A stretch of 64,000 bases of DNA from Macrostomum lignano (taxonomy: Eukaryota): NCBI GenBank assembly GCA_002269645.1, contig NIVC01002626.1, positions 1 to 64,000 on the forward strand. Direction: 5' to 3'. The notes beneath the pieces are model-generated. The model had not been told where the DNA came from. It saw only the letters and a program-made list of their open reading frames with translations, and searched no databases. The translations under genes were made by a program, and so were the position numbers. Of this stretch, positions 1 through 64,000 are shown one piece after another. Within the stretch, counting starts at the first letter, position 1; each line of letters opens with the position of its first letter.

Positions 1-174
1 TTCCACCTGTGTGATAAGTACATGCTTACTAGCAATTGACAATTCGACCATCATTGTGGAATTAGCAGAACGTCGATATGGGGTAATTCTGCCTTTTTAA
101 GGCAGATTAAATAGTTGGAGACCAACTTTAGAATGAAAAACTGTCTGCAAGCAACATGAGTTGATGGCTATGCT

Positions 175-400
175 ATTTAGGACTTCTGGTTGTACAATGT
201 GCTTCAGGACTTCTGGTTTCACAGTGTGGTTCAAGATTTCTGGTTGCACAGGGGGGTTCAGGACCTTTGGATGCACAATGGGGTTCAGGACTTCTGGTTG
301 CACAATGGGTTTCAGGACTTCTGCTTGCACAATGGGGTTCAGGACTTCTGGTTGCACAAGGGGTTTCAGGACTTCTGGGTGCACAATGGGGTGCAGGGCT
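175..400. repeat. 27-bp minisatellite (GGGGTTCAGGACTTCTGGTTGCACAAT), about 8 copies
   Basis: Direct tandem periodicity; explains the low-complexity ORFs 97..384, 161..406 and 190..426. Confidence 0.9.
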
Positions 401-1459
401 CCATGACTTTTACGCTTTTATCCTGATCCTAATCCTTGGGATGACATGCTCGTAAAATTTTTACGAGCATATTGCAAATTGTCACGATATGTCCAGGTAA
501 TCAGCAGGCATCCCTCTTAAAGGGATGAGAGGCTGCTCAAAAGACCTCATCAAGAGCACGATTTGGCCAGTCCCTCTCTCCGGACTCCTAATCATCTTAT
601 ACTTAACGCCAGTTCTCTCAGTCAGTCAAAGTACGAGTAACTCAAGCACTCAGCACGAAAAGCTTCCGTTGTTAAATCCAAAAGACCAAATTCTTCCAGA
701 ACTAATCTCCATTCCAATCAGTAATTTCGTAACTTAATTATCTTTATTTTCCCAATAGGCTGGAACGGGTCTGAAAGTCCCATAATTTGCCCGAGAGGGA
801 CAAGTCCTCCAATATCAGTGTTGGCCAAGAGGGAAAAATTGCCACGCAGCTGAGGGGATTCATAATCCATTATTGGGCGCAATCAGGAAGGTTGGCTGGT
901 TCTAATTTTGTCTCCCAGGAGTCATCCTCGCCAGTCTTGTGTGCGCGCGGGAGGGCGAGCCGCTATTGAAGCTTTTAAAACCTGTTGCTGAGAGAGAGGG
1001 GGGCCTTTACGTGAAAAAAAATACATTGACACTTCAAACTCGTCTTGCCTTTCGCGCTACAGTCCCACTGCTTGTCTGCTGACTGACGCTGAGAAAGATC
1101 ACGGATGATCTGTGGGGGGAGAGGCGCTTTCACGAGATCCAACTTTCGCATCGCCTTAAATTTCAGAAGCGAATTTTTTGTTTAATTAATTAAGTAGCTA
1201 AGATTTTCATAAACTATGCCTAAACTGGCGAAGTTTAGGCGTATGCGAGAGGTTGCTTAACTTTAGTGAATGTTATTAAATTTAGGTCTTGTGAAACTTA
1301 AGTCTTAAGACTCGTTTACACTGCTATTATATGAGGCAAGAGAAATTTTAGTCGCCAATCTTTCTGAGTCATCAATGCTTTCTCATTGCGTAGAGCGAAC
1401 TTATTGTCGCCTAAATTTATCGCTGTAGTGTGCTTGAGCCCCCTCCAGGGAAAAATCCG

Positions 1460-1793
1460 TAGTGAGGAATTCCCTTTTTGCCTCTCCGGTGTCGAAAATG
1501 CAGAGCACTTCATCTGTGAATGCTCCACCTTTACTCAGGACAGGCTCACGTACCTCGGCACAAATTCAGACTTTTCCTGTGTTTTTATGATCGATGAATC
1601 TCTGCTAGCTCGTCCGCCACCTAAGGGCTAATCGGGCGAGCGATCATCCACCTGCATGGACTCTCCGGAGGGACACGTACTGGCACCACGGCGGATCTCC
1701 CTGCCAGGGGTTAGCGGAATGGGCGTCAACGCCTTCCCGCCCGCTGTATCCGGATGCCCGGAACCCCCTGCAGCTGAGTCAAGTCAGACCAAG
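1460..1793 (+). mobile_element. 5'-truncated LINE remnant (C-terminal zinc knuckle plus 3' UTR), related to the element at 16947-22842
   Basis: ORF 1386..1631 contains FCLSGVENAEHFICECSTFTQDRLTYLG, versus FCNSGDETAEHFVSICPAFTRARLTYLG in the full-length LINE. It ends in TAGCGGAATGGGC...CGCC...CCCTGCAGCTGAGTCAAGT like the LINE 3' end. Confidence 0.85.
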
Positions 1794-2369
1794 TGCTTGA
1801 GCTCCTAAGGGAATCGAAGCCGCAATATGCGGGTTCACCGTGATTCTGGATTTATCCAAGAACCCATGAAATGGTCTGGCAGATACTGCGAACTTCAAGA
1901 ACGAATATCCATTATCAAAATAGGCCAGAGCTAGCTTGCTTTCCTATTGAATTATTTATTAAAACCAACTTTGGCAACTGAATTTCATATTTCAAATTGC
2001 TAACTGTAGTTCTGTATATATTTCGGCCGGTTCACACTAATTTTATATTGCTCAAATCAATTTAAGATGGGTCTGAAACAACTGTACATTTATTTGAGCA
2101 ATCTTTGACCCACGGAACTACATTTACTAGCGTTAATGTGAACCGGCCTTATGCTGCCAAGCGCTCTCGAATCTCATCTTTGAATTTTTTAGAGACAGGG
2201 GCCGCGAGCACCCTGGCGCACTTTAAGCGAACTTGTCACACAACTGGTGAGAGGCATAAAACTGCCCATTCCTCCGAATCCCCTGAGCCGACACACAAGC
2301 GCGCGGATACGTACATGTACGCAGTCATACACACAGGCACACACTCACACAGAATATACACACTTTATT

Positions 2370-2550
2370 TTTATCGTTAGGCATGTACACTTCACAGCGC
2401 CTTGGGGGTTGGCCCTCAAGCCCGTAAATTGCACGAGCAGAGCCAAGCCTTGATTCCAATTTAGCCGAAAATAATGCGACTGCACTTGGAATCGAGCCTG
2501 GGCCGCTGGCACATCAGATCGCCGCGCCAGACCACTGGACTACGGCCGCC
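2370..2550 (-). mobile_element. tRNA-derived sequence (SINE head or tRNA pseudogene), a different family from the CORE-like SINE
   Basis: Minus strand 2550-2476 reads GCGGCCGTAGTCCAGTGGT (A-box-like)...GGCTCGATTCC (B-box-like)...GCAGTCGC, with a partially pairing acceptor stem. The cloverleaf is imperfect and the 3' extent is uncertain. Confidence 0.55.
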
Positions 2551-4081
2551 GCATCTCTTTAATCAGCGAGTGCTTCTATTTTCAAAGAATTGTTATGCAC
2601 CTGACGTACTCTAAAAGTCTCTGGTATAAGCTGCATGCTAGCTCTTATAGTTCACTTGTTGAATCTAGCATTCTCCGTAGCTCCCTTGTCACTTACTTAT
2701 TTCCCTTCTCCCTCCGCAGCACACCGGACGAGGACCTGTCCTGGATGTCGTGTTTGGTCTGAAAACAACCGGAGAGAAAGCAGGCTGAGAACCCACTAGA
2801 GAGCAGGGGAGGAGGACAACTGGATGAGAAATGGACGCCCGCACTCCAAATTCAGGGTTTGGTTTGGTACGGCGGGAGGAGCTCGCTGGCCACTTAATGA
2901 TTGGGGTTGCTGACTTTGGAAGATGAAGGACGAGAGAGTCGGATTTTTACGTATAGCTGAGTGTATATTTGAGCTGCAATAGTTGTAGGCCCCACTAAAA
3001 TCCCTTCTAAAGCGCAGCCTTTAGTTGCTAAGCAAACTGGTTGGTTAGCTTGTCCCAAACTTCTGCAAACGGCTGTCAATGGGTGAGGCATTCCGTTAGT
3101 GTTACCTGAACAGCGGCTCTCATGGGTCATAATGAAATCTGATGCTGCACTGACTGATTCGTCTAATAAAAGTGCTTCAGCTTTCTGCTTTTCTTTGCGC
3201 AGTTTTTTGTCGAAAATCACTTCATTACCCAGACTCTACAGACGTACATGTAATAGCGTAGTTTTATAGCGTCAATCGACATAAAAAGAGATGCGACGTC
3301 TTTTTGAGCGATGCAATTGCTAATTATTTTCTATGCAAACAGAATATTGTGTCCCTGATTCGGAACTAAGTTAATATAAACGAGCGCTGCTAAATGACTT
3401 TCTCTAAAATTGGTGGTAGAAAAAAGCCAACGCTACGTCACAAAGCTGATCTCGTCATACATGTAGTTTCTGTCCGCCAGTTGCCATGCGGAAGAGTTTT
3501 TTTCCTGGCAGATCATTCCCATCAGCCATTGAACATTTCCAGACCTTTCGCCGCAGTCATTATTAGAAATTTCAGCATCCGGCAGAACAGATCAGAACAG
3601 TTCGTGGCCGGCACCACTCTATAAAACCAACCGATTAAGGCCGAAAATCGCACTGTTTTATGCTTACGATCGTATAATAATTTTCGATTCCGTTAAACCC
3701 AGCGACTATAGATTTCGTTTGTTGTTTAAAAAAACCGTCGTGGGAAGTAGGCTAAAAAAACTATCGTCTGTAGATCGAACCATAAGAGAACATAAGAGCG
3801 ATACAAATGTGGTACTCACGATCCCTTTACATATCCAACTATAGCTTGAATTGAACAACATCAAAACTATAGATTTACTGCTTATAGAATGTTTGTTGCT
3901 ATTCAAATATTGTGCAGTTTGAATACGGAACACGACATTACGGAGTTTGCTGGGATTTACGGGTCTGTGGAGTGCATAGTTCTGATAGTGGATAGATATT
4001 GCGGTGCATTATCGATTGGTATTATATAGATATACTGTTGCTCCGTTTCAGTGTTCGACATCATCGTCATGCCAGCTCGAA

Positions 4082-5395
4082 TCAAGCAGTTGTAGTGACG
4101 ATGTCCGCGGCTGCAGCCGGCGTGTTGACGCTGCGCAGAGCCACCGTCTCGTCCTGTTGCCGTGTTGGCTGGCGACCGCACTGGCGACCGCACAGTTCCG
4201 TGACTCGATCCAGCTTGACTAGGCGCGACAGATCCTGGCGAAACTTGCGATTCGAGATGCTGTAGATGAATATATTGATGAAGCTGTCAAATAGTGTGGC
4301 AAACTTCGACATGTGGACGATGATGGCGTCGATATTTCTGTCGGGTATGCGGTCCTCGAGGATTTTGCTGACAAACAAAGGAAATTCCAGGACGAGAAAG
4401 GTGACGCACAGCACGATCACAAGCAGATTGCCTCTTGAGGCCTGCTGCTCCGCTGCAGACTGCTGCTGCTGGCCCCCGTGACTCGCCGATATTGTTGCCG
4501 GGTTTGCTTTCTGCTTCTTCAAAGCTTGCTTTAGCCGCCTGTGCCTGCGCAGGCCAAGCATGATGCAGCAGCTGAAGATGCAGACGGTCAGAATGGGCCC
4601 GCCAGTCTGGAACACCAGCAGAGTGGCGATCTGGTAGGCAACTTTAAACCCGCTGTAGTGCTGCCTGCGAAGTCGGAGCTCCAGCGAGTCCAGCGAATAG
4701 ATCGCAGCGTCGCGATCGCAGGCGACGCAGCTGAAGTGGATGACCCGCGGCAGGGAGATCAGGAAAGAAGCGGCCACAACTGCCACAATGATGGCGTGGA
4801 CCCTAGCCACACTAGTGAAGACCTTCACTGGGTTCATAGCTCGGCACACCGCCTCGTAGCGAAACGTCGAGATGACCACGATAATCCAGTTGCGAGCAAT
4901 ATGGAAGCAAGTCTGCAACACAATCAACAGGTTGATGGCCAGACAAAAGAAGATGCTTGGTCCCAAGCCGGGGAATGAGATGGCCGAGCTAAACAGGCAA
5001 TACTCAGTGATGTGGTACATCAGGAAGAAAAAATGAAATAATATCTCAATTAGTGACAGCGACTTCAGCAACAGAACCACAATGCGCTGCGTTAGAGCCG
5101 CTCCACGCTCCTGCTTCCTGAAAATAATAAACGACAGCGTGTTGTTGACTATGTTCAGTGCGTTAACGATGCAGAACAATGTCGAATAGGGACGGATGCT
5201 GTTGGCGAAATAACAGTTCCGCTGCTGAATCTCGGAGCAGAAATCCTTGGTGCCAAGGCAGAGCAGCGGGTTGAGCCAGCCGGGCCAGAAAAGCCAGCTG
5301 TGCCGGCTCTGCAGTGAGGACTGGTTGCCCGAGCAATAAGCGGCGCTTGAGTTGTCAGGTGGTCCCTGGCTGATGTTCAGAACTGGGCACGCCAT
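4082..5395 (-). CDS. Intronless class A (rhodopsin-like) GPCR, peptide-receptor-like orphan, 437 aa
   Basis: ATG at 5395. Seven hydrophobic segments, N-terminal N-glycosylation sequons, TM3 RNWIIVVISTFRYEAVC (DRY replaced by FRY), TM6 FLVLEFP, TM7/helix 8 DSFINIFIYSISNRKFR. Confidence 0.93.
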   Translation of the reverse strand: MACPVLNISQGPPDNSSAAYCSGNQSSLQSRHSWLFWPGWLNPLLCLGTKDFCSEIQQRNCYFANSIRPYSTLFCIVNALNIVNNTLSFIIFRKQERGAALTQRIVVLLLKSLSLIEILFHFFFLMYHITEYCLFSSAISFPGLGPSIFFCLAINLLIVLQTCFHIARNWIIVVISTFRYEAVCRAMNPVKVFTSVARVHAIIVAVVAASFLISLPRVIHFSCVACDRDAAIYSLDSLELRLRRQHYSGFKVAYQIATLLVFQTGGPILTVCIFSCCIMLGLRRHRRLKQALKKQKANPATISASHGGQQQQSAAEQQASRGNLLVIVLCVTFLVLEFPLFVSKILEDRIPDRNIDAIIVHMSKFATLFDSFINIFIYSISNRKFRQDLSRLVKLDRVTELCGRQCGRQPTRQQDETVALRSVNTPAAAADIVTTTA

Positions 5396-8300
5396 GCAGC
5401 TGTTTTTGTCACTTGGTCATTGATGAAGATTCGAACCGGTCACTTGTCAAGCACTGGGCTGTAGCAGATATCCAACTTTTTATAGACATCCCCGCTCCGT
5501 TTCCCTCTGGCCAATTTATCACACGCAATCGATGCTTTGGCTCAACGTCCGCGCCCGTCAACAGGATTGAGCGGAATGAGCCCGTTCAGCCAATGGCGAT
5601 TGACGGCCTAGCCCTAAGTTCCAATTGCCTGCGCTTTGCTAGTTTCGAAGCCATATGTAGCTCGAAGATAGGTTAATTTTTACTACTACTACTAATAGTA
5701 GTGTTTGGCGCGATATAAACTATTATTAACCCTGATCAAAATATTTAATTGCAACTACGAGAGTTATCTAAGACAAATACAATTTTTTATGAGTACATTC
5801 CTAAGGAACGGCATTGATGCATGTACATCAGAGTGCAGCACTCGGAGATCTGAAAGTAATGCATGAATTTCGCTTAGACTCAATTTTGAAGCTTTAATTA
5901 ATTTTGCCATTTTTATCGTCGCTTTTTGCAAAAATTTAGAAAAGGAGGATTTTAAATTTATTTTAATTGGATAGCATTATTCAATATATTTAAATTGTAG
6001 CAATAGATTGATTTTTAGACATAATTGCAAATGCACCCCCTCTGCGTTGCATTTTAATGGACTATTCTTGTTAAATCTGAGAAGCAGCATCTGCAGTGTT
6101 AGAAATTGCCAGGTGCAGATAAATAAGCTCTGCGCTAATGAATAATAGATTATTTCGCCGATTCAGATTTAAAGTACTTTTAAATCTTGTGTGTGCGAGG
6201 CAATTAGGTGCTTGGGACTGGTGCATGATTTAATACTTGTTATTATTAGCTTTATTAGTTCACTAAATGTCATCTTCAGCAGCTATAGCTTCATCCAATC
6301 AGCACCCGATTCTCCGAACCAAGCCGCACAGCTTATCCGTCTATGTGCTTTAACGAGTGAGGCTTTAAAAAATCTAAATATCGAAGATTAATTTATGCCA
6401 TTTACATCATCATAAAACTGCACCATAACTGCATCATAAAAACCGACAAGCTACAATTGCTTCGAAGAATATTTTTCTGCATACTGGGAAATTTGTCTAT
6501 CCGCCGATATTTGAGGTTGTGCTCAAATCCGTGGTGTATTTAATTTTTTGTTTTAATGACGATAAGTCATAAGTGAGAAACAAATTGAATAATTTTTAGC
6601 GTTCAAAGATAAATTCAATTTTTTCAATTAATAGGCCAAGTATTATAATTAGTTATTTAATTACTTTGTTAATCTGCTTTCTACATACATTTTTACTGTA
6701 TTACTGTCTAGTATAGTATAGCCACAGTTTACAGTTTTGTTCGCGGAAGAAATCCTTCATACGCTCGTAAAATCTACCATTCTTATCGGCTGCATATATG
6801 AGCATAAAAGAATGCTAATATGACTAACTAGATGGATTTAAATAATTTTTAGCTCGTATAATGCTTTTTTATTTCATTGATGCACCCCCATACGCAAGAA
6901 GCAAGTTGATTTCATGTAGCAAAAGACTTCTTTGAATAACAGAACATTATTCTATTTGATTCCGTACTTGCATAAAATTTAATTTCTATATATTGCTAAT
7001 AGATCCGATTTTTTCCGTAGAAAACCGAGCATCGTAGCCAGTATAGATTTGCTCAAAAGTTCCACTTTAATTTCCTACCTTTTCATCTGTTTCTTCACAC
7101 AAAAATTTGTCAATAGAAGAAAAACCACGATTTTTAAAACCTGTATGTCTGTCGACCGATTCTTAATAATCATTCATCTTTAAAAATCGAGTTTTATATG
7201 TATTCTTTCTGTTTTACAATTATATACCTGGATTCGCTGCAATTTGTTACTTTATCGCAGTTTTGCCTTTACAGTTCAATTTAAACTCATAGAAAAATTT
7301 GACACATTTATTGCGATATCATTTTGGAAAGATTGTATTTTTGGAGGATATCGACCGCGCATTATATTTTATTAATTTTAAGACGGCTAAAAAGTACATG
7401 TAGTAATCGCACTATATCTCATCGCCTATGGACTCAGCTATATCTCAGATAGTATATTATAACTTATAAGACAGAAGCTTATAAGACGAAGATAATCTTT
7501 CGTAAAATACACTACCTATCTTAACGAAGACAGCTAGCTGCGGCTACATATTCGATGAGTTATATATGTAATATCCTTTCAGAACATGCGATGCGACCTG
7601 CAATGGGCTGCTTAAGGAAGTGCAATTTTGTCCCTCTTGGACTCGTCGACGGGCATTAAATTATTCATACAGGCCCTGTGTATTAACCCGCTTCTTCGAC
7701 GGTACGATCTGTGGGTACTCACTTCATATAGCTATAATTCGTGATTTTACGTCACAGGAAACGTGTAATTCGCAGGAGCGCATTTGATGCTGCCCCAAAT
7801 CGATGCGTCGGTCGAACCGCAGCAAGCAATGCGTGGAAAAGTAAATAGTTCTATAGCACATCATGAATGAGTACGAATTGGTATACATGCTCACACATGG
7901 TGTTCAGTAGCTCCGACTTGCTCATCGTTAGGCAAGTCCGGTACATGCACGCACTGGTGTACCGTTAGCATACCGATATAACAAACCTAAATTTTAAATT
8001 ATCTCGGACACGAATCGTGCATGACTAAATTCCAGACCAGGCCCATATGAATTTAGTCACACTGTCAAAAGAGACAGACACATATGGAGCGTACATTGCA
8101 AATAATGATCACTGGAAGCCGCGGATTTTATAGCTGCGAAATGAACTAATCGTTTTTCTATTCTGCTCGGCGGTTCGTCGACTGCCTGCTGGCTGACGCC
8201 AGCGATATCCGTATTCGGTCGTCGGCGTGGCCAATTCGTTCGCAACCTGGCCTAGACGCTTGCCTTCGAAGTACTCTGACAGTATTTCCGTAGATAAACT

Positions 8301-9859
8301 GGTGAACCAACTGGTATCTGCATGGCTGACTAGAGGCTTGACACCTGAGCGTCGTTCTTGTGCCGAACGGCTTCAAATAGATTAACAATTTTACAAATTT
8401 CATGACGAGACGAACAGCTGGCGAGATCAAACACGAATACGTCGGCTTCTAACTGATTATACAAGGTCTGTAAATCATGATGGTTATAAGTTGCATAAAC
8501 TGTTTTGAGGGAGCTTTGCCCCGACCTGTAACGAGAATCCGCCATCTACCTCCCGATAGTATATGCACCGTAGTGGCCGTCTCTGAGGCCACTTTTTTGT
8601 TTCATAATTAATGCATTTCTCTCAACCGAATGTCAGATACATGTAGATGTCTCAGACGGGAAGTGTCGAAGCGTGTGCTCAGTACAAGCCGGACTGTCTG
8701 CCTGTCCCGCCCAGACTAGTGCTTTTATATAGCCTCGATATATTTTGAGCGAAATGCTTCACCGTGTGCATGCGGTATAGTGAACTCTATAATGGAGAAT
8801 GTAGCAGACATATAAATATCGAAAAAAGACTGGAGTTAAGGGTTATGTATAGCTTGAGCCATGTGAACGTCAAATTTTGTTACATCATGAAAAGTACTAA
8901 ACGATGAACAGATGACACCAATTTAAAGTGCTCCGTCCCTCGATGACGTCATAGTCTTTGTTCAGCCTTAAGAAATTCTTTCTTTTGTCAACCTTGGCTA
9001 GACACCGACAGTGGGACACGAGCGACCTAGGTTTTAGATACTAGTCTTTATTGTTGATTGATGCATTCATTTCTGTATTTTGTACCGAGTGGAGCAATGC
9101 TAGCACATAAAAGTTCCTTTAATTTGTCAGAATATTCCAGAGATGCAACGAAACTTTGTTGTCATGGTGATTTTTCATTACAAAATAAAGAGCAGTAAAC
9201 CAAATCAAACACAATATTTTATTTAGTGCATAGTTTTGTAGACTTATATTTTGGCAATAAATCGTATGAGTCTTCAGGGCAAATAGTGCAATTACAGTTA
9301 CGACCTGCTCTAAGCACCAGTGCTCAGAGCAGTTATCATGCAGACTCTTTATGGGCTTTCATTTGCAGGTCTAAAGGGTCCTAAAGGGATGACGCGGCTA
9401 AGGGACCATACCAGCTATACAGCTCGACTGAGCAGGACACTGCCCGGCAGGAAAATAAATTCATTTTTATTGCATCGAAGTGAATTCTATAGCTATTTGT
9501 CAGGCTAGTTCACCCCAGTTGAATACAGCTCCTAAGTGGCATATAAAAGCAGGAGTTATTATATTTATAAAACCCTCTAAAATCTGAATAATTTATGACT
9601 TCAGTGAAGGCGAATGGACCAGCCGTAGAAAATTCGAATTAATTAAAAAGCTACCGTCAGGGGGGATCAAATAGGTTCAGTATATCATCGTACGACGAAA
9701 ATGAGAGACAAAGACAATTCATTCAATTTTCTAATTGACGATAGATTTCTGGATTTAATTAGTTAAAGATGGATTGCCAGCAATTAAAATCAATATTTCG
9801 TTTTGTTTGATTTCTATACATGTAGTCAGCAGTAAGTCTATTCTAGGGGGGGGGGGGCA

Positions 9860-10258
9860 TCAAGGCTCTGACCGTGGCCCTCTCGGGTCATGACTGTTTT
9901 GCCAGGCACCGTCACCTAATCCGCAACGAGGAACCGTCTGTCCTCTCCGGCCTCTCCGGTGTCGAGAATGCTCACTACACAACAGGCTCACTTACCTTGG
10001 CCCAAACCGTACCTCTCCGACGTTTTCAGGTCTGAAAATCTCTGTCAGCTCGTCCGCTACCTATAAGGCCTACAGGGAAAGCGACCATCTACCTCCTGGA
10101 CTCTCCGACCGTGCTGCGAACATCGGCACCACCGGATCTCCCTGCGCGACAGCGAAATACCAGCTGCCCGCGGTCGCCAGCGGGGTTTAGCGGAATGGGC
10201 AGCAACGCCTCCTCGCTGCATCAGGATGCCCCCCTGCAGCTGAGTCAAGTAAATCAAG
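9860..10258 (+). mobile_element. Degenerate 5'-truncated LINE 3' remnant, same subfamily as 1460-1793
   Basis: Starts with ALTVALSGHDCFARHRHL-like coding (cf. TMTLSGHGCFSRHQYL). Shares GCCTCTCCGGTGTCGA..AATGC, AGCTCGTCCGC and GGATCTCCCTGC with 1460-1793 and ends with the same 3' motif. Confidence 0.8.
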
Positions 10259-10489
10259 GGAATAGCTTGCAGAATACGCAAATGAAAAGTATCTCAGCCG
10301 ACATACCCTCGTATCGCATGGTAACAACACGACGTATACTTGTAATCACACGGCTTGGAAAGTATAGACAATTTGGGAAAGTTAAAAATTTGAATCAAGT
10401 TCGGAATTGATTTTTAGTTGTTTTTTGCTAGTTCAATAAAGTTAAAGAATCTTCTCTTTTCTTTTGGTTTCATTCGTCTTTTTGAACAT

Positions 10490-11686
10490 TCACACCTCTT
10501 CGGTTATATCTGACGTTTCTCTTCGCGTGTTACCAATTCTAACGCTTGCAAGAGGTACCAAATCAGCAGCTTCATGAGCCTCAGCAGGCATCTCTGGGAC
10601 AGCTGCTCTTCCATCAGTATCTGGAGTCCGGTTCCGCCCTCGATCAGCCGATCTGCCTCTCAGCCAACACGGTAGTCGACGTCTTATGACGCGCTTAAAC
10701 TCCCGGTTGCTCAGGTAGTACACAAGGATGTTGAAGGTGGAGTCAACGCAGGTTAGCAGGTTGGTTGTGTAGCCAAGCAGGTGCAGTCGAGTCCTCATTG
10801 GGTCGATCACTTTCAGTAGAGTCGGTATCTCACACGTGAGAAACACAGCGCACAGTACAATAACCAGCCTAGTGCCAGACTGATGCCTGTGCCGACCTTC
10901 GAAACCTTCGCCGCGTTCGCGGCAGTTTCGATCGCGGCTCTGCATCGACTTGCGCGACCGTCTCTGTCTGTAGAGAATATGGCACAGGCAGATGCTAAAC
11001 ACTAGGAGCAGCATCACCGGGCCAACATTCTGAGCCAGGAAGAGAATAAGTCCCAGGTAGAGTATCCGATAGAGCTGCGTGTCACTCAGGTTGCTGTCAA
11101 TATGAGTCACCTGTTTCTCAAACGAGCAAACCACTATGCTGAACTCCAGGCTGCGAGGCAGGGCAACCATTAGGCAGACAGCTACCAGGCAGCAACTTTT
11201 CAAACGCAGATGACCAGAAAAAAGGCAGGAGCGAACGCTCGGGACAGATGCAGAGCAGTATCGATAGTAGCTGATAATGACAACCATCCAGTTGCGAATC
11301 AGGTGACAGGCCGTCAGCAGCACGATTGACACCACAATGCTGGCCGCGACTATCCGAGCTTCTAGAAGAGTTCTCATTTCCAGGCGGTTGGTCTCCATCA
11401 GAAGGAAAAGCAACTGATGCGAGGCGAACATCAGCTGAAAAAGGACCTCCGCAACGGATAGATACATGAGGATGCGGTTGAACTGATTGTTCGGCTTCAT
11501 CCAACGAAACACTGAACAGCACAGGCTGTTCAACACGCAGTTGAGCATTGGTAAGCAGATCATGAATATCTTGTAGGCCTTCAAACCAAACAGGTCGTTC
11601 AGGTGTGACGTATTCGATCTGGTGGCATTTTCGCACTCGTGCGACGAGTTTGACAGTAGAATGATGCGCTTCGTAGCGGCAAGCAT
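10490..11686 (-). CDS. Intronless class A GPCR, divergent tandem paralog of 4082-5395, about 398 aa
   Basis: The track ORF starts at a TTG (11737); the first ATG is at 11686. Seven TM segments, sequons NSS/NAT/NTS, TM3 RNWMVVIISYYRY, TM6 FLTCEIP, TM7 DSTFNILVYYLSNREFK. Confidence 0.92.
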   Translation of the reverse strand: MLAATKRIILLSNSSHECENATRSNTSHLNDLFGLKAYKIFMICLPMLNCVLNSLCCSVFRWMKPNNQFNRILMYLSVAEVLFQLMFASHQLLFLLMETNRLEMRTLLEARIVAASIVVSIVLLTACHLIRNWMVVIISYYRYCSASVPSVRSCLFSGHLRLKSCCLVAVCLMVALPRSLEFSIVVCSFEKQVTHIDSNLSDTQLYRILYLGLILFLAQNVGPVMLLLVFSICLCHILYRQRRSRKSMQSRDRNCRERGEGFEGRHRHQSGTRLVIVLCAVFLTCEIPTLLKVIDPMRTRLHLLGYTTNLLTCVDSTFNILVYYLSNREFKRVIRRRLPCWLRGRSADRGRNRTPDTDGRAAVPEMPAEAHEAADLVPLASVRIGNTRRETSDITEEV

Positions 11687-12496
11687 GAGTTTAGGATGTC
11701 GAGTAAGGTATGGCAGAATCAATGAGTCCAAAGGCAAATCTCTTAGGAAATAATGTATTATTATATTGAGAAGCGCGGAGCACGTCTCTTCGAAACTCTT
11801 TTTCCCAATCGAAATAAATCAAATTGGAGAAGTACCGAATTAAGGCTTAGGAGAGCTGATATCAAATGTTAGCCAAGACCGTCCCTGTTTGCTTCTCCAG
11901 CTCTTGTTTTTAGCCCCGCCCAGTTTTCCTTGGGGCTTTTGCCAATTCTTTCCACGAAACGAATCAAAGCCGGATGGAGAGGCAGGAAATTTGCCTAAGC
12001 AAAGCCAATGAGAGGGCGCGCTCAGCGGGGATCTGGCCGGGTCTGTATGGATGGGATGGTGAAGCATGACTTGCCCCCATCATCGGTCTGCCGCTCTCTC
12101 CACTGCTTCAGCACTGTTGGCTTTGCTATTTACCATCTCTATGAGTCCTGACAATGAGAGATGTAGAAGGACATGGCAACAAGCAAAAAGTAGAGCCCAT
12201 ATTTTTTATATTAGCGAAGTGCTATGAAATGATTTTCTTTTAAGTTAGAAAACAGAGTTGCTTGAAAGAAAAACTGAAAGTGCTCAAGAAGCAACAGATA
12301 CCAGTAAGACGTTAATATGTTATTACATCAGGTTGTCACTTATGATACAGAAGGTAGATAACGAAATGATCGTAATATTTTAATCTGAAAGCGTGTGATT
12401 TTTTTGTGATTTCGTGCAAAATAAGCATGGCTGTTGGGCTCACAAATATATCTTACTGGAGAATATCTCTTGGTACAGAATCTTGTACGAGCGTAC

Positions 12497-12902
<406 letters not shown>

Positions 12903-13647
12903 TTGGATATGTATCTATCCTTGGGATTAGGAATGAGTGGTCAAAATATGATAAGCAATAGCTTCGTCGTTTTAATTCAGTAGACGAAATTTTATTGAAC
13001 CAAATAATCCATCAGTGAAAGTACAGTCCAAGCTGCGCGAGGAGCTGCTAGCTCCTGATCAGTTCCCCAAGGGAGATAAATGTCGAGGCAATGAAGCGTG
13101 CCCCGGGCCAAACACACACCCCAATGCAGCCGACTTTGTTCTAGCGGTTTGCCTTTTCAATTTTGCCTTAATGCAGAAAGCGCTTATATAGTGGTGGCCA
13201 TAGGAGGAGTGAAAGAGTGACTTCAAGAGAGCAGCGTAGATCGCGGATGCGCTTTACGGTGCAAGGGAAGAGAGTGTAAAACGGAGATAGCTAGGGGTCA
13301 CCGGATCTTTTCTGGCTATGCATATCTCGCTTACTTTCTATCAGAGCTATATATATATATGAAACATATAGAGGAAGATTAAGGGAGTAAGGGGTTAAGA
13401 CCTACTTGTTATCCCTTCAAACAAGTGCGCGGCCGTGGAACTTCGGACACGAGGCAAATTTTTATTGGTGCTTTGGCTGGAAGCACTTCACGACTATAGT
13501 AAGTCAGGAAGTTGTAACTATGCCTCTCACTGCCTTGGCCTGCACATGATTAGGGTATCAGGTATCCTGTCCTATCCTTGTACCAATTTTTTTATGGCTG
13601 GGATCACATTTTGTACAGATTTAGTTTGCCGGGAGGACTGTTGGTGC

Positions 13648-14165
13648 CAGAGGCGTCGCCATGGATTTTATGGTGGGGGGGGGACAAAGCCAAGAATTCA
13701 CCATGTACATGTACATAACTAAATTTCTACATTTCCATTATTTTGAGAATCGTGTTGTCAGCGCTCATTTTAGCGCCGCAGGCACTCATTTTGGCGCCGC
13801 AGGCACTCATTTTAGCGCCGCAGATACTCATTTTAGCGCCGCAGGCACTCATTTTAGCTCAGAAGGCACTCATTTTAGCGCCGAAGGCACTCATTTTAGC
13901 GCCGCAGGCACTCATTTTAGCGCCGCAGGCACTCATGTTAGCGCCTAAGGCACTCATTTTAGCGCCACAGGTACTCATTTTGGCGCCGCAGGTACTCATT
14001 TTAGCTCAGAAGGCGCTGTATCGCCCTGAAAAAAATTATTGATTACTACAACGAGTCACAAGATGGGGTGAGGGGACAAAGTATTGGCATGTCCCCCTCA
14101 TAGCTTTTACTGGGGTAGGGGACATTTCCTCCCTGTCTTCCCCCCCCCCGGTGGCGACGCGCCTA
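13648..14165 (+). mobile_element. Non-autonomous TIR element (hAT-like MITE) with an internal 21-bp minisatellite (CACTCATTTTAGCGCCGCAGG, about 12 copies, about 13763-14012)
   Basis: Left terminus CAGAGGCGTCGCCA; right terminus reverse-complements to TAGGCGCGTCGCCA (11/14). Flanked by an 8-bp near-duplication GTTGGTGC (13640-13647) / GTTGGCGC (14166-14173). YAG termini with an 8-bp TSD are typical of hAT. Confidence 0.7.
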
Positions 14166-14400
14166 GTTGGCGCGTTGCAAGCCGAAATTCCGGCTAGTTG
14201 CTATTGTGCGGCAAAGTCGTCCGCAGCGCGGTCCCCCTTCGGATAGGTGAGCCTGTCCTAAGTAAAGGCTGGGCATTCACAGATAACGTTCTTTGCATTC
14301 TCAACACCGGAGAGGCAGAATAGGCATTCCTCTCTATGCGGATTTTCTATCGGGGTTCCACCTTAGAGACACCCTTGTTAGAGGCGCCTAAGCGGTTGTG
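14166..14400 (-). mobile_element. Degenerate LINE 3' remnant (zinc-knuckle region), probably interrupted by the adjacent MITE
   Basis: Minus strand TGCCTCTCCGGTGTTGAGAATGCAAAG..TTATCTGTGAATGCCCAGCCTTTACTTAGGACAGGCTCACCTA matches 1480-1550; it is followed by a TAGCCGGAAT variant of the 3' motif. Confidence 0.7.
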
Positions 14401-16023
14401 ATGCCTGATTCAGCAGACACTTTCATATATGCATGGCCACTTGACTGTCAGAGTGGAGGATGATCCCACAGACCAGGACCAGTCGAACCCTTAGCTAGCT
14501 GGGATTCAATTAATTAAGAACTCTGAGCACCCGTATGCTCAGAGGAGCCAGATCAATTCTCCGTAAAGTACAATGTAACTGAAATTATCTGAGACATCAA
14601 ACGGTCTGCTTGCCAGCCCTCCTGTCTATTAATTTGAGTTACACGTTTCTCTAATTAAGAATGCCTTTGAAAGCAAAAATTCTACATTCCCATTGCCCTT
14701 GTAGAACGCTTTTTGAACTCTGGAATGTGTTTGAGTATGCCCAGAGCATTTCGCCGTGTCACTCGCATCCGTCTTGAAGAAGGAAATTTTCGTTGCAAAG
14801 TGACCTTTATTACTTCTTCTAAAAATGTTACAAGCCAGCTGAAGCAGCGTGAGCTTGATCAAAATTAATTCTTGAAGATTTTTGAATATTTTATATTCTA
14901 AGACGGTGTGCGTGTCATGAAAGCGCTTGATTTTACGGCTCAGAGTCATGGACAACTGAAGTAAGACATTGGGTTTTCTTATAAATGAGCTAGACCCCGG
15001 TAAAGAACTTTTATTTGTCGTATGGCTAGTGTATATTTAGATAATTCTTGCAAGAAAGGAAGCTTTCACGTGTCATCCACGTATATTGTTGGTCTAAGGT
15101 TAAATCAAAGATTTACCCGACCGAAAATTTATTGAAGATTCAAGATTGGCAATACATAAAAATACAGTCTGCCTTTTTTACATTGCGTTATTGAAGTTAG
15201 AGTTTACCATAGACAAATTTGGTCGATAGATAAAATGCTTGCAAGTCTAGAAAACCTATTTACAACTAGCAATCAGAGTCCCAACAATCTCAGACATGTC
15301 GGCAATTTTTCCTAAGACGCTTCTATTATGTTTGAAATTACGTCTTTTCTTCTAAAAATTCTGACGATCAGAATTTTTTCAGTAAATGTACATGCATCGT
15401 GGCTAAGAAATTGCTCGATGCTAAAGGGCTTTTTTGCAAAGGTCAAGCAGCTCTTTCGATTTGAATTTTTTTTCTAAAATCGATCATACCTATGATACCT
15501 ATAGAGATGGACGAACCATTTTTAGTATAGTGGATACCCACAGTAAAGCAGTAGGTATCTTTTTTTACAGTCACGAAGAAATCTACGCACAGCACAGTGC
15601 GTGAGAGCGGTTTGCTTGTTCGCAGGTGTTACGAAAAAATTCAAGTACACTAGCAAAGGCATCAAATTGTGTACGAGTTATTCAGCAGCAGTGGCATCAG
15701 CCATGCGGCCGGGTTTTGGGCATCTCTTGAGCCGCTGCACCTGCTTGTCTGCATCATTTCGGCAATGACGCAAGAAGCTTGATACAATCATTTTATCTCA
15801 AAAACAGCTAGGAGCCCCCAATTCAATCAGCAGATGTTTTTGAACATCAATTGCCAGACTCTTGAAAGAATGAATAAAATGAACCAAAATACATGTAAAA
15901 CGGAGCATCAAAAAACTTTTTTTATTGCTAACTTTTATCGTCTTTTGATAGAGCACATGTTTTTGGCTATTCGAAGATTGAAAATTCGTTTCATGCAGTG
16001 AAGCTTTGTTTGTTAATATGGAT

Positions 16024-16316
16024 AGTAATGATTGATTACACCTGCCCTTAATGGGCCAGACGTGCAACCGACAGCTCAGCCGCAGCTATTGCGCGGCGCA
16101 TCTGAAGGCTGCGTACGGCTGTTCAGTCCAAGCACTGGGGGTCGCCACACACAGCCTCAATTACCCCAGCTAATGCTGGCACCCATTGTAACAGCTGGGT
16201 GAACTGAAGCAATGCAGAGTTAAGTGTCTTGCTCAAGGACACAAATTATTCTGAGTGGTCGAGAATCGAACCCCCGACTTTTCAGTCGTGAGTCCGACGC
16301 TGTAACCACATAAGCT
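16024..16316 (-). mobile_element. tRNA-derived SINE with CORE-like central domain (full-length copy)
   Basis: Reverse complement aligns end to end with 58412-58720: B box GGTTCGATTC, GTGTCCTTGAGCAAGACACTTAAC, and tail GGGCAGGTGTAATC followed by AT-rich repeats. Confidence 0.88.
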
Positions 16317-16811
16317 TCAATCCCTATGGATCCCTACTATAGATATTATATACCTAGTACTGTATACTACAGTATATTCCCAATTGAATGGGAAGTTATA
16401 TATGGGAAAAATCGAGCAGTTGTTTTTCTACACTCAATATCGCACGAATGCCCACAACAGGCATTCACACTCGCACATTTGCAAGCTGCGCGTAGAATCC
16501 GGAAGTGGCTTATATAAATCAACTCTGTCGCAGACCTGGCAGCCTTCTCTTTCTGTCAGTAAATTTGTTTTAGTTAAAAGTGCAACTTTAGCCTTCTGTC
16601 CCCACAGTGTATAACCAGTAGTTAAACTGCAGCTCACTGATCGCTCGATCAGCTGGTTTTTGCCGAGCGGATCAAGTTTGGCTCTCACGCGTTGGCTCTT
16701 CCGGGAAATTTTACAGCATGTGGCTTTTCAGTTATTGATAAATAATTGCAATATCATCAACAGAACTCTTGATTCGCATTTATTATAACTTAGCTAGATT
16801 TTTTAGCCTCC

Positions 16812-16946
16812 GCATAGCTACAGAGACTGAAGGGTTGGGGGTTCGCACTCGGAAGAATTTTTGTACTTGAGCAAAAGTTCACCCAGCTGCAAAATGTGTG
16901 CCAGCATTAGCTAGGGTACTTGAGGATTTGTGTACGTCGACCCCCC
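16812..16946 (+). mobile_element. 5' half of a CORE-like SINE split by the LINE insertion
   Basis: Contains GGGGGTTCG (B-box-like) and AGTTCACCCAGCTGCAAAATGTGTGCCAGCATTAGCTAGGGTA, then CGTCGACCCCCC, as in the intact SINE at 58418-58600. Confidence 0.8.
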
Positions 16947-17043
16947 TTGACTTACTTGACTTAGCTGCAGGGCTGTCCCGGAGGGGACACAGCGGGAAGG
17001 CGCGGGCGCCCATTCCGCTAGTCCCTGAACGGCCGACGCGTCG

Positions 17044-20000
17044 CTATGGACGGAGGGTTGGCGCCGCCCAGGGAGGTCCCCCAGTGTCGCCAGCAGCTAT
17101 GGTGCTCTCTGGAAAGGAGAGTTCAGCCCTGCGGGTGGCCCGAAGGTAGCGCATGAGCTGATTAAAGTTTTCGGGTTTGCACGCTTCAGTAATAGATGTG
17201 TGTGGCCCGAGGTAAGTGAGTCTGGCCCGCGTGAAGGCGGGACAGATGCTGACGAAATGCTCAGCGGTTTCGTCACCTGAGTTGCAGAAACTACAGGTGG
17301 CGTTGGTGGCGTTGCCCTGCAGGTACTGGTGCCTGGAGAAGCAGCCGTGACCAGAGAGGGTCATGGTGGCAGCCCGGATGTCTCTGCGAGAGGCGCAAGA
17401 GGAGCTTCCGGAGCTGGTGAGAGGGCTGAGGGACAGCGCCTCTGGATTGCCTGCAGTTCGTGCGGTTCGCCCAAGTCGAGCGGTGCTGAGTCCTGATCCA
17501 CGCTTTGATGCGTGAGTCGATGACACAGCCAGGAATCGGGACAAGAGGTTCGGGGCCGAGAGAGGAGCCGGAGGCACCAACTTTTGCAAGGGTGTCAGCC
17601 AACTCATTTCCTCGGATCCCCACATGCCCCGGAACCCACTTAAGGGTAATTTTGTTGGCGGAACCCAACACATTGAGGAGTTTGATACAGTCAAGGACTG
17701 TAGCAGAGTTGGTGCTGCAGCCACTGATGGCGTGCAAGGCAGCTTGGCTGTCCGAATGGAAAATGATGTTCTTACCAGTAACGCCAGTGGCGAGAAGCTC
17801 TGCAGTGCAGGAGCTGATGGCCAGAACTTCATTTTGGAAAACACTGGAGTTGACCCCAGTGTATTGAGCGTGGGTAGCGATGACCCTCCCGTTCAGAAAG
17901 ATTCCAACACCAAAGCCGGTGTTGGCTGACTGCTTAGAACCGTCGGTGTAGCAATGAAGCTCACCAGGGTTCCAATGGTCATTGATGTTATCGCGCGAGT
18001 CGATAGCTACGGAGTAGCGCTGTCTCAGGTTGAGCGTTGAGGCAATGCCATCGGTGAAGACGCGATTGGCCTGACACTCGTTGAGAAAGTTGAGGCACAG
18101 ATCGCTATGCGGGACAAGGTTCCGCTTAGCAGGTGCTCTCATGTAAATGAATTTGACGCCGGCATCAATTAGACGCCGCGTCGTTCTAGCCGCCTCACCC
18201 CTGATGAAGAGGTCAAGAGGCGGAAGATTAAGGAAGGCCCCCATGCCAGCAAAGGGCTGGACCTGGTGGCGTTGCAGATGAGCCTACACGCTCTGCCTTG
18301 GATCGTGTTGAGCAGGTCTGCATGGCTTTTGACCTGGGTAGCGCTAACCCAGACAACAGAGGCGTACGTAATGGCAGGTCTAACTACGGAAGTATAGATC
18401 CACCAAAGCCGCTTTGGGGATAGACCCCAAGAAGTGCCAAGTGCTCGTCGGAGCTGGGCCAGGATGGCTGAGGCACGCTTGGCTTTTGCTTTCACGTGGA
18501 AGGACCAGTTGAGCCGGTGGTCAAGTGTGACCCCGAGACATCTGGTCTGGTGCGCGAAGGCAATATCTCTGCCGTAGAGCTGCAGAGGACGTATGTTCCA
18601 GCGTAGTCTGCTGGTAAACATAATGGCAACGGTTTTGGGCTCAGAGAGTTCCAGACCATTGTCATTGGCCCAGGATTCTGCTTTGCGGATAAAGCTCTGC
18701 ATCAGATCCCTGAGCGTGCTGGGAGACGGTCCTGCCACAATGGCCGTGACGTCATCAGCATACCTGACTTTGAAGACGGGGTCGGGTCGGGAGTCACTCA
18801 AAAGAGCGTCCATGACCAGGTTCCAGAGCGTCGGGGTGAGGACTCCGCCTTGGGGTCCACCCTTACAGACTCTGGTGGAGGCAGTTTGCCCAAGAAGTTG
18901 GGCAGTGACCGTACGGTTGGAGATCATGTACATGATCCACCGTATGAGGGTAGCATGAGCTTTGCGATTTTGAAGGGCCCTCTGAAACGCTTCAAAGATA
19001 ACGTTGTCGAAGGCGCCAACAATGTCAAGAAAGAGAGCCAGAGCGTAACCGTCACCCAGTACCGCCCTTTCAATCTTCTCGACAATCGCATGCAGGGCGC
19101 TGTCAGTCGACCTCCCGGTACGGAAGGCGTGCTGATTATTGCTGAGGGGCATCGCTGTCAGCTCGCAGGACAGCAGCCGCCAGAGAATAAGCCTCTCAGT
19201 GAGCTTAAGCATTGCTGACGTTAAGCTAATAGGCCGGAAGGCCTTGACGCTTTGGTAGTCACCCTTCCCAGGTTTGGGAATAAAGACTACCCGAGCTTCA
19301 GTCCAGCATTTGGGAACGTATCCCAGCTGGATAGAGGCCCGCATAGATTGCGGGTGAGTCTCAGGAACGAGGGTATCTTGGCTGCTTCACGAAGGAGAAC
19401 AGGGTAGATACCATCAGGTCCAGGAGATTTGAAGGGTTTGAAGGTTCTGACCGCACGAGCGATTAGGTCTTCAGTGACAATGCCCGCCGCTAGGGTGGCT
19501 CCATCCATCGAATGGTTGGGCTCCGGTCTAGCAGTAGGTACCCTCGGGAAGAATGTGCTAAGCATATGCTGAAGCACTTCTTCAGGGTCTTTAGTAAGAG
19601 AGCCATCATCTTTTTTGATCATGGCTAATTTGGACATTTTGTCCATTGTAAGGGCCTTGACAAGCCTAGAAGTAGGTCTGTCTTGATCCAATTCATTGCA
19701 GAATTGGCGCCACTTACATTCCTTGGCCTTGCGCACTTCAGATTTGAAATTGCGGGAGGCTTGCCGGAAAAGCTCCATGTCCTCCGGGTTTCCGGTCTTC
19801 ATGGCACGGCGATGAAGGCTTTTGGCCTTCCGCCTGAGTTTCCCCAGCTCCGGGTTCCACCACGGCGCCGAGGTCTTGCCTTTGTAGGCGCGAGCAGGAC
19901 AAGCCGCTTCGTAGGCTTCAATAATGCAACCTGTCAGCGTCTCAGCCATATGATCCACATCCTCGCAGGTCTCAATCGGACGTAAGTCCGTGAGTTCCTG

Positions 20001-20780
20001 CAGGTGCAGATCAAGGGCAGCCTTGTAGGCCGCCCAATCAGTGTTGCGGATATTGCGTCTCCAAGTGATCGGAGACTGGGTTTTAGTGTCCGCGATGTTA
20101 AAGGCGATAAAGCAGTGGTCAGACAGGGAGGGCTCCTCAGACCAGACTCTCCACTCCTCAACTCTGTCAAAGAGTCTTGGGGTAACGAGTGTGGCGTCGA
20201 GGACCTCGGTCCATCTGCCATTATTAAAGGTAGGAGTGCTGCCGCGGTTGCAGAGCATGAGGTTTGTGTTAGAGATGAGGGCCAGAAGCTCCTCTCCTCT
20301 AGTGTTGGTATCTTTGCTGCCCCAGTGCTTGTGGTGCGCGTTGAGGTCACCCCCTAAGCACAGCTCAGCGTTCTGGGACTCGCAGTACTGCGCGAGGCGC
20401 AGTAAACTCTCAGGAGCAGGGTCTCTGTCGCCTGGGATATAAACCGAGGCAACAAGACACGTACGCGGAGAGAAATGATTAGATTGGATGACGCAAAGGT
20501 CTCCATCAGAGAGATCAGTCCTCAGCCAAGCCTGGAGATGGCTAGCAGCGAGGATAGCCGCTCTAGGGCGGCTGTTCCCCGGGCCACACACATAAAAATC
20601 AGAGTAGCCAGAGGGAATGTTGGGCAACTTACCGTTGCGCATCCAGGGTTCCTGGATCAGGATGAGGCCTGGCCTGTACAGCTCAGCAATCTTCATCAGA
20701 TTTACTGACGCAGATACGCAATGCTGTAAATTAATTTGCAGACAGAATGTCGCTCCTTTGGCAGCGTGGAGCTTAGTCAT
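17044..20780 (-). CDS. LINE ORF2: AP endonuclease, reverse transcriptase, RNase H and C-terminal CCHC knuckle; three single-base frameshifts (about 19345, 18250, 17390)
   Basis: APE motifs LQINLQH, LIQEPW, GGDLNAHH, LDATLVT, SDH. RT motifs FRPISLTS, QHAFRTGRST, FLDIVGAFD, GPQGGVLTP, YADD. RNase H motifs YTDGS, SDSQAAL, WVPGHVGIRGNELAD. Knuckle CSFC-x8-H-x4-C. Pieces are ORFs 19287..20780, 18169..19344, 17291..18244 and 17044..17844. Confidence 0.95.
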
Positions 20781-20819
20781 ACTGTACTAAATGCAATAGC
20801 TGGCTAGAGCCCAGGGCCA

Positions 20820-22324
20820 TCAAGGAGACTTGGACAACAGATCGTCCTCGTCCCAGGCCGCTGGGGCTTGACTGGGAGATGGGAGTTGGTCGACGTCCAT
20901 GGCCTCCTCTACCCCACCGGCCCCCCCAGCAGAGTCCTCAGGCTCCGATGACAGGATGGAGGAAGCTTCCTCACCTGCATCTTTACCTTCAGACCCCACC
21001 AAGGTGGCCGAGGAGAGCTCGGATTCCGAAGACCCGGCCTCGTCCTCAACTCCTTCTCCGACTGGCAGGTTTGGTTCCCGGGGCTTGGCCGGAGCCGTTA
21101 CCGCGGTCGCCGAACTGCTGCTAGCAGAGGGGCGAGATGCAGCTTTGGCTTTGGGATCGGCTTGCGCCTTTCCTTGGGCCTTAGACTGCGCCCCGCTCTT
21201 GCCGGAGATGCCGGGGTTGGCAGTAGCCTTCCCTTTGGCAGACTTTCCTCGGCGCATCTTGAGCTTGAGGGCACCCAGCTGGAAAGAGGATCCATTAGGG
21301 TACCGACTCGCCCAAGTGCTGGAAAGGCCGAGGACAATTGAGTTGCCCGTCTCCCCCCTGCGGACTCGCGGTGATACACCAGTCCACTAGCAGGGAGGTC
21401 GGGGTTCAGACGCAGTAGGACCCGGCGAATAACGTCTGGTCCAGCTGCGGTGCTCTTAGCAGGGACGAAAACCACATAGGGTATCGTCTTTGGACGCTGG
21501 CCCTCGCGAAGAAAAAGAGCTCCGCCAAGGTCAGCATCCAAGGAGACCGTCGGTAGCCGCTGGAGCAGCCGCCGAGCGTCCTCCTCGCTGCTAGGAGCAA
21601 TAAGAACGAATGTGCTTCGCAGCACCATCCGCTCAATGCCGATGGAGATTCCCTCCTCGACAGTCAGCTCAATCAGATAGGAGTCAACAGCACTCCACAC
21701 TTTTTGAAGCTGATCAGTGGTCCAGTCCTGGTCGCGACCTTGGATGATCACTCCCGGGATTTTGGCCTTGGCCTTCGCCGCAAAGGTAGCTCCCGAAGGA
21801 ACCTCCTTGTTGGCAGTGGCCATTTGTTGCGCCGTGGTTTCGGCCTCAGCAGCCGCGGCAGCAGCTCCAGGGAGCGCCGCCGCTGAACTACTGGAGCTTC
21901 CACCGGCCGGCCCGCCTGGTTGCCTTGGGACTCCAGTCGCTTCAGCATCCATGGTGGACGCCGCCGCTTTGGCCCCCGCAGCTCCCTTCTTGGCCTGCCT
22001 TTTGGCGCGTTGTTTAGCGCGTTTGCGCTCAAGCCGAGCCCGCTGAGCTTCATCGGATCTGCCAGATTTGGCCGGTCCTTTAGGCTCAGAGCTCGCGGTT
22101 CCCTTAGATCCACCAGCGGAGCTGGCAGGTCTTTGGGTATTTTGAGTTTGGTAGCTCTGGTCGGATCTGCCAGCAGAGCCAGCCGGTCCTTCCTTTGCCA
22201 CAGTTGAATCAGTCGGTTGGGATCTGCCAGCAGGGCCGGCCGGTCCTTCGGACTGAGGTTGGGGTTTAGAAGGGTCCCCGTCCCTAGAGTTAGCTTGATT
22301 ATCCATAGACGGCTCGAAGGCCAT
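20820..22324 (-). CDS. LINE ORF1 (nucleic-acid-binding/chaperone), one frameshift in a G6 run (about 21355)
   Basis: First ATG at 22324 (the track start 22381 is GTG). Adding one G at 21353-21358 joins ORF 21098..22381 to 20820..21257 via ETGNSIVLGLSSTWASRY. It ends 39 nt before the ORF2 ATG. Confidence 0.82.
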
Positions 22325-22602
22325 GATAAAAGGTTGGTGGGCTACCCTCAAAGGGGCGCAGTACCCACCCGGCCGCTCCACCTGACCGGGCAGTAGGCCA
22401 ATAGCACCCTCAAGGCTGGCCCGACACCAGGAGGGGGACCGCTTGCGACCGGACTACTCCCCGGCCTTCCAGCCCATCGGCACGGTCAACACCTTAGGCA
22501 TTAGAGAGTACGTTGAGCAGTACCACGGCCTGCAGGTTGGCGAGCCAGACCCGCATACCCAAATTCGGCCGAAGCCACTGGATAGGGTCGCCAGCGCCGG
22601 AG

Positions 22603-22842
22603 CCCAGTCTGTCCAGCAGCCCTAGGGACTGCCTTGAACACACGCGGGGACGAGTACCCTGGGTCGACTTGCGAGACAGCGTGGGGGGGGGTCTGCGGCT
22701 GCCAGAGGCAAATAGAGGGTGCAGACCTCCCACCAGCCTTGACCTGCTGAAGATAGGGGCAGGCGTGAAGCATCGCAGACCTTAGCCCATGGGCCTAGTC
22801 TGTCTCATACTTCACTGACATGCTGAATACGCCTTCGCGTGC
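22603..22842 (-). ncRNA. HDV-like self-cleaving ribozyme at the LINE 5' end
   Basis: P1 GCACGCG (22842-22836)/CGCGUGU (22646-22640) with G1-U wobble; P2 CCCA/UGGG; P3 GGG/CCC; L3 UACUCGU; P1.1 AC/GU; P4 GGCAGUCC-CUA-GGGCUGCU; J4/2 CAGAC with the catalytic C at 22611. The cleavage site coincides with the TSD boundary. Confidence 0.85.
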
Positions 22843-22945
22843 CGTCGACCCCCCAGTCCTTGGACTGAAAGCCCGTACGCAGCCTTCAGGCTGAGCTGTC
22901 GGTTGCACATCTGTCCGTGGGCAGGTGTAATCTATTATTATTAGT
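22843..22945 (+). mobile_element. 3' half of the SINE split by the LINE
   Basis: CGTCGACCCCCCAGTCCTTGGACTGAAAGCCCGTACGCAGCCTTCAG...GCTGAGCTGTCGGTTGCACATCTG...GGGCAGGTGTAATC followed by TTA repeats, matching 58590-58720. Confidence 0.88.
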
Positions 22946-25469
22946 ATTTTAGCCACTGCGTTGTCTTTTGCATCTTCCGATGTCGCTCGTCTGTACACGA
23001 TTCCGAAGCCCAAACGCGATGTCGATAGACGCCGATCATGCAATTGATGTGCGTCGCTGATATATAGTTATGTTTGGATTACGCCGATGGCCGGATAACG
23101 ATCGAAGTCGTAAGTCGGCTTAATGTCGTTACAATAAAAATTAGCTCATTTTCCAGCGACGCTCGTGCATAGACGTCGAAAACGTCGGATTGCTGTATGT
23201 GGGGCAGAAGTACATGTGCATGCAGGCTAGCTTGTTCAAATCGATTGGTTTAATGTTTCCCGATGTGACATGTACATGTTTACATGTCTATGTATTCACG
23301 TTTGATGTGCTGCCCGCAGTTTTTTTAATGTTCCTTAACATAATCAAACATTAGTCTGCGTTGATAAAACTTTTTTAATTCATGCACATGTAAATCAGCT
23401 AATTGACTAAAAAATTGAAATTTTCGTTGTATACTATTATGAACAGTAATGTAGCAAATTAACACATTTGACTGTCACTATTTGAAAGCCGACTATTTTA
23501 CTATTTGATCGACGTACAGTTGAATCAATTGCATGTCGTCAAATGAAACACGACCGATTTATACGACCTATAGCGCTACTAGCTGCTTTGTAGATGTGTA
23601 TAGCGCATAATACATGTAAATGTAATTTTCACAACAGGTGAAAGTTTTTAGGCTAGATCGAAGTCCTTGAGCTGAGGCTAAAACAGAGGACCGCCAACTC
23701 TACACGGACGTAGCTGAGATATTCGTGAGAATTTGCCTTTTCAATGGCTGCGCTACTTTAAAATCATTAATTAAACATAAATTGATATCGGCGTATTAAA
23801 ATTTACTTACTACATGAGCTGTTAGAGTAAAAATTTATTTGTATTCTTAGGTTGAAATGTGCAGAATATGAACTACATGCCTACAAATTATAAGGTATTA
23901 CAACATGGACATGCAGTGCCTGTAGTGTATGCGAACGTACATGTACATGATATATAAGTATAAATTTACATGAATCTATAAAAATTCACATATGAATAAA
24001 GCAGATACTTTTTCATAGCTGTAATAGGGTAATGCTAGGGGATGAAGATGTGAGAATTTGTCATTTAGCTATGGTTACGCTTTGCCTTGAGCGTGCGTGA
24101 CTGAATATTTGAATTAAAAAAATTCTAAATGAAGATCAGCTAGGCTTTAAAAGAACGTGTATGGCGATAGTATTAAGTAAAAATAATCTGAAAATAAAGT
24201 TACAGTAGTTTTGCAGAATATAAAGTTAAAATTATGATACTATTTGTTTAGCTATCAAACGTTTCTTAGAATCGTTAATTTAAGTGGCGCTAATTTGACT
24301 GATTATTTTAATCATCGCGGACTTAATTTGTCGTACATGTCAGCAAACATTTTAATCCTTGACCGCAAAGTTGGAAATTCTCGATAAAAAAGTAATTAAA
24401 ATATTTATCAGTTAATAATATTAATAAAATCATTTCTTTTTTTCCAAACTTTCTAAGAAAAACAGGCATAAAATGTAGTCTTTAGTAGTGTTATGTTGAA
24501 GCTTTAACTTATTAATCTAGGAATATAAAGCCTAAATTTTCATAGTTGTAATAATATTTGACTGAAAGAATTATCATTTATCAGATTTATTTAAGCTTCG
24601 TCATCATGATATAATGCTCCTTACAAAATTTGTTTTAAATTTAAAATAGCTAATATTAATATTTTGTCTTCTAGTATATAATTAAACAAGAAATTACGCC
24701 CTAAACTCAGCGACTGTTTTTCTACCAGCGTATTGATGAACTTAATGTTTTTTATATTTTTGAGTCTGACCTCCTCTGTTTACATATATGTAAATAGCAA
24801 ATGTAAATAAAATCTACATTGTAATAAAACATATACTTTATATATTTTGAGAAAAAATACATCAACTTTTTCTTAATTTCATTTCAGATTTTACTATATG
24901 TGTCAAGATATTAATTATTATAAGATAAAACCCTTAAATTTTTTTATAGTTGGCGTATGTTTCTTTTCCTTTATCTAACTATTGCTAACTACATTGTTAA
25001 CTATTCTAGCATTAAGGTTTTAAGCTAGCTAGTATCTGAAAAAAAATCTTTATAGTCATTTTTTTATTTGAAGAAACTGTTTTTGAATCTACTATGTACT
25101 CCTATTATGAGACAAAATAATATTTGTTTAATTTTAAGCTTTATTAATATCTATTTGTCTAAATAGTGCCATAATCTATTTATAACAAATATTTCTAGCA
25201 TGTGTTGTTAAGTGGCTTCATTTTTATAAACAGTGTCTAATATGTCTCAAATCTTTGTTTAACCATAATCATTGAATATTTTTTTAATGGCAACATTGTC
25301 CAAATGTGGCTTTACCAAGTTTGAGATAGCAAAGAGCTATTTTATGTCGTGAAAAAAATATAGGTCAATTTTCTCTATACCTACGGTATTTATCAGTTGC
25401 GTTTTTGTTCAAATTGAAAGTGCACCACTAGTTTTTTTGTGATGATTTCTTAGAAAAAGGAGAGGATAT

Positions 25470-26322
25470 GACATTATGCAGAGATTTGGCAGGAACCGAA
25501 AAGATTTCAGCAAACAAACGTCAAGTCAGACGAGAGAGAGAGAGAGAGCCAGCCAGAGAGAAAGAGAGCCAGCCAGAGACAGCTTGGTAGAAAGAGACTG
25601 GAATGCAATTTACTTCCCAGAGCCTATTGGACTAGTATTTCAGATTCTGGGAAAGTGAAAATAGAAAGAGGGAATCTAAGAGAATCTCCGGCGCAGTTGG
25701 AAGGTTAAGGAAAACAGCAGGGGGCGGGAGGACGCGAACTCCTCCTGCTGCCAAGTTCCTTGCTTGGCACTTGGCCGCCCGGGCTTCTTGGCTGCTGCCC
25801 GCGCTGACTTGGGTTGCTATTGGCTGTTTCAAAAAGACCGAATGCGCACATTAGTTTTTTTCTCCTGCCAAGAAATAGCCAAGACTTAAAGAAAGAGGGA
25901 GAGAGAGAGAGGTGGGGTCGAGGCAAATGGGAATACGTGGCTCCTGCTACACGCGCAGTTTGATCAGGCGTGCCTCGGTACACTCACTGTCTGCACCATT
26001 GCGGCACGGCAACTGCTGACTGGAGACTCTTGTATCTGGGGCTGGTCACTTGGTATTCTTGGAGACAAGACTGCGGCTCTCATCTCCCGCCAGTTCTTGC
26101 ACACAACTCTCTCCCCTTGTGTGTGTGTGTGTGTGTGTGTGTTTGAAGGGGATGTGCCAAGGGTGCTAGCCGTCATCTTTTTTGGGTTGGGGAAGAATTT
26201 CCTCTGAGGAAAGGAAGCGATATAGACTGACTGACTGAGAGGGAGGGGAGGGACGAAGGGAAAGCGTGTTGGTTTTGGGGTTTTGGTGGGTTGGCTGGGC
26301 CGGTCGGGATGGGGTTTGTCAG

Positions 26323-26355
<33 letters not shown>

Positions 26356-26566
26356 TTTTTCCTTGCCGCCTACCCTTTGGAAATCCCCTGAAGCCGCCTT
26401 TGGTTTTTCGCTGCCATTCGCCGTTGCTCGTCTTTCAGCTCGGTCGTCTCTGTCGGCCCAACCCCGCCTCCCCACTCTCTCCCTCCCTCACCAACCCCGC
26501 AACCGGCTCGTTGGGATTTTCCCGGCCGTTCCCTCACAGGAGTAAAGAGACGAGAGCAGAGAGAAA
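25470..26566 (+). promoter_or_regulatory. Probable promoter / 5' UTR region of the FERM gene
   Basis: GC-richer, GA/CT/CA microsatellite-rich block after a long AT-rich tract, with a donor-like AAA|GTAAGT at 26566/26567 upstream of the first coding exon. The TSS cannot be determined. Confidence 0.4.
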
Positions 26567-26868
26567 GTAAGTACCAGCTACTAAGCCTTTTGTATGCTTT
26601 TAAATAGAAAACCTACTATCAGGTTCTGCTAATAATTAATTGGCTAATTAAGAAGCAATACGAAATTAATTTCAGCTGCCAGTGAAACTGTCAAAATAAT
26701 AAATATAAGAAACTTCAATAAGAAGCATTCGGTGGCTTACCCACCTTGTCAAGCTGTCAGGCATGACCTACTAGAAGCCCTCACGAGACCGGACCGAACT
26801 ACGGACTGCAGGGTCTTCCGAATATACAGCAATCTGAGTCTGACAGAAAACTGTCGAGTATTTTGAAA

Positions 26869-26994
26869 ATGTCGGAGAGTCGTAAAACTCCGCCAACTTC
26901 GCCGAGACGCGGCGGAGGCGGCAGCGGCGGCGGGAAGACACTCACCGTCAAAGTGGTGATGCTGGATGACACCGTGAATTCGTTTCAAGTTCCG
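26869..26994 (+). CDS. FARP: FERM gene coding exon 1 (MSESRK...VKVVMLDDTVNSFQVP), start of FERM-N
   Basis: ATG at 26869; FERM-N signature V-x-x-L-D-D; donor GTAAGA at 26995, phase 0. Confidence 0.85.
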
Positions 26995-27086
26995 GTAAGA
27001 CTTGAGGCTTCTCAATTTTCATTTTTTGGTTCTAGAATCTATTTGGAATTTTAAAATATTGACTCATTGATTAATTGTTTGAAAAC

Positions 27087-27760
27087 GATGATTCAGGATC
27101 TGGATTTGACGATTCAGGATCTGGATTGATGGTTCAGGATCTGGATTTGACGATTCAGGATCTGGATTTGATGATTCAGGATCTGGATTGTTGGTTCAGG
27201 ATCTGGATTTCATCACTCAGGATCTGGATTGATGATTCAGGGTCTGGATTGATGATTCAGGATCTGGATTTGATGATTCAGGATCTGGATCTGACGATTC
27301 AGGATCTGGATTTGACGATTCAGGATCTGGATTTGACGATTCAGGATCTGGATTTGACGATTCAGGATCTGGATTTGACGATTCAGGATCTGGATTTGAC
27401 GATTCAGGATCTGGATTGATGCTTCAGGATCTGGATTTGATGATTCAGGATCTGGATTGATGATTCAGGATCTGGATCTGACGATTCAGGATCTAGATTT
27501 GATGATTCAGGATCTGGATTTGACGATTCAGGATCTGGATTTGACGATTCAGGATCTGGATTGATGATTCAGGATCTGGATTGATGATTCAGGATCTGGA
27601 TTGATGATTCAGGATCTGGATTGATGCTTCAGGATCTAGATTTGATGATTCAGAATCTGGATTGATGATTCAGGATCTAGATTTGACGATTCAGGATCTG
27701 GATTGATGCTTCAGGATCTAGATTTGATGATTCAGAATCTGGATTGATGATTTTGAATCT
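27087..27760. repeat. 20/21-bp minisatellite (GATTCAGGATCTGGATTTGAC), decaying to about 27910
   Basis: Direct tandem periodicity, about 32 copies. Confidence 0.95.
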
Positions 27761-29052
27761 GGATTTGGTGATTTCAAATCTAGATTTGATGATTCAGGAA
27801 CTGAACTCTCAAAGATTCACTGTATGTATTCAATGATTCACAATCTGAATTTGATGATTCACAATCCGGATTTGTTAATTCCAGTTTGGGATTTGATGAA
27901 TCCGGATCTGAACTTAGGGATTAAGGCTATTAAATTGATTAATCAGGCTCCAGAATCTGTGCTTTGAGGACTAAATAAGTATATACGTTTGAAGTTCTGA
28001 ATGATATTGCTTGAGTTAAAAATACAACGATTCATTATCCGAATTCGCATTGCGCAGATTGCGCAGTCTAAATAAGCTGTGCACCGCAAATTTACAAGGT
28101 TAGCAAATTTGTATTGCCCTATACTTGAGTAAATCGTATAAAAACATCAGTTCCTAGTGCTTAGCATCAGGTACTTGATGCATTTCTATATATGCATATA
28201 TGACTGCATGCCCTATTCCTAATCCTATCTTTAAGGAAGGAGAGAAAGGGGAGAGAGGGAGGCCCACTTTATAAGCCGAAGCAGCTCCTAAAGACGTCTT
28301 GTTGTGGCGGGAGGGCAGTTAGGAGGGGAGCGTCGACCATCGATTGATGTTGGTTAGTTGAGCTATCTTCTCTGCCTCAACTCCGAGGCCTGTAGACGCA
28401 TTGGGTTGCTCCCCATCCTCTCTACTCCCTCTCCCCCTCTCTCTCTACTTTCTCTCCCCTCTCTCCAGTCGCTTTGGCCACTTTACTTTTCTGCTTAATT
28501 GAATTCTTTCCAGTCCAGTTCAGCCAGCGTTGGGCCAGGTTTTTTATATATGTATATATAGCTATGTCTTGTAGCTGGGGGACTGGAGCCGCTCACTTAG
28601 GCCTTTACTGTAGCAACTGCTAAGTCTAGGTAAGTCGTAAGGCCAACATTTTTATGCTTGCCAGGGGAGTTGAAGCCAGCTGAGGGGGGGGGGCGTTTAA
28701 CCGATCTACTGAGGGGCTAAACACTTTTTTAGGATCAAAGATTCTTTGAAAGCTTGAGAATTGGCGCCATCGTTCCAGATTGATCGATTCGACAATTGGG
28801 TGGCGGGGGCTTATAGCTGGGCCTGTCTGTCCGGTTTCTGTCCGAGCGCATGCTCTTTTGTCAATATGTCTGTCTGCGTCTGACCGGCTGTGTGCTGTCC
28901 GGGCTTCCAGTTTCGATTCTGTCCAACCGCTGTAGGACCAGAGTTGCCACTTTGTCAATCAATATATTGTCGTTCGATCGATACCAATGCTTGGAATTAG
29001 TCCTTTTGAGAATGCTCTTCTGAACCTGTCAATCAATTCGTCAATCATCTAA

Positions 29053-29523
<471 letters not shown>

Positions 29524-30045
29524 ATGAACGCATGCTATGACTACAAAGCAAGTGCCAATTCTCAGCCGCCTGTTCGAGTTCTCATTAGAATTTCTCTAGC
29601 TTTCTTCCTTCACCGGTCCAAGCGCCCCAACCCCCTGATTTATGCCCGCCCTCCAGTCGAGAAGTCGCTGCAAGCTTGAATGTGTCACTAAATAATTGGC
29701 AGTTGTTAAGAGTAGAAAATGTCAGCCAATGTCACTAAGAGGAGCTTTCGGCTTCTGCAACTGCCGGAGAAGGACTTTTGCCGCATTCTTGGCATTTCTT
29801 GCTTCTATTGAAAGATTTCTGCCGTGTAGACACGAGTATATTTTACATAGTTATAAATTAATATTTTAGTGATGTATATAATATTTATCTAAAAGTTTTA
29901 CCGACACAACTGTTAATCATTCGTTAGGCACTTCGCTTACCACCTACACCCGTTCAAAATTTGGCGTATCGCATACTTGAATGAAGAAAATCAATATGGC
30001 ATATAGCTTGATGCTGGCGCCCCTTGATGCCGGCGCCCCATAGTA

Positions 30046-30470
30046 ACCCCAAGATGGCAACCCCAAGATGGCAACCCCAAGATGGCAACCCCAAGATGAC
30101 AACCCCCAAGATATCAACACCCAAGATGGCAACCCTCAGGATGGCAACCCCCAAGATGGCAACCCCCAAAATGGCAACCCCAAGATGGCAATCCCCAAGA
30201 TGGCAACCCCCAAAATGGCAACCCCAAGATGGCAACCCTCAAGATGGCAACCCTCAAAATAGCAACACTCAAGATGGCAACCCTCAAGATGACAACCCCC
30301 AAGATGACAACCCTAAGATGACATACAAAGATAGCATAGCAACCCCAAGATGGCAATCCCCAAGATTACAACCCTCAAGATGGCAAACCCCAAGATTACA
30401 ACTCTCAAAATGGCAACCCCCAAGATGACAGCCCCCAACATGACAACCCCCGAGATGGCAACCCCCAAGA
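30046..30470. repeat. 14/15-bp minisatellite (AACCCCAAGATGGC), flanked by GGCGCCCC motifs
   Basis: Tandem periodicity; possibly the interior of a non-autonomous element, but no ends could be defined. Confidence 0.9.
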
Positions 30471-30511
30471 TTGTGGCCCCACATTGGCGCCCCTTAAAGA
30501 CGCGGCCACCC

Positions 30512-30600
30512 AGTTAAAGTTAAAGTTAAAGTCCCATAGCTACGCCCATGGTGAGTTGCCGCTATTTCAGTTAGGTCAGATCACCTTCGATCTCTGGGCA
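30512..30600 (-). mobile_element. Possible retroposon 3' tail ending in (CTTTAA)3
   Basis: Minus strand ends GCTATGGGACTTTAACTTTAACTTTAAC, a short tandem-repeat tail of the type seen on RTE/L2-type elements. No family match was possible. Confidence 0.3.
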
Positions 30601-30986
30601 AACAGTCTTGTGTGCACTGTACACGCGTGAGACAAGATTTCCATTTTTTAATTTAATATCTAACTTTCCCTGGTTTTAAGCGCAGCCAATGCAAATGAAT
30701 TGCTTGCTTTTCATTGCGTCTTCCTTTTGCCTCTGCTACGGACTGTTGTAATCAGATCCTGCCAATTTCTTATTGGGCTAGGAAGTCTACTCGGCAGTAG
30801 AAATTGTTTTCAATGTTACCCTTTGGCCTAGCAACTGGTGTAGCGATGCCTGTCAAGTGTTTTCTTTCTAGTTGGCTGCCTTTTGCGTGTTTCCTTGGCT
30901 TGGGGGGATTGGTCTCGGTTGGACTGGCTGGGCGAGACTGACTGTTTTCTGCATGGGCTGGGAGATTTCTCCCATTTTGCTTTTTA

Positions 30987-30987
30987 C

Positions 30988-31038
<51 letters not shown>

Positions 31039-31083
31039 GTGTCTGTGTGTCTGTCTGTCTGTGTGTCTGTCTGTGTGTCTGTG

Positions 31084-31168
<85 letters not shown>

Positions 31169-31219
31169 GCCTGTCTGTCTGTCTGTCTTAGTGTCTGTCT
31201 TAGTGTCTGTCTGTCTGCC

Positions 31220-31250
<31 letters not shown>

Positions 31251-31267
31251 GTGTCTGTGTGTCTGTG

Positions 31268-31316
<49 letters not shown>

Positions 31317-31431
31317 GCCTGTCTGCCTGTCTGTCTGTCTGTATGTCTGTCTTTCTGTCTGTCTGTCTGTCTGTCTGCCTGTCTGTCTGTCTGTCTGTCT
31401 GCCTGTCTGTCTGTCTGTCTGTCTGTCTGCC

Positions 31432-31470
<39 letters not shown>
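30987..31470. repeat. (CTGT)n microsatellite
   Basis: Tetramer array with CTGC/GTGT interruptions. Confidence 0.98.
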
Positions 31471-31815
31471 GTAGTATATCACCATATGTAAACGCCATAA
31501 GCCTACATACAGTTCTTGCTGGCCTAACAATTGCAATAACGACAAGTCAGTGTTATTAAATAAAAGTGCAAGTTCATCCAGGCAGATTCGTGCAGTTTTG
31601 AATGCGGCTCTGGCATCGGGGCCGGGCCCGCCCTCTGCTCAGCCATTATTAAGATTTTGTCACGCACCGCCAATTATCTCAGATATTTGTGACCGATTGA
31701 GCAATCTATTGTTTGATTATTTCAATTCTGGCAGTAAAATTTCGCGGTATTCTCGGGCAAAAAAATAATCCTGTTTCATTTGCGCATCAGTTCTTCTGCT
31801 TTTTTAATTCGGCAG

Positions 31816-31920
31816 TCTCGAGTTGCTGGCCAGGAACTTTTCAACGCTGTTGTTAAGAAGCTCAAACTGCTCGAGATCGACTATTTCGACTTGGAGTTCC
31901 TCTCTAAAGAAGGTCGCCAG
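31816..31920 (+). CDS. FARP: FERM gene exon 2 (SRVAGQELFNAVVKKLKLLEIDYFDLEFLSKEGRQ)
   Basis: CAG acceptor and GTAAGT donor; 105 nt, phase 0/0; FERM-N motif GQ-L...L-L-E-DYF-L-F. Confidence 0.93.
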
Positions 31921-32009
31921 GTAAGTGATACCACACCTACTTTTGCTTAGAGAGGAGGAGAGGGTAGTGAGGAAGAAGTGGAGTGGATAAAGAGGAGGAG
32001 AGGGTAGGG

Positions 32010-32146
<137 letters not shown>

Positions 32147-32348
32147 GTAGTGAAAGAGAAGTATAGTGAATAGAGGAGGAGAGGGTAGGGAGAGAGAAGT
32201 AGAGTGGATAGAAAGGGAGAAAAAAGCAGAGAGGCAGAGTAAATAAACAATTGCTGAGAGTAAAAGCTAAGAGTTAATTTTTTTAAAAGCAGTACAGTAA
32301 GTAGGAAAATAAACGTCAACAAAGTCATAAAATAAAAGTTTCTTTCTA

Positions 32349-32386
32349 GCCAACGCGTTTCGTCAAACACAAGACGTCGTTAGGGC
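32349..32386 (-). ncRNA. Minimal type I hammerhead ribozyme motif (PLE type), core G5>A
   Basis: Minus strand GCC-CUAACGA-C-GUC-UUGUGUUU-GAC-GAAAC-GC-GU-U-GGC. Confidence 0.7.
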
Positions 32387-32739
32387 AAATTCAATTAACC
32401 TTAATTCACAACAGCAATATATTTAAGCAAAACAAACTGTACAGTCCAAATGCGGGTCAAAAAAGTCCCGGTAGAATTTCAAAAGTGCCAAGCAAGCTGC
32501 ACATTCAAGTTGGGTTTGTGCATTCTGATATACGAAGCTTCAATAATCTTAAGCTTATGGTCAAATTTGCACCCATCCAGCACTTTAAAGAGCTGAATCG
32601 GTTCACTGTCAAAACATTTTTTACAAACAAGCAGATGGTCATTAATCGCAGACTGATATACTGTTTTGACCCACCTTTGGACTGTTTTGTTTGTTTTGCT
32701 TAAATATATTGGTGTTGTGAATTAAGGTTAGTTAAATTT

Positions 32740-32777
32740 GCCCTGACAACGTCTTGTGTTTGACGAAACGCGTTGGC
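32740..32777 (+). ncRNA. Minimal type I hammerhead ribozyme motif (PLE type), core G8>A
   Basis: GCC-CUGACAA-C-GUC-UUGUGUUU-GAC-GAAAC-GC-GU-U-GGC. Confidence 0.7.
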
Positions 32778-33448
32778 TAGAAAGAAAATTTTATTTTTGT
32801 TTTTGTTGACGTTTATTTTCCTACTGGTAGAGCATCAGAGGAGGAGGGAGTTAATGCACATCTACTAGTATTGTTGCCCATTCTTACACTCGTATCTGTC
32901 CAGGCAAATCGTCAGATTAATGATATGGTATGCAATTTTCTATTTGAAAGTTCATCAGAAATTTGAGCTAAATGTAGTCAAATACTGTATCGTCATAGTC
33001 TGTTTTGTTACGTTGTTATTAATACCGTTATATAGATATGATCTATCTATTAAAAGTATGATTTTATCCGAGCCAATATAGCAGCAGGTTAGACACCTCA
33101 TAATTCTCTATGCCTATGCGGTGCGCCCAGATGACAGATGATAGCCACTTGCATGGTTGGCTAGTCATAAATAATCCACAATCCAAGCCCCAGCGGGCAG
33201 ATCCGCTTCTGGTTCTTATCAGGCACCACCCGGGCTCCCTCCCACTGTGGCATAATCAATTAATACAATATCTTAGATACTTGAAGGGGAGAGTGATTGT
33301 TCGAGTGTGTGTGTGTGCGCTAGATGCATTCTCTGTACTATATATCTGTGGCACTTATATTATTGTGCTTATTGTTAGTTGGATAATAAACATACTGTTG
33401 CTGAATAGTCTGTTTTGTGTCTTGTTTCATTTTATGTGCATTAATAGG

Positions 33449-34852
33449 TACAGAGTGACAGGGTTACAGACTGGCAGGGTTACAGACTGACAGGGTTACA
33501 GACTGACAGGGGTTGCAGAGTGACAGGGTTACAGACTGACAGGGTACAGACTGACAGGGTACAGACTGACCGGGTACAAATTGACAGGGTACAGACTGAC
33601 AGGGTACAGACTGACAGGGTACAGACTGACAGGGTACAGACTGACAGGGTACAGACTGACAGGGTTACAGACTGACAGGGGTTGCAGACTGACAGTGTTA
33701 CAGACTGACAGGGTTACAGACTGGCAGGGTTACAGACTGACAGGGTTACAGACTGACCGGGTACAGACTGACAGGGTACAGACTGACCGGGTACAAATTG
33801 ACAGGGTACAGACTGACAGGGTTACAGACTGACAGGGGTACAGACTGACAGGGTACAGACTGACAGGGTACAGACTGACAGGGTACAGACTGACAGGGGT
33901 TGCAGACTGACAGGGGTTGCAGACTGACCGGGTTACAGACTGACAGGGGTTGCAGACTGACAGGGGTTGCAGACTGACAGGGTTACAGACTGACAGGGGT
34001 TGCAGACTGACAGGGGTTGCAGACTGACAGGGGTTGCAAACTGACAGGGGTTGCATACTGACAGGGTACAGACTGACAGGGGTTGCAGACTGACAGGGTT
34101 ACAGACTGACAGGGTACAGACTGACAGGGGTTGCAGACTGACAGGGTTACAGACTGACAGGGGTTGCAGACTGACAGGGGTTGCAAACTGACAGGGGTTG
34201 CATACTGACAGGGGTTGCAGACTGACAGGGGTTGCAGACTGACAGGGGTTGCAGACTGACAGGGTTACAGACTGGCAGGGTTACAGACTGGCAGGGTACA
34301 GACTGACAGGGTTACAGACTGGCAGGGTACAGACTGACAGGGGTTGCAGACTGACAGGGTACAGACTGACAGGGTACAGACTGACAGGGTTACAGACTGA
34401 CAGGGTACAGACTGACAGGGGTTGCAGACTGACAGGGTTACAGACTGACAGGGTACAGACTGACAGGGGTTGCAGACTGACAGGGTTACAGACTGACAGG
34501 GTACAGACTGACAGGGGTTGCAGACTGACAGGGGTTGCAGACTGACAGGGTTACAGACTGACAGGGTTACAGACTGACAGGGTTACAGACTGACAGGGTT
34601 ACAGACTGGCAGGGTACAGACTGACAGGGTTACAGACTGGCAGGGTACAGACTGACAGGGGTTGCAGACTGACAGGGTTACAGACTGACAGGGTACAGAC
34701 TGACAGGGTTACAGACTGGCAGGGTACAGACTGACAGGGGTTGCAGACTGACAGGGTTACAGACTGACAGGGTTACAGACTGGCAGGGTACAGACTGACA
34801 GGGGTTGCAGACTGACAGGGTTACAGACTGACAGGGTACAGACTGACAGGGT
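33449..34852. repeat. 15-17-bp minisatellite (ACAGGGTTACAGACTG)
   Basis: Tandem periodicity, about 88 copies, three length variants. Confidence 0.97.
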
Positions 34853-35155
34853 TATATATAGATTGATAGGGTTAAACACTGTCAGGTTTACAGGAGGACA
34901 TGGTTACAGAATGTTAGATTACAGAAAAACGTCTTGTTCGGACTGTCAGACTATAGACAGGTCTACGTGTTACAGACAAAAAGGTTTACTCACTAATTGG
35001 TTTAAAGACAGGTAGACAAAATGCTATGCAATAATTAGTGCTTACCTTGGCCATTAAATTTCAATTAGTTTACAGATTCAATTTTGTCTACGCTAGAAAT
35101 ACAATACATATATGCATTAGTGAAGCGAATTCATTTAACCTTCGCACCCCCTCAG

Positions 35156-35277
35156 TGCTGGCTAGATCACGAGAAAACGCTTCCAAAACAGTGCCCAGCC
35201 ACCATCGAGTTGATCTTCTACTTCTCCGTCAAGTTCTATCCACCAGATCCGCACCTGTTGGAGGACGAATACACCAG
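35156..35277 (+). CDS. FARP: FERM gene exon 3 (CWLDHEKTLPKQ...FSVKFYPPDPHLLEDEYTR)
   Basis: WLD and VKFYPPDP FERM motifs; CAG/GTGAGT boundaries; phase 0/2. Confidence 0.95.
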
Positions 35278-35354
35278 GTGAGTACGGCTAGTGCGGAGTT
35301 TCTTCAGTTGCAAAGGCCTATGTTTGACAAATTCTTGTCGTGTGTTTCTTTTAG

Positions 35355-35452
35355 ATTTCTGTTCGCTCTGCAAATCAAACGCGATTTGGTCAACGGCTTG
35401 TTGCCCTGCGCTGAGAACACTATGGCTCTGCTGGCCTCGTATTTGGTGCAGG
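35355..35452 (+). CDS. FARP: FERM gene exon 4 (FLFALQIKRDLVNGLLPCAENTMALLASYLVQ)
   Basis: FERM-M motifs; TAG/GTGAGC boundaries; phase 2/1; 77-bp upstream intron. Confidence 0.95.
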
Positions 35453-35484
35453 GTGAGCGATAACTGTCTTTTGGCTTTGAGTGG

Positions 35485-35880
35485 GGCACTTAGGGTTGGC
35501 TAAATGGCATTAGGGATTTCTGAGAATGGCACTTAGGGTTGGCTAAATGGCATTAGGGATTTCTGAGAATGGTACTTACGGTTGGATACATGGCATTAGG
35601 GATTTCTGAGAATGGCACTTAGGCTTGGATAAATGGCATTAGGGATTTCTGAGAATGGCACTTAGGCTTGGATAAATGGCATTAGGGATTTCTGAGAATG
35701 GCACTTAGGCTTGGATAAATGGCATTAGGGATTTCTGAGAATGGTACTTACGGTTGGATACATGGCATTAGGGATTTCTGAGAATGGCACTTAGGCTTGG
35801 ATAAATGGCATTAGGGATTTCTGAGAATGGCACTTAGGCTTGGATAAATGGCATTAGGGATTTCTGAGAATGGTACTTAC
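35485..35880. repeat. 43-bp minisatellite, about 9 copies, with up to two TTAGGG per unit
   Basis: Unit GGCACTTAGGGTTGGCTAAATGGCATTAGGGATTTCTGAGAAT; period 43 verified at 35485/35528. Confidence 0.95.
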
Positions 35881-36519
35881 GAGATAATTGGCATTCCACC
35901 TTGACTTGACAAACTATACATATAGGATCTACAGGAGCCACACAGACTAAATGAGAATCTGGCTTGGTATATTGGCTGCTCAGGTTTTAGGCTTGAGCAA
36001 AAGCTCAAACAGATCGAGTCGAAATATGCTGGAAGAGATGAGGGGAGAGGAAGAGGAAGTGGGAGAGACTGGGCTGAGTTGGGGAGAGGAGAGGAATAGA
36101 AAGTGAACTGATGAGGCGGGAGAAAGCCCAGCCAGCTTTAGAGCAGAGCTGCCAAGGACCAGCGCAATTAACATGCGCGCAATTATACATGAGGGATTTC
36201 GGCCTGGGCAGTTGGGAATATGCAGTGCTGGATTCTTTGCAACTGGGTTTACTTGGATCTCTCTTCTCGCAAGCTGCTGAGCCAAGCTCCTCGCGTGTCC
36301 AAGCCCCGGGGCTGCTTGGGCCCGCCATTATTTCCGCTGTTAAGTTTCTTCACCCTGAGCTGGCATCTACGCCTTGATCGTAGAAATTTCGAATCGTAAT
36401 ACACGCAATAATATATTACAAAAGTTGTTAAGGTCACGCGCACGGTTGGGTCACATCAGTTTGAAGAGAATTTGGGAGCTCTTTGAGTGATAAAAGATGA
36501 TTTCAGCTTCTGCCCATTC

Positions 36520-38701
36520 CAGAGGCGTCGCCATGGATTTTATCGTGGGGAGGGAGACAAAGCCAAGAATTCCTACATGTACATGACTAAATTCCTATAT
36601 GTCCGAATTAGTGTTTTCAGCGCTCATGTTAGCGCCGCAGGCATTCATGTTAGCGCCGCAGACACTCATGTTAGCGCCGCAGACACTCATGTTAGCGCCG
36701 CAGGCACTCATGTTAGCGCCGCAGACACTCATGTTAGCGCCGCAGGCAGTCATTTTAGCGCCGCAGGCACTCATGTTAGCGCCGCAGGCACTCATGTTAG
36801 CGCCGCAGGCATTCATTTTAGCGCCGCAGACACTCTTTTTAGCGCCGCAGACACTCATGTTAGCGCCGCAGGCACTCATTTTAGCGCCGCAGGCACTCAT
36901 GTTAGCGCCGCAGGCACTCATGTTAGCGCCGCAGGCATTCATGTTAGCGCCCCAGACACTCATTTTAGCGCCGCAGGCACTCATGTTAGCGCCGCAGGCA
37001 TTCATGTTAGCGCCGCAGGCATTCATGTTAGCGCCGCAGACACTCATGTAAGCGCCGCAGACACTCATGTTAGCGCCGCAGGCATTCATGTTAGCGCCAC
37101 AGACACTCATGTTAGCGCCGCAGACACTCATGTTAGCGCCGCAGGCATTCATTTTAGCGCCGCAGGCACTCATGTTAGCGCCGCAGGCACTCATGTTAGC
37201 GCCGCAGGCATTCATTTTAGCGCCGCAGACACTCATTTTAGCGCCGCAGACACTCATTTTAGCGCCACAGACACTCATGTTAGCGCCGCAGGCACTCATT
37301 TTAGCGCCGCAGACACTCATGTTAGCGCCGCAGGCACTCATTTTAGCGCCGCAGGCACTCATGTTAGCGCCGCAGGCACTCATGTTAGCGCCGCAGGCAT
37401 TCATGTTAGCGCCCCAGACACTCATTTTAGCGCCGCAGGCACTCATGTTAGCGCCGCAGGCATTCATGTTAGCGCCGCAGGCATTCATGTTAGCGCCGCA
37501 GACACTCATGTTAGCGCCGCAGCCATTCATGTTAGCGCCGCAGCCATTCATGTTAGCGCCGCAGACACTCATGTTAGCGCCGCAGACACTCATGTTAGAG
37601 CCGCAGGCATTCATGTTAGCGCCACAGACACTCATGTTAGCGCCGCAGACACTCATGTTAGCGCCGCAGGCACTCATTTTAGCGCCGCAGGCACTCATGT
37701 TAGCGCCGCAGGCACTCATTTTAGCGCCGCAGACACTCATTTTAGCGCCACAGACACTCATTTTAGCGCCGCAGACACTCATTTTAGCGCCACAGACACT
37801 CATGTTAGCGCCGCAGGCACTCATTTTAGCGCCACAGGCACTCATGTTAGCGCCGCAGGCATTCATTTTAGCGCCTCAGACACTTATTTTAGTGCCGCAG
37901 ACACTCATTTTAGCGCCGCAGGCACTCATTTTAGCGCCGCAGGCACTCATGTTAGCGCCGCAGGCATTCATTTTAGCGCCGCAGGCACTCATTTTAGCGC
38001 CGCAGGCAGTCATTTTAGCGCCGCAGGCACTCATTTTAGCGCCGCAGACACTCATTTTAGCGCCGCAGGCACTCATTTAGCGCCGCAGGCACTCATTTTA
38101 GCGCCGCAGGCACTCATGTTAGCGCCGCAGGCATTCATTTTAGCGCCGCAGACACTCATTTTAGCGCCGCAGACACTCATTTTAGCGCCACAGACACTCA
38201 TGTTAGCGCCGCAGGCACTCATTTTAGCGCCACAGGCACTCATGTTAGCGCCGCAGGCATTCATTTTAGCGCCTCAGACACTTATTTTAGTGCCGCAGAC
38301 ACTCATTTTAGCGCCGCAGGCACTCATGTTAGCGCCGCAGGCATTCATTTTAGCGCCGCAGGCACTCATGTTAGCGCCGCAGGCACTCATGTTAGCGCCG
38401 CAGGCACTCATGTTAGCGCCGCAGACACTCATTTTAGCGCCGCAGGCACTCATGTTAGCGCCGCAGGCATTCATTTTAGCGCCGCAGGCACTCATTTTAG
38501 CGCCGCAGGCAGTCATTTTAGCGCCGCAGGCACTCATTTTAGCGCCGCAGGCACTCATGTTAGCGCCGCAGGCACTCATGTTAGCGCCGCAGGCACTCAT
38601 GTTAGCGCCGCAGGCACTCATTTTAGCGCCGCAGGCACTCATGTTAGCGCCGCAGGCACTCATTTTAGCGCCGCAGACACTCATGTTAGCGCCGCAGGCA
38701 C
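36520..38701 (+). mobile_element. Second copy of the hAT-like MITE (left end only) with the 21-bp array expanded to about 2.1 kb
   Basis: Same 5' end as 13648 (CAGAGGCGTCGCCATGGATTT...ACAAAGCCAAGAATTC) and the same 21-mer (about 99 copies, 36622-38701). No right TIR was found. Confidence 0.8.
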
Positions 38702-39299
38702 TAGAACCCAGTGGTCGCGGAGCGAGAGTTTCTGGTTATCTGTTTCTATTTGAAGAATTTTCTACAGCTGCTAAGTCAGCAAGATTAGCTGCGGCAGAGA
38801 GTTGGCCTGAGTCCGATGCCGCTGTAGATGAAGCTGGCTAATCCCCTCCGGAATGGGTCGGGAGATGTGGGAAGATGGGATTTCAGATGGGCTCGCGCAC
38901 ATTCTGTGCCTTCAGTCCTATAGTGCAACCCAAAGTCCAACAGTGGAATTTATCCCGATTCTCGAATTCGTTTAATCTCAGCTGTTTAGTTCCTGTGCTG
39001 GATTTGCATAAGCCTACTGTACTTGTGAAATTTTGTGAGCATATACCGATATGTATAGAAAAAAGAGTTTTACAGCGTGCTGAAGTGTTATAATCTTTTG
39101 CTAAAACTAACGGTAAGAAACTATTTTTTATAATAAATTTGGGAAGACTTGAAAGTGCATATTTTTGAATACTTGAACTTAGGTTTGCTGTGCAATATAC
39201 GCTCGCAGTTGCCTAAAATTTCATGCCAGCACAAACTGAAATAAAAAAGCTGACTAATTGAAATTTTGCACAGCTTTTACAATAGATGTAATTTTTTTC

Positions 39300-40200
39300 A
39301 TTGGGTCATCTAAGTGGACATGTAGATTGGGTCATCTGAAGGGACAGGTAGATTGGGTCATCTGAGGACAGGTAGATTGGGTCATCTGAGGACAGGTAGA
39401 TTGGATCATCTGAAGGGTCAGGTAGATTGGGTCATCTGAAGGGACAGGTAGATTGGGTCATCTGAGGACAGGTAGATTGGGTCATCTGAGGACAGGTAGA
39501 TTGGGTCATCTGAGGACAGGTAGATTGGGTCATCTGAAGGGTCAGGTAGATTGGGTCATCTGAAGGGTCAAGTAGATTGGGTTATCTGAAGGGACAGGTT
39601 GATTGGGTCATCTGAAGGCAGGTAGATTGGGTCATCTGAGGACATGTAGATTGGGTCATCTAAGGACCGGCAGATTGGGTCATCTGAAGGGACAGGTAGA
39701 TTGGGTCATCTGAAGGGACAGGTAGATTGGGTCATCTGAAGGGACAGGTAGATTGGGTCATCTGAGGACATGTAGATTGGGTCATCTGAGGACATGTAGA
39801 TTGGGTCATCTGAAGGCATGTAGATTGGGTCATCTGAAGGGACATGTAGATTGGGTCATCTGAGGACAGGTAGATTGGATCATCTGAAGGGACAGGTAGA
39901 TTGGGTCATCTGAGGACAGGTAGATTGGGTCATCTAAGGACAGGTTGATCGGGTCATCTGAGGACAGGTAAATTGGGTCATCTAAGGACAGGTTGATTTG
40001 GTCATCTGAAGTGTCAGGTAGATTGGGTCATCTGAGGACATGTAGATTGGGTCATCCGAGGACAGGTTGACTGGGTCATCTGAAGGGTCAAGTATATTAG
40101 GTCATCTGAGGACATGTTGACTGGGTCATCTGAAGGGTCAAGTAGATTGGGTCATCTGAGGACAGGTAGATTGGGTCATCTGATAACAAGTATATTGGGT
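39300..40200. repeat. 24/26-bp minisatellite (GTAGATTGGGTCATCTGAGGACAG)
   Basis: Tandem periodicity with two length variants. Confidence 0.96.
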
Positions 40201-40333
40201 TACCCGCGGTCATTAATTTTCTGAGGACACGTGCTAAGAAGTTATGTATGTATTTTTTGTCATATCCTGCAAATCTATCAAGCCTCTAGAAGAAGCGCAC
40301 ATTCTGTTTATTTATCTAAACTACCTATTCTAG

Positions 40334-40460
40334 CGGAAATCGGCGACTTCCTAGAAGAGGAATACCTGGACACTCTGTACCTGACCCAGCTGAAAGTTCT
40401 GCCGCAGCCGTACACGGAGGATCTGCTGAAGAAGGTCATGGAGTATCACAAGGCGCACAT
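40334..40460 (+). CDS. FARP: FERM gene exon 5 (AEIGDFLEEEY...VMEYHKAH)
   Basis: QAEIGD motif formed across the splice junction; TAG/GTGAGG boundaries; phase 1/2. Confidence 0.93.
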
Positions 40461-40662
40461 GTGAGGGCTTTTATTATCATACAGGCCACTTGTCTACCAA
40501 GATTTGATTGGCACACGCATTCGATGTCTAATCTCTCTTTAAGTACTTTTATCCGATAAGTTAAGAAAACCTCCACTTCTCAATGTCAATCTTTCTGTAG
40601 ATGTGTATAAGCTTAATAAAGGTTGCCTGAGGAGACGTTCGGAGAGCCTTGCAGTTGAATAG

Positions 40663-41635
40663 TGAATGGTGAGATGGAGAGTGAAGAGTTAGATGGAGAG
40701 TGAAGGGTGAGTTCGAGGAGTGAAGAGTGAGACAGAGAATGAAGGGTGAGATGGAGAGTGAAGGGTGAGATGGAGAGGAAGGGTGAGATGGAGGGTGAAA
40801 GGTGAGATGAGAGTGACGGGTGAGATAGAGAGTGTAGAGTGAGATGGAGAATAAAGGGTGAGATGGGGAGTGAAGGGTGAGATAGAGAGTGAAGGGTGAG
40901 ATGAATAGTGAAGGTTAAGATGGAGAGTGAAGGGTGAGATGAATAGTGAAGGTTAAGATGGAGAGTTAAGGGTGAGATAGAGAGTGAAGGGTGAGATGAA
41001 TAGTGAAGGGTGAGATCGAGAGTAAAGGATAAGATGGAGAGTGTAGGGTGAGATGAATAGTGAAGGGTGAGATGGAGAGTGTAGGGTGAGATGGAGAGTG
41101 TAGGGTGAGATGGAGAGTGAAGGGTGAGATGGAGAGTGTAGGGTGAGATGAAGAGTGAAGGGTGAGATGGAGAGTGAAGGTTTAGATCCAAGGAATGAAG
41201 GTAAGATGGAGAATGAAGGTGATATGGAGAGTGAAGGGTGAGATGGAGAGTGAAGGGTGAGATGGAGAGTGAAGGGTGAGATGGAGAGTGAAGGGTGAGA
41301 TGGAGAGTGAAGGGTGAGATGAATAGTGAAGGGTGAGATCGAGAGTAAAGGATAAGATGGAGAGTGTGGGGTGAGATGAATAGTGAAGGGTGAGATGGAG
41401 AGTGTAAGAGTGTAGGGTGAGATGAATAGTGAAGGGTGAGATGGAGAGTGTAAGGGTGTAGGGTGAGATGAATAGTGAAGGGTGAGATGGAGAGTGTAGG
41501 GTGAGATGGAGAGTGAAGGGTGAGATGGAGAGTGAAGGGTGAGATGGAGAGTGAAGGGTGAGATGGATAGTGAAGGGTGAGATGAATAGTGAAGGTTAAG
41601 ATGGATGGTAAAGGGTGAGATGGGGAGTGAATGAT
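40663..41635 (-). repeat. 19-bp minisatellite, purine-rich orientation (GAGATGGAGAGTGAAGGGT)
   Basis: Reverse complement of the 42259-45990 array. Confidence 0.96.
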
Positions 41636-42258
41636 GAGAGACTGGAGAACAATAGAAAGCAAGGAAGTACACTGTGACATCGTAGAGCAATGATAGCAGA
41701 GAACAAAATAAAAAAAATTGCACTCGTACAATAATGATTCCGCTGTAAGAATATGCATTCATCACTATAGGCGCTTTTTTACTACAGACGCACCAACCAA
41801 GCAAATAAAAATTTTCAGTTCATTTCTTTCTAACGACAAAGGCCAGCCTAAGAGAGAGAGAGATAGAGAGACTAAGGAACTGGTCGCAATTAGCTTGATC
41901 CCCAGTAAAAGACGGTAAGAATTCAAAAAGAACTGTGAAGGTAAGGAGACAGAGGAAGAAGATAGAAGGCACAAGACATGACTCTTGTCTGTGGGGCAAA
42001 GACTGCTAAGTGAGGGTTTTTAGGGAAATTTTAATTAGCAGTTTCAGCCGCAGTTCCTCTGCCTAAGACCAAGGAACAGAGATAGAGGGATGGAAGGCCG
42101 GGGGAAACCCTGCAAATGGAAGCGATTCATGCTTTTAGGGGGAAGATTTCGGATTCTTTATTACCAATACGGCACATACAGCATGGCCTTCGAAATGTGA
42201 AAATGAAATATCATACTAGTACTGGCAGTCCCACAATTTACGTCTGCTTCCGTGTTTA

Positions 42259-45200
42259 TCTCACCCTTCACTCTCCATCTCACCCTTCACTCTCCATCTC
42301 ACCCTTCATTCTCCATCTCACCCTTCACTCTCCATCTCACCCTTCACTCTCCATCTCACCCTTCACTCTCCATCTCACCCTTCACTCTCCATCTCACCCT
42401 ACACTCTCCATCTCACCCTACACTCTCCATCTCACCCTTCACTATTCATCTCACCCTTCACTATTCATCTCACCCTTCACTATCCATCTCACCCTTCACT
42501 ATCCATCTCACCCTTTACCCTCCATCTTAACCTTCACTATTCATCTCACCCTTCACTCTCCATCTCACCCTTAACTCTCCATCTCACCCTTCACTATCCA
42601 TCTCACCCTTCACTATCCATCTCACCCTACACTCTCCATCTTATCCTTTACTCTCGATCTCACTCTTCACTCTCCATCTCACCCTTCACTCTCCATCTCA
42701 CCCTTCACTCTCCATCTCACCCTTCACTCTCCATCTCACCCTTCACTATCCATCTCACCCTTTACCCTCCATCTTAACCTTCACTATTCATCTCACCCTT
42801 CACTCTCCATCTCACCCTTAACTCTCCATCTCACCCTTCACTATCCATCTCACCCTTCACTATCCATCTCACCCTACACTCTCCATCTTATCCTTTACTC
42901 TCGATCTCACTCTTCACTCTCCATCTCACCCTTCACTCTCCATCTCACCCTTCACTCTCCATCTCACCCTTCACTCTCCATCTCACCCTTCAATCTCCAT
43001 CTCACCCTTCACTCTCCATCTCACTCTTAACTCTCCATCTCACCCTTCACTATTCATCTCACCCTTCACTATCCATCTCACCCTTTACCATCCATCTTAA
43101 CCTTCACTCTTCATCTCACCCTTCACTATCCATCTCACCCTTTACAATCCATCTTAACCTTCACTCTTCATCTCACCCTTCACTATCCATCTCACCCTTT
43201 ACCCTCCATCTTAACCTTCACTCTTCATCTCACCCTTCACTCTCCATCTCACCCTTAACTCTCCATCTCACCCTTCACTCTCCATCTCACCCTTAACTCT
43301 CCATCTCACCCTTCACTCTCCATCTCACCTTTAACTCTCCATCTCACCCTTCACTCTCCATCTCACCCTTTACCATCCATCTTAACCTTCACTCTTCATC
43401 TCACCCTTCACTATCCATCTCACCCTTTACCCTCCATCTTAACCTTCACTATTCATCTCACCCTTCACTCTCCATCTCACCCTTAACTCTCCATCTCACC
43501 CTTCACTCTCCATCTCACCCTTAACTCTCCATCTCACCCTTCACTCTCCATCTCACCTTTAACTCTCCATCTCACCCTTCACTCTCCATCTCACCCTTAA
43601 CTCTCCATCTCACCCTTCACTCTCCATCTCACCCTTTACTCTTCATCTCACCTTTTAACCCTTCATCTTAAACCTTCACTCTTCATCTCACCCTTCACTA
43701 TCCATCTCACCCTTTACCCTCCATCTTAACCTTCACTCTCCATCTCACCCTTCACTATCCATCTCACCCTTCACTATCCATCTCACCCTTTACCCTCCAT
43801 CTTAACCTTCACTCTTCATCTCACCCTTCACTATCCATCTCACCCTTTACCCTCCATCTTAACCTTCACTCTCCATCTCACCCTTCACTATCCATCTCAC
43901 CCTTTACCCTCCATCTTAACCTTCACTCTTCATCTCACCCTTCACTATCCATCTCACCCTTTACCCTCCATCTTAACCTTCACTCTCCATCTCACCCTTC
44001 ACTATCCATCTCACCCTTTACCCTCCATCTTAACCTTCACTCTTCATCTCACCCTTCACTATCCATCTCACCCTTTACCCTCCATCTTAACCTTCACTCT
44101 TCATCTCACCCTTCACTATCCATCTCACCCTTTACCCTCCATCTTAACCTTCACTCTTCATCTCACCCTTCACTCTCCATCTCACCCTTCACTCTCAATC
44201 TCACCATTCACTCCCAATCTCACCCTTTACTCTCCATCTCACCCTACACTCTCGATCTCACCCTTTACCATCTATCTCACCTTCATTCCTTGGATCTAAA
44301 CCTTCACTCTCCATCTCACCCTTCACTCTCCATCTCACCTTCATTCTCCATCTCACCTTCATTCCTTGGATCTAAACCTTCACTCTTCATCTCACCCTTC
44401 ACTCTCCATCTCGCCCTTCACTCTCCATCTCACCTTCACTCTCCATCTCACCCTTCACTCTCCATCTCACCCTTCACTCTCCATCTCACCCTTTACCCTC
44501 CATCTTAACCTTCACTCTTCATCTCACCCTTCACTCTCCATCTCACCCTTCACTCTCAATCTCACCATTCACTCCCAATCTCACCCTTTGCTCTCCATCT
44601 CACCCTACACTCTCGATCTCACCCTTTACCATCTATCTCACCTTCATTCCTTGAATCTAAACCTTCACTCTCCATCTCACCCTTCACTCTCCATCTCACC
44701 TTCATTCTCCATCTCACCTTCATTCCTTGGATCTAAACCTTCACTCTCCATCTCACCCTTCACTCTACATCTCGCCCTTCACTCTTCATCTCACCCTTCA
44801 CTATCCATCTCACCCTTTACCCTCCATCTTAACCTTCACTCTTCATCTCACCCTTCACTATCCATCTCACCCTTTACCCTCCATCTTAACCTTCACTCTT
44901 CATCTCACCCTTCACTATCCATCTCACCCTTTACCCTCCATCTTAACCTTCACTCTTCATCTCACCCTTCACTATCCATCTCACCCTTTACCCTCCATCT
45001 TAACCTTCACTCTTCATCTCACCCTTCACTCTTCATCTCACCCTTCACTCTCAATCTCACCATTCACTCCCAATCTCACCCTTTACTCTCCATCTCACCC
45101 TACACTCTCGATCTCACCCTTTACCATCTATCTCACCTTCATTCCTTGGATCTAAACCTTCACTCTCCATCTCACCCTTCACTCTCCATCTCACCTTCAT

Positions 45201-45990
45201 TCTCCATCTCACCCTTCACTCTCCATCTCACCCTTCACTCTCCATCTCACCCTTCACTATCCATCTCACCCTTTACCCTCCATCTTAACCTTCACTCTCC
45301 ATCTCACCCTTCACTCTCCATCTCACCCTTCATTCTCTGTCTCACTCTTCACTCCTCGATCTCACCCTTCACTCTCCATCTCACCCTTCACTCTCCATCT
45401 CACCTTCATTCTCCATCTCACCCTTCACTCTCCATCTCACCCTTCACTCTCAATCTCACCATTCACTCCCAATCTCACCCTTTGCTCTCCATCTCACCCT
45501 ACACTCTCGATCTCACCCTTTACCATCTATCTCACCTTCATTCCTTGAATCTAAACCTTCACTCTCCATCTCACCCTTCACTCTCCATCTCACCTTCATT
45601 CTCCATCTCACCTTCATTCCTTGGATCTAAACCTTCACTCTCCATCTCACCCTTCACTCTCCATCTCGCCCTTCACTCTCCATCTCACCTTCACTCTCCA
45701 TCTCACCCTTCACTCTCCATCTCGCCCTTCACTCTCCATCTCACCTTCACTCTCCATCTCACCCTTCACTCTCCATCTCACCCTTAACTCTCAATCTCAC
45801 CATTCACTCCCAATCTCACCCTTCACTCTCCATCTCACCTTCATTCTCCATCTCACCTTCATTCCTTGGATCTAAACCTTCACTCTCCTTCTCACCCTTC
45901 ACTCTCCATCTCACCCTTCACTCTCCATCTTACCCTTCACTCTCTATCTTACCCTCACCCTCTATCTCACCCTTCACTCCCTCACCTTTC
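42259..45990 (+). repeat. 19-bp minisatellite, pyrimidine-rich orientation (TCACCCTTCACTCTCCATC), with higher-order blocks
   Basis: About 3.7 kb tandem array with recurring variant blocks (TTCCTTGGATCTAAACC, TTTACCCTCCATCTTAACC). Confidence 0.97.
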
Positions 45991-46082
45991 ACTCTACACT
46001 TTTTTATCGTCATGCATCTCCACAAACGAATAGATGAAGTATTCAGTTATTAATAGTTTAAAAATGAACCAATAAATTTCAG

Positions 46083-46326
46083 CGGCCTAACGCCAGAAGA
46101 CTCTGAGTACAGTCTGTTGGACACGGCTCGGAAAGTGGAACTGTACGGCATCCGGCTGCACCCGGCCAAGGATCACGAAGGCTTGCCATTGAATTTGGCA
46201 GTTGCGCACGCCGGCGTGCTGGTGTTTCAAAATACCAGTCGTATCAATACGTTCAGTTGGGCCAAAGTTCGAAAGCTCAGCTTTAAAAGGAAGAAGTTTC
46301 TAGTGAAACTGCATCCGGAGGGTTAC
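46083..46326 (+). CDS. FARP: FERM gene exon 6 (GLTPED...[62 protein letters not shown]), FERM-C
   Basis: [12 protein letters not shown]...LAVA..G.LVFQ...[18 protein letters not shown] is the FARP1/2-FRMD7-Cdep subfamily signature (recalled, not searched); CAG/GTGAGT boundaries; phase 2/0. Confidence 0.95.
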
Positions 46327-46368
46327 GTGAGTTACTGTGGTTTACTGTTGGTTTCATTGTCGTATATC

Positions 46369-47679
46369 TGAGGGTCACTCAGAAAGTTCTTAGCTTGAAC
46401 ACGAAAACAGCAACAAATGAACTAAAAAACGACTACAAGTGCTCAAAATACTCTCCACCGGCATTGATACAGGCTTGCATCCTGTGAAACCAGCTGTCGA
46501 AGCACTGCCGCCAATCCTCATCCCGGAGCTCCTCGATGATGTTTTTAAACTCATTCACAGCTTCTTCCGGTGAAGAAAAGACCTGGCCCTTCAGAATCTC
46601 CTTGCACTTCGGAAACAGAAAAAAGTCGCACGGTGCCAGGTCTGGACTGTAAGCAGGGTGAGTCATCAGCTGGACCCCACAGTCAGCCAGAAACTCCAGA
46701 GTTTGAGCCGCCGTGTGCGCGCTGGCGTTGTCGTGGTGCAGAAGCACCCCACGCATTCCGCACCTTGGGCGCCTCTGGCTCACAGCAGAAAAGACCTTGG
46801 GCAGGCAAACCGTTGTGTACCAGTCAGCGGTGACTGTCTGGCGATCTTCAAGTGAAACGGAAGCCACATGCCCAGTGCGCATGAAGAAACAGGCCACCAT
46901 CTGCTTGCCGACACTCCGGCTGCGTCGAAACTTGGTGGGGCTGTCCTCGTCTCCAAAGGTCCACATGGCTGACTGGCGCTTGCTTTCGGGGTCGTATTGA
47001 TAAATCCAGGTCTCATCGCCCGTGAGGATGTCCCAGATACGCCGGCTGGTCCCGGATTCGAATTTCTGCAGCATGAATCGGCACCAAGCCACCCTGGTGT
47101 CCTTCTGCACGTCCGACAGCTGATGGGGGATCCACCGGGAAGCCAGCTTCCGCACTCCAAGGTGTTCGTGCATAATGGCGTGCACACTCCCCGATCCAAT
47201 ACCGATCTCCTGCTGGATCTGCTGGTAGGTCACTCGCCGGTCAGCGGCAATCATGCTGGACACAGCGCAGATATTTTCTGGAGTCACTGCGTCACAGGGT
47301 CTCCCGGATCGATGTTCATCTTCGAGGCTTTCTCGACCTCGGCGAAACTCAGCGAACCAGTTTTTGACGGTTGCGTATGAAGGACATACATGGGTGAAAA
47401 CGTTCTGTAAAGTTTGATACGATTCGGCCGGCGACTTGCCTTGCTTGAAGTGCAGGTACATCATTGCTCTGAAGTCGCGATTTTCCAGCTTCATTGTTGA
47501 ATTGAAGATCTCAGGGGGGTGAACTGACTTTAACTCGCTGCAGTGGACTCAAAAGTGGCTGCTTCTGTTTGAAATTTTTGCTGCGATACTTTTAAAAGTT
47601 GGTCTTTACCATAGACAAATTTCATGCTTCTACGTCTCGTGGATCCTACTCAGGCTAAATACTTTCTGAGTGACCCTCG
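46369..47679 (-). mobile_element. Mariner (DD34D) DNA transposon, about 1.31 kb, irritans-like TIRs
   Basis: 29-bp TIRs at 46370-46398 and 47650-47678 (GAGGGTCACTCAGAAAGT..TTAGC.TGA, 3 mismatches) enclose the transposase ORF. Confidence 0.95.
46433..47494 (-). CDS. Mariner transposase, 353 aa, uninterrupted
   Basis: N-terminal HTH region, WIPHQL linker, TGDETW, HDNA...YSPDLAPCD with 34 residues between the second and third Asp. Confidence 0.96.
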   Translation of the reverse strand: MKLENRDFRAMMYLHFKQGKSPAESYQTLQNVFTHVCPSYATVKNWFAEFRRGRESLEDEHRSGRPCDAVTPENICAVSSMIAADRRVTYQQIQQEIGIGSGSVHAIMHEHLGVRKLASRWIPHQLSDVQKDTRVAWCRFMLQKFESGTSRRIWDILTGDETWIYQYDPESKRQSAMWTFGDEDSPTKFRRSRSVGKQMVACFFMRTGHVASVSLEDRQTVTADWYTTVCLPKVFSAVSQRRPRCGMRGVLLHHDNASAHTAAQTLEFLADCGVQLMTHPAYSPDLAPCDFFLFPKCKEILKGQVFSSPEEAVNEFKNIIEELRDEDWRQCFDSWFHRMQACINAGGEYFEHL

Positions 47680-47699
47680 CTGAGGGCTTATGGGAATGT

Positions 47700-48270
47700 A
47701 TAGACAATGAGAGTGTGGATAGAGATGATAAGAGTGTGGATATAAATGATAAGAGATAATAAGAATGTGGATAGAGGTGATAAGAGTGTGAATAGAGATG
47801 ATAAGATTGTGGATAGAGATGCTAATAGTGTGAATAGAGATGCTAAGAGTGAGGATAGAGATGATAAGAGATGATAAGAGTGTGGATAGAGATGATAAGA
47901 TTGTGGATAGAGATGCTAATAGTGTGAATAGAGATGCTAAGAGTGTGGATAGAGATGATAAGAGATGATAAGAGTGTGGATAGAGATGATAAGAGTGTGG
48001 ATAGAGATGATAAGAGATGATAAGAGTGTGGATAGAGATGATAAGAGTGAGGATAGAGATGCTAAGAGTGTGAATAGATATGATAAGAGTGAGGATAGAG
48101 ATGCTTAGAGTGTGAATAGATATGATAAGAGTGAGGATAGAGATGCTAAGAGTGTGAATAGATATGATAAGAGTGAGGATAGAGATGCTTAGAGTGTGAA
48201 TAGATATGATAAGAGTGTGGATAGAGATGATAAGAGTGTGGGTAGAGATGATAAGAGTGTGGGTAGATAT
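47700..48270. repeat. About 21-bp purine-rich minisatellite (GAGTGTGGATAGAGATGATAA)
   Basis: Tandem periodicity. Confidence 0.92.
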
Positions 48271-48959
48271 GCTAGGGCGTAAATACTTGCATTCAGTTCG
48301 TGGCAAACGCATGTTTCTCAACATGTATTGTATTGCCTAATAGAAAAGTGAACTGCAATAGGAGTACAATTTCACTAAATTCATATTTCATACTCAATCA
48401 ATAGAAGCTATTGAAACATCACCATGTTGCAGTGCTTTCAAGAGCTACAGCTTATTGTAATGCAATATCCGTATTTTTCCTTCCCACTTCATTTCCTTTC
48501 CCCTTTCTTCTGCTCTGGCAGGAAACAGTTTGCGACCTGCAATGCACTTAACAGGCGAATTATTATCGCTTGTAGTATAGCGGATTCCTGTTTGAATATG
48601 AATGCCATATATGCTCGCTAGTAACTGCTAGAGCTCTTAATTAGTTCGCTCTGTTAGCTACGTCTCTCTCTCTCTCCTCTCCTCTCTCACTCTCGCAAAA
48701 GACGGATGAGCGAGTCTGAAGTTCTATGAAGTGAAAACCATTTAAACCTAAAAAGTCCCCTATGTATAAGCATTTTGCGCAGTATATATGTCCGTTCGTA
48801 TAAGCTCGTTCCAGTTTAAATAAAGTTCCTTCCTTCTAGTCCCTGAAAAACCGATTTCTCATGCGTTTTAAGCTGTCAGACAGTCAGTTGAAGACAAGAA
48901 TTCTCTGGGAAAGCTGGGAAACTAGCAATTGGTCTTTTGGGTCTTTTCCCTGCAGTGAA

Positions 48960-49650
48960 ATCTGTAGTCTGTAGTCTGTTCCCTGCATCTCTACTGTCTT
49001 CCCTGCATCTCTAGTCTGTTCCCTGCATCTCTACTGTCTTCCCTGCATCTGTAGTCTGTTCCCTGCATCTCTACTGTCTTCCCTGCATCTGTAGTCTGTT
49101 CCCTGCATCTCTACTGTCTTCCCTGCATATGTAGTCTACTCCCTGCATCTCTACTGTCTTCCCTGCATCTGTAGTCTGTTCCCTGCATCTCTACTGTCTT
49201 CCCTGCATCTGTAGTCTGTTCCCTGCATCTCTACTGTCTTCCCTGCATCTGTAGTCTGTTCCCTGCATCTCTACTGTCTTCTCTGCATCTCTACTGTCTT
49301 CCCTGCATCTCTACTGTCTTCCCTGCATCTCTACTGTCTTCCCTGCATCTCTACTGTCTTCCCTGCATCTGTAGCCTGTTACCTGCATCTCTACTATCTT
49401 CCCTGCATCTCTAGCCTGTCTCTTCCCTGCATCTCTAGCCTGTCACCTGCATCTCTAGCCTGTCACCTGCATCTGTAGTCTGTTCCCTGCATCTCCTGTC
49501 TCTTCCCTGCATCTCTAGCCTATCTCTTCCTGTATCTCTAGTCTTTTCCCTGCATCTCTAGCCTATCTCTTCCTGCATCTCTAGTCTTTTCCCTGCATCT
49601 CTAGCCTATCTCTTCCTGTATCTCTAGTCTTTTCCCTTCATCTGTTCCCT
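48960..49650. repeat. 20-bp minisatellite (CCCTGCATCT + CTACTGTCTT or GTAGTCTGTT) with a 40-bp dimer period
   Basis: Two 20-mer variants alternate regularly over about 49000-49280. Confidence 0.93.
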
Positions 49651-49651
49651 G

Positions 49652-49713
49652 CAGCTCAGCTGTCGGTTGCACATCTGGCCATTGGGGCAGGTGTAATCAA
49701 CTATTATTATCAT
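49652..49713 (+). mobile_element. 3' tail fragment of the CORE-like SINE
   Basis: CAGCTGTCGGTTGCACATCTGGCCATTGGGGCAGGTGTAATCAACTATTATTAT matches the SINE 3' end. Confidence 0.8.
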
Positions 49714-50261
49714 ACGAAACTCAAAAGGTACGCACAGAAATGCATTACAAGAGTATTAAACGAGTAGTTTTGATGTCGAAGGACAGAATCTTTCACGAAT
49801 AAAATTGTGTATGCATGCACAGCACTGCGTCTGCAATTGATGGATTTTATAGATAATTCATTTTTCGTCTCTCCTCGAGAGGACCTGCGGAGAGACGGCC
49901 AGGCCAAGAGAGAGCTAAACAAACTGGCGCATAAAGCCTGCTCTTTTAACAGTGTAGAGAGAATCTAAAAAAGTCAGGAAGAATTCCTTTGGTAACAACA
50001 ATATTTTCACATTTTCTCTGTTCCCTCTAGCCTGAAATGCGTCCAGTCTCTGTTGGTATATGAGGATGCATACTACTGGCTATTCCCAGTCGGAAAGATA
50101 AAAATCAACTGCAACCCTCAGTGCGTTTTCATCGATAAAGATTTGGGACGATTGACAATTAGAATGTGTTGTGCCTAAGATGTTCCTGCTTTATGTCTGC
50201 ACTTAACCTGCCGCTTACCGCATTATTTCTTCATGTGGCAGCTGGCACTGTCACTTCTAAT

Positions 50262-52245
50262 CTCTCTGTCTCCCTCTCATTCCCATTCTAATCTCTCTCT
50301 GTCTCCCTCTCATTGCCATTCTAATCTCTCTCTGTCTCCCTCTCATTGCCATTCTAATCTCTCTCTGTCTCCCTCTCATTCCCATTCTAATCTCTCTCTG
50401 TCTCCCTCTCATTCCCATTCTAATCTCTCTCTGTCTCCCTCTCATTCCCATTCTAATCTCTCTCTGTCTCCCTCTCATTCCCATTCTAATCTCTCTCTGT
50501 CTCCCTCTCATTCCCATTCTAATCTCTCTCTGTCTCCCTCTCATTCCCATTCTAACCTCTCTCTGTCTCCCTCTCATTGCCATTCTAATCTCTCTCTGTC
50601 TCCCTCTCATTCCCATTCTAATCTCTCTCTGTCTCCCTCTCATTGCCATTCTAACCTCTCTCTGTCTCCCTCTCATTGCCATTCTAATCTCTCTCTGTCT
50701 CCCTCTCATTCCCATTCTAATCTCTCTCTGTCTCCCTCTCATTCCCATTCTAATCTCTCTCTGTCTCCCTCTCATTCCCATTCTAATCTCTCTCTGTCTC
50801 CCTCTCATTCCCATTCTAATCTCTCTCTGTCTCCCTCTCATTCCTATTCTAATCTCTCTCTGTCTCCCTCTCATTGCCATTCTAACCTCTCTCTGTCTCC
50901 CTCTCATTGCCATTCTAATCTCTCTCTGTCTCCCTCTCATTCCCATTCTAATCTCTCTCTGTCTCCCTCTCATTCCCATTCTAATCTCTCTCTGTCTCCC
51001 TCTCATTCCTATTCTAATCTCTCTCTGTCTCCCTCTCATTCCCATTCTAATCTCTCTGTCTCCCTCTCATTCCCATGCTAATCTCTCTCTGTCTCCCTCT
51101 CATTCCCATTCTAACCTCTCTCTGTCTCCCTCTCATTCCCATTCTAATCTCTCTCTGTCTCCCTCTCATTCCCATTCTAATCTCTCCCTGTCTCCCTCTC
51201 ATTCCCATTCTAATCTCTCTCTGTCTCCCTCTCATTCCCATTCTAATCTCTCTCTGTCTCCCTCTCATTCCCATTCTAACCTCTCTCTGTCTCCCTCTCA
51301 TTCCCATTCTAATCTCTCTCTGTCTCCCTCTCATTCCCATTCTAATCTCTCCCTGTCTCCCTCTCATTCCCATTCTAACCTCTCTCTGTCTCCCTCTCAT
51401 TCCCATTCTAATCTCTCTCTGTCTCCCTCTCATTCCCATTCTAATCTCTCTCTGTCTCCCTCTTATTCCCATTCTAACCTCTCTTTGTCTCCCTCTCATT
51501 CCCATTCTAATCTCTCTCTGTCTCCCTCTCATTCCCATTCTAATCTCTCTCTGTCTCCCTCTCATTCCCATTCTAATCTCTCTCTGTCTCCCTCTCATTC
51601 CCATTCTAACCTTTCTCTGTCTCCCTCTCATTCCCATTCTAATCTCTCTCTGTCTCCCTCTCATTGCCATTCTAATCTCTCTCTGTCTCCCTCTCATTCC
51701 CATTCTAATCTCTCTCTGTCTCCCTCTCATTCCCATTCTAATCTCTCTCTGTCTCCCTCTCATTCCCATTCTAACCTCTCTTTGTCTCCCTCTCATTCCC
51801 ATTCTAATCTCTCTCTGTCTCCCTCTCATTCCCATTCTAATCTCTCTCTGTCTCCCTCTCATTCCCATTCTAATCTCTCTCTGTCTCCCTCTCATTCCCA
51901 TTCTAACCTCTCTTTGTCTCCCTCTCATTCCCATTCTAATCTCTCTCTCTGTCTCCCTCTCATTCCCATTCTAATCTCTCTCTGTCTCCCTCTCATTCCC
52001 ATTCTAATCTCTCTCTCTGTCTCCCTCTCATTCCCATTCTAATCTCTCTCTGTCTCCCTCTCACCCCCATTCTATTCTCTCTGTCTCCCTCTCATTCCCA
52101 TTCTAATCTCTCTCTGTCTTCCTCTCATTCCCATTCTAATCTCTCTCTCTGTCTCCCTCTCATTCCCATTCTAATCTCTCTCTGTCTCCCTCTCATTCCC
52201 ATTCTATTCTCTCTGTCTCCCTCTCACCCCCATTCTATCCCTCCG
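50262..52245. repeat. 33-bp pyrimidine-rich minisatellite, about 60 copies
   Basis: Unit TCTCTCTCTGTCTCCCTCTCATTCCCATTCTAA; 11-aa periodicity in the spurious ORFs. Confidence 0.97.
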
Positions 52246-53180
52246 TCTATATTTCTCGCAACCAAGCGTGTCCATCTGCATTCGAGCTTCACTGTTTACT
52301 CTACTTGGCTAAATCTGCAAAAGTCAGCTCCCGAGTTAAAAGCTGCACAGTCTCTCTTCCTGTCCTTGTTATCATCTAGCATCGCATTAATTTTGACCAG
52401 GTTAATTACGAGCTAGAAACTCGTCAGACCTGTAATGGAGATCCAGCTGCATGTAGCCTAACAAAAATTGGCAGTGTTGGTTCCTTCCGCTTGCTTCTCC
52501 AAGCTGGGGACTAGCTTATACAGATGAGAGTCGTCGCCCCTCCGCTGCCCCGCGGAATTAACTTCCTTTCGTGTGTGCTGTTTTTTGTTATTTTCTTCCC
52601 CAGCCACGATTGAATCAACACAGAGCTTGCGAACTGAGCTGTTCCTGATATGCTGCTGTCCAGAGCAAATTTGAGACGTGCACGGGATGAGATAACTGAG
52701 GAATGACTGCGGCGAGCGGGCTGCCTTAGGGGGGAGGGGGACCGCTGGGGAATCTGCTTTGACTGCAGCCTGCCTGTGTCCCTGCTGCTTGCTGCTGCTG
52801 CTGTGTATTCTTTTCGCCTTCTTCGAAAAAGAAATTAGAGACGGGCCGGAACAGAGATGGGCCTCCACCGTCGCCCCCCCCCCGTTACCGCCGCCGCTGC
52901 CACCGCAGTTGATCTCCGCTCCTCAGATGAGAGGGCGTGACAGGGGGTGTTAGGCGAGAGAGGGCCGGCCCCCTCCGTGTCTTCCTCCTTCTACTCCCTC
53001 ATCCTCCTCGCAACTGCGGAATTAGTAGCTTAAGCAGTCCGTATGCAGGGAAGCGGGCACGTGTGTGCTCGGTCGGACTACTCTAGTCCTTCTTAATCCT
53101 GTCTGACCTCCCGCTATTCTGGTTGTCGGCAAAAGGCTTTACTTTGAGTTGCTTTTAGGAGTGGGCTCCGTGTGAGCCTT

Positions 53181-53533
53181 TCCTCTCCTCTCCTCTCCTC
53201 TACTCTCCTCTCCTCTCCTCTCCTCTCCTCTCCTCTCCTCTCCTCTCCTCTCCTCTCCTCTCCTCTCCTCTCCTCTCCTCTCCTCTCATCTCCTCTCATC
53301 TCCTCTCTTCTCATCTCCTCTCATCTCCTCTCCTCTCCTCTCCTCTCCTCCTCTCCTCTCCTCTCCTCTCCTCTCCTCTCCTCTTATCTCCTCTCATCTC
53401 CTCTCTTCTCATCTCCTCTCTTCTCATCTCCTCTCATCTCCTCTCCTCTCTTCTCCTCTCCTCCTCTCCTCTCCTCTCCTCTCCTCTCCTCTCCTCTCCT
53501 CTCCTCTCCTCCTCTCCTCTCCTCTCCTCTCCT
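53181..53533. repeat. (CTCCT)n pentamer microsatellite
   Basis: Direct repeat. Confidence 0.97.
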
Positions 53534-55039
53534 TACTGTAAGCCTATCAGTGGCATTGCGATGGTTTTTCACACATAACATTTGAATGAAATGACCAACA
53601 TACATGCGACTGAATTCATCAGAAAGAAGAGATGTGCCGCTTTAAAATCACACCAAAGTTGTACTTGCAGCTGCTATTGTTTTTGTTCTTAGGGGTTGGC
53701 CCTCATAGGTGTTAATCACCCAGCAGCTCATGCTTAATCGAACCAGGGTTTGTGGCGCGAGAGTCGGTCTAAAGGTTTATTACAAAAATTAGTATTGAAT
53801 AAAACCAGGTGTTGATTTCGTCCTTGAACTTTACGTTATGATCGCAATATTTCAAAAAAAGAAATACAAGCAACAGACATGTGGTTAAACACGCATTTCT
53901 ACTTAGACGAGAGTGAAGGACAATCGACTAAATGCAACACGACTCTGCACTCAACTTCCTATTGATTGCTTCAAAAAGCGAATTCAAATTGCATGTAGAT
54001 CGAGAATCGTTTTCTTCTATTCTACATGTAGTTTTAGTTGAGCACATTTCTTAGACCACTTTATAACGATAGGCATGCAGTTATCATTTAATCAGCTCAA
54101 ATGAATGCGACCCGACTCATGGATTTGAACCAGGGGTCTCTTGCCTAATGAAACAATAATTTTTTTATTCAGCTGCCGAAAGACACCTGCTGCGTTATTG
54201 GTTTAAAAAAATGAATTACAGAGAACTGCTTGTTTAAGAATCGTCTCTTCATATGTGCATTTGCAAGAGTGAACTCCTCTCTTTTCTACTCGTATAGTGG
54301 TTCCCCAATTTGCTGATTCTTTCCACTTATACTCGGGCACAGGGCACTCCAGAAGGCTCACAGGCATGTAGCTTGTGTGTTGAGTTGAGCGGCTTAACAG
54401 CATAGGGTGGGAAAGATTGAGAATCCATGCTACGTCTGAGAGCCTCTATGCCGAAGTAATTTGACTTTGAATGAACATATCGCATTACTCTCCCGCCTCG
54501 CCTTTCGCCTCTCGCCTTTCCCACCGGCCTGGGAACGCTAAGCTAAGCTATTCACGTCATTAACAAGGCCGACTGGCACCTCTTCCCTGCGGGTGTGGGC
54601 TGGGAAGTAAGTGGGTTTTCGAGAGGGCACGTGGAGGTTAGCGGGCCTGGATTAGGCGAGAGGGGGAGCGTGAGGAAGGCGAGAACTCACTTTAGAAAAA
54701 TAAGAAGTGTACTCGGTTTCTGGCGACTACTTACTCCCCGTGTCTGTCGCTCGCTTCTCTCTTCCATCCTCCTTCGTTCTCCATATTCGTGCCTCGCTTC
54801 GCAACTAACGGATTGACCGGGCTTACGTGAAAGTGAGGACCCCCGTAAATAGCGTAGTAGAAGAAATTCAATTAGTGCCGCTTCGAGATGGCGAGCCTGT
54901 GCGAGAGTATTGAAAGTGGGTGAGGCCTGTGGACATATGGGATGGATTATAGAGGAATATAGACATGTCAGCAGACTGATAGACACTAAGATACCAAGAA
55001 GTAAAAGCGTAACGCCACTAAGGCAAGAAGACAAACGAG

Positions 55040-56195
<1,156 letters not shown>

Positions 56196-56255
56196 TCTAG
56201 GTATCAAAATTATCATTAGTTAATCCTGAGCCACCTCCACTTCATCAATTATCAG

Positions 56256-56416
56256 GGCTATTACAAAGACACGGTCGAGTTCTACTTCGACTCGCGCGAC
56301 GAGTGCAAGCACTTTTGGAAGAAGTGCATCGAGCATCACACGTTCTTCCGTTGTCAAGCGGTTAAGCTAACTAATCGGCCAAAGCCTAAAGTGGTGTCCA
56401 AGGGTTCGACATTTAG
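56256..56416 (+). CDS. FARP: FERM gene exon 7 (GYYKDTVEFYFDSRDECKHFWKKCIEHHTFFRC...SKGSTFR)
   Basis: End of FERM-C (FWK.C.EHH.FFR) and start of the FERM-adjacent domain; CAG/GTGAGA boundaries; phase 0/2. Confidence 0.95.
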
Positions 56417-56493
56417 GTGAGAATATCAGATTTTTTCAAATCAAGTGTTTAACTTGCAATCTGCATTTTTACTTACGCAACCCACCAAATTAG

Positions 56494-56568
56494 GTATTGC
56501 GGCCGAACTCAGAAACAGCTGGTTGAGTTTGTGCGCGAGAACTACGTGAAGCGGCCGCATTTTGACCG
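56494..56568 (+). CDS. FARP: FERM gene exon 8 (YCGRTQKQLVEFVRENYVKRPHFDR), FERM-adjacent domain
   Basis: GSTFRYCGRTQ motif formed across the junction; TAG/GTGAGT boundaries; phase 2/2. Confidence 0.93.
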
Positions 56569-56602
56569 GTGAGTACTCGTAGTTTACTTTGTCACTTTAT
56601 AG

Positions 56603-56913
56603 CAGCAACCCTGACAGCACCCCTGACAGCACCCCTGACAGCAACCCTGACAGCAACCCTGACAGCAACCCTAACAGCAACCCTGACAGCAACCCTAACA
56701 GCAACCCTGACAGCAACTCTGACAGCAGCTCTGACAGCAACCCCGACAGCAACCCTAACAGCAACCCTGACAGCAACCCTAACAGCAACCCTGACAGCAA
56801 CCCTGACAGCAGCTCTGACAGCAACCCCGACAGCAACCCTAACAGCAACCCTGACAGCAACCCTAACAGCAACCCTGACAGCAACCCTGACAGCAACCCT
56901 GACAGCAACCCTA
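56603..56913. repeat. 12-bp minisatellite CAGCAACCCT(G/A)A, upstream of exon 9
   Basis: About 26 copies. Confidence 0.96.
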
Positions 56914-56959
56914 CCACTAGCTAGCTCATTAGCTGATGCCCCCCAATCTCCTGCCCCAG

Positions 56960-57459
56960 TGGGTCCGGAGCTCGGTCCCTGCCGAGCCGGTCTCCCGGCG
57001 CCAGGCGCGCGCCGCACCTGCAGCAGTCGTCGCAGTTCAACACTCAGCAGCGCGAGCACCGGCCTCACCTGTTAAACAGCAGCTCGGCAAGGTCGGCCAA
57101 CTCCACATCTTCTGGTTCGCACACTCTGCTGCTACTAGGAGAATTGGCTTCTAGCAGAGAGCTCGGTCTTCAACAGCAACATTTTCGCCTGCACCATCAC
57201 GGCCGCCATGCCAACAGCAACAGCAGCTCCGCCGCAGCCGCTGGCGCCGGCGCCAACTCGGAAGTCACACCCGGCAATCACCGCTCGGTGACCGCATCGC
57301 CGACTTCGTCGACGCCGAGCCGGCAGCCGTACGGCCGGGCGAGATCTCTGCCGGACGGCGGTGAGGGTGTCGAGGAGGAGAGGCGGCGAACCTCTCCGAA
57401 GCGGGAGACCCCGGCAGATGGACGGTTGGACGTCTCTGAGGAGGCGCCTCTGCCGCCGG
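56960..57459 (+). CDS. FARP: FERM gene exon 9, low-complexity linker (GSGARSLPS...EEAPLPP)
   Basis: CCCCAG acceptor with a CTGAT branch-like motif; 500 nt open in the required phase 2; phase-1 donor GTGCGT at 57460 (alternative phase-1 donor GTGAGG at 57361). Confidence 0.7.
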
Positions 57460-57530
57460 GTGCGTTCTGCAACCATTTCTGTTTTAAAATTGTTGTACTT
57501 TTGAAAGAGTCCATTGTACATACAGACCGG

Positions 57531-58395
57531 ACAGCAACCCTGACAGCAACCCTAACAGCAACCCTAACAGCAACCCTGAAAGCAACCCTGACAGCAACCC
57601 TAACAGCAACCCTGAAAGCAACCCTAACAGCAACCCTAACAGCAACCCTGAAAGCAACCCTAATAGCAACCCTGACAGCAATTCTGACAGCAACCCTGAA
57701 AGCAACTCTGACAGCAACCCTGACAGCAACCCTGACAGCAACCCTAACAGCAACCCTAACAGCAACCCTAACAGCAACCCTGACAGCAATTCTGACAGCA
57801 ACCCTAACAGCAACCCTGAAAGCAACCCTGACAGCAACCCTAAAAGCAACCCTGAAAGCAACCCTAACAGCAACCCTAACAGCAACCCTGACAGCAACCC
57901 TGACAGCAACCCTAACAGCAACCCTAACAGCAACCCTAACAGCAACCCTGAAAGCAACCCTGACAGCAACCCTAAAAGCAACCCTGAAAGCAACCCTAAC
58001 AGCAACCCTAACAGCAACCCTGACAGCAACCCTGACAGCAACCCTAACAGCAACCCTGAAAGCAACCCTAACAGCAACCCTTACAGCAACCCTAACAGCA
58101 ACCCTGAAAGCAACCCTGAAAGCAACCCTGACAGCAACCCTAACAGCAACCCTGAAAGCAACCCTAACAGCAACCCTGACAGCAACCCTAACAGCAACCC
58201 TGACAGCAACCCTAACAGCAACCCTGACAGCAACCCTAACAGCAACCCTGAAAGCAACCCTAACAGCAACCCTAACAGCAACCCTGACAGCAACCCTAAC
58301 AGCAACCCTAACAGCAACCCTGACAGCAACCCTAACAGCAACCCTGAAAGCAACCCTGAAAGCAACCCTGACAGCAACCCTGACAGCAACCCTAA
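57531..58395. repeat. 12-bp minisatellite CAGCAACCCT(G/A)A, downstream of exon 9
   Basis: About 72 copies; same unit and orientation as 56603-56913. Confidence 0.97.
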
Positions 58396-58411
58396 AATAT
58401 TTTGCCATAAG

Positions 58412-58720
58412 AGGTTTGTAGCCCAGTGGTCAGAGCTTTAGACTCACGCTGAAAGGTCGGGGGTTCGATTCTCGACCCTCTCGGAACAATTTGTGTCCTT
58501 GAGCAAGACACTTAACTCTGAACTGCTTCAGTTCACCCAGCTGTAAAATGGGTGCCAGCATTAGCTGGGGTAATTGAGGGTGTGTGTGGCGACCCCCCAG
58601 TCCTTGGACTGAACAGCCGTACGCAGCCTTCAGATGCGCCGCGCAATAGCTGCGGCTGAGCTGTCGGTTGCACATCTGCCTATTAGGGCAGGTGTAATCA
58701 GTTATTATTATTATATTATT
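58412..58720 (+). mobile_element. tRNA-derived SINE with CORE-like domain (best-preserved copy)
   Basis: A box TAGCCCAGTGG, B box GGTTCGATTC, then TGTGTCCTTGAGCAAGACACTTAACTC...TTCAGTT...CTGTAAAATGGG (compare MIR CORE TGTGACCTTGGGCAAGTTACTTAACC...CTCAGTTT...CTGTAAAATGGG), and a (TTA)n tail. Confidence 0.9.
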
Positions 58721-59440
58721 ACACGTGGGTTGTATATTTAGGAATAGCTAAAGCAGCCAGCAGCTTTGGCACCTCCAAGTCTTTCCCAGCTGCTCCAAGA
58801 CAACACTCTTCAGTGGAACGACCGAAATTTTCTCAAACTGCTGCTAGTAAACCAACTTTCATAAAGAAACGACTGTACATGTAAATCCACGCTATAACTT
58901 ACCCTACCATAGTTTACTAAACCAAGCCAAGCGATCAGTACTGGCTTTCCACCACTGCCTCATCCACCCCCGCTGGGACCTCATGACTCGACTGGCTGTC
59001 TCCCACTGCAGCATCCTCATCTCGAATGCTCAGCCTCCCAGTCTGATTAATGCAAATTGCACACTAAGCTGCTGCCAAACCCCCCCCCCGCTGGAGTTGT
59101 CTGTGCCTCCTGCGTATCCTTTCCCAATGTTCCATCCCCAACTCCCCAGTCTGCCAGTTGTGTAGGCAAGTTTTAACTTTCGCGTCTTTTTTTCACCCAG
59201 CCAACCCTGACTAGGCATGTATTTGCATAGTATAGTATGTTGCTGCTGCTACTGTGTGTGAGTTTGTGAATTGCTTTTACTGAGCATTCATAAGTTCCCT
59301 CCCGAGACAGTGTTCGCATAATTCAATTTATCTGTTGGCGAAGCAAATTTTTTCTCAATGATACAGTCAATATATCATTATAGCACTGGGATGGCTAATT
59401 TTCTTTGCGTGCAGTTGCACCTCTTTGACTTAAACCGCAG

Positions 59441-60010
59441 CCCTCCCAGAGTGTCAGTTGCTGGGCCAGCCCCCCAGAGTGTCAGTTGCTGGGCCAGCCT
59501 CCCAGAGTGTCAGTTGCTGGGCCAGCCCCCCAGAGTGACAGTTGCTGGGCCAGCCTCCCAGAGTGTCAGTTGCTGGGCCAGCCTCACAGATCCTCAGTTG
59601 CTGGGCCAGCCTCCTAGAGTGTCAGTTGCTGGGCCAGCCTCCCGGATCCTCAGTTGCTGGGCCAGCCTCCTAGAGTGTCAGTTGCTGGGCCAGCCTCCTA
59701 GATCCTCAGTTGCTGGGCCAGCCTCCCAGAGTGTCAGTTGCTGGGCCAGCCTCCCAGATCCTCAGTTGCTGGGCCAGCCTCCTAGAGTGTCAGTTGCTGG
59801 GCCAGCCTCCCAGATCCTCAGTTGCTGGGCCAGCCTCCCAGATCCCCAGTTGCTGGGCAGCCTTCCAAAGTGTCAGTTGCTGGGCCAGCTTCCCAGAGTG
59901 TCAGTTGCTGGGCCAGCCTCCCAGAGTGTCAGTTGCTGGGCCAGCCTCCCAGAGTGTCAGTTGCTGGGCCAGCCTCCTAGGATCTGGGCCTCCCAGGAGT
60001 GTCAGTTGTG
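59441..60010. repeat. 28-bp minisatellite (CAGTTGCTGGGCCAGCCTCCCAGAGTGT), upstream of exon 10
   Basis: About 20 copies. Confidence 0.96.
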
Positions 60011-60119
60011 GGCCACTTCCAGCCTACCAAATCTTCCCAAATCCTCAGGCTAGTTCAATGACCCCAGGTTCTCAGGTTAGTCCAAATCAATGTTCCTCAA
60101 CGCACTTCTCAACCATCAG

Positions 60120-60337
60120 ATGGAGTGGATCTGCCGCCGCCGCCACTGTCTGAGCAAGATAACTCAACAGAGTTGGCTCAGCAGCAGCAGCAGCAGCAGA
60201 AGGGACCGCCGTACATTGCCGGTGTCACCTACGAGACCAGAGTGCGGGCTGCCGGCTCTGGCGACCGGGCCAGCACCATTCTTGGCGACCGCGAGGAGCT
60301 GGCCATCATCCAAGACTGTGCTGATGAAGGACTGCAG
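60120..60337 (+). CDS. FARP: FERM gene exon 10 (DGVDLPPPPLSEQ...DCADEGLQ)
   Basis: CAG acceptor and GTAATG donor; 218 nt open in phase 1/0, consistent with exon 9. Confidence 0.78.
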
Positions 60338-60409
60338 GTAATGTTTGTGTAGACGGGCTGAGACTCTTGTAAGTGGATCCCTGCCAGATATTGTGCTCTG
60401 AGGCCTCTA

Positions 60410-61440
60410 AAACCTCAGTTGCTGGGACATCTTCTCAGATCCTTACTTGCTGGGCCAGCCTCCCAAATCCTCAGTTGCTGGGCCAGCCTCCCAAATCCTC
60501 AGTTGCTGGTCCAGCCTCCCAGATCCCCAGTTGCTGGACCAGCCTCCCAAATCCTCAGTTGCTGGACCAGCCTCCCAAATCCTCAGTTGCTGGACCAGCC
60601 TCCCACAGTGTCAGTTGCTGGGCCAGCCTCCCACAGTGTCAGTTGCTGGGCCAGCCTCCCAGAGTGTCAGTTGCTGGACCAGTCTCCCAAATCCTCAGTT
60701 GCTGGACCAGCCTCCCAAATCCTCAGTTGCTGGACCAGCCTCCCACAGTGTCAGTTGCTGGGCCAGCCTCCCAGAGTGTCAGTTGCTGGGCCAGCCTCCC
60801 AGAGTGTCAGTTGCTGGACCAGTCTCCCAAATCCTCAGTTGCTGGACCAGCTTCCCAGATTCTCAGTTGCTGGACCAGCCTCTCAAATCCCCAGTTGCTG
60901 GACCAGTCTCCCAAATCCTCAGTTGCTGGACCAGCCTCCCAGATTCTCAGTTGCTGGACCAGCCTCTCAAATCCCCAGTTGCTGGACCAGTCTCCCAAAT
61001 CCTCAGTTGCTGGGCCAGCCTCCCAGAGTGTCAGTTGCTGGACCAGCCTCCCAAATCCCCAGTTGCTGGGACAGCCTCCCAGAGTGTCAGTTGCTGGGCC
61101 AGCCTCCCAGAGTGTCAGTTGCTGGACCAGTCTCCCAAATCCTCAGTTGCTGGACCAGCTCCCAAATCTCAGTTGCTGGACCAGCCTCTCAAATCCCCAG
61201 TTGCTGGACCAGCCTCCCAAATCCTCAGTTGCTGGGCCAGCCTCCCAGAGTGTCAGTTGCTAGGACAGCCTCCCAGAGTGTCAGTTGCTAGGACAGCCTC
61301 CCAGAGTGTCAGTTGCTAGGACAGCCTCCCAGAGTGTCAGTTGCTAGGACAGCCTCCCAGAGTGTCAGTTGCTAGGACAGCCTCCCAGAGTGTCAGTTGC
61401 TAGGCCAGCCTCCCAGAGTGTCAGTTGCTGGGCCAGCCTC
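60410..61440. repeat. 28-bp minisatellite, same family as 59441-60010, downstream of exon 10
   Basis: About 36 copies, with AGAGTGT and AAATCCT variants. Confidence 0.96.
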
Positions 61441-62185
61441 TTAATTCCATTTTCAGTTGCATAAGCCCAGCTGGTATTAAACTTTTGCAACCCAAATACA
61501 CTCCATCAGTCACTGTAAATAAATGCATAGGAACTCTACCCACTCAAGCGTCAGCAAGCTTTATTTTCTAGACTGCTCTCTTCCAGACAGCTTGGAATTG
61601 AATTTCAATCCAAGCCTTAACCATAAGCTGCTTTGACGAAAATGAATTGGCAAAAGGAGCTGCCGCTAGCAGACAGAGCGGCAGAGGCGAGCGGACTGAC
61701 TGTGAAATAGGATTCCAGAGCCGCTCGCAGCTGTTGCAGAAATGAAAATTTATATGAATCTGTGCATATATATACAAATATATATATTACATAGGCTGAA
61801 CTTCAAGGAGTTGAGTTTGTCAGGGAGATTAGGAAAACAAAATATTAGAACCTTTTTTCGAAGTGTTTCTACTGTCACGCAAACGCAGTTGAAACTGTCT
61901 GAGAATTACAGTGCAGATGGGCCTGGGGATTAGTGCCACTAAGCCTAATTAATCTTGTTGACAGCGAGTTTTGTTTCTCATTTCGATAGATGATTTATTA
62001 CGAAGAAAATTAGCACTTTAAAAATCCAGCGTGGCATCCGGTTGAACTCTTTTGATTCATAAATTGTTTTTCAACGATTTCTTTGAGCAAGCCTGTTGAC
62101 TACTACTGACTAGTAGAGACTGGATCAAATTTTTTTATTTTAATGCTCTGCAAAATCTTCTTATTTCTACGGCTTTGTTCAAACT

Positions 62186-63610
62186 TCCTTGGATGACGAA
62201 TTTCCCCAGTTGAATTCCCTCCTTGGATGATGAATTTCCCCAGTTGAATTCCCCTTTTTGGATGACGAATTTCCCAAGTTGAATTCCCTTCCTTGGATGA
62301 CGAATTTCCCCAGTTGAATTCCCTTCCTTGGATGACGAATTTCCCCAGTTGAATTCCCCTTTTTGTATGACGAATTTCCCCAGTTGAATTCCCTCCTTGG
62401 ATGACGAATTTCCCCAGTTGAATTCCCTCCTTGGATGACGAATTTCCCCAGTTGAATTCCCCTTTTTGGATGACGAATTTCCGCAGTTAAATTTCCCTTT
62501 TTGGATGACGAATTTCCCCAGTTCAATTCCCCTTTTTGGATGACGAATTTCCCCAGTTGAATTCCCTCCTTGGATGACGAATTTCCCCAGTTGAATTCCC
62601 TCCTTGGATGACGAATTTCCCCAGTTGAATTCCCCTTTTTGGATGACGAATTTCCGCAGTTAAATTTCCCTTTTTGGATGACGAATTTCCGCAGTTGAAT
62701 TCCCCTTTTTGGATGACGAATTTCCCCAGTTGAATTCCCCTACTTGGATGATGAATTTCCCAAGTTGAATTCCCTTCCTTGGATGACGAATTTCCCCAGT
62801 TGAATTCCCCTTTTTGGATGACGAATTTCCCAAGTTGAATTCCCCTTTTTGTATGACGAATTTCCCCAGTTGAATTCCCCTCCTTGGATGACGAATTTCC
62901 CCAGTTGAATTCCCCTTTTTGGATGACGAATTTCCGCAGTTGAATTTCCCTTTTTGGATGACGAATTTCCCCAGTTGAATTCCCTTCCTTGGATGACGAA
63001 TTTCCCCAGTTGAATTCCCTTCCTTGGATGACGAATTTCCCCAGTTGAATTCCCCTCCTTGGATGATGAATTTCCCAAGTTGAATTCCCTTCCTTGGATG
63101 ACGAATTTCCCCAGTTGAATTCCCCTTTTTGGATGACGAATTTCCCAAGTTGAATTCCCCTTTTTGTATGACGAATTTCCCCAGTTGAATTCCCCTCCTT
63201 GGATGACGAATTTCCCCAGTTGAATTCCCCTTTTTGGATGACGAATTTCCCAAGTTGAATTCCCCTTTTTGTATGACGAATTTCCCAAGTTGAATTCCCC
63301 TCCTTGGATGACGAATTTCCCCGTTGAATTCCCTTCCTTGGATGACGAATTTCCCAGTTGAATTCCCTTCCTTGGATGACGAATTTCCCCAGTTGAATTC
63401 CCCTCCTTGGATGACGAATTTCCCCAGTTGAATTCCCTTCCTTGGATGACGAATTTCCCCAGTTGAATTCCCCTTTTTGGATGACGAATTTCCCTAGTTC
63501 AATTCCCCTTTTTGGATGACGAATTTCCCTAGTTCAATTCCCCTTTTTGGATGACGAATTTCCCTAGTTCAATTCCCCTCCTTGGATGACGAATTTCCCC
63601 AGTTGAATTC
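62186..63610. repeat. 34/35-bp minisatellite (TTGGATGACGAATTTCCCCAGTTGAATTCCCTCC)
   Basis: About 41 copies; period verified at 62191/62225/62260. Confidence 0.96.
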
Positions 63611-63863
63611 CCCTCTTTGGAAAGCAAATTCCCTCAATTTTAAATCCTGTTTTTGATGCAGATTCTCCCAGTTTTAATTTCCCTTTCAGGCTGACGAATC
63701 CCCTAGTCGATTCCCTAAATTTGAACTGAAACCTTTTAACTAAGCAAGTCCTTGTTCAGTTGCTACCCTGATCCCATAGTTGCACTTTAACTTCTAATGA
63801 AGGCATGGATAATCAAATTTAGCTGTCAACAATTTTTTTCACTCTTTTGCCATCTCCCGCCAG

Positions 63864-64000
63864 CCCCGGCCAGCGCCAGGCAGAGGTGGCGGACTCAACG
63901 GAGCAAATCAACAACAGCTGGCCGCCTCGTCACCTCCGCCGATGCCTCCGCCTTCGCCGCCTCCGCCGCCGCCGCCGCTATCTCAAGGCGGCGAGGCCAT
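63864..64000 (+). CDS. FARP: FERM gene exon 11 (partial, proline-rich; continues beyond the window)
   Basis: Polypyrimidine tract plus CAG acceptor; open in phase 0 (PRPAPGRGGG...PPPPPPPLSQGGEA). Confidence 0.7.

What the first reader, a model, noticed from the sequence alone, without database searches (positions are those of the whole stretch)
22603..22842. HDV-like self-cleaving ribozyme defines the exact 5' end of a full-length RNase H-bearing LINE
Seen in sequence (minus strand): all elements of the nested double pseudoknot occur in the correct order. P1 is GCACGCG/CGCGUGU with the canonical G1-U wobble, P3 is GGG/CCC, and L3 is UACUCGU (U20...G25 retained). P1.1 shows a compensatory A-U pair in place of the usual C-G (L3 AC pairs with GU after P1). 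There is a P4 hairpin and J4/2 C-A-G-A-C (fits C-N-R-A). Independently, the 12-bp TSD places the element's first nucleotide at 22842, which is exactly G1. Established knowledge: HDV-like ribozymes process R2, RTE, L1Tc/ingi and some LOA-clade 5' ends. Inference: this is a functional ribozyme on an I-group/LOA-like element in a probable flatworm genome, where I do not know of one being described. Weak point: P2 has only 4 contiguous bp (6 with a bulge).
Basis: partly seen in the sequence, partly recalled or inferred. Interest (0 to 1): 0.9.

Follow-up and report, generated by a model that had tools for sequence, protein, structure and literature searches.

The report
HDV-like ribozyme at flatworm LINE start
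The first ~240-256 bases of a dead 5.9-kb LINE retrotransposon, probably in the flatworm Macrostomum lignano, can fold into an HDV-type self-cleaving ribozyme whose cut site falls exactly on the element's first base; this is a credible but untested new example of a known way retrotransposons trim their own RNA.

Summary
On the minus strand, every claimed element (P1, P3, L3, P1.1, P4, J4/2 and a short P2) is present at the stated coordinates. An exact 12-bp target-site duplication independently places the LINE's first base at G22842, which is G1 of P1.

A Lupták-lab HDV-like descriptor matches after three relaxations, each with precedent in R2 ribozymes, plus a loosely scored P4:
- J1/2 is about 170 nt.
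- L3 position 2 is A, compensated in P1.1.
- P2 has one mispair.

With these relaxations the only hits in 128 kb share one core: G1 (7-bp P1) and a 6-bp alternative P1 at 22823. Shuffles give about 0.1 hits per 128 kb. With P1 anchored at the true 5' end, 0 of 60,000 shuffles match.

Rfam models do not hit. Nested folding prefers a competing hairpin. No other copy could be retrieved, so covariation and 5'-end stacking remain untested.

The copy is full-length but dead: three frameshifts in ORF2 and at least one in ORF1.

Most likely this is a 5'-processing HDV-like ribozyme of an APE/RT/RNase H LINE, a new member of a known kind. Cleavage is unproven. Confidence is about 0.7 and interest is moderate.

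The parts
22843..22854 (-). 5' copy of the target-site duplication, GGGGGGTCGACG. It would be the leader released by cleavage.
   Evidence: Exact 12-mer repeat; 0.12 matches (at up to 1 mismatch) expected by chance.
22836..22842 (-). P1 5' strand, GCACGCG. G22842 is G1 and the first base of the element. The predicted cleavage is 5' of it.
22669..22835 (-). J1/2 insert of 167 nt. It is a self-contained branched domain closed by GCG/CGC and CAGC/GCUG helices, starting 3 nt after P1 and ending 2 nt before GUCG (P1.2-like).
   Evidence: MFE -66.3 kcal/mol, z = -2.0, 6 of 200 shuffles as stable. The same closure appears in constrained folds.
22660..22668 (-). P2 5' strand: CCCA (22663-22660), the bulged or mispaired A22664, and a possible extension GUCG (22668-22665).
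22647..22659 (-). P3 (GGG/CCC) enclosing L3 UACUCGU. The U20 and G25 equivalents are U22656 and G22651. A22655 and C22654 form P1.1.
   Evidence: Compared with the descriptor TYYHCG*Y.
22638..22646 (-). P1 3' strand CGCGUGU (22646-22640) followed by GU (22639-22638), the 3' strand of P1.1.
22612..22637 (-). P4 hairpin: 2 bp, a 2x1 internal loop, 8 bp and a CUA loop.
   Evidence: Base-pair probability is 0.97-1.0 for the upper 7 bp; pair list.
22607..22611 (-). J4/2 CAGAC. It fits CNRA* of the published descriptor. C22611 is the predicted catalytic cytosine.
22587..22606 (-). P2 3' strand UGGG (22606-22603), a 12-nt insert, and a possible extension CGAC (22590-22587) that pairs with GUCG 22668-22665.
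   Evidence: GUCG/CGAC base-pair probability is 0.94-0.97. Its role as a P2 extension is my inference.
20820..22324 (-). ORF1, with its first ATG at 22324. It has no Pfam hit and at least one frameshift near 21100-21257.
17044..20780 (-). ORF2 with APE, RT, RNase H and a C-terminal Cys/His motif. It is split into four frame segments by three frameshifts near 19345, 18253 and 17385.
   Evidence: Pfam hits; tblastn frames against intact relatives.
16947..17043 (-). 3' UTR ending in the duplicated unit TAAGTCAAG. There is no poly(A) tail.
16935..16946 (-). 3' copy of the target-site duplication.

Best explanation
The first ~240-256 nt of this LINE RNA encode an HDV-like (nested double-pseudoknot) self-cleaving ribozyme with a large structured J1/2 insertion.

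Proposed mechanism:
- When the element is transcribed as part of a longer read-through transcript, P1, P1.1, P2, P3 and P4 fold.
- C22611 acts as the general acid/base, and the RNA cleaves itself immediately 5' of G22842.
- Cleavage releases a LINE RNA with a 5'-OH that starts at exactly the first base of the element. Full-length reverse transcription of that RNA explains why the insertion begins at G1 next to the TSD.

Shown here: the sequence elements, their order, and the coincidence with the TSD-defined end.

Inferred: folding into the pseudoknot, catalysis, and the co-transcriptional role. This particular copy is a dead insertion, so its ribozyme is best seen as a near-intact fossil of the family's active one.
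For: 1. All helices and conserved positions are present.
2. The sequence fits the published RNArobo/Lupták descriptor (GNNNNN*:NNNNNY; P3 3 bp Watson-Crick; TYYHCG*Y; RN; P4; CNRA*) apart from three relaxations and a P4 internal loop. Each relaxation has precedent in experimentally supported R2 ribozymes (PMC3774820): J1/2 of 216-498 nt, an A at L3 residue 2 in one silkmoth, and P2 mismatches in about a third of elements.
3. The non-consensus A22655 in L3 is matched by U22638, which keeps P1.1 at 2 bp.
4. G1 is the first base after an exact 12-bp TSD.
5. The descriptor's only hits in the real window share this one core: G1 22842, plus a 6-bp alternative P1 at 22823. Shuffles give 0.08-0.13 hits per 128 kb, and 0 of 60,000 when anchored at the 5' end.
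6. The catalytic C directly follows P4, and P4 is predicted with probability 0.97-1.0.
7. The J1/2 insert folds on itself (z = -2.0) and brings the ends of P1 and P2 together. This matches the activating peripheral domain described for large HDV-like ribozymes (PMC4908430).
8. L1Tc, which like this element encodes APE, RT and RNase H and has a 12-bp TSD, carries an HDV-like ribozyme at nt 1; Baggins also cleaves at the element's 5' end (PMC6765202 and PMC3774820).
Against: - No Rfam family matches, even at E<=10 on a 101-nt or a 601-nt slice.
- P2 has only 4 contiguous bp.
- In nested folding, P1, P2 and P3 have pair probabilities below 0.01. The nested part of the HDV-like fold scores -92 kcal/mol against an MFE of -107.5 kcal/mol, because a long imperfect hairpin (22668-22587) competes with it.
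- Only one copy is available, so there is no covariation and no evidence of 5'-end stacking.
- 17 loci holding distant relatives (29-50% identical in EN or RT) gave no convincing HDV-like motif.
- This copy carries at least 4 frameshifts, so ribozyme bases may also have mutated.
- The relaxations to the descriptor were chosen after seeing the candidate. A very lenient version matches 6% of anchored shuffles.
Confidence: 0.7

Rival explanations
1. Chance resemblance. A GC-rich 5' UTR happens to contain the few conserved bases and short helices of the HDV-like motif. The element's 5' end is set by something else, such as an internal promoter's start site.
For: - HDV-like ribozymes have only about five conserved nucleotides (PMC4870747), so loose descriptors match easily. 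The lenient version hits 6% of anchored shuffles and many slid anchors.
- There is no Rfam hit.
- P2 is weak, and nested folding disfavours the helices.
Against: - At the stringency the candidate actually meets, 0 of 60,000 anchored shuffles match, and the background rate is about 1e-6 per position.
- That stringency is a perfect 7-bp P1 closed by G·U, a Watson-Crick P3, L3 U.CUCGU, a 2-bp P1.1, and P4 abutting a CNRA.
- The non-consensus L3 base is compensated in P1.1.
Confidence: 0.12
2. A structured 5' UTR with another role, such as an internal promoter, a protein-binding site or a translation element. The real fold would be the nested one predicted by MFE: the branched 22832-22671 domain plus a long imperfect hairpin 22668-22587 tipped by the 'P4' stem. 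There would be no self-cleavage.
For: - The nested MFE (-107.5 kcal/mol) beats the nested part of the HDV-like fold (-92 kcal/mol).
- The MFE gives GUCG/CGAC and the P4 stem probabilities of 0.94-1.0.
- The J1/2 domain is modestly more stable than shuffles.
Against: - Nested folding cannot score pseudoknots or tertiary contacts. Adding P2 (-5.2) and GUCG/CGAC (-2.9), plus P1.1, which was not computed, narrows the gap to roughly 5-7 kcal/mol.
- This reading does not explain why the 7-nt complement of the element's very first bases sits immediately 3' of a P3/L3 unit with the conserved bases.
- The two roles are not exclusive. The first 77 nt of L1Tc are both a promoter and a ribozyme (PMC3383444).
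Confidence: 0.1
3. The family's master copy has, or had, an active HDV-like ribozyme, but this copy's version is inactivated by mutation, for example at the P2 mispair A22664xC22602.
For: - The copy is old enough to have three ORF2 frameshifts and at least one in ORF1.
- P2 is the weakest helix, and a single substitution at 22664 would give 6 bp (inference).
Against: - No family consensus is available to show that any ribozyme base differs.
- P2 mismatches are tolerated in about a third of R2 ribozymes.
- An alternative P2 extension, GUCG/CGAC, exists.
Confidence: 0.3

Closest known systems
R2 retrotransposon HDV-like ribozymes (Drosophila, silkmoths and others; predicted in the planarian Schmidtea mediterranea). 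Eickbush & Eickbush 2010; PMC3774820.
   Same: - A 5'-terminal nested double pseudoknot that processes a co-transcript.
- A very long J1/2 loop (216-498 nt in silkmoths, about 170 nt here).
- A conserved P3/L3/P1.1 core.
- P2 tolerant of mismatches.
- An A at L3 residue 2 is seen in one silkmoth R2.
   Different: - R2 is site-specific for 28S rDNA, has a restriction-like endonuclease and a single ORF, and often cleaves upstream in the 28S sequence.
- This element has an APE endonuclease, RNase H and two ORFs. It inserts at a non-rDNA site with a 12-bp TSD, and the predicted cut is exactly at element base 1.
L1Tc/ingi-clade L1TcRz (Trypanosoma cruzi). PMC3185411, PMC4035085.
   Same: - A non-site-specific LINE that encodes APE, RT and RNase H.
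- A 12-bp TSD.
- An HDV-like ribozyme that starts at nucleotide 1 and frees the element from longer transcripts.
   Different: - L1TcRz is compact (77 nt) and doubles as the Pr77 promoter. The ribozyme here spans about 240-256 nt with a large peripheral domain.
- L1Tc has a poly(A) tail. This element ends in TAAGTCAAG repeats.
- The host is a kinetoplastid, not a metazoan.
Baggins (LOA clade, Drosophila) and RTE-clade HDV-like ribozymes (Ruminski et al. 2011, J Biol Chem). The paper is not held in the library and is cited here from reference lists and from my own knowledge.
   Same: APE-type LINEs whose 5' end is defined by an HDV-like ribozyme. Cleavage at the element's 5' end is stated for Baggins in PMC3774820.
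   Different: - The hosts are arthropods and other phyla.
- Clade membership of the present element was not tested.
- Some relatives of this element have a DUF4780 ORF1. No Pfam domain was detected in this element's ORF1.
Twister-variant ribozymes at the 5' end of Perere-3 LINEs in Schistosoma mansoni (PMC8501958).
   Same: A flatworm APE-type LINE that uses a 5' self-cleaving ribozyme for RNA processing, with the TSD lying next to the ribozyme.
   Different: - It is a different ribozyme class (twister versus HDV-like).
- In Perere-3 the P1 substrate strand lies in the TSD. Here P1 lies entirely inside the element.
drz-Agam-2 type large HDV-like ribozymes with a P1.2 peripheral domain (PMC4908430).
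   Same: A helix within J1/2 that brings the distal ends of P1 and P2 together. Here it is GCG/CGC plus CAGC/GCUG, closing a 162-nt domain 3 nt after P1.
   Different: The domain here is much larger and branched, and its activating role is only inferred.

Membership tests
HDV-like self-cleaving ribozyme (nested double pseudoknot) | P1 of 6-7 bp that starts at the cleavage site, with G1 paired to a pyrimidine (descriptor GNNNNN*:NNNNNY). | tested here: met
   GCACGCG/CGCGUGU gives 7 canonical pairs closed by G22842·U22640.
HDV-like self-cleaving ribozyme (nested double pseudoknot) | A 3-bp Watson-Crick P3 enclosing a 7-8 nt L3 of the form U-Y-Y-H-C-G-(N)-Y. | tested here: inconclusive
   P3 is GGG/CCC. 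L3 is UACUCGU, which matches 6 of 7 positions; position 2 is A rather than Y. The same deviation is reported in one silkmoth R2 ribozyme.
HDV-like self-cleaving ribozyme (nested double pseudoknot) | P1.1: L3 positions 2-3 pair with the two bases that follow the P1 3' strand. | tested here: met
   A22655-U22638 and C22654-G22639. The A/U pair compensates for the non-consensus L3 base.
HDV-like self-cleaving ribozyme (nested double pseudoknot) | P2 of at least 5-6 bp between the bases just 5' of P3 and those after J4/2. | tested here: inconclusive
   There are 4 contiguous bp, then the mispair A22664xC22602, then G·U, so 5 of 6 positions pair. A possible 4-bp extension GUCG/CGAC lies across a 12-nt insert. 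The strict descriptor requires 6 bp. R2 ribozymes tolerate mismatches here.
HDV-like self-cleaving ribozyme (nested double pseudoknot) | A P4 hairpin followed directly by J4/2 of the form C-N-R-A(-N), containing the catalytic C. | tested here: met
   P4 spans 22637-22612. CAGA+C spans 22611-22607, with C22611 abutting P4.
HDV-like self-cleaving ribozyme (nested double pseudoknot) | A short J1/2 (50 nt or less in published search descriptors). | tested here: not met
   J1/2 is about 170 nt. This is a search convenience rather than a family requirement: active R2 ribozymes have 216-498 nt.
HDV-like self-cleaving ribozyme (nested double pseudoknot) | A match to a curated Rfam HDV-like covariance model. 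| tested here: not met
   No hit at gathering score over the whole window, and none at E<=10 on 22400-23000 or 22575-22675. The models cannot encode the pseudoknot or a 170-nt insert.
HDV-like self-cleaving ribozyme (nested double pseudoknot) | Covariation that supports the helices across homologous copies. | not testable with these tools
   - There is no second full-length copy in the window.
- The ORF1 search found no homologues, and the closest relatives with DNA are at most 60% identical in RT on short contigs.
- A metagenome scan for the 20-mer core found 0 matches.
HDV-like self-cleaving ribozyme (nested double pseudoknot) | Site-specific, Mg2+-dependent self-scission that is abolished by mutating the catalytic C. 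| not testable with these tools
   This requires an in vitro transcription and cleavage assay.
Retrotransposon 5'-processing ribozyme | The cleavage site coincides with the element's first nucleotide, as defined independently. | tested here: met
   An exact 12-bp TSD ends at 22843 and G1 is 22842. The 3' boundary is corroborated by two sibling 3' ends.
I-group / LOA-like LINE | APE endonuclease, RT and RNase H in ORF2, plus a separate ORF1. | tested here: met
   Pfam Exo_endo_phos_2 at 3.6e-21, RVT_1 at 1.9e-29 and RNase_H at 9.2e-12. ORF1 lies upstream with no Pfam hit.
I-group / LOA-like LINE | Phylogenetic placement of the RT within a named clade (LOA, I, R1, Tad, Ingi and so on). | not tested
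   No reference clade sequences were available. The database hits are unnamed, or are automated names such as 'jockey-like'.

The most novel reading that the evidence does not exclude
This would be the first HDV-like ribozyme on a non-R2, randomly inserting APE/RT/RNase H LINE in Platyhelminthes (Macrostomorpha). It would have an unusually large structured J1/2 domain, an A-U/C-G P1.1 and an interrupted P2. Flatworm retroelements would then have recruited at least three ribozyme classes for RNA processing: hammerhead in schistosome SINE-like repeats, twister variants in Perere-3, and HDV-like in R2 and in this family.
Probability: 0.6. Interest if true: 0.45.

Novelty: new member of a known kind. 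Interest (0 to 1): 0.35.

Why it matters
If active, it extends 5'-processing HDV-like ribozymes to a new LINE lineage and to a regenerative model flatworm whose genome is mostly repeats.

It would also explain how a LINE family without an obvious promoter of its own can yield full-length copies with a precise 5' end from read-through transcription.

Its natural variants (an A-U pair in P1.1, an interrupted P2, and a 167-nt branched J1/2 domain) would be useful test cases for the tolerance of the HDV fold and for the peripheral-domain 'pinch' model.

It does not change the known picture of how such ribozymes work.

Tried and rejected
- **Rfam.** cmscan at gathering score on the whole window, and at E<=10 on two slices, gave no HDV-like family.
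- **Other copies in the window.** BLASTN and TBLASTN found only three 5'-truncated 3' fragments of related families: 1443-1787, 9859-10257 and 14243-14326.
- **Other copies elsewhere.**
  - The exact RT ORF is not on record in the assembly index.
  - EN and RT protein searches found only UniRef M. lignano fragments without DNA, plus relatives at 60% identity or less.
  - The ORF1 domain search found nothing.
  - The metagenome scan for the 20-mer ribozyme core found nothing.
- **Relatives' 5' regions.** I fetched 17 loci (127 kb) and scanned them with the relaxed published descriptor.
  - The only hit was an AT-rich, wobble-heavy match in the ant locus L003. It sits next to an assembly gap and about 1.7 kb upstream of the likely ORF1. 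At about 0.26 hits expected for that much sequence, I judged it chance.
  - L001 is an intact relative with a poly(A) tail and an A8TC TSD. It starts CCGGTAACC and shows no HDV-like core.
- **Descriptor stringency.** An early loose descriptor and a deliberately lenient anchored one were too permissive to be informative.
- **Thermodynamics.** Nested MFE and partition-function folding do not recover P1/P2/P3. I treat this as weak negative evidence only, because pseudoknots are outside that model.

Full report
**What is at the coordinates**

I read 22500-22960 on the minus strand and re-derived every pair by script.

| Element | Coordinates and sequence |
|---|---|
| P1 | GCACGCG (22842-22836) with CGCGUGU (22646-22640); 7 canonical pairs, closed by G22842·U22640 |
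| P3 | GGG (22659-22657) with CCC (22649-22647) |
| L3 | UACUCGU (22656-22650) |
| P1.1 | A22655-U22638 and C22654-G22639 |
| P4 | 22637-22612 |
| J4/2 | CAGAC (22611-22607) |
| P2 | CCCA (22663-22660) with UGGG (22606-22603) |

- P4 begins immediately after the two P1.1 bases (U22637-A22612, C22636-G22613, a 2x1 internal loop, then 8 bp and a CUA loop). The candidate catalytic C22611 therefore directly abuts P4, as the family topology requires.
- Beyond the mispair A22664xC22602, P2 can continue either with G22665·U22601 or with GUCG (22668-22665) pairing to CGAC (22590-22587) across a 12-nt insert. That second helix has a pair probability of 0.94-0.97 in the partition function.

**The element**

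The 12-mer GGGGGGTCGACG occurs exactly twice in the window, at 22854-22843 and 16946-16935 on the minus strand, against 0.12 matches (at up to 1 mismatch) expected by chance. It brackets a 5,896-bp element running from 22842 to 16947.

The base after the upstream copy is G22842. The base after the downstream copy is T. The 5' junction is therefore unambiguous.

The 3' end (...TAAGTCAAGTAAGTCAAG) matches the ends of two 5'-truncated sibling fragments elsewhere in the window.

Coding content:
- ORF1: first ATG at 22324, no Pfam domain.
- ORF2: Exo_endo_phos_2 (3.6e-21), RVT_1 (1.9e-29) and RNase_H (9.2e-12), plus a C-terminal Cys/His motif.

Compared with intact relatives, ORF2 is split into four frame segments by three frameshifts, near 19345, 18253 and 17385. 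ORF1 also has at least one frameshift. The copy is full-length at its ends but dead.

The host is most likely the flatworm Macrostomum lignano. Two UniRef proteins of that species are 100% identical to parts of the EN ORF (19% and 6% of the query), and two more are 78-87% identical to parts of the EN and RT ORFs.

**Comparison with a descriptor written before this candidate was seen**

The supplement of the RNArobo paper (PMC4870747) gives the Lupták-lab HDV-like descriptors:
- P1: GNNNNN*:NNNNNY
- J1/2: N[50]
- P2: 6-7 bp
- P3: 3 bp Watson-Crick
- L3: TYYHCG*Y
- then RN, a P4 helix, and CNRA*

The candidate satisfies P1, P3, RN, P4 and CNRA*; the trailing C22607 is the optional base. It deviates in three places, and its P4 has an internal loop.

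| Deviation | Candidate | Precedent in R2 ribozymes (PMC3774820) |
|---|---|---|
| J1/2 length | about 170 nt | 216-498 nt in silkmoths |
| L3 position 2 | A, compensated by U22638 in P1.1 | A in Callosamia hercules |

**Is it more than chance?**

- A strict home-made descriptor finds one hit on the two strands of the window, at G1 = 22842. Dinucleotide shuffles give 0.08 hits per 128 kb.
- The published descriptor with the three relaxations finds hits only on this one core: G1 22842 with a 7-bp P1, plus a 6-bp alternative P1 on the same core at 22823. Shuffles give 0.13 sites per 128 kb, or about 1e-6 per position.
- With the first 7 bases fixed and the rest of the 5' UTR shuffled, 0 of 60,000 sequences match with P1 at base 1.
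- The relaxations were chosen after seeing the candidate. A deliberately very lenient version matches 6% of anchored shuffles. It allows P1 with a mismatch, G·U pairs in P3, only U...G in L3, no P1.1 or P4 requirement, and P2 of 4 bp or more.

The argument therefore rests on the quality of the match.

**Folding**

Nested MFE folding of 22842-22580 does not recover P1, P2 or P3 (pair probabilities below 0.01). It prefers a long imperfect hairpin, 22668-22587, tipped by the P4 stem.

Forcing P1, P3 and P4 gives -92.0 kcal/mol against an MFE of -107.5 kcal/mol. P2 (-5.2) and GUCG/CGAC (-2.9), plus P1.1 (not computed), would narrow the gap to roughly 5-7 kcal/mol, before any tertiary contacts. This is weak negative evidence, since pseudoknots lie outside the model.

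The J1/2 insert folds as a self-contained branched domain (-66.3 kcal/mol, z = -2.0). Its closing helices start 3 nt after P1 and end 2 nt before GUCG. That is the arrangement the 'pinch' model of large HDV-like ribozymes describes (PMC4908430). The functional link is my inference.

**Comparative evidence: attempted, not obtained**

- No second full-length copy lies in the window.
- The protein databases hold M. lignano fragments without DNA. The nearest relatives with DNA are 50-60% identical in RT and sit on contigs too short to reach a 5' UTR.
- The ORF1 search found nothing. A metagenome scan for the ribozyme core found nothing.
- 17 loci with more distant relatives (127 kb) gave one weak, AT-rich hit, which is the number expected by chance.
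- One intact relative with a clear TSD shows no HDV-like core.
- Rfam finds nothing.

The helices are therefore supported by one sequence only.

**Mechanism and rivals**

The best-supported reading is a 5'-processing ribozyme. Read-through transcripts fold into the double pseudoknot. C22611 catalyses scission 5' of G22842. The released RNA, reverse-transcribed to its end, yields insertions that begin at G1.

This is how R2, L1Tc, Baggins and RTE ribozymes are described (PMC3774820, PMC3185411, PMC6765202).

Rivals:
- Chance resemblance: about 0.12.
- A structured UTR with another function and the nested fold: about 0.10.
- As a sub-case, a real family ribozyme that is mutated in this dead copy: about 0.3.

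**Novelty**

HDV-like ribozymes at LINE 5' ends are well known. A predicted R2 example exists in the planarian Schmidtea mediterranea (PMC3774820). In Schistosoma mansoni the 5' ribozyme of Perere-3 LINEs is a twister variant, and before that work none of the 17 known S. mansoni LINEs had been linked to a ribozyme (PMC8501958).

Full-text searches found no report of a ribozyme in Macrostomum, nor of an HDV-like ribozyme on a non-R2 flatworm LINE.

I rate this as a new member of a known kind, credible at about 0.7, of moderate interest, and easy to test.

Noticed in passing
window 22844-22851 versus 22661-22668 (minus strand): The upstream flank/TSD contains GGGUCGAC, a perfect 8-nt complement of GUCGACCC, the proposed P2 5' strand plus its extension. 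By my own rough estimate the chance of this is about 0.02. At this locus the leader could pair with P2 and compete with ribozyme folding. Since the flank differs at each insertion, it is probably coincidence.
   Followed up: partly
window 1443-1787 (+), 9859-10257 (+), 14243-14326 (-): Three 5'-truncated 3' fragments of related LINE families. Two of them share a conserved 3' UTR block (TAGCGGAATGGGC...CCCTGCAGCTRAGTCAAGT) with the full-length element. This block may be the 3' recognition element for the reverse transcriptase.
   Followed up: partly
window 27087-59977: The right half of the window is packed with more than 20 different micro- and minisatellite arrays with strong strand skew. Examples: a 19-mer ATCTCACCCTTCACTCTCC x196 at 42258-45979, with its reverse complement at 40661-41639; a 33-mer x60 at 50261-52237; a 21-mer x99 at 36623-38702; and (CAGA)x290 at 55040-56195.
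   Followed up: no
proteins P0017, P0041, P0085 (UniRef, Macrostomum lignano): Public M. lignano gene models named as annexin-domain/RT, SUMO-conjugating enzyme UBC9 and WSC-domain proteins contain stretches 87-100% identical to this LINE's ORF2. These are probably chimeric gene predictions that absorbed LINE sequence.
   Followed up: no
L004, L005, L012, L013: Several distant relatives of this element (ENA and Logan contigs) have an ORF1 that matches Pfam DUF4780 (PF16012). The window's ORF1 has no Pfam hit at E<=0.01. It aligns only marginally (E = 0.013, 19% identity) with the ORF1 of L001, which has no Pfam hit on record either. DUF4780 may be the ORF1 RNA-binding domain of this LINE group.
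   Followed up: partly
L001 2895-8406: An apparently intact relative (ORF1 plus ORF2 with APE, RT and RNase H) in an ENA metagenome contig. It has a poly(A) tail and an AAAAAAAATC TSD, unlike the TAAGTCAAG-repeat tail of the window's element, and it has no recognisable HDV-like core in its 268-nt 5' UTR.
   Followed up: partly
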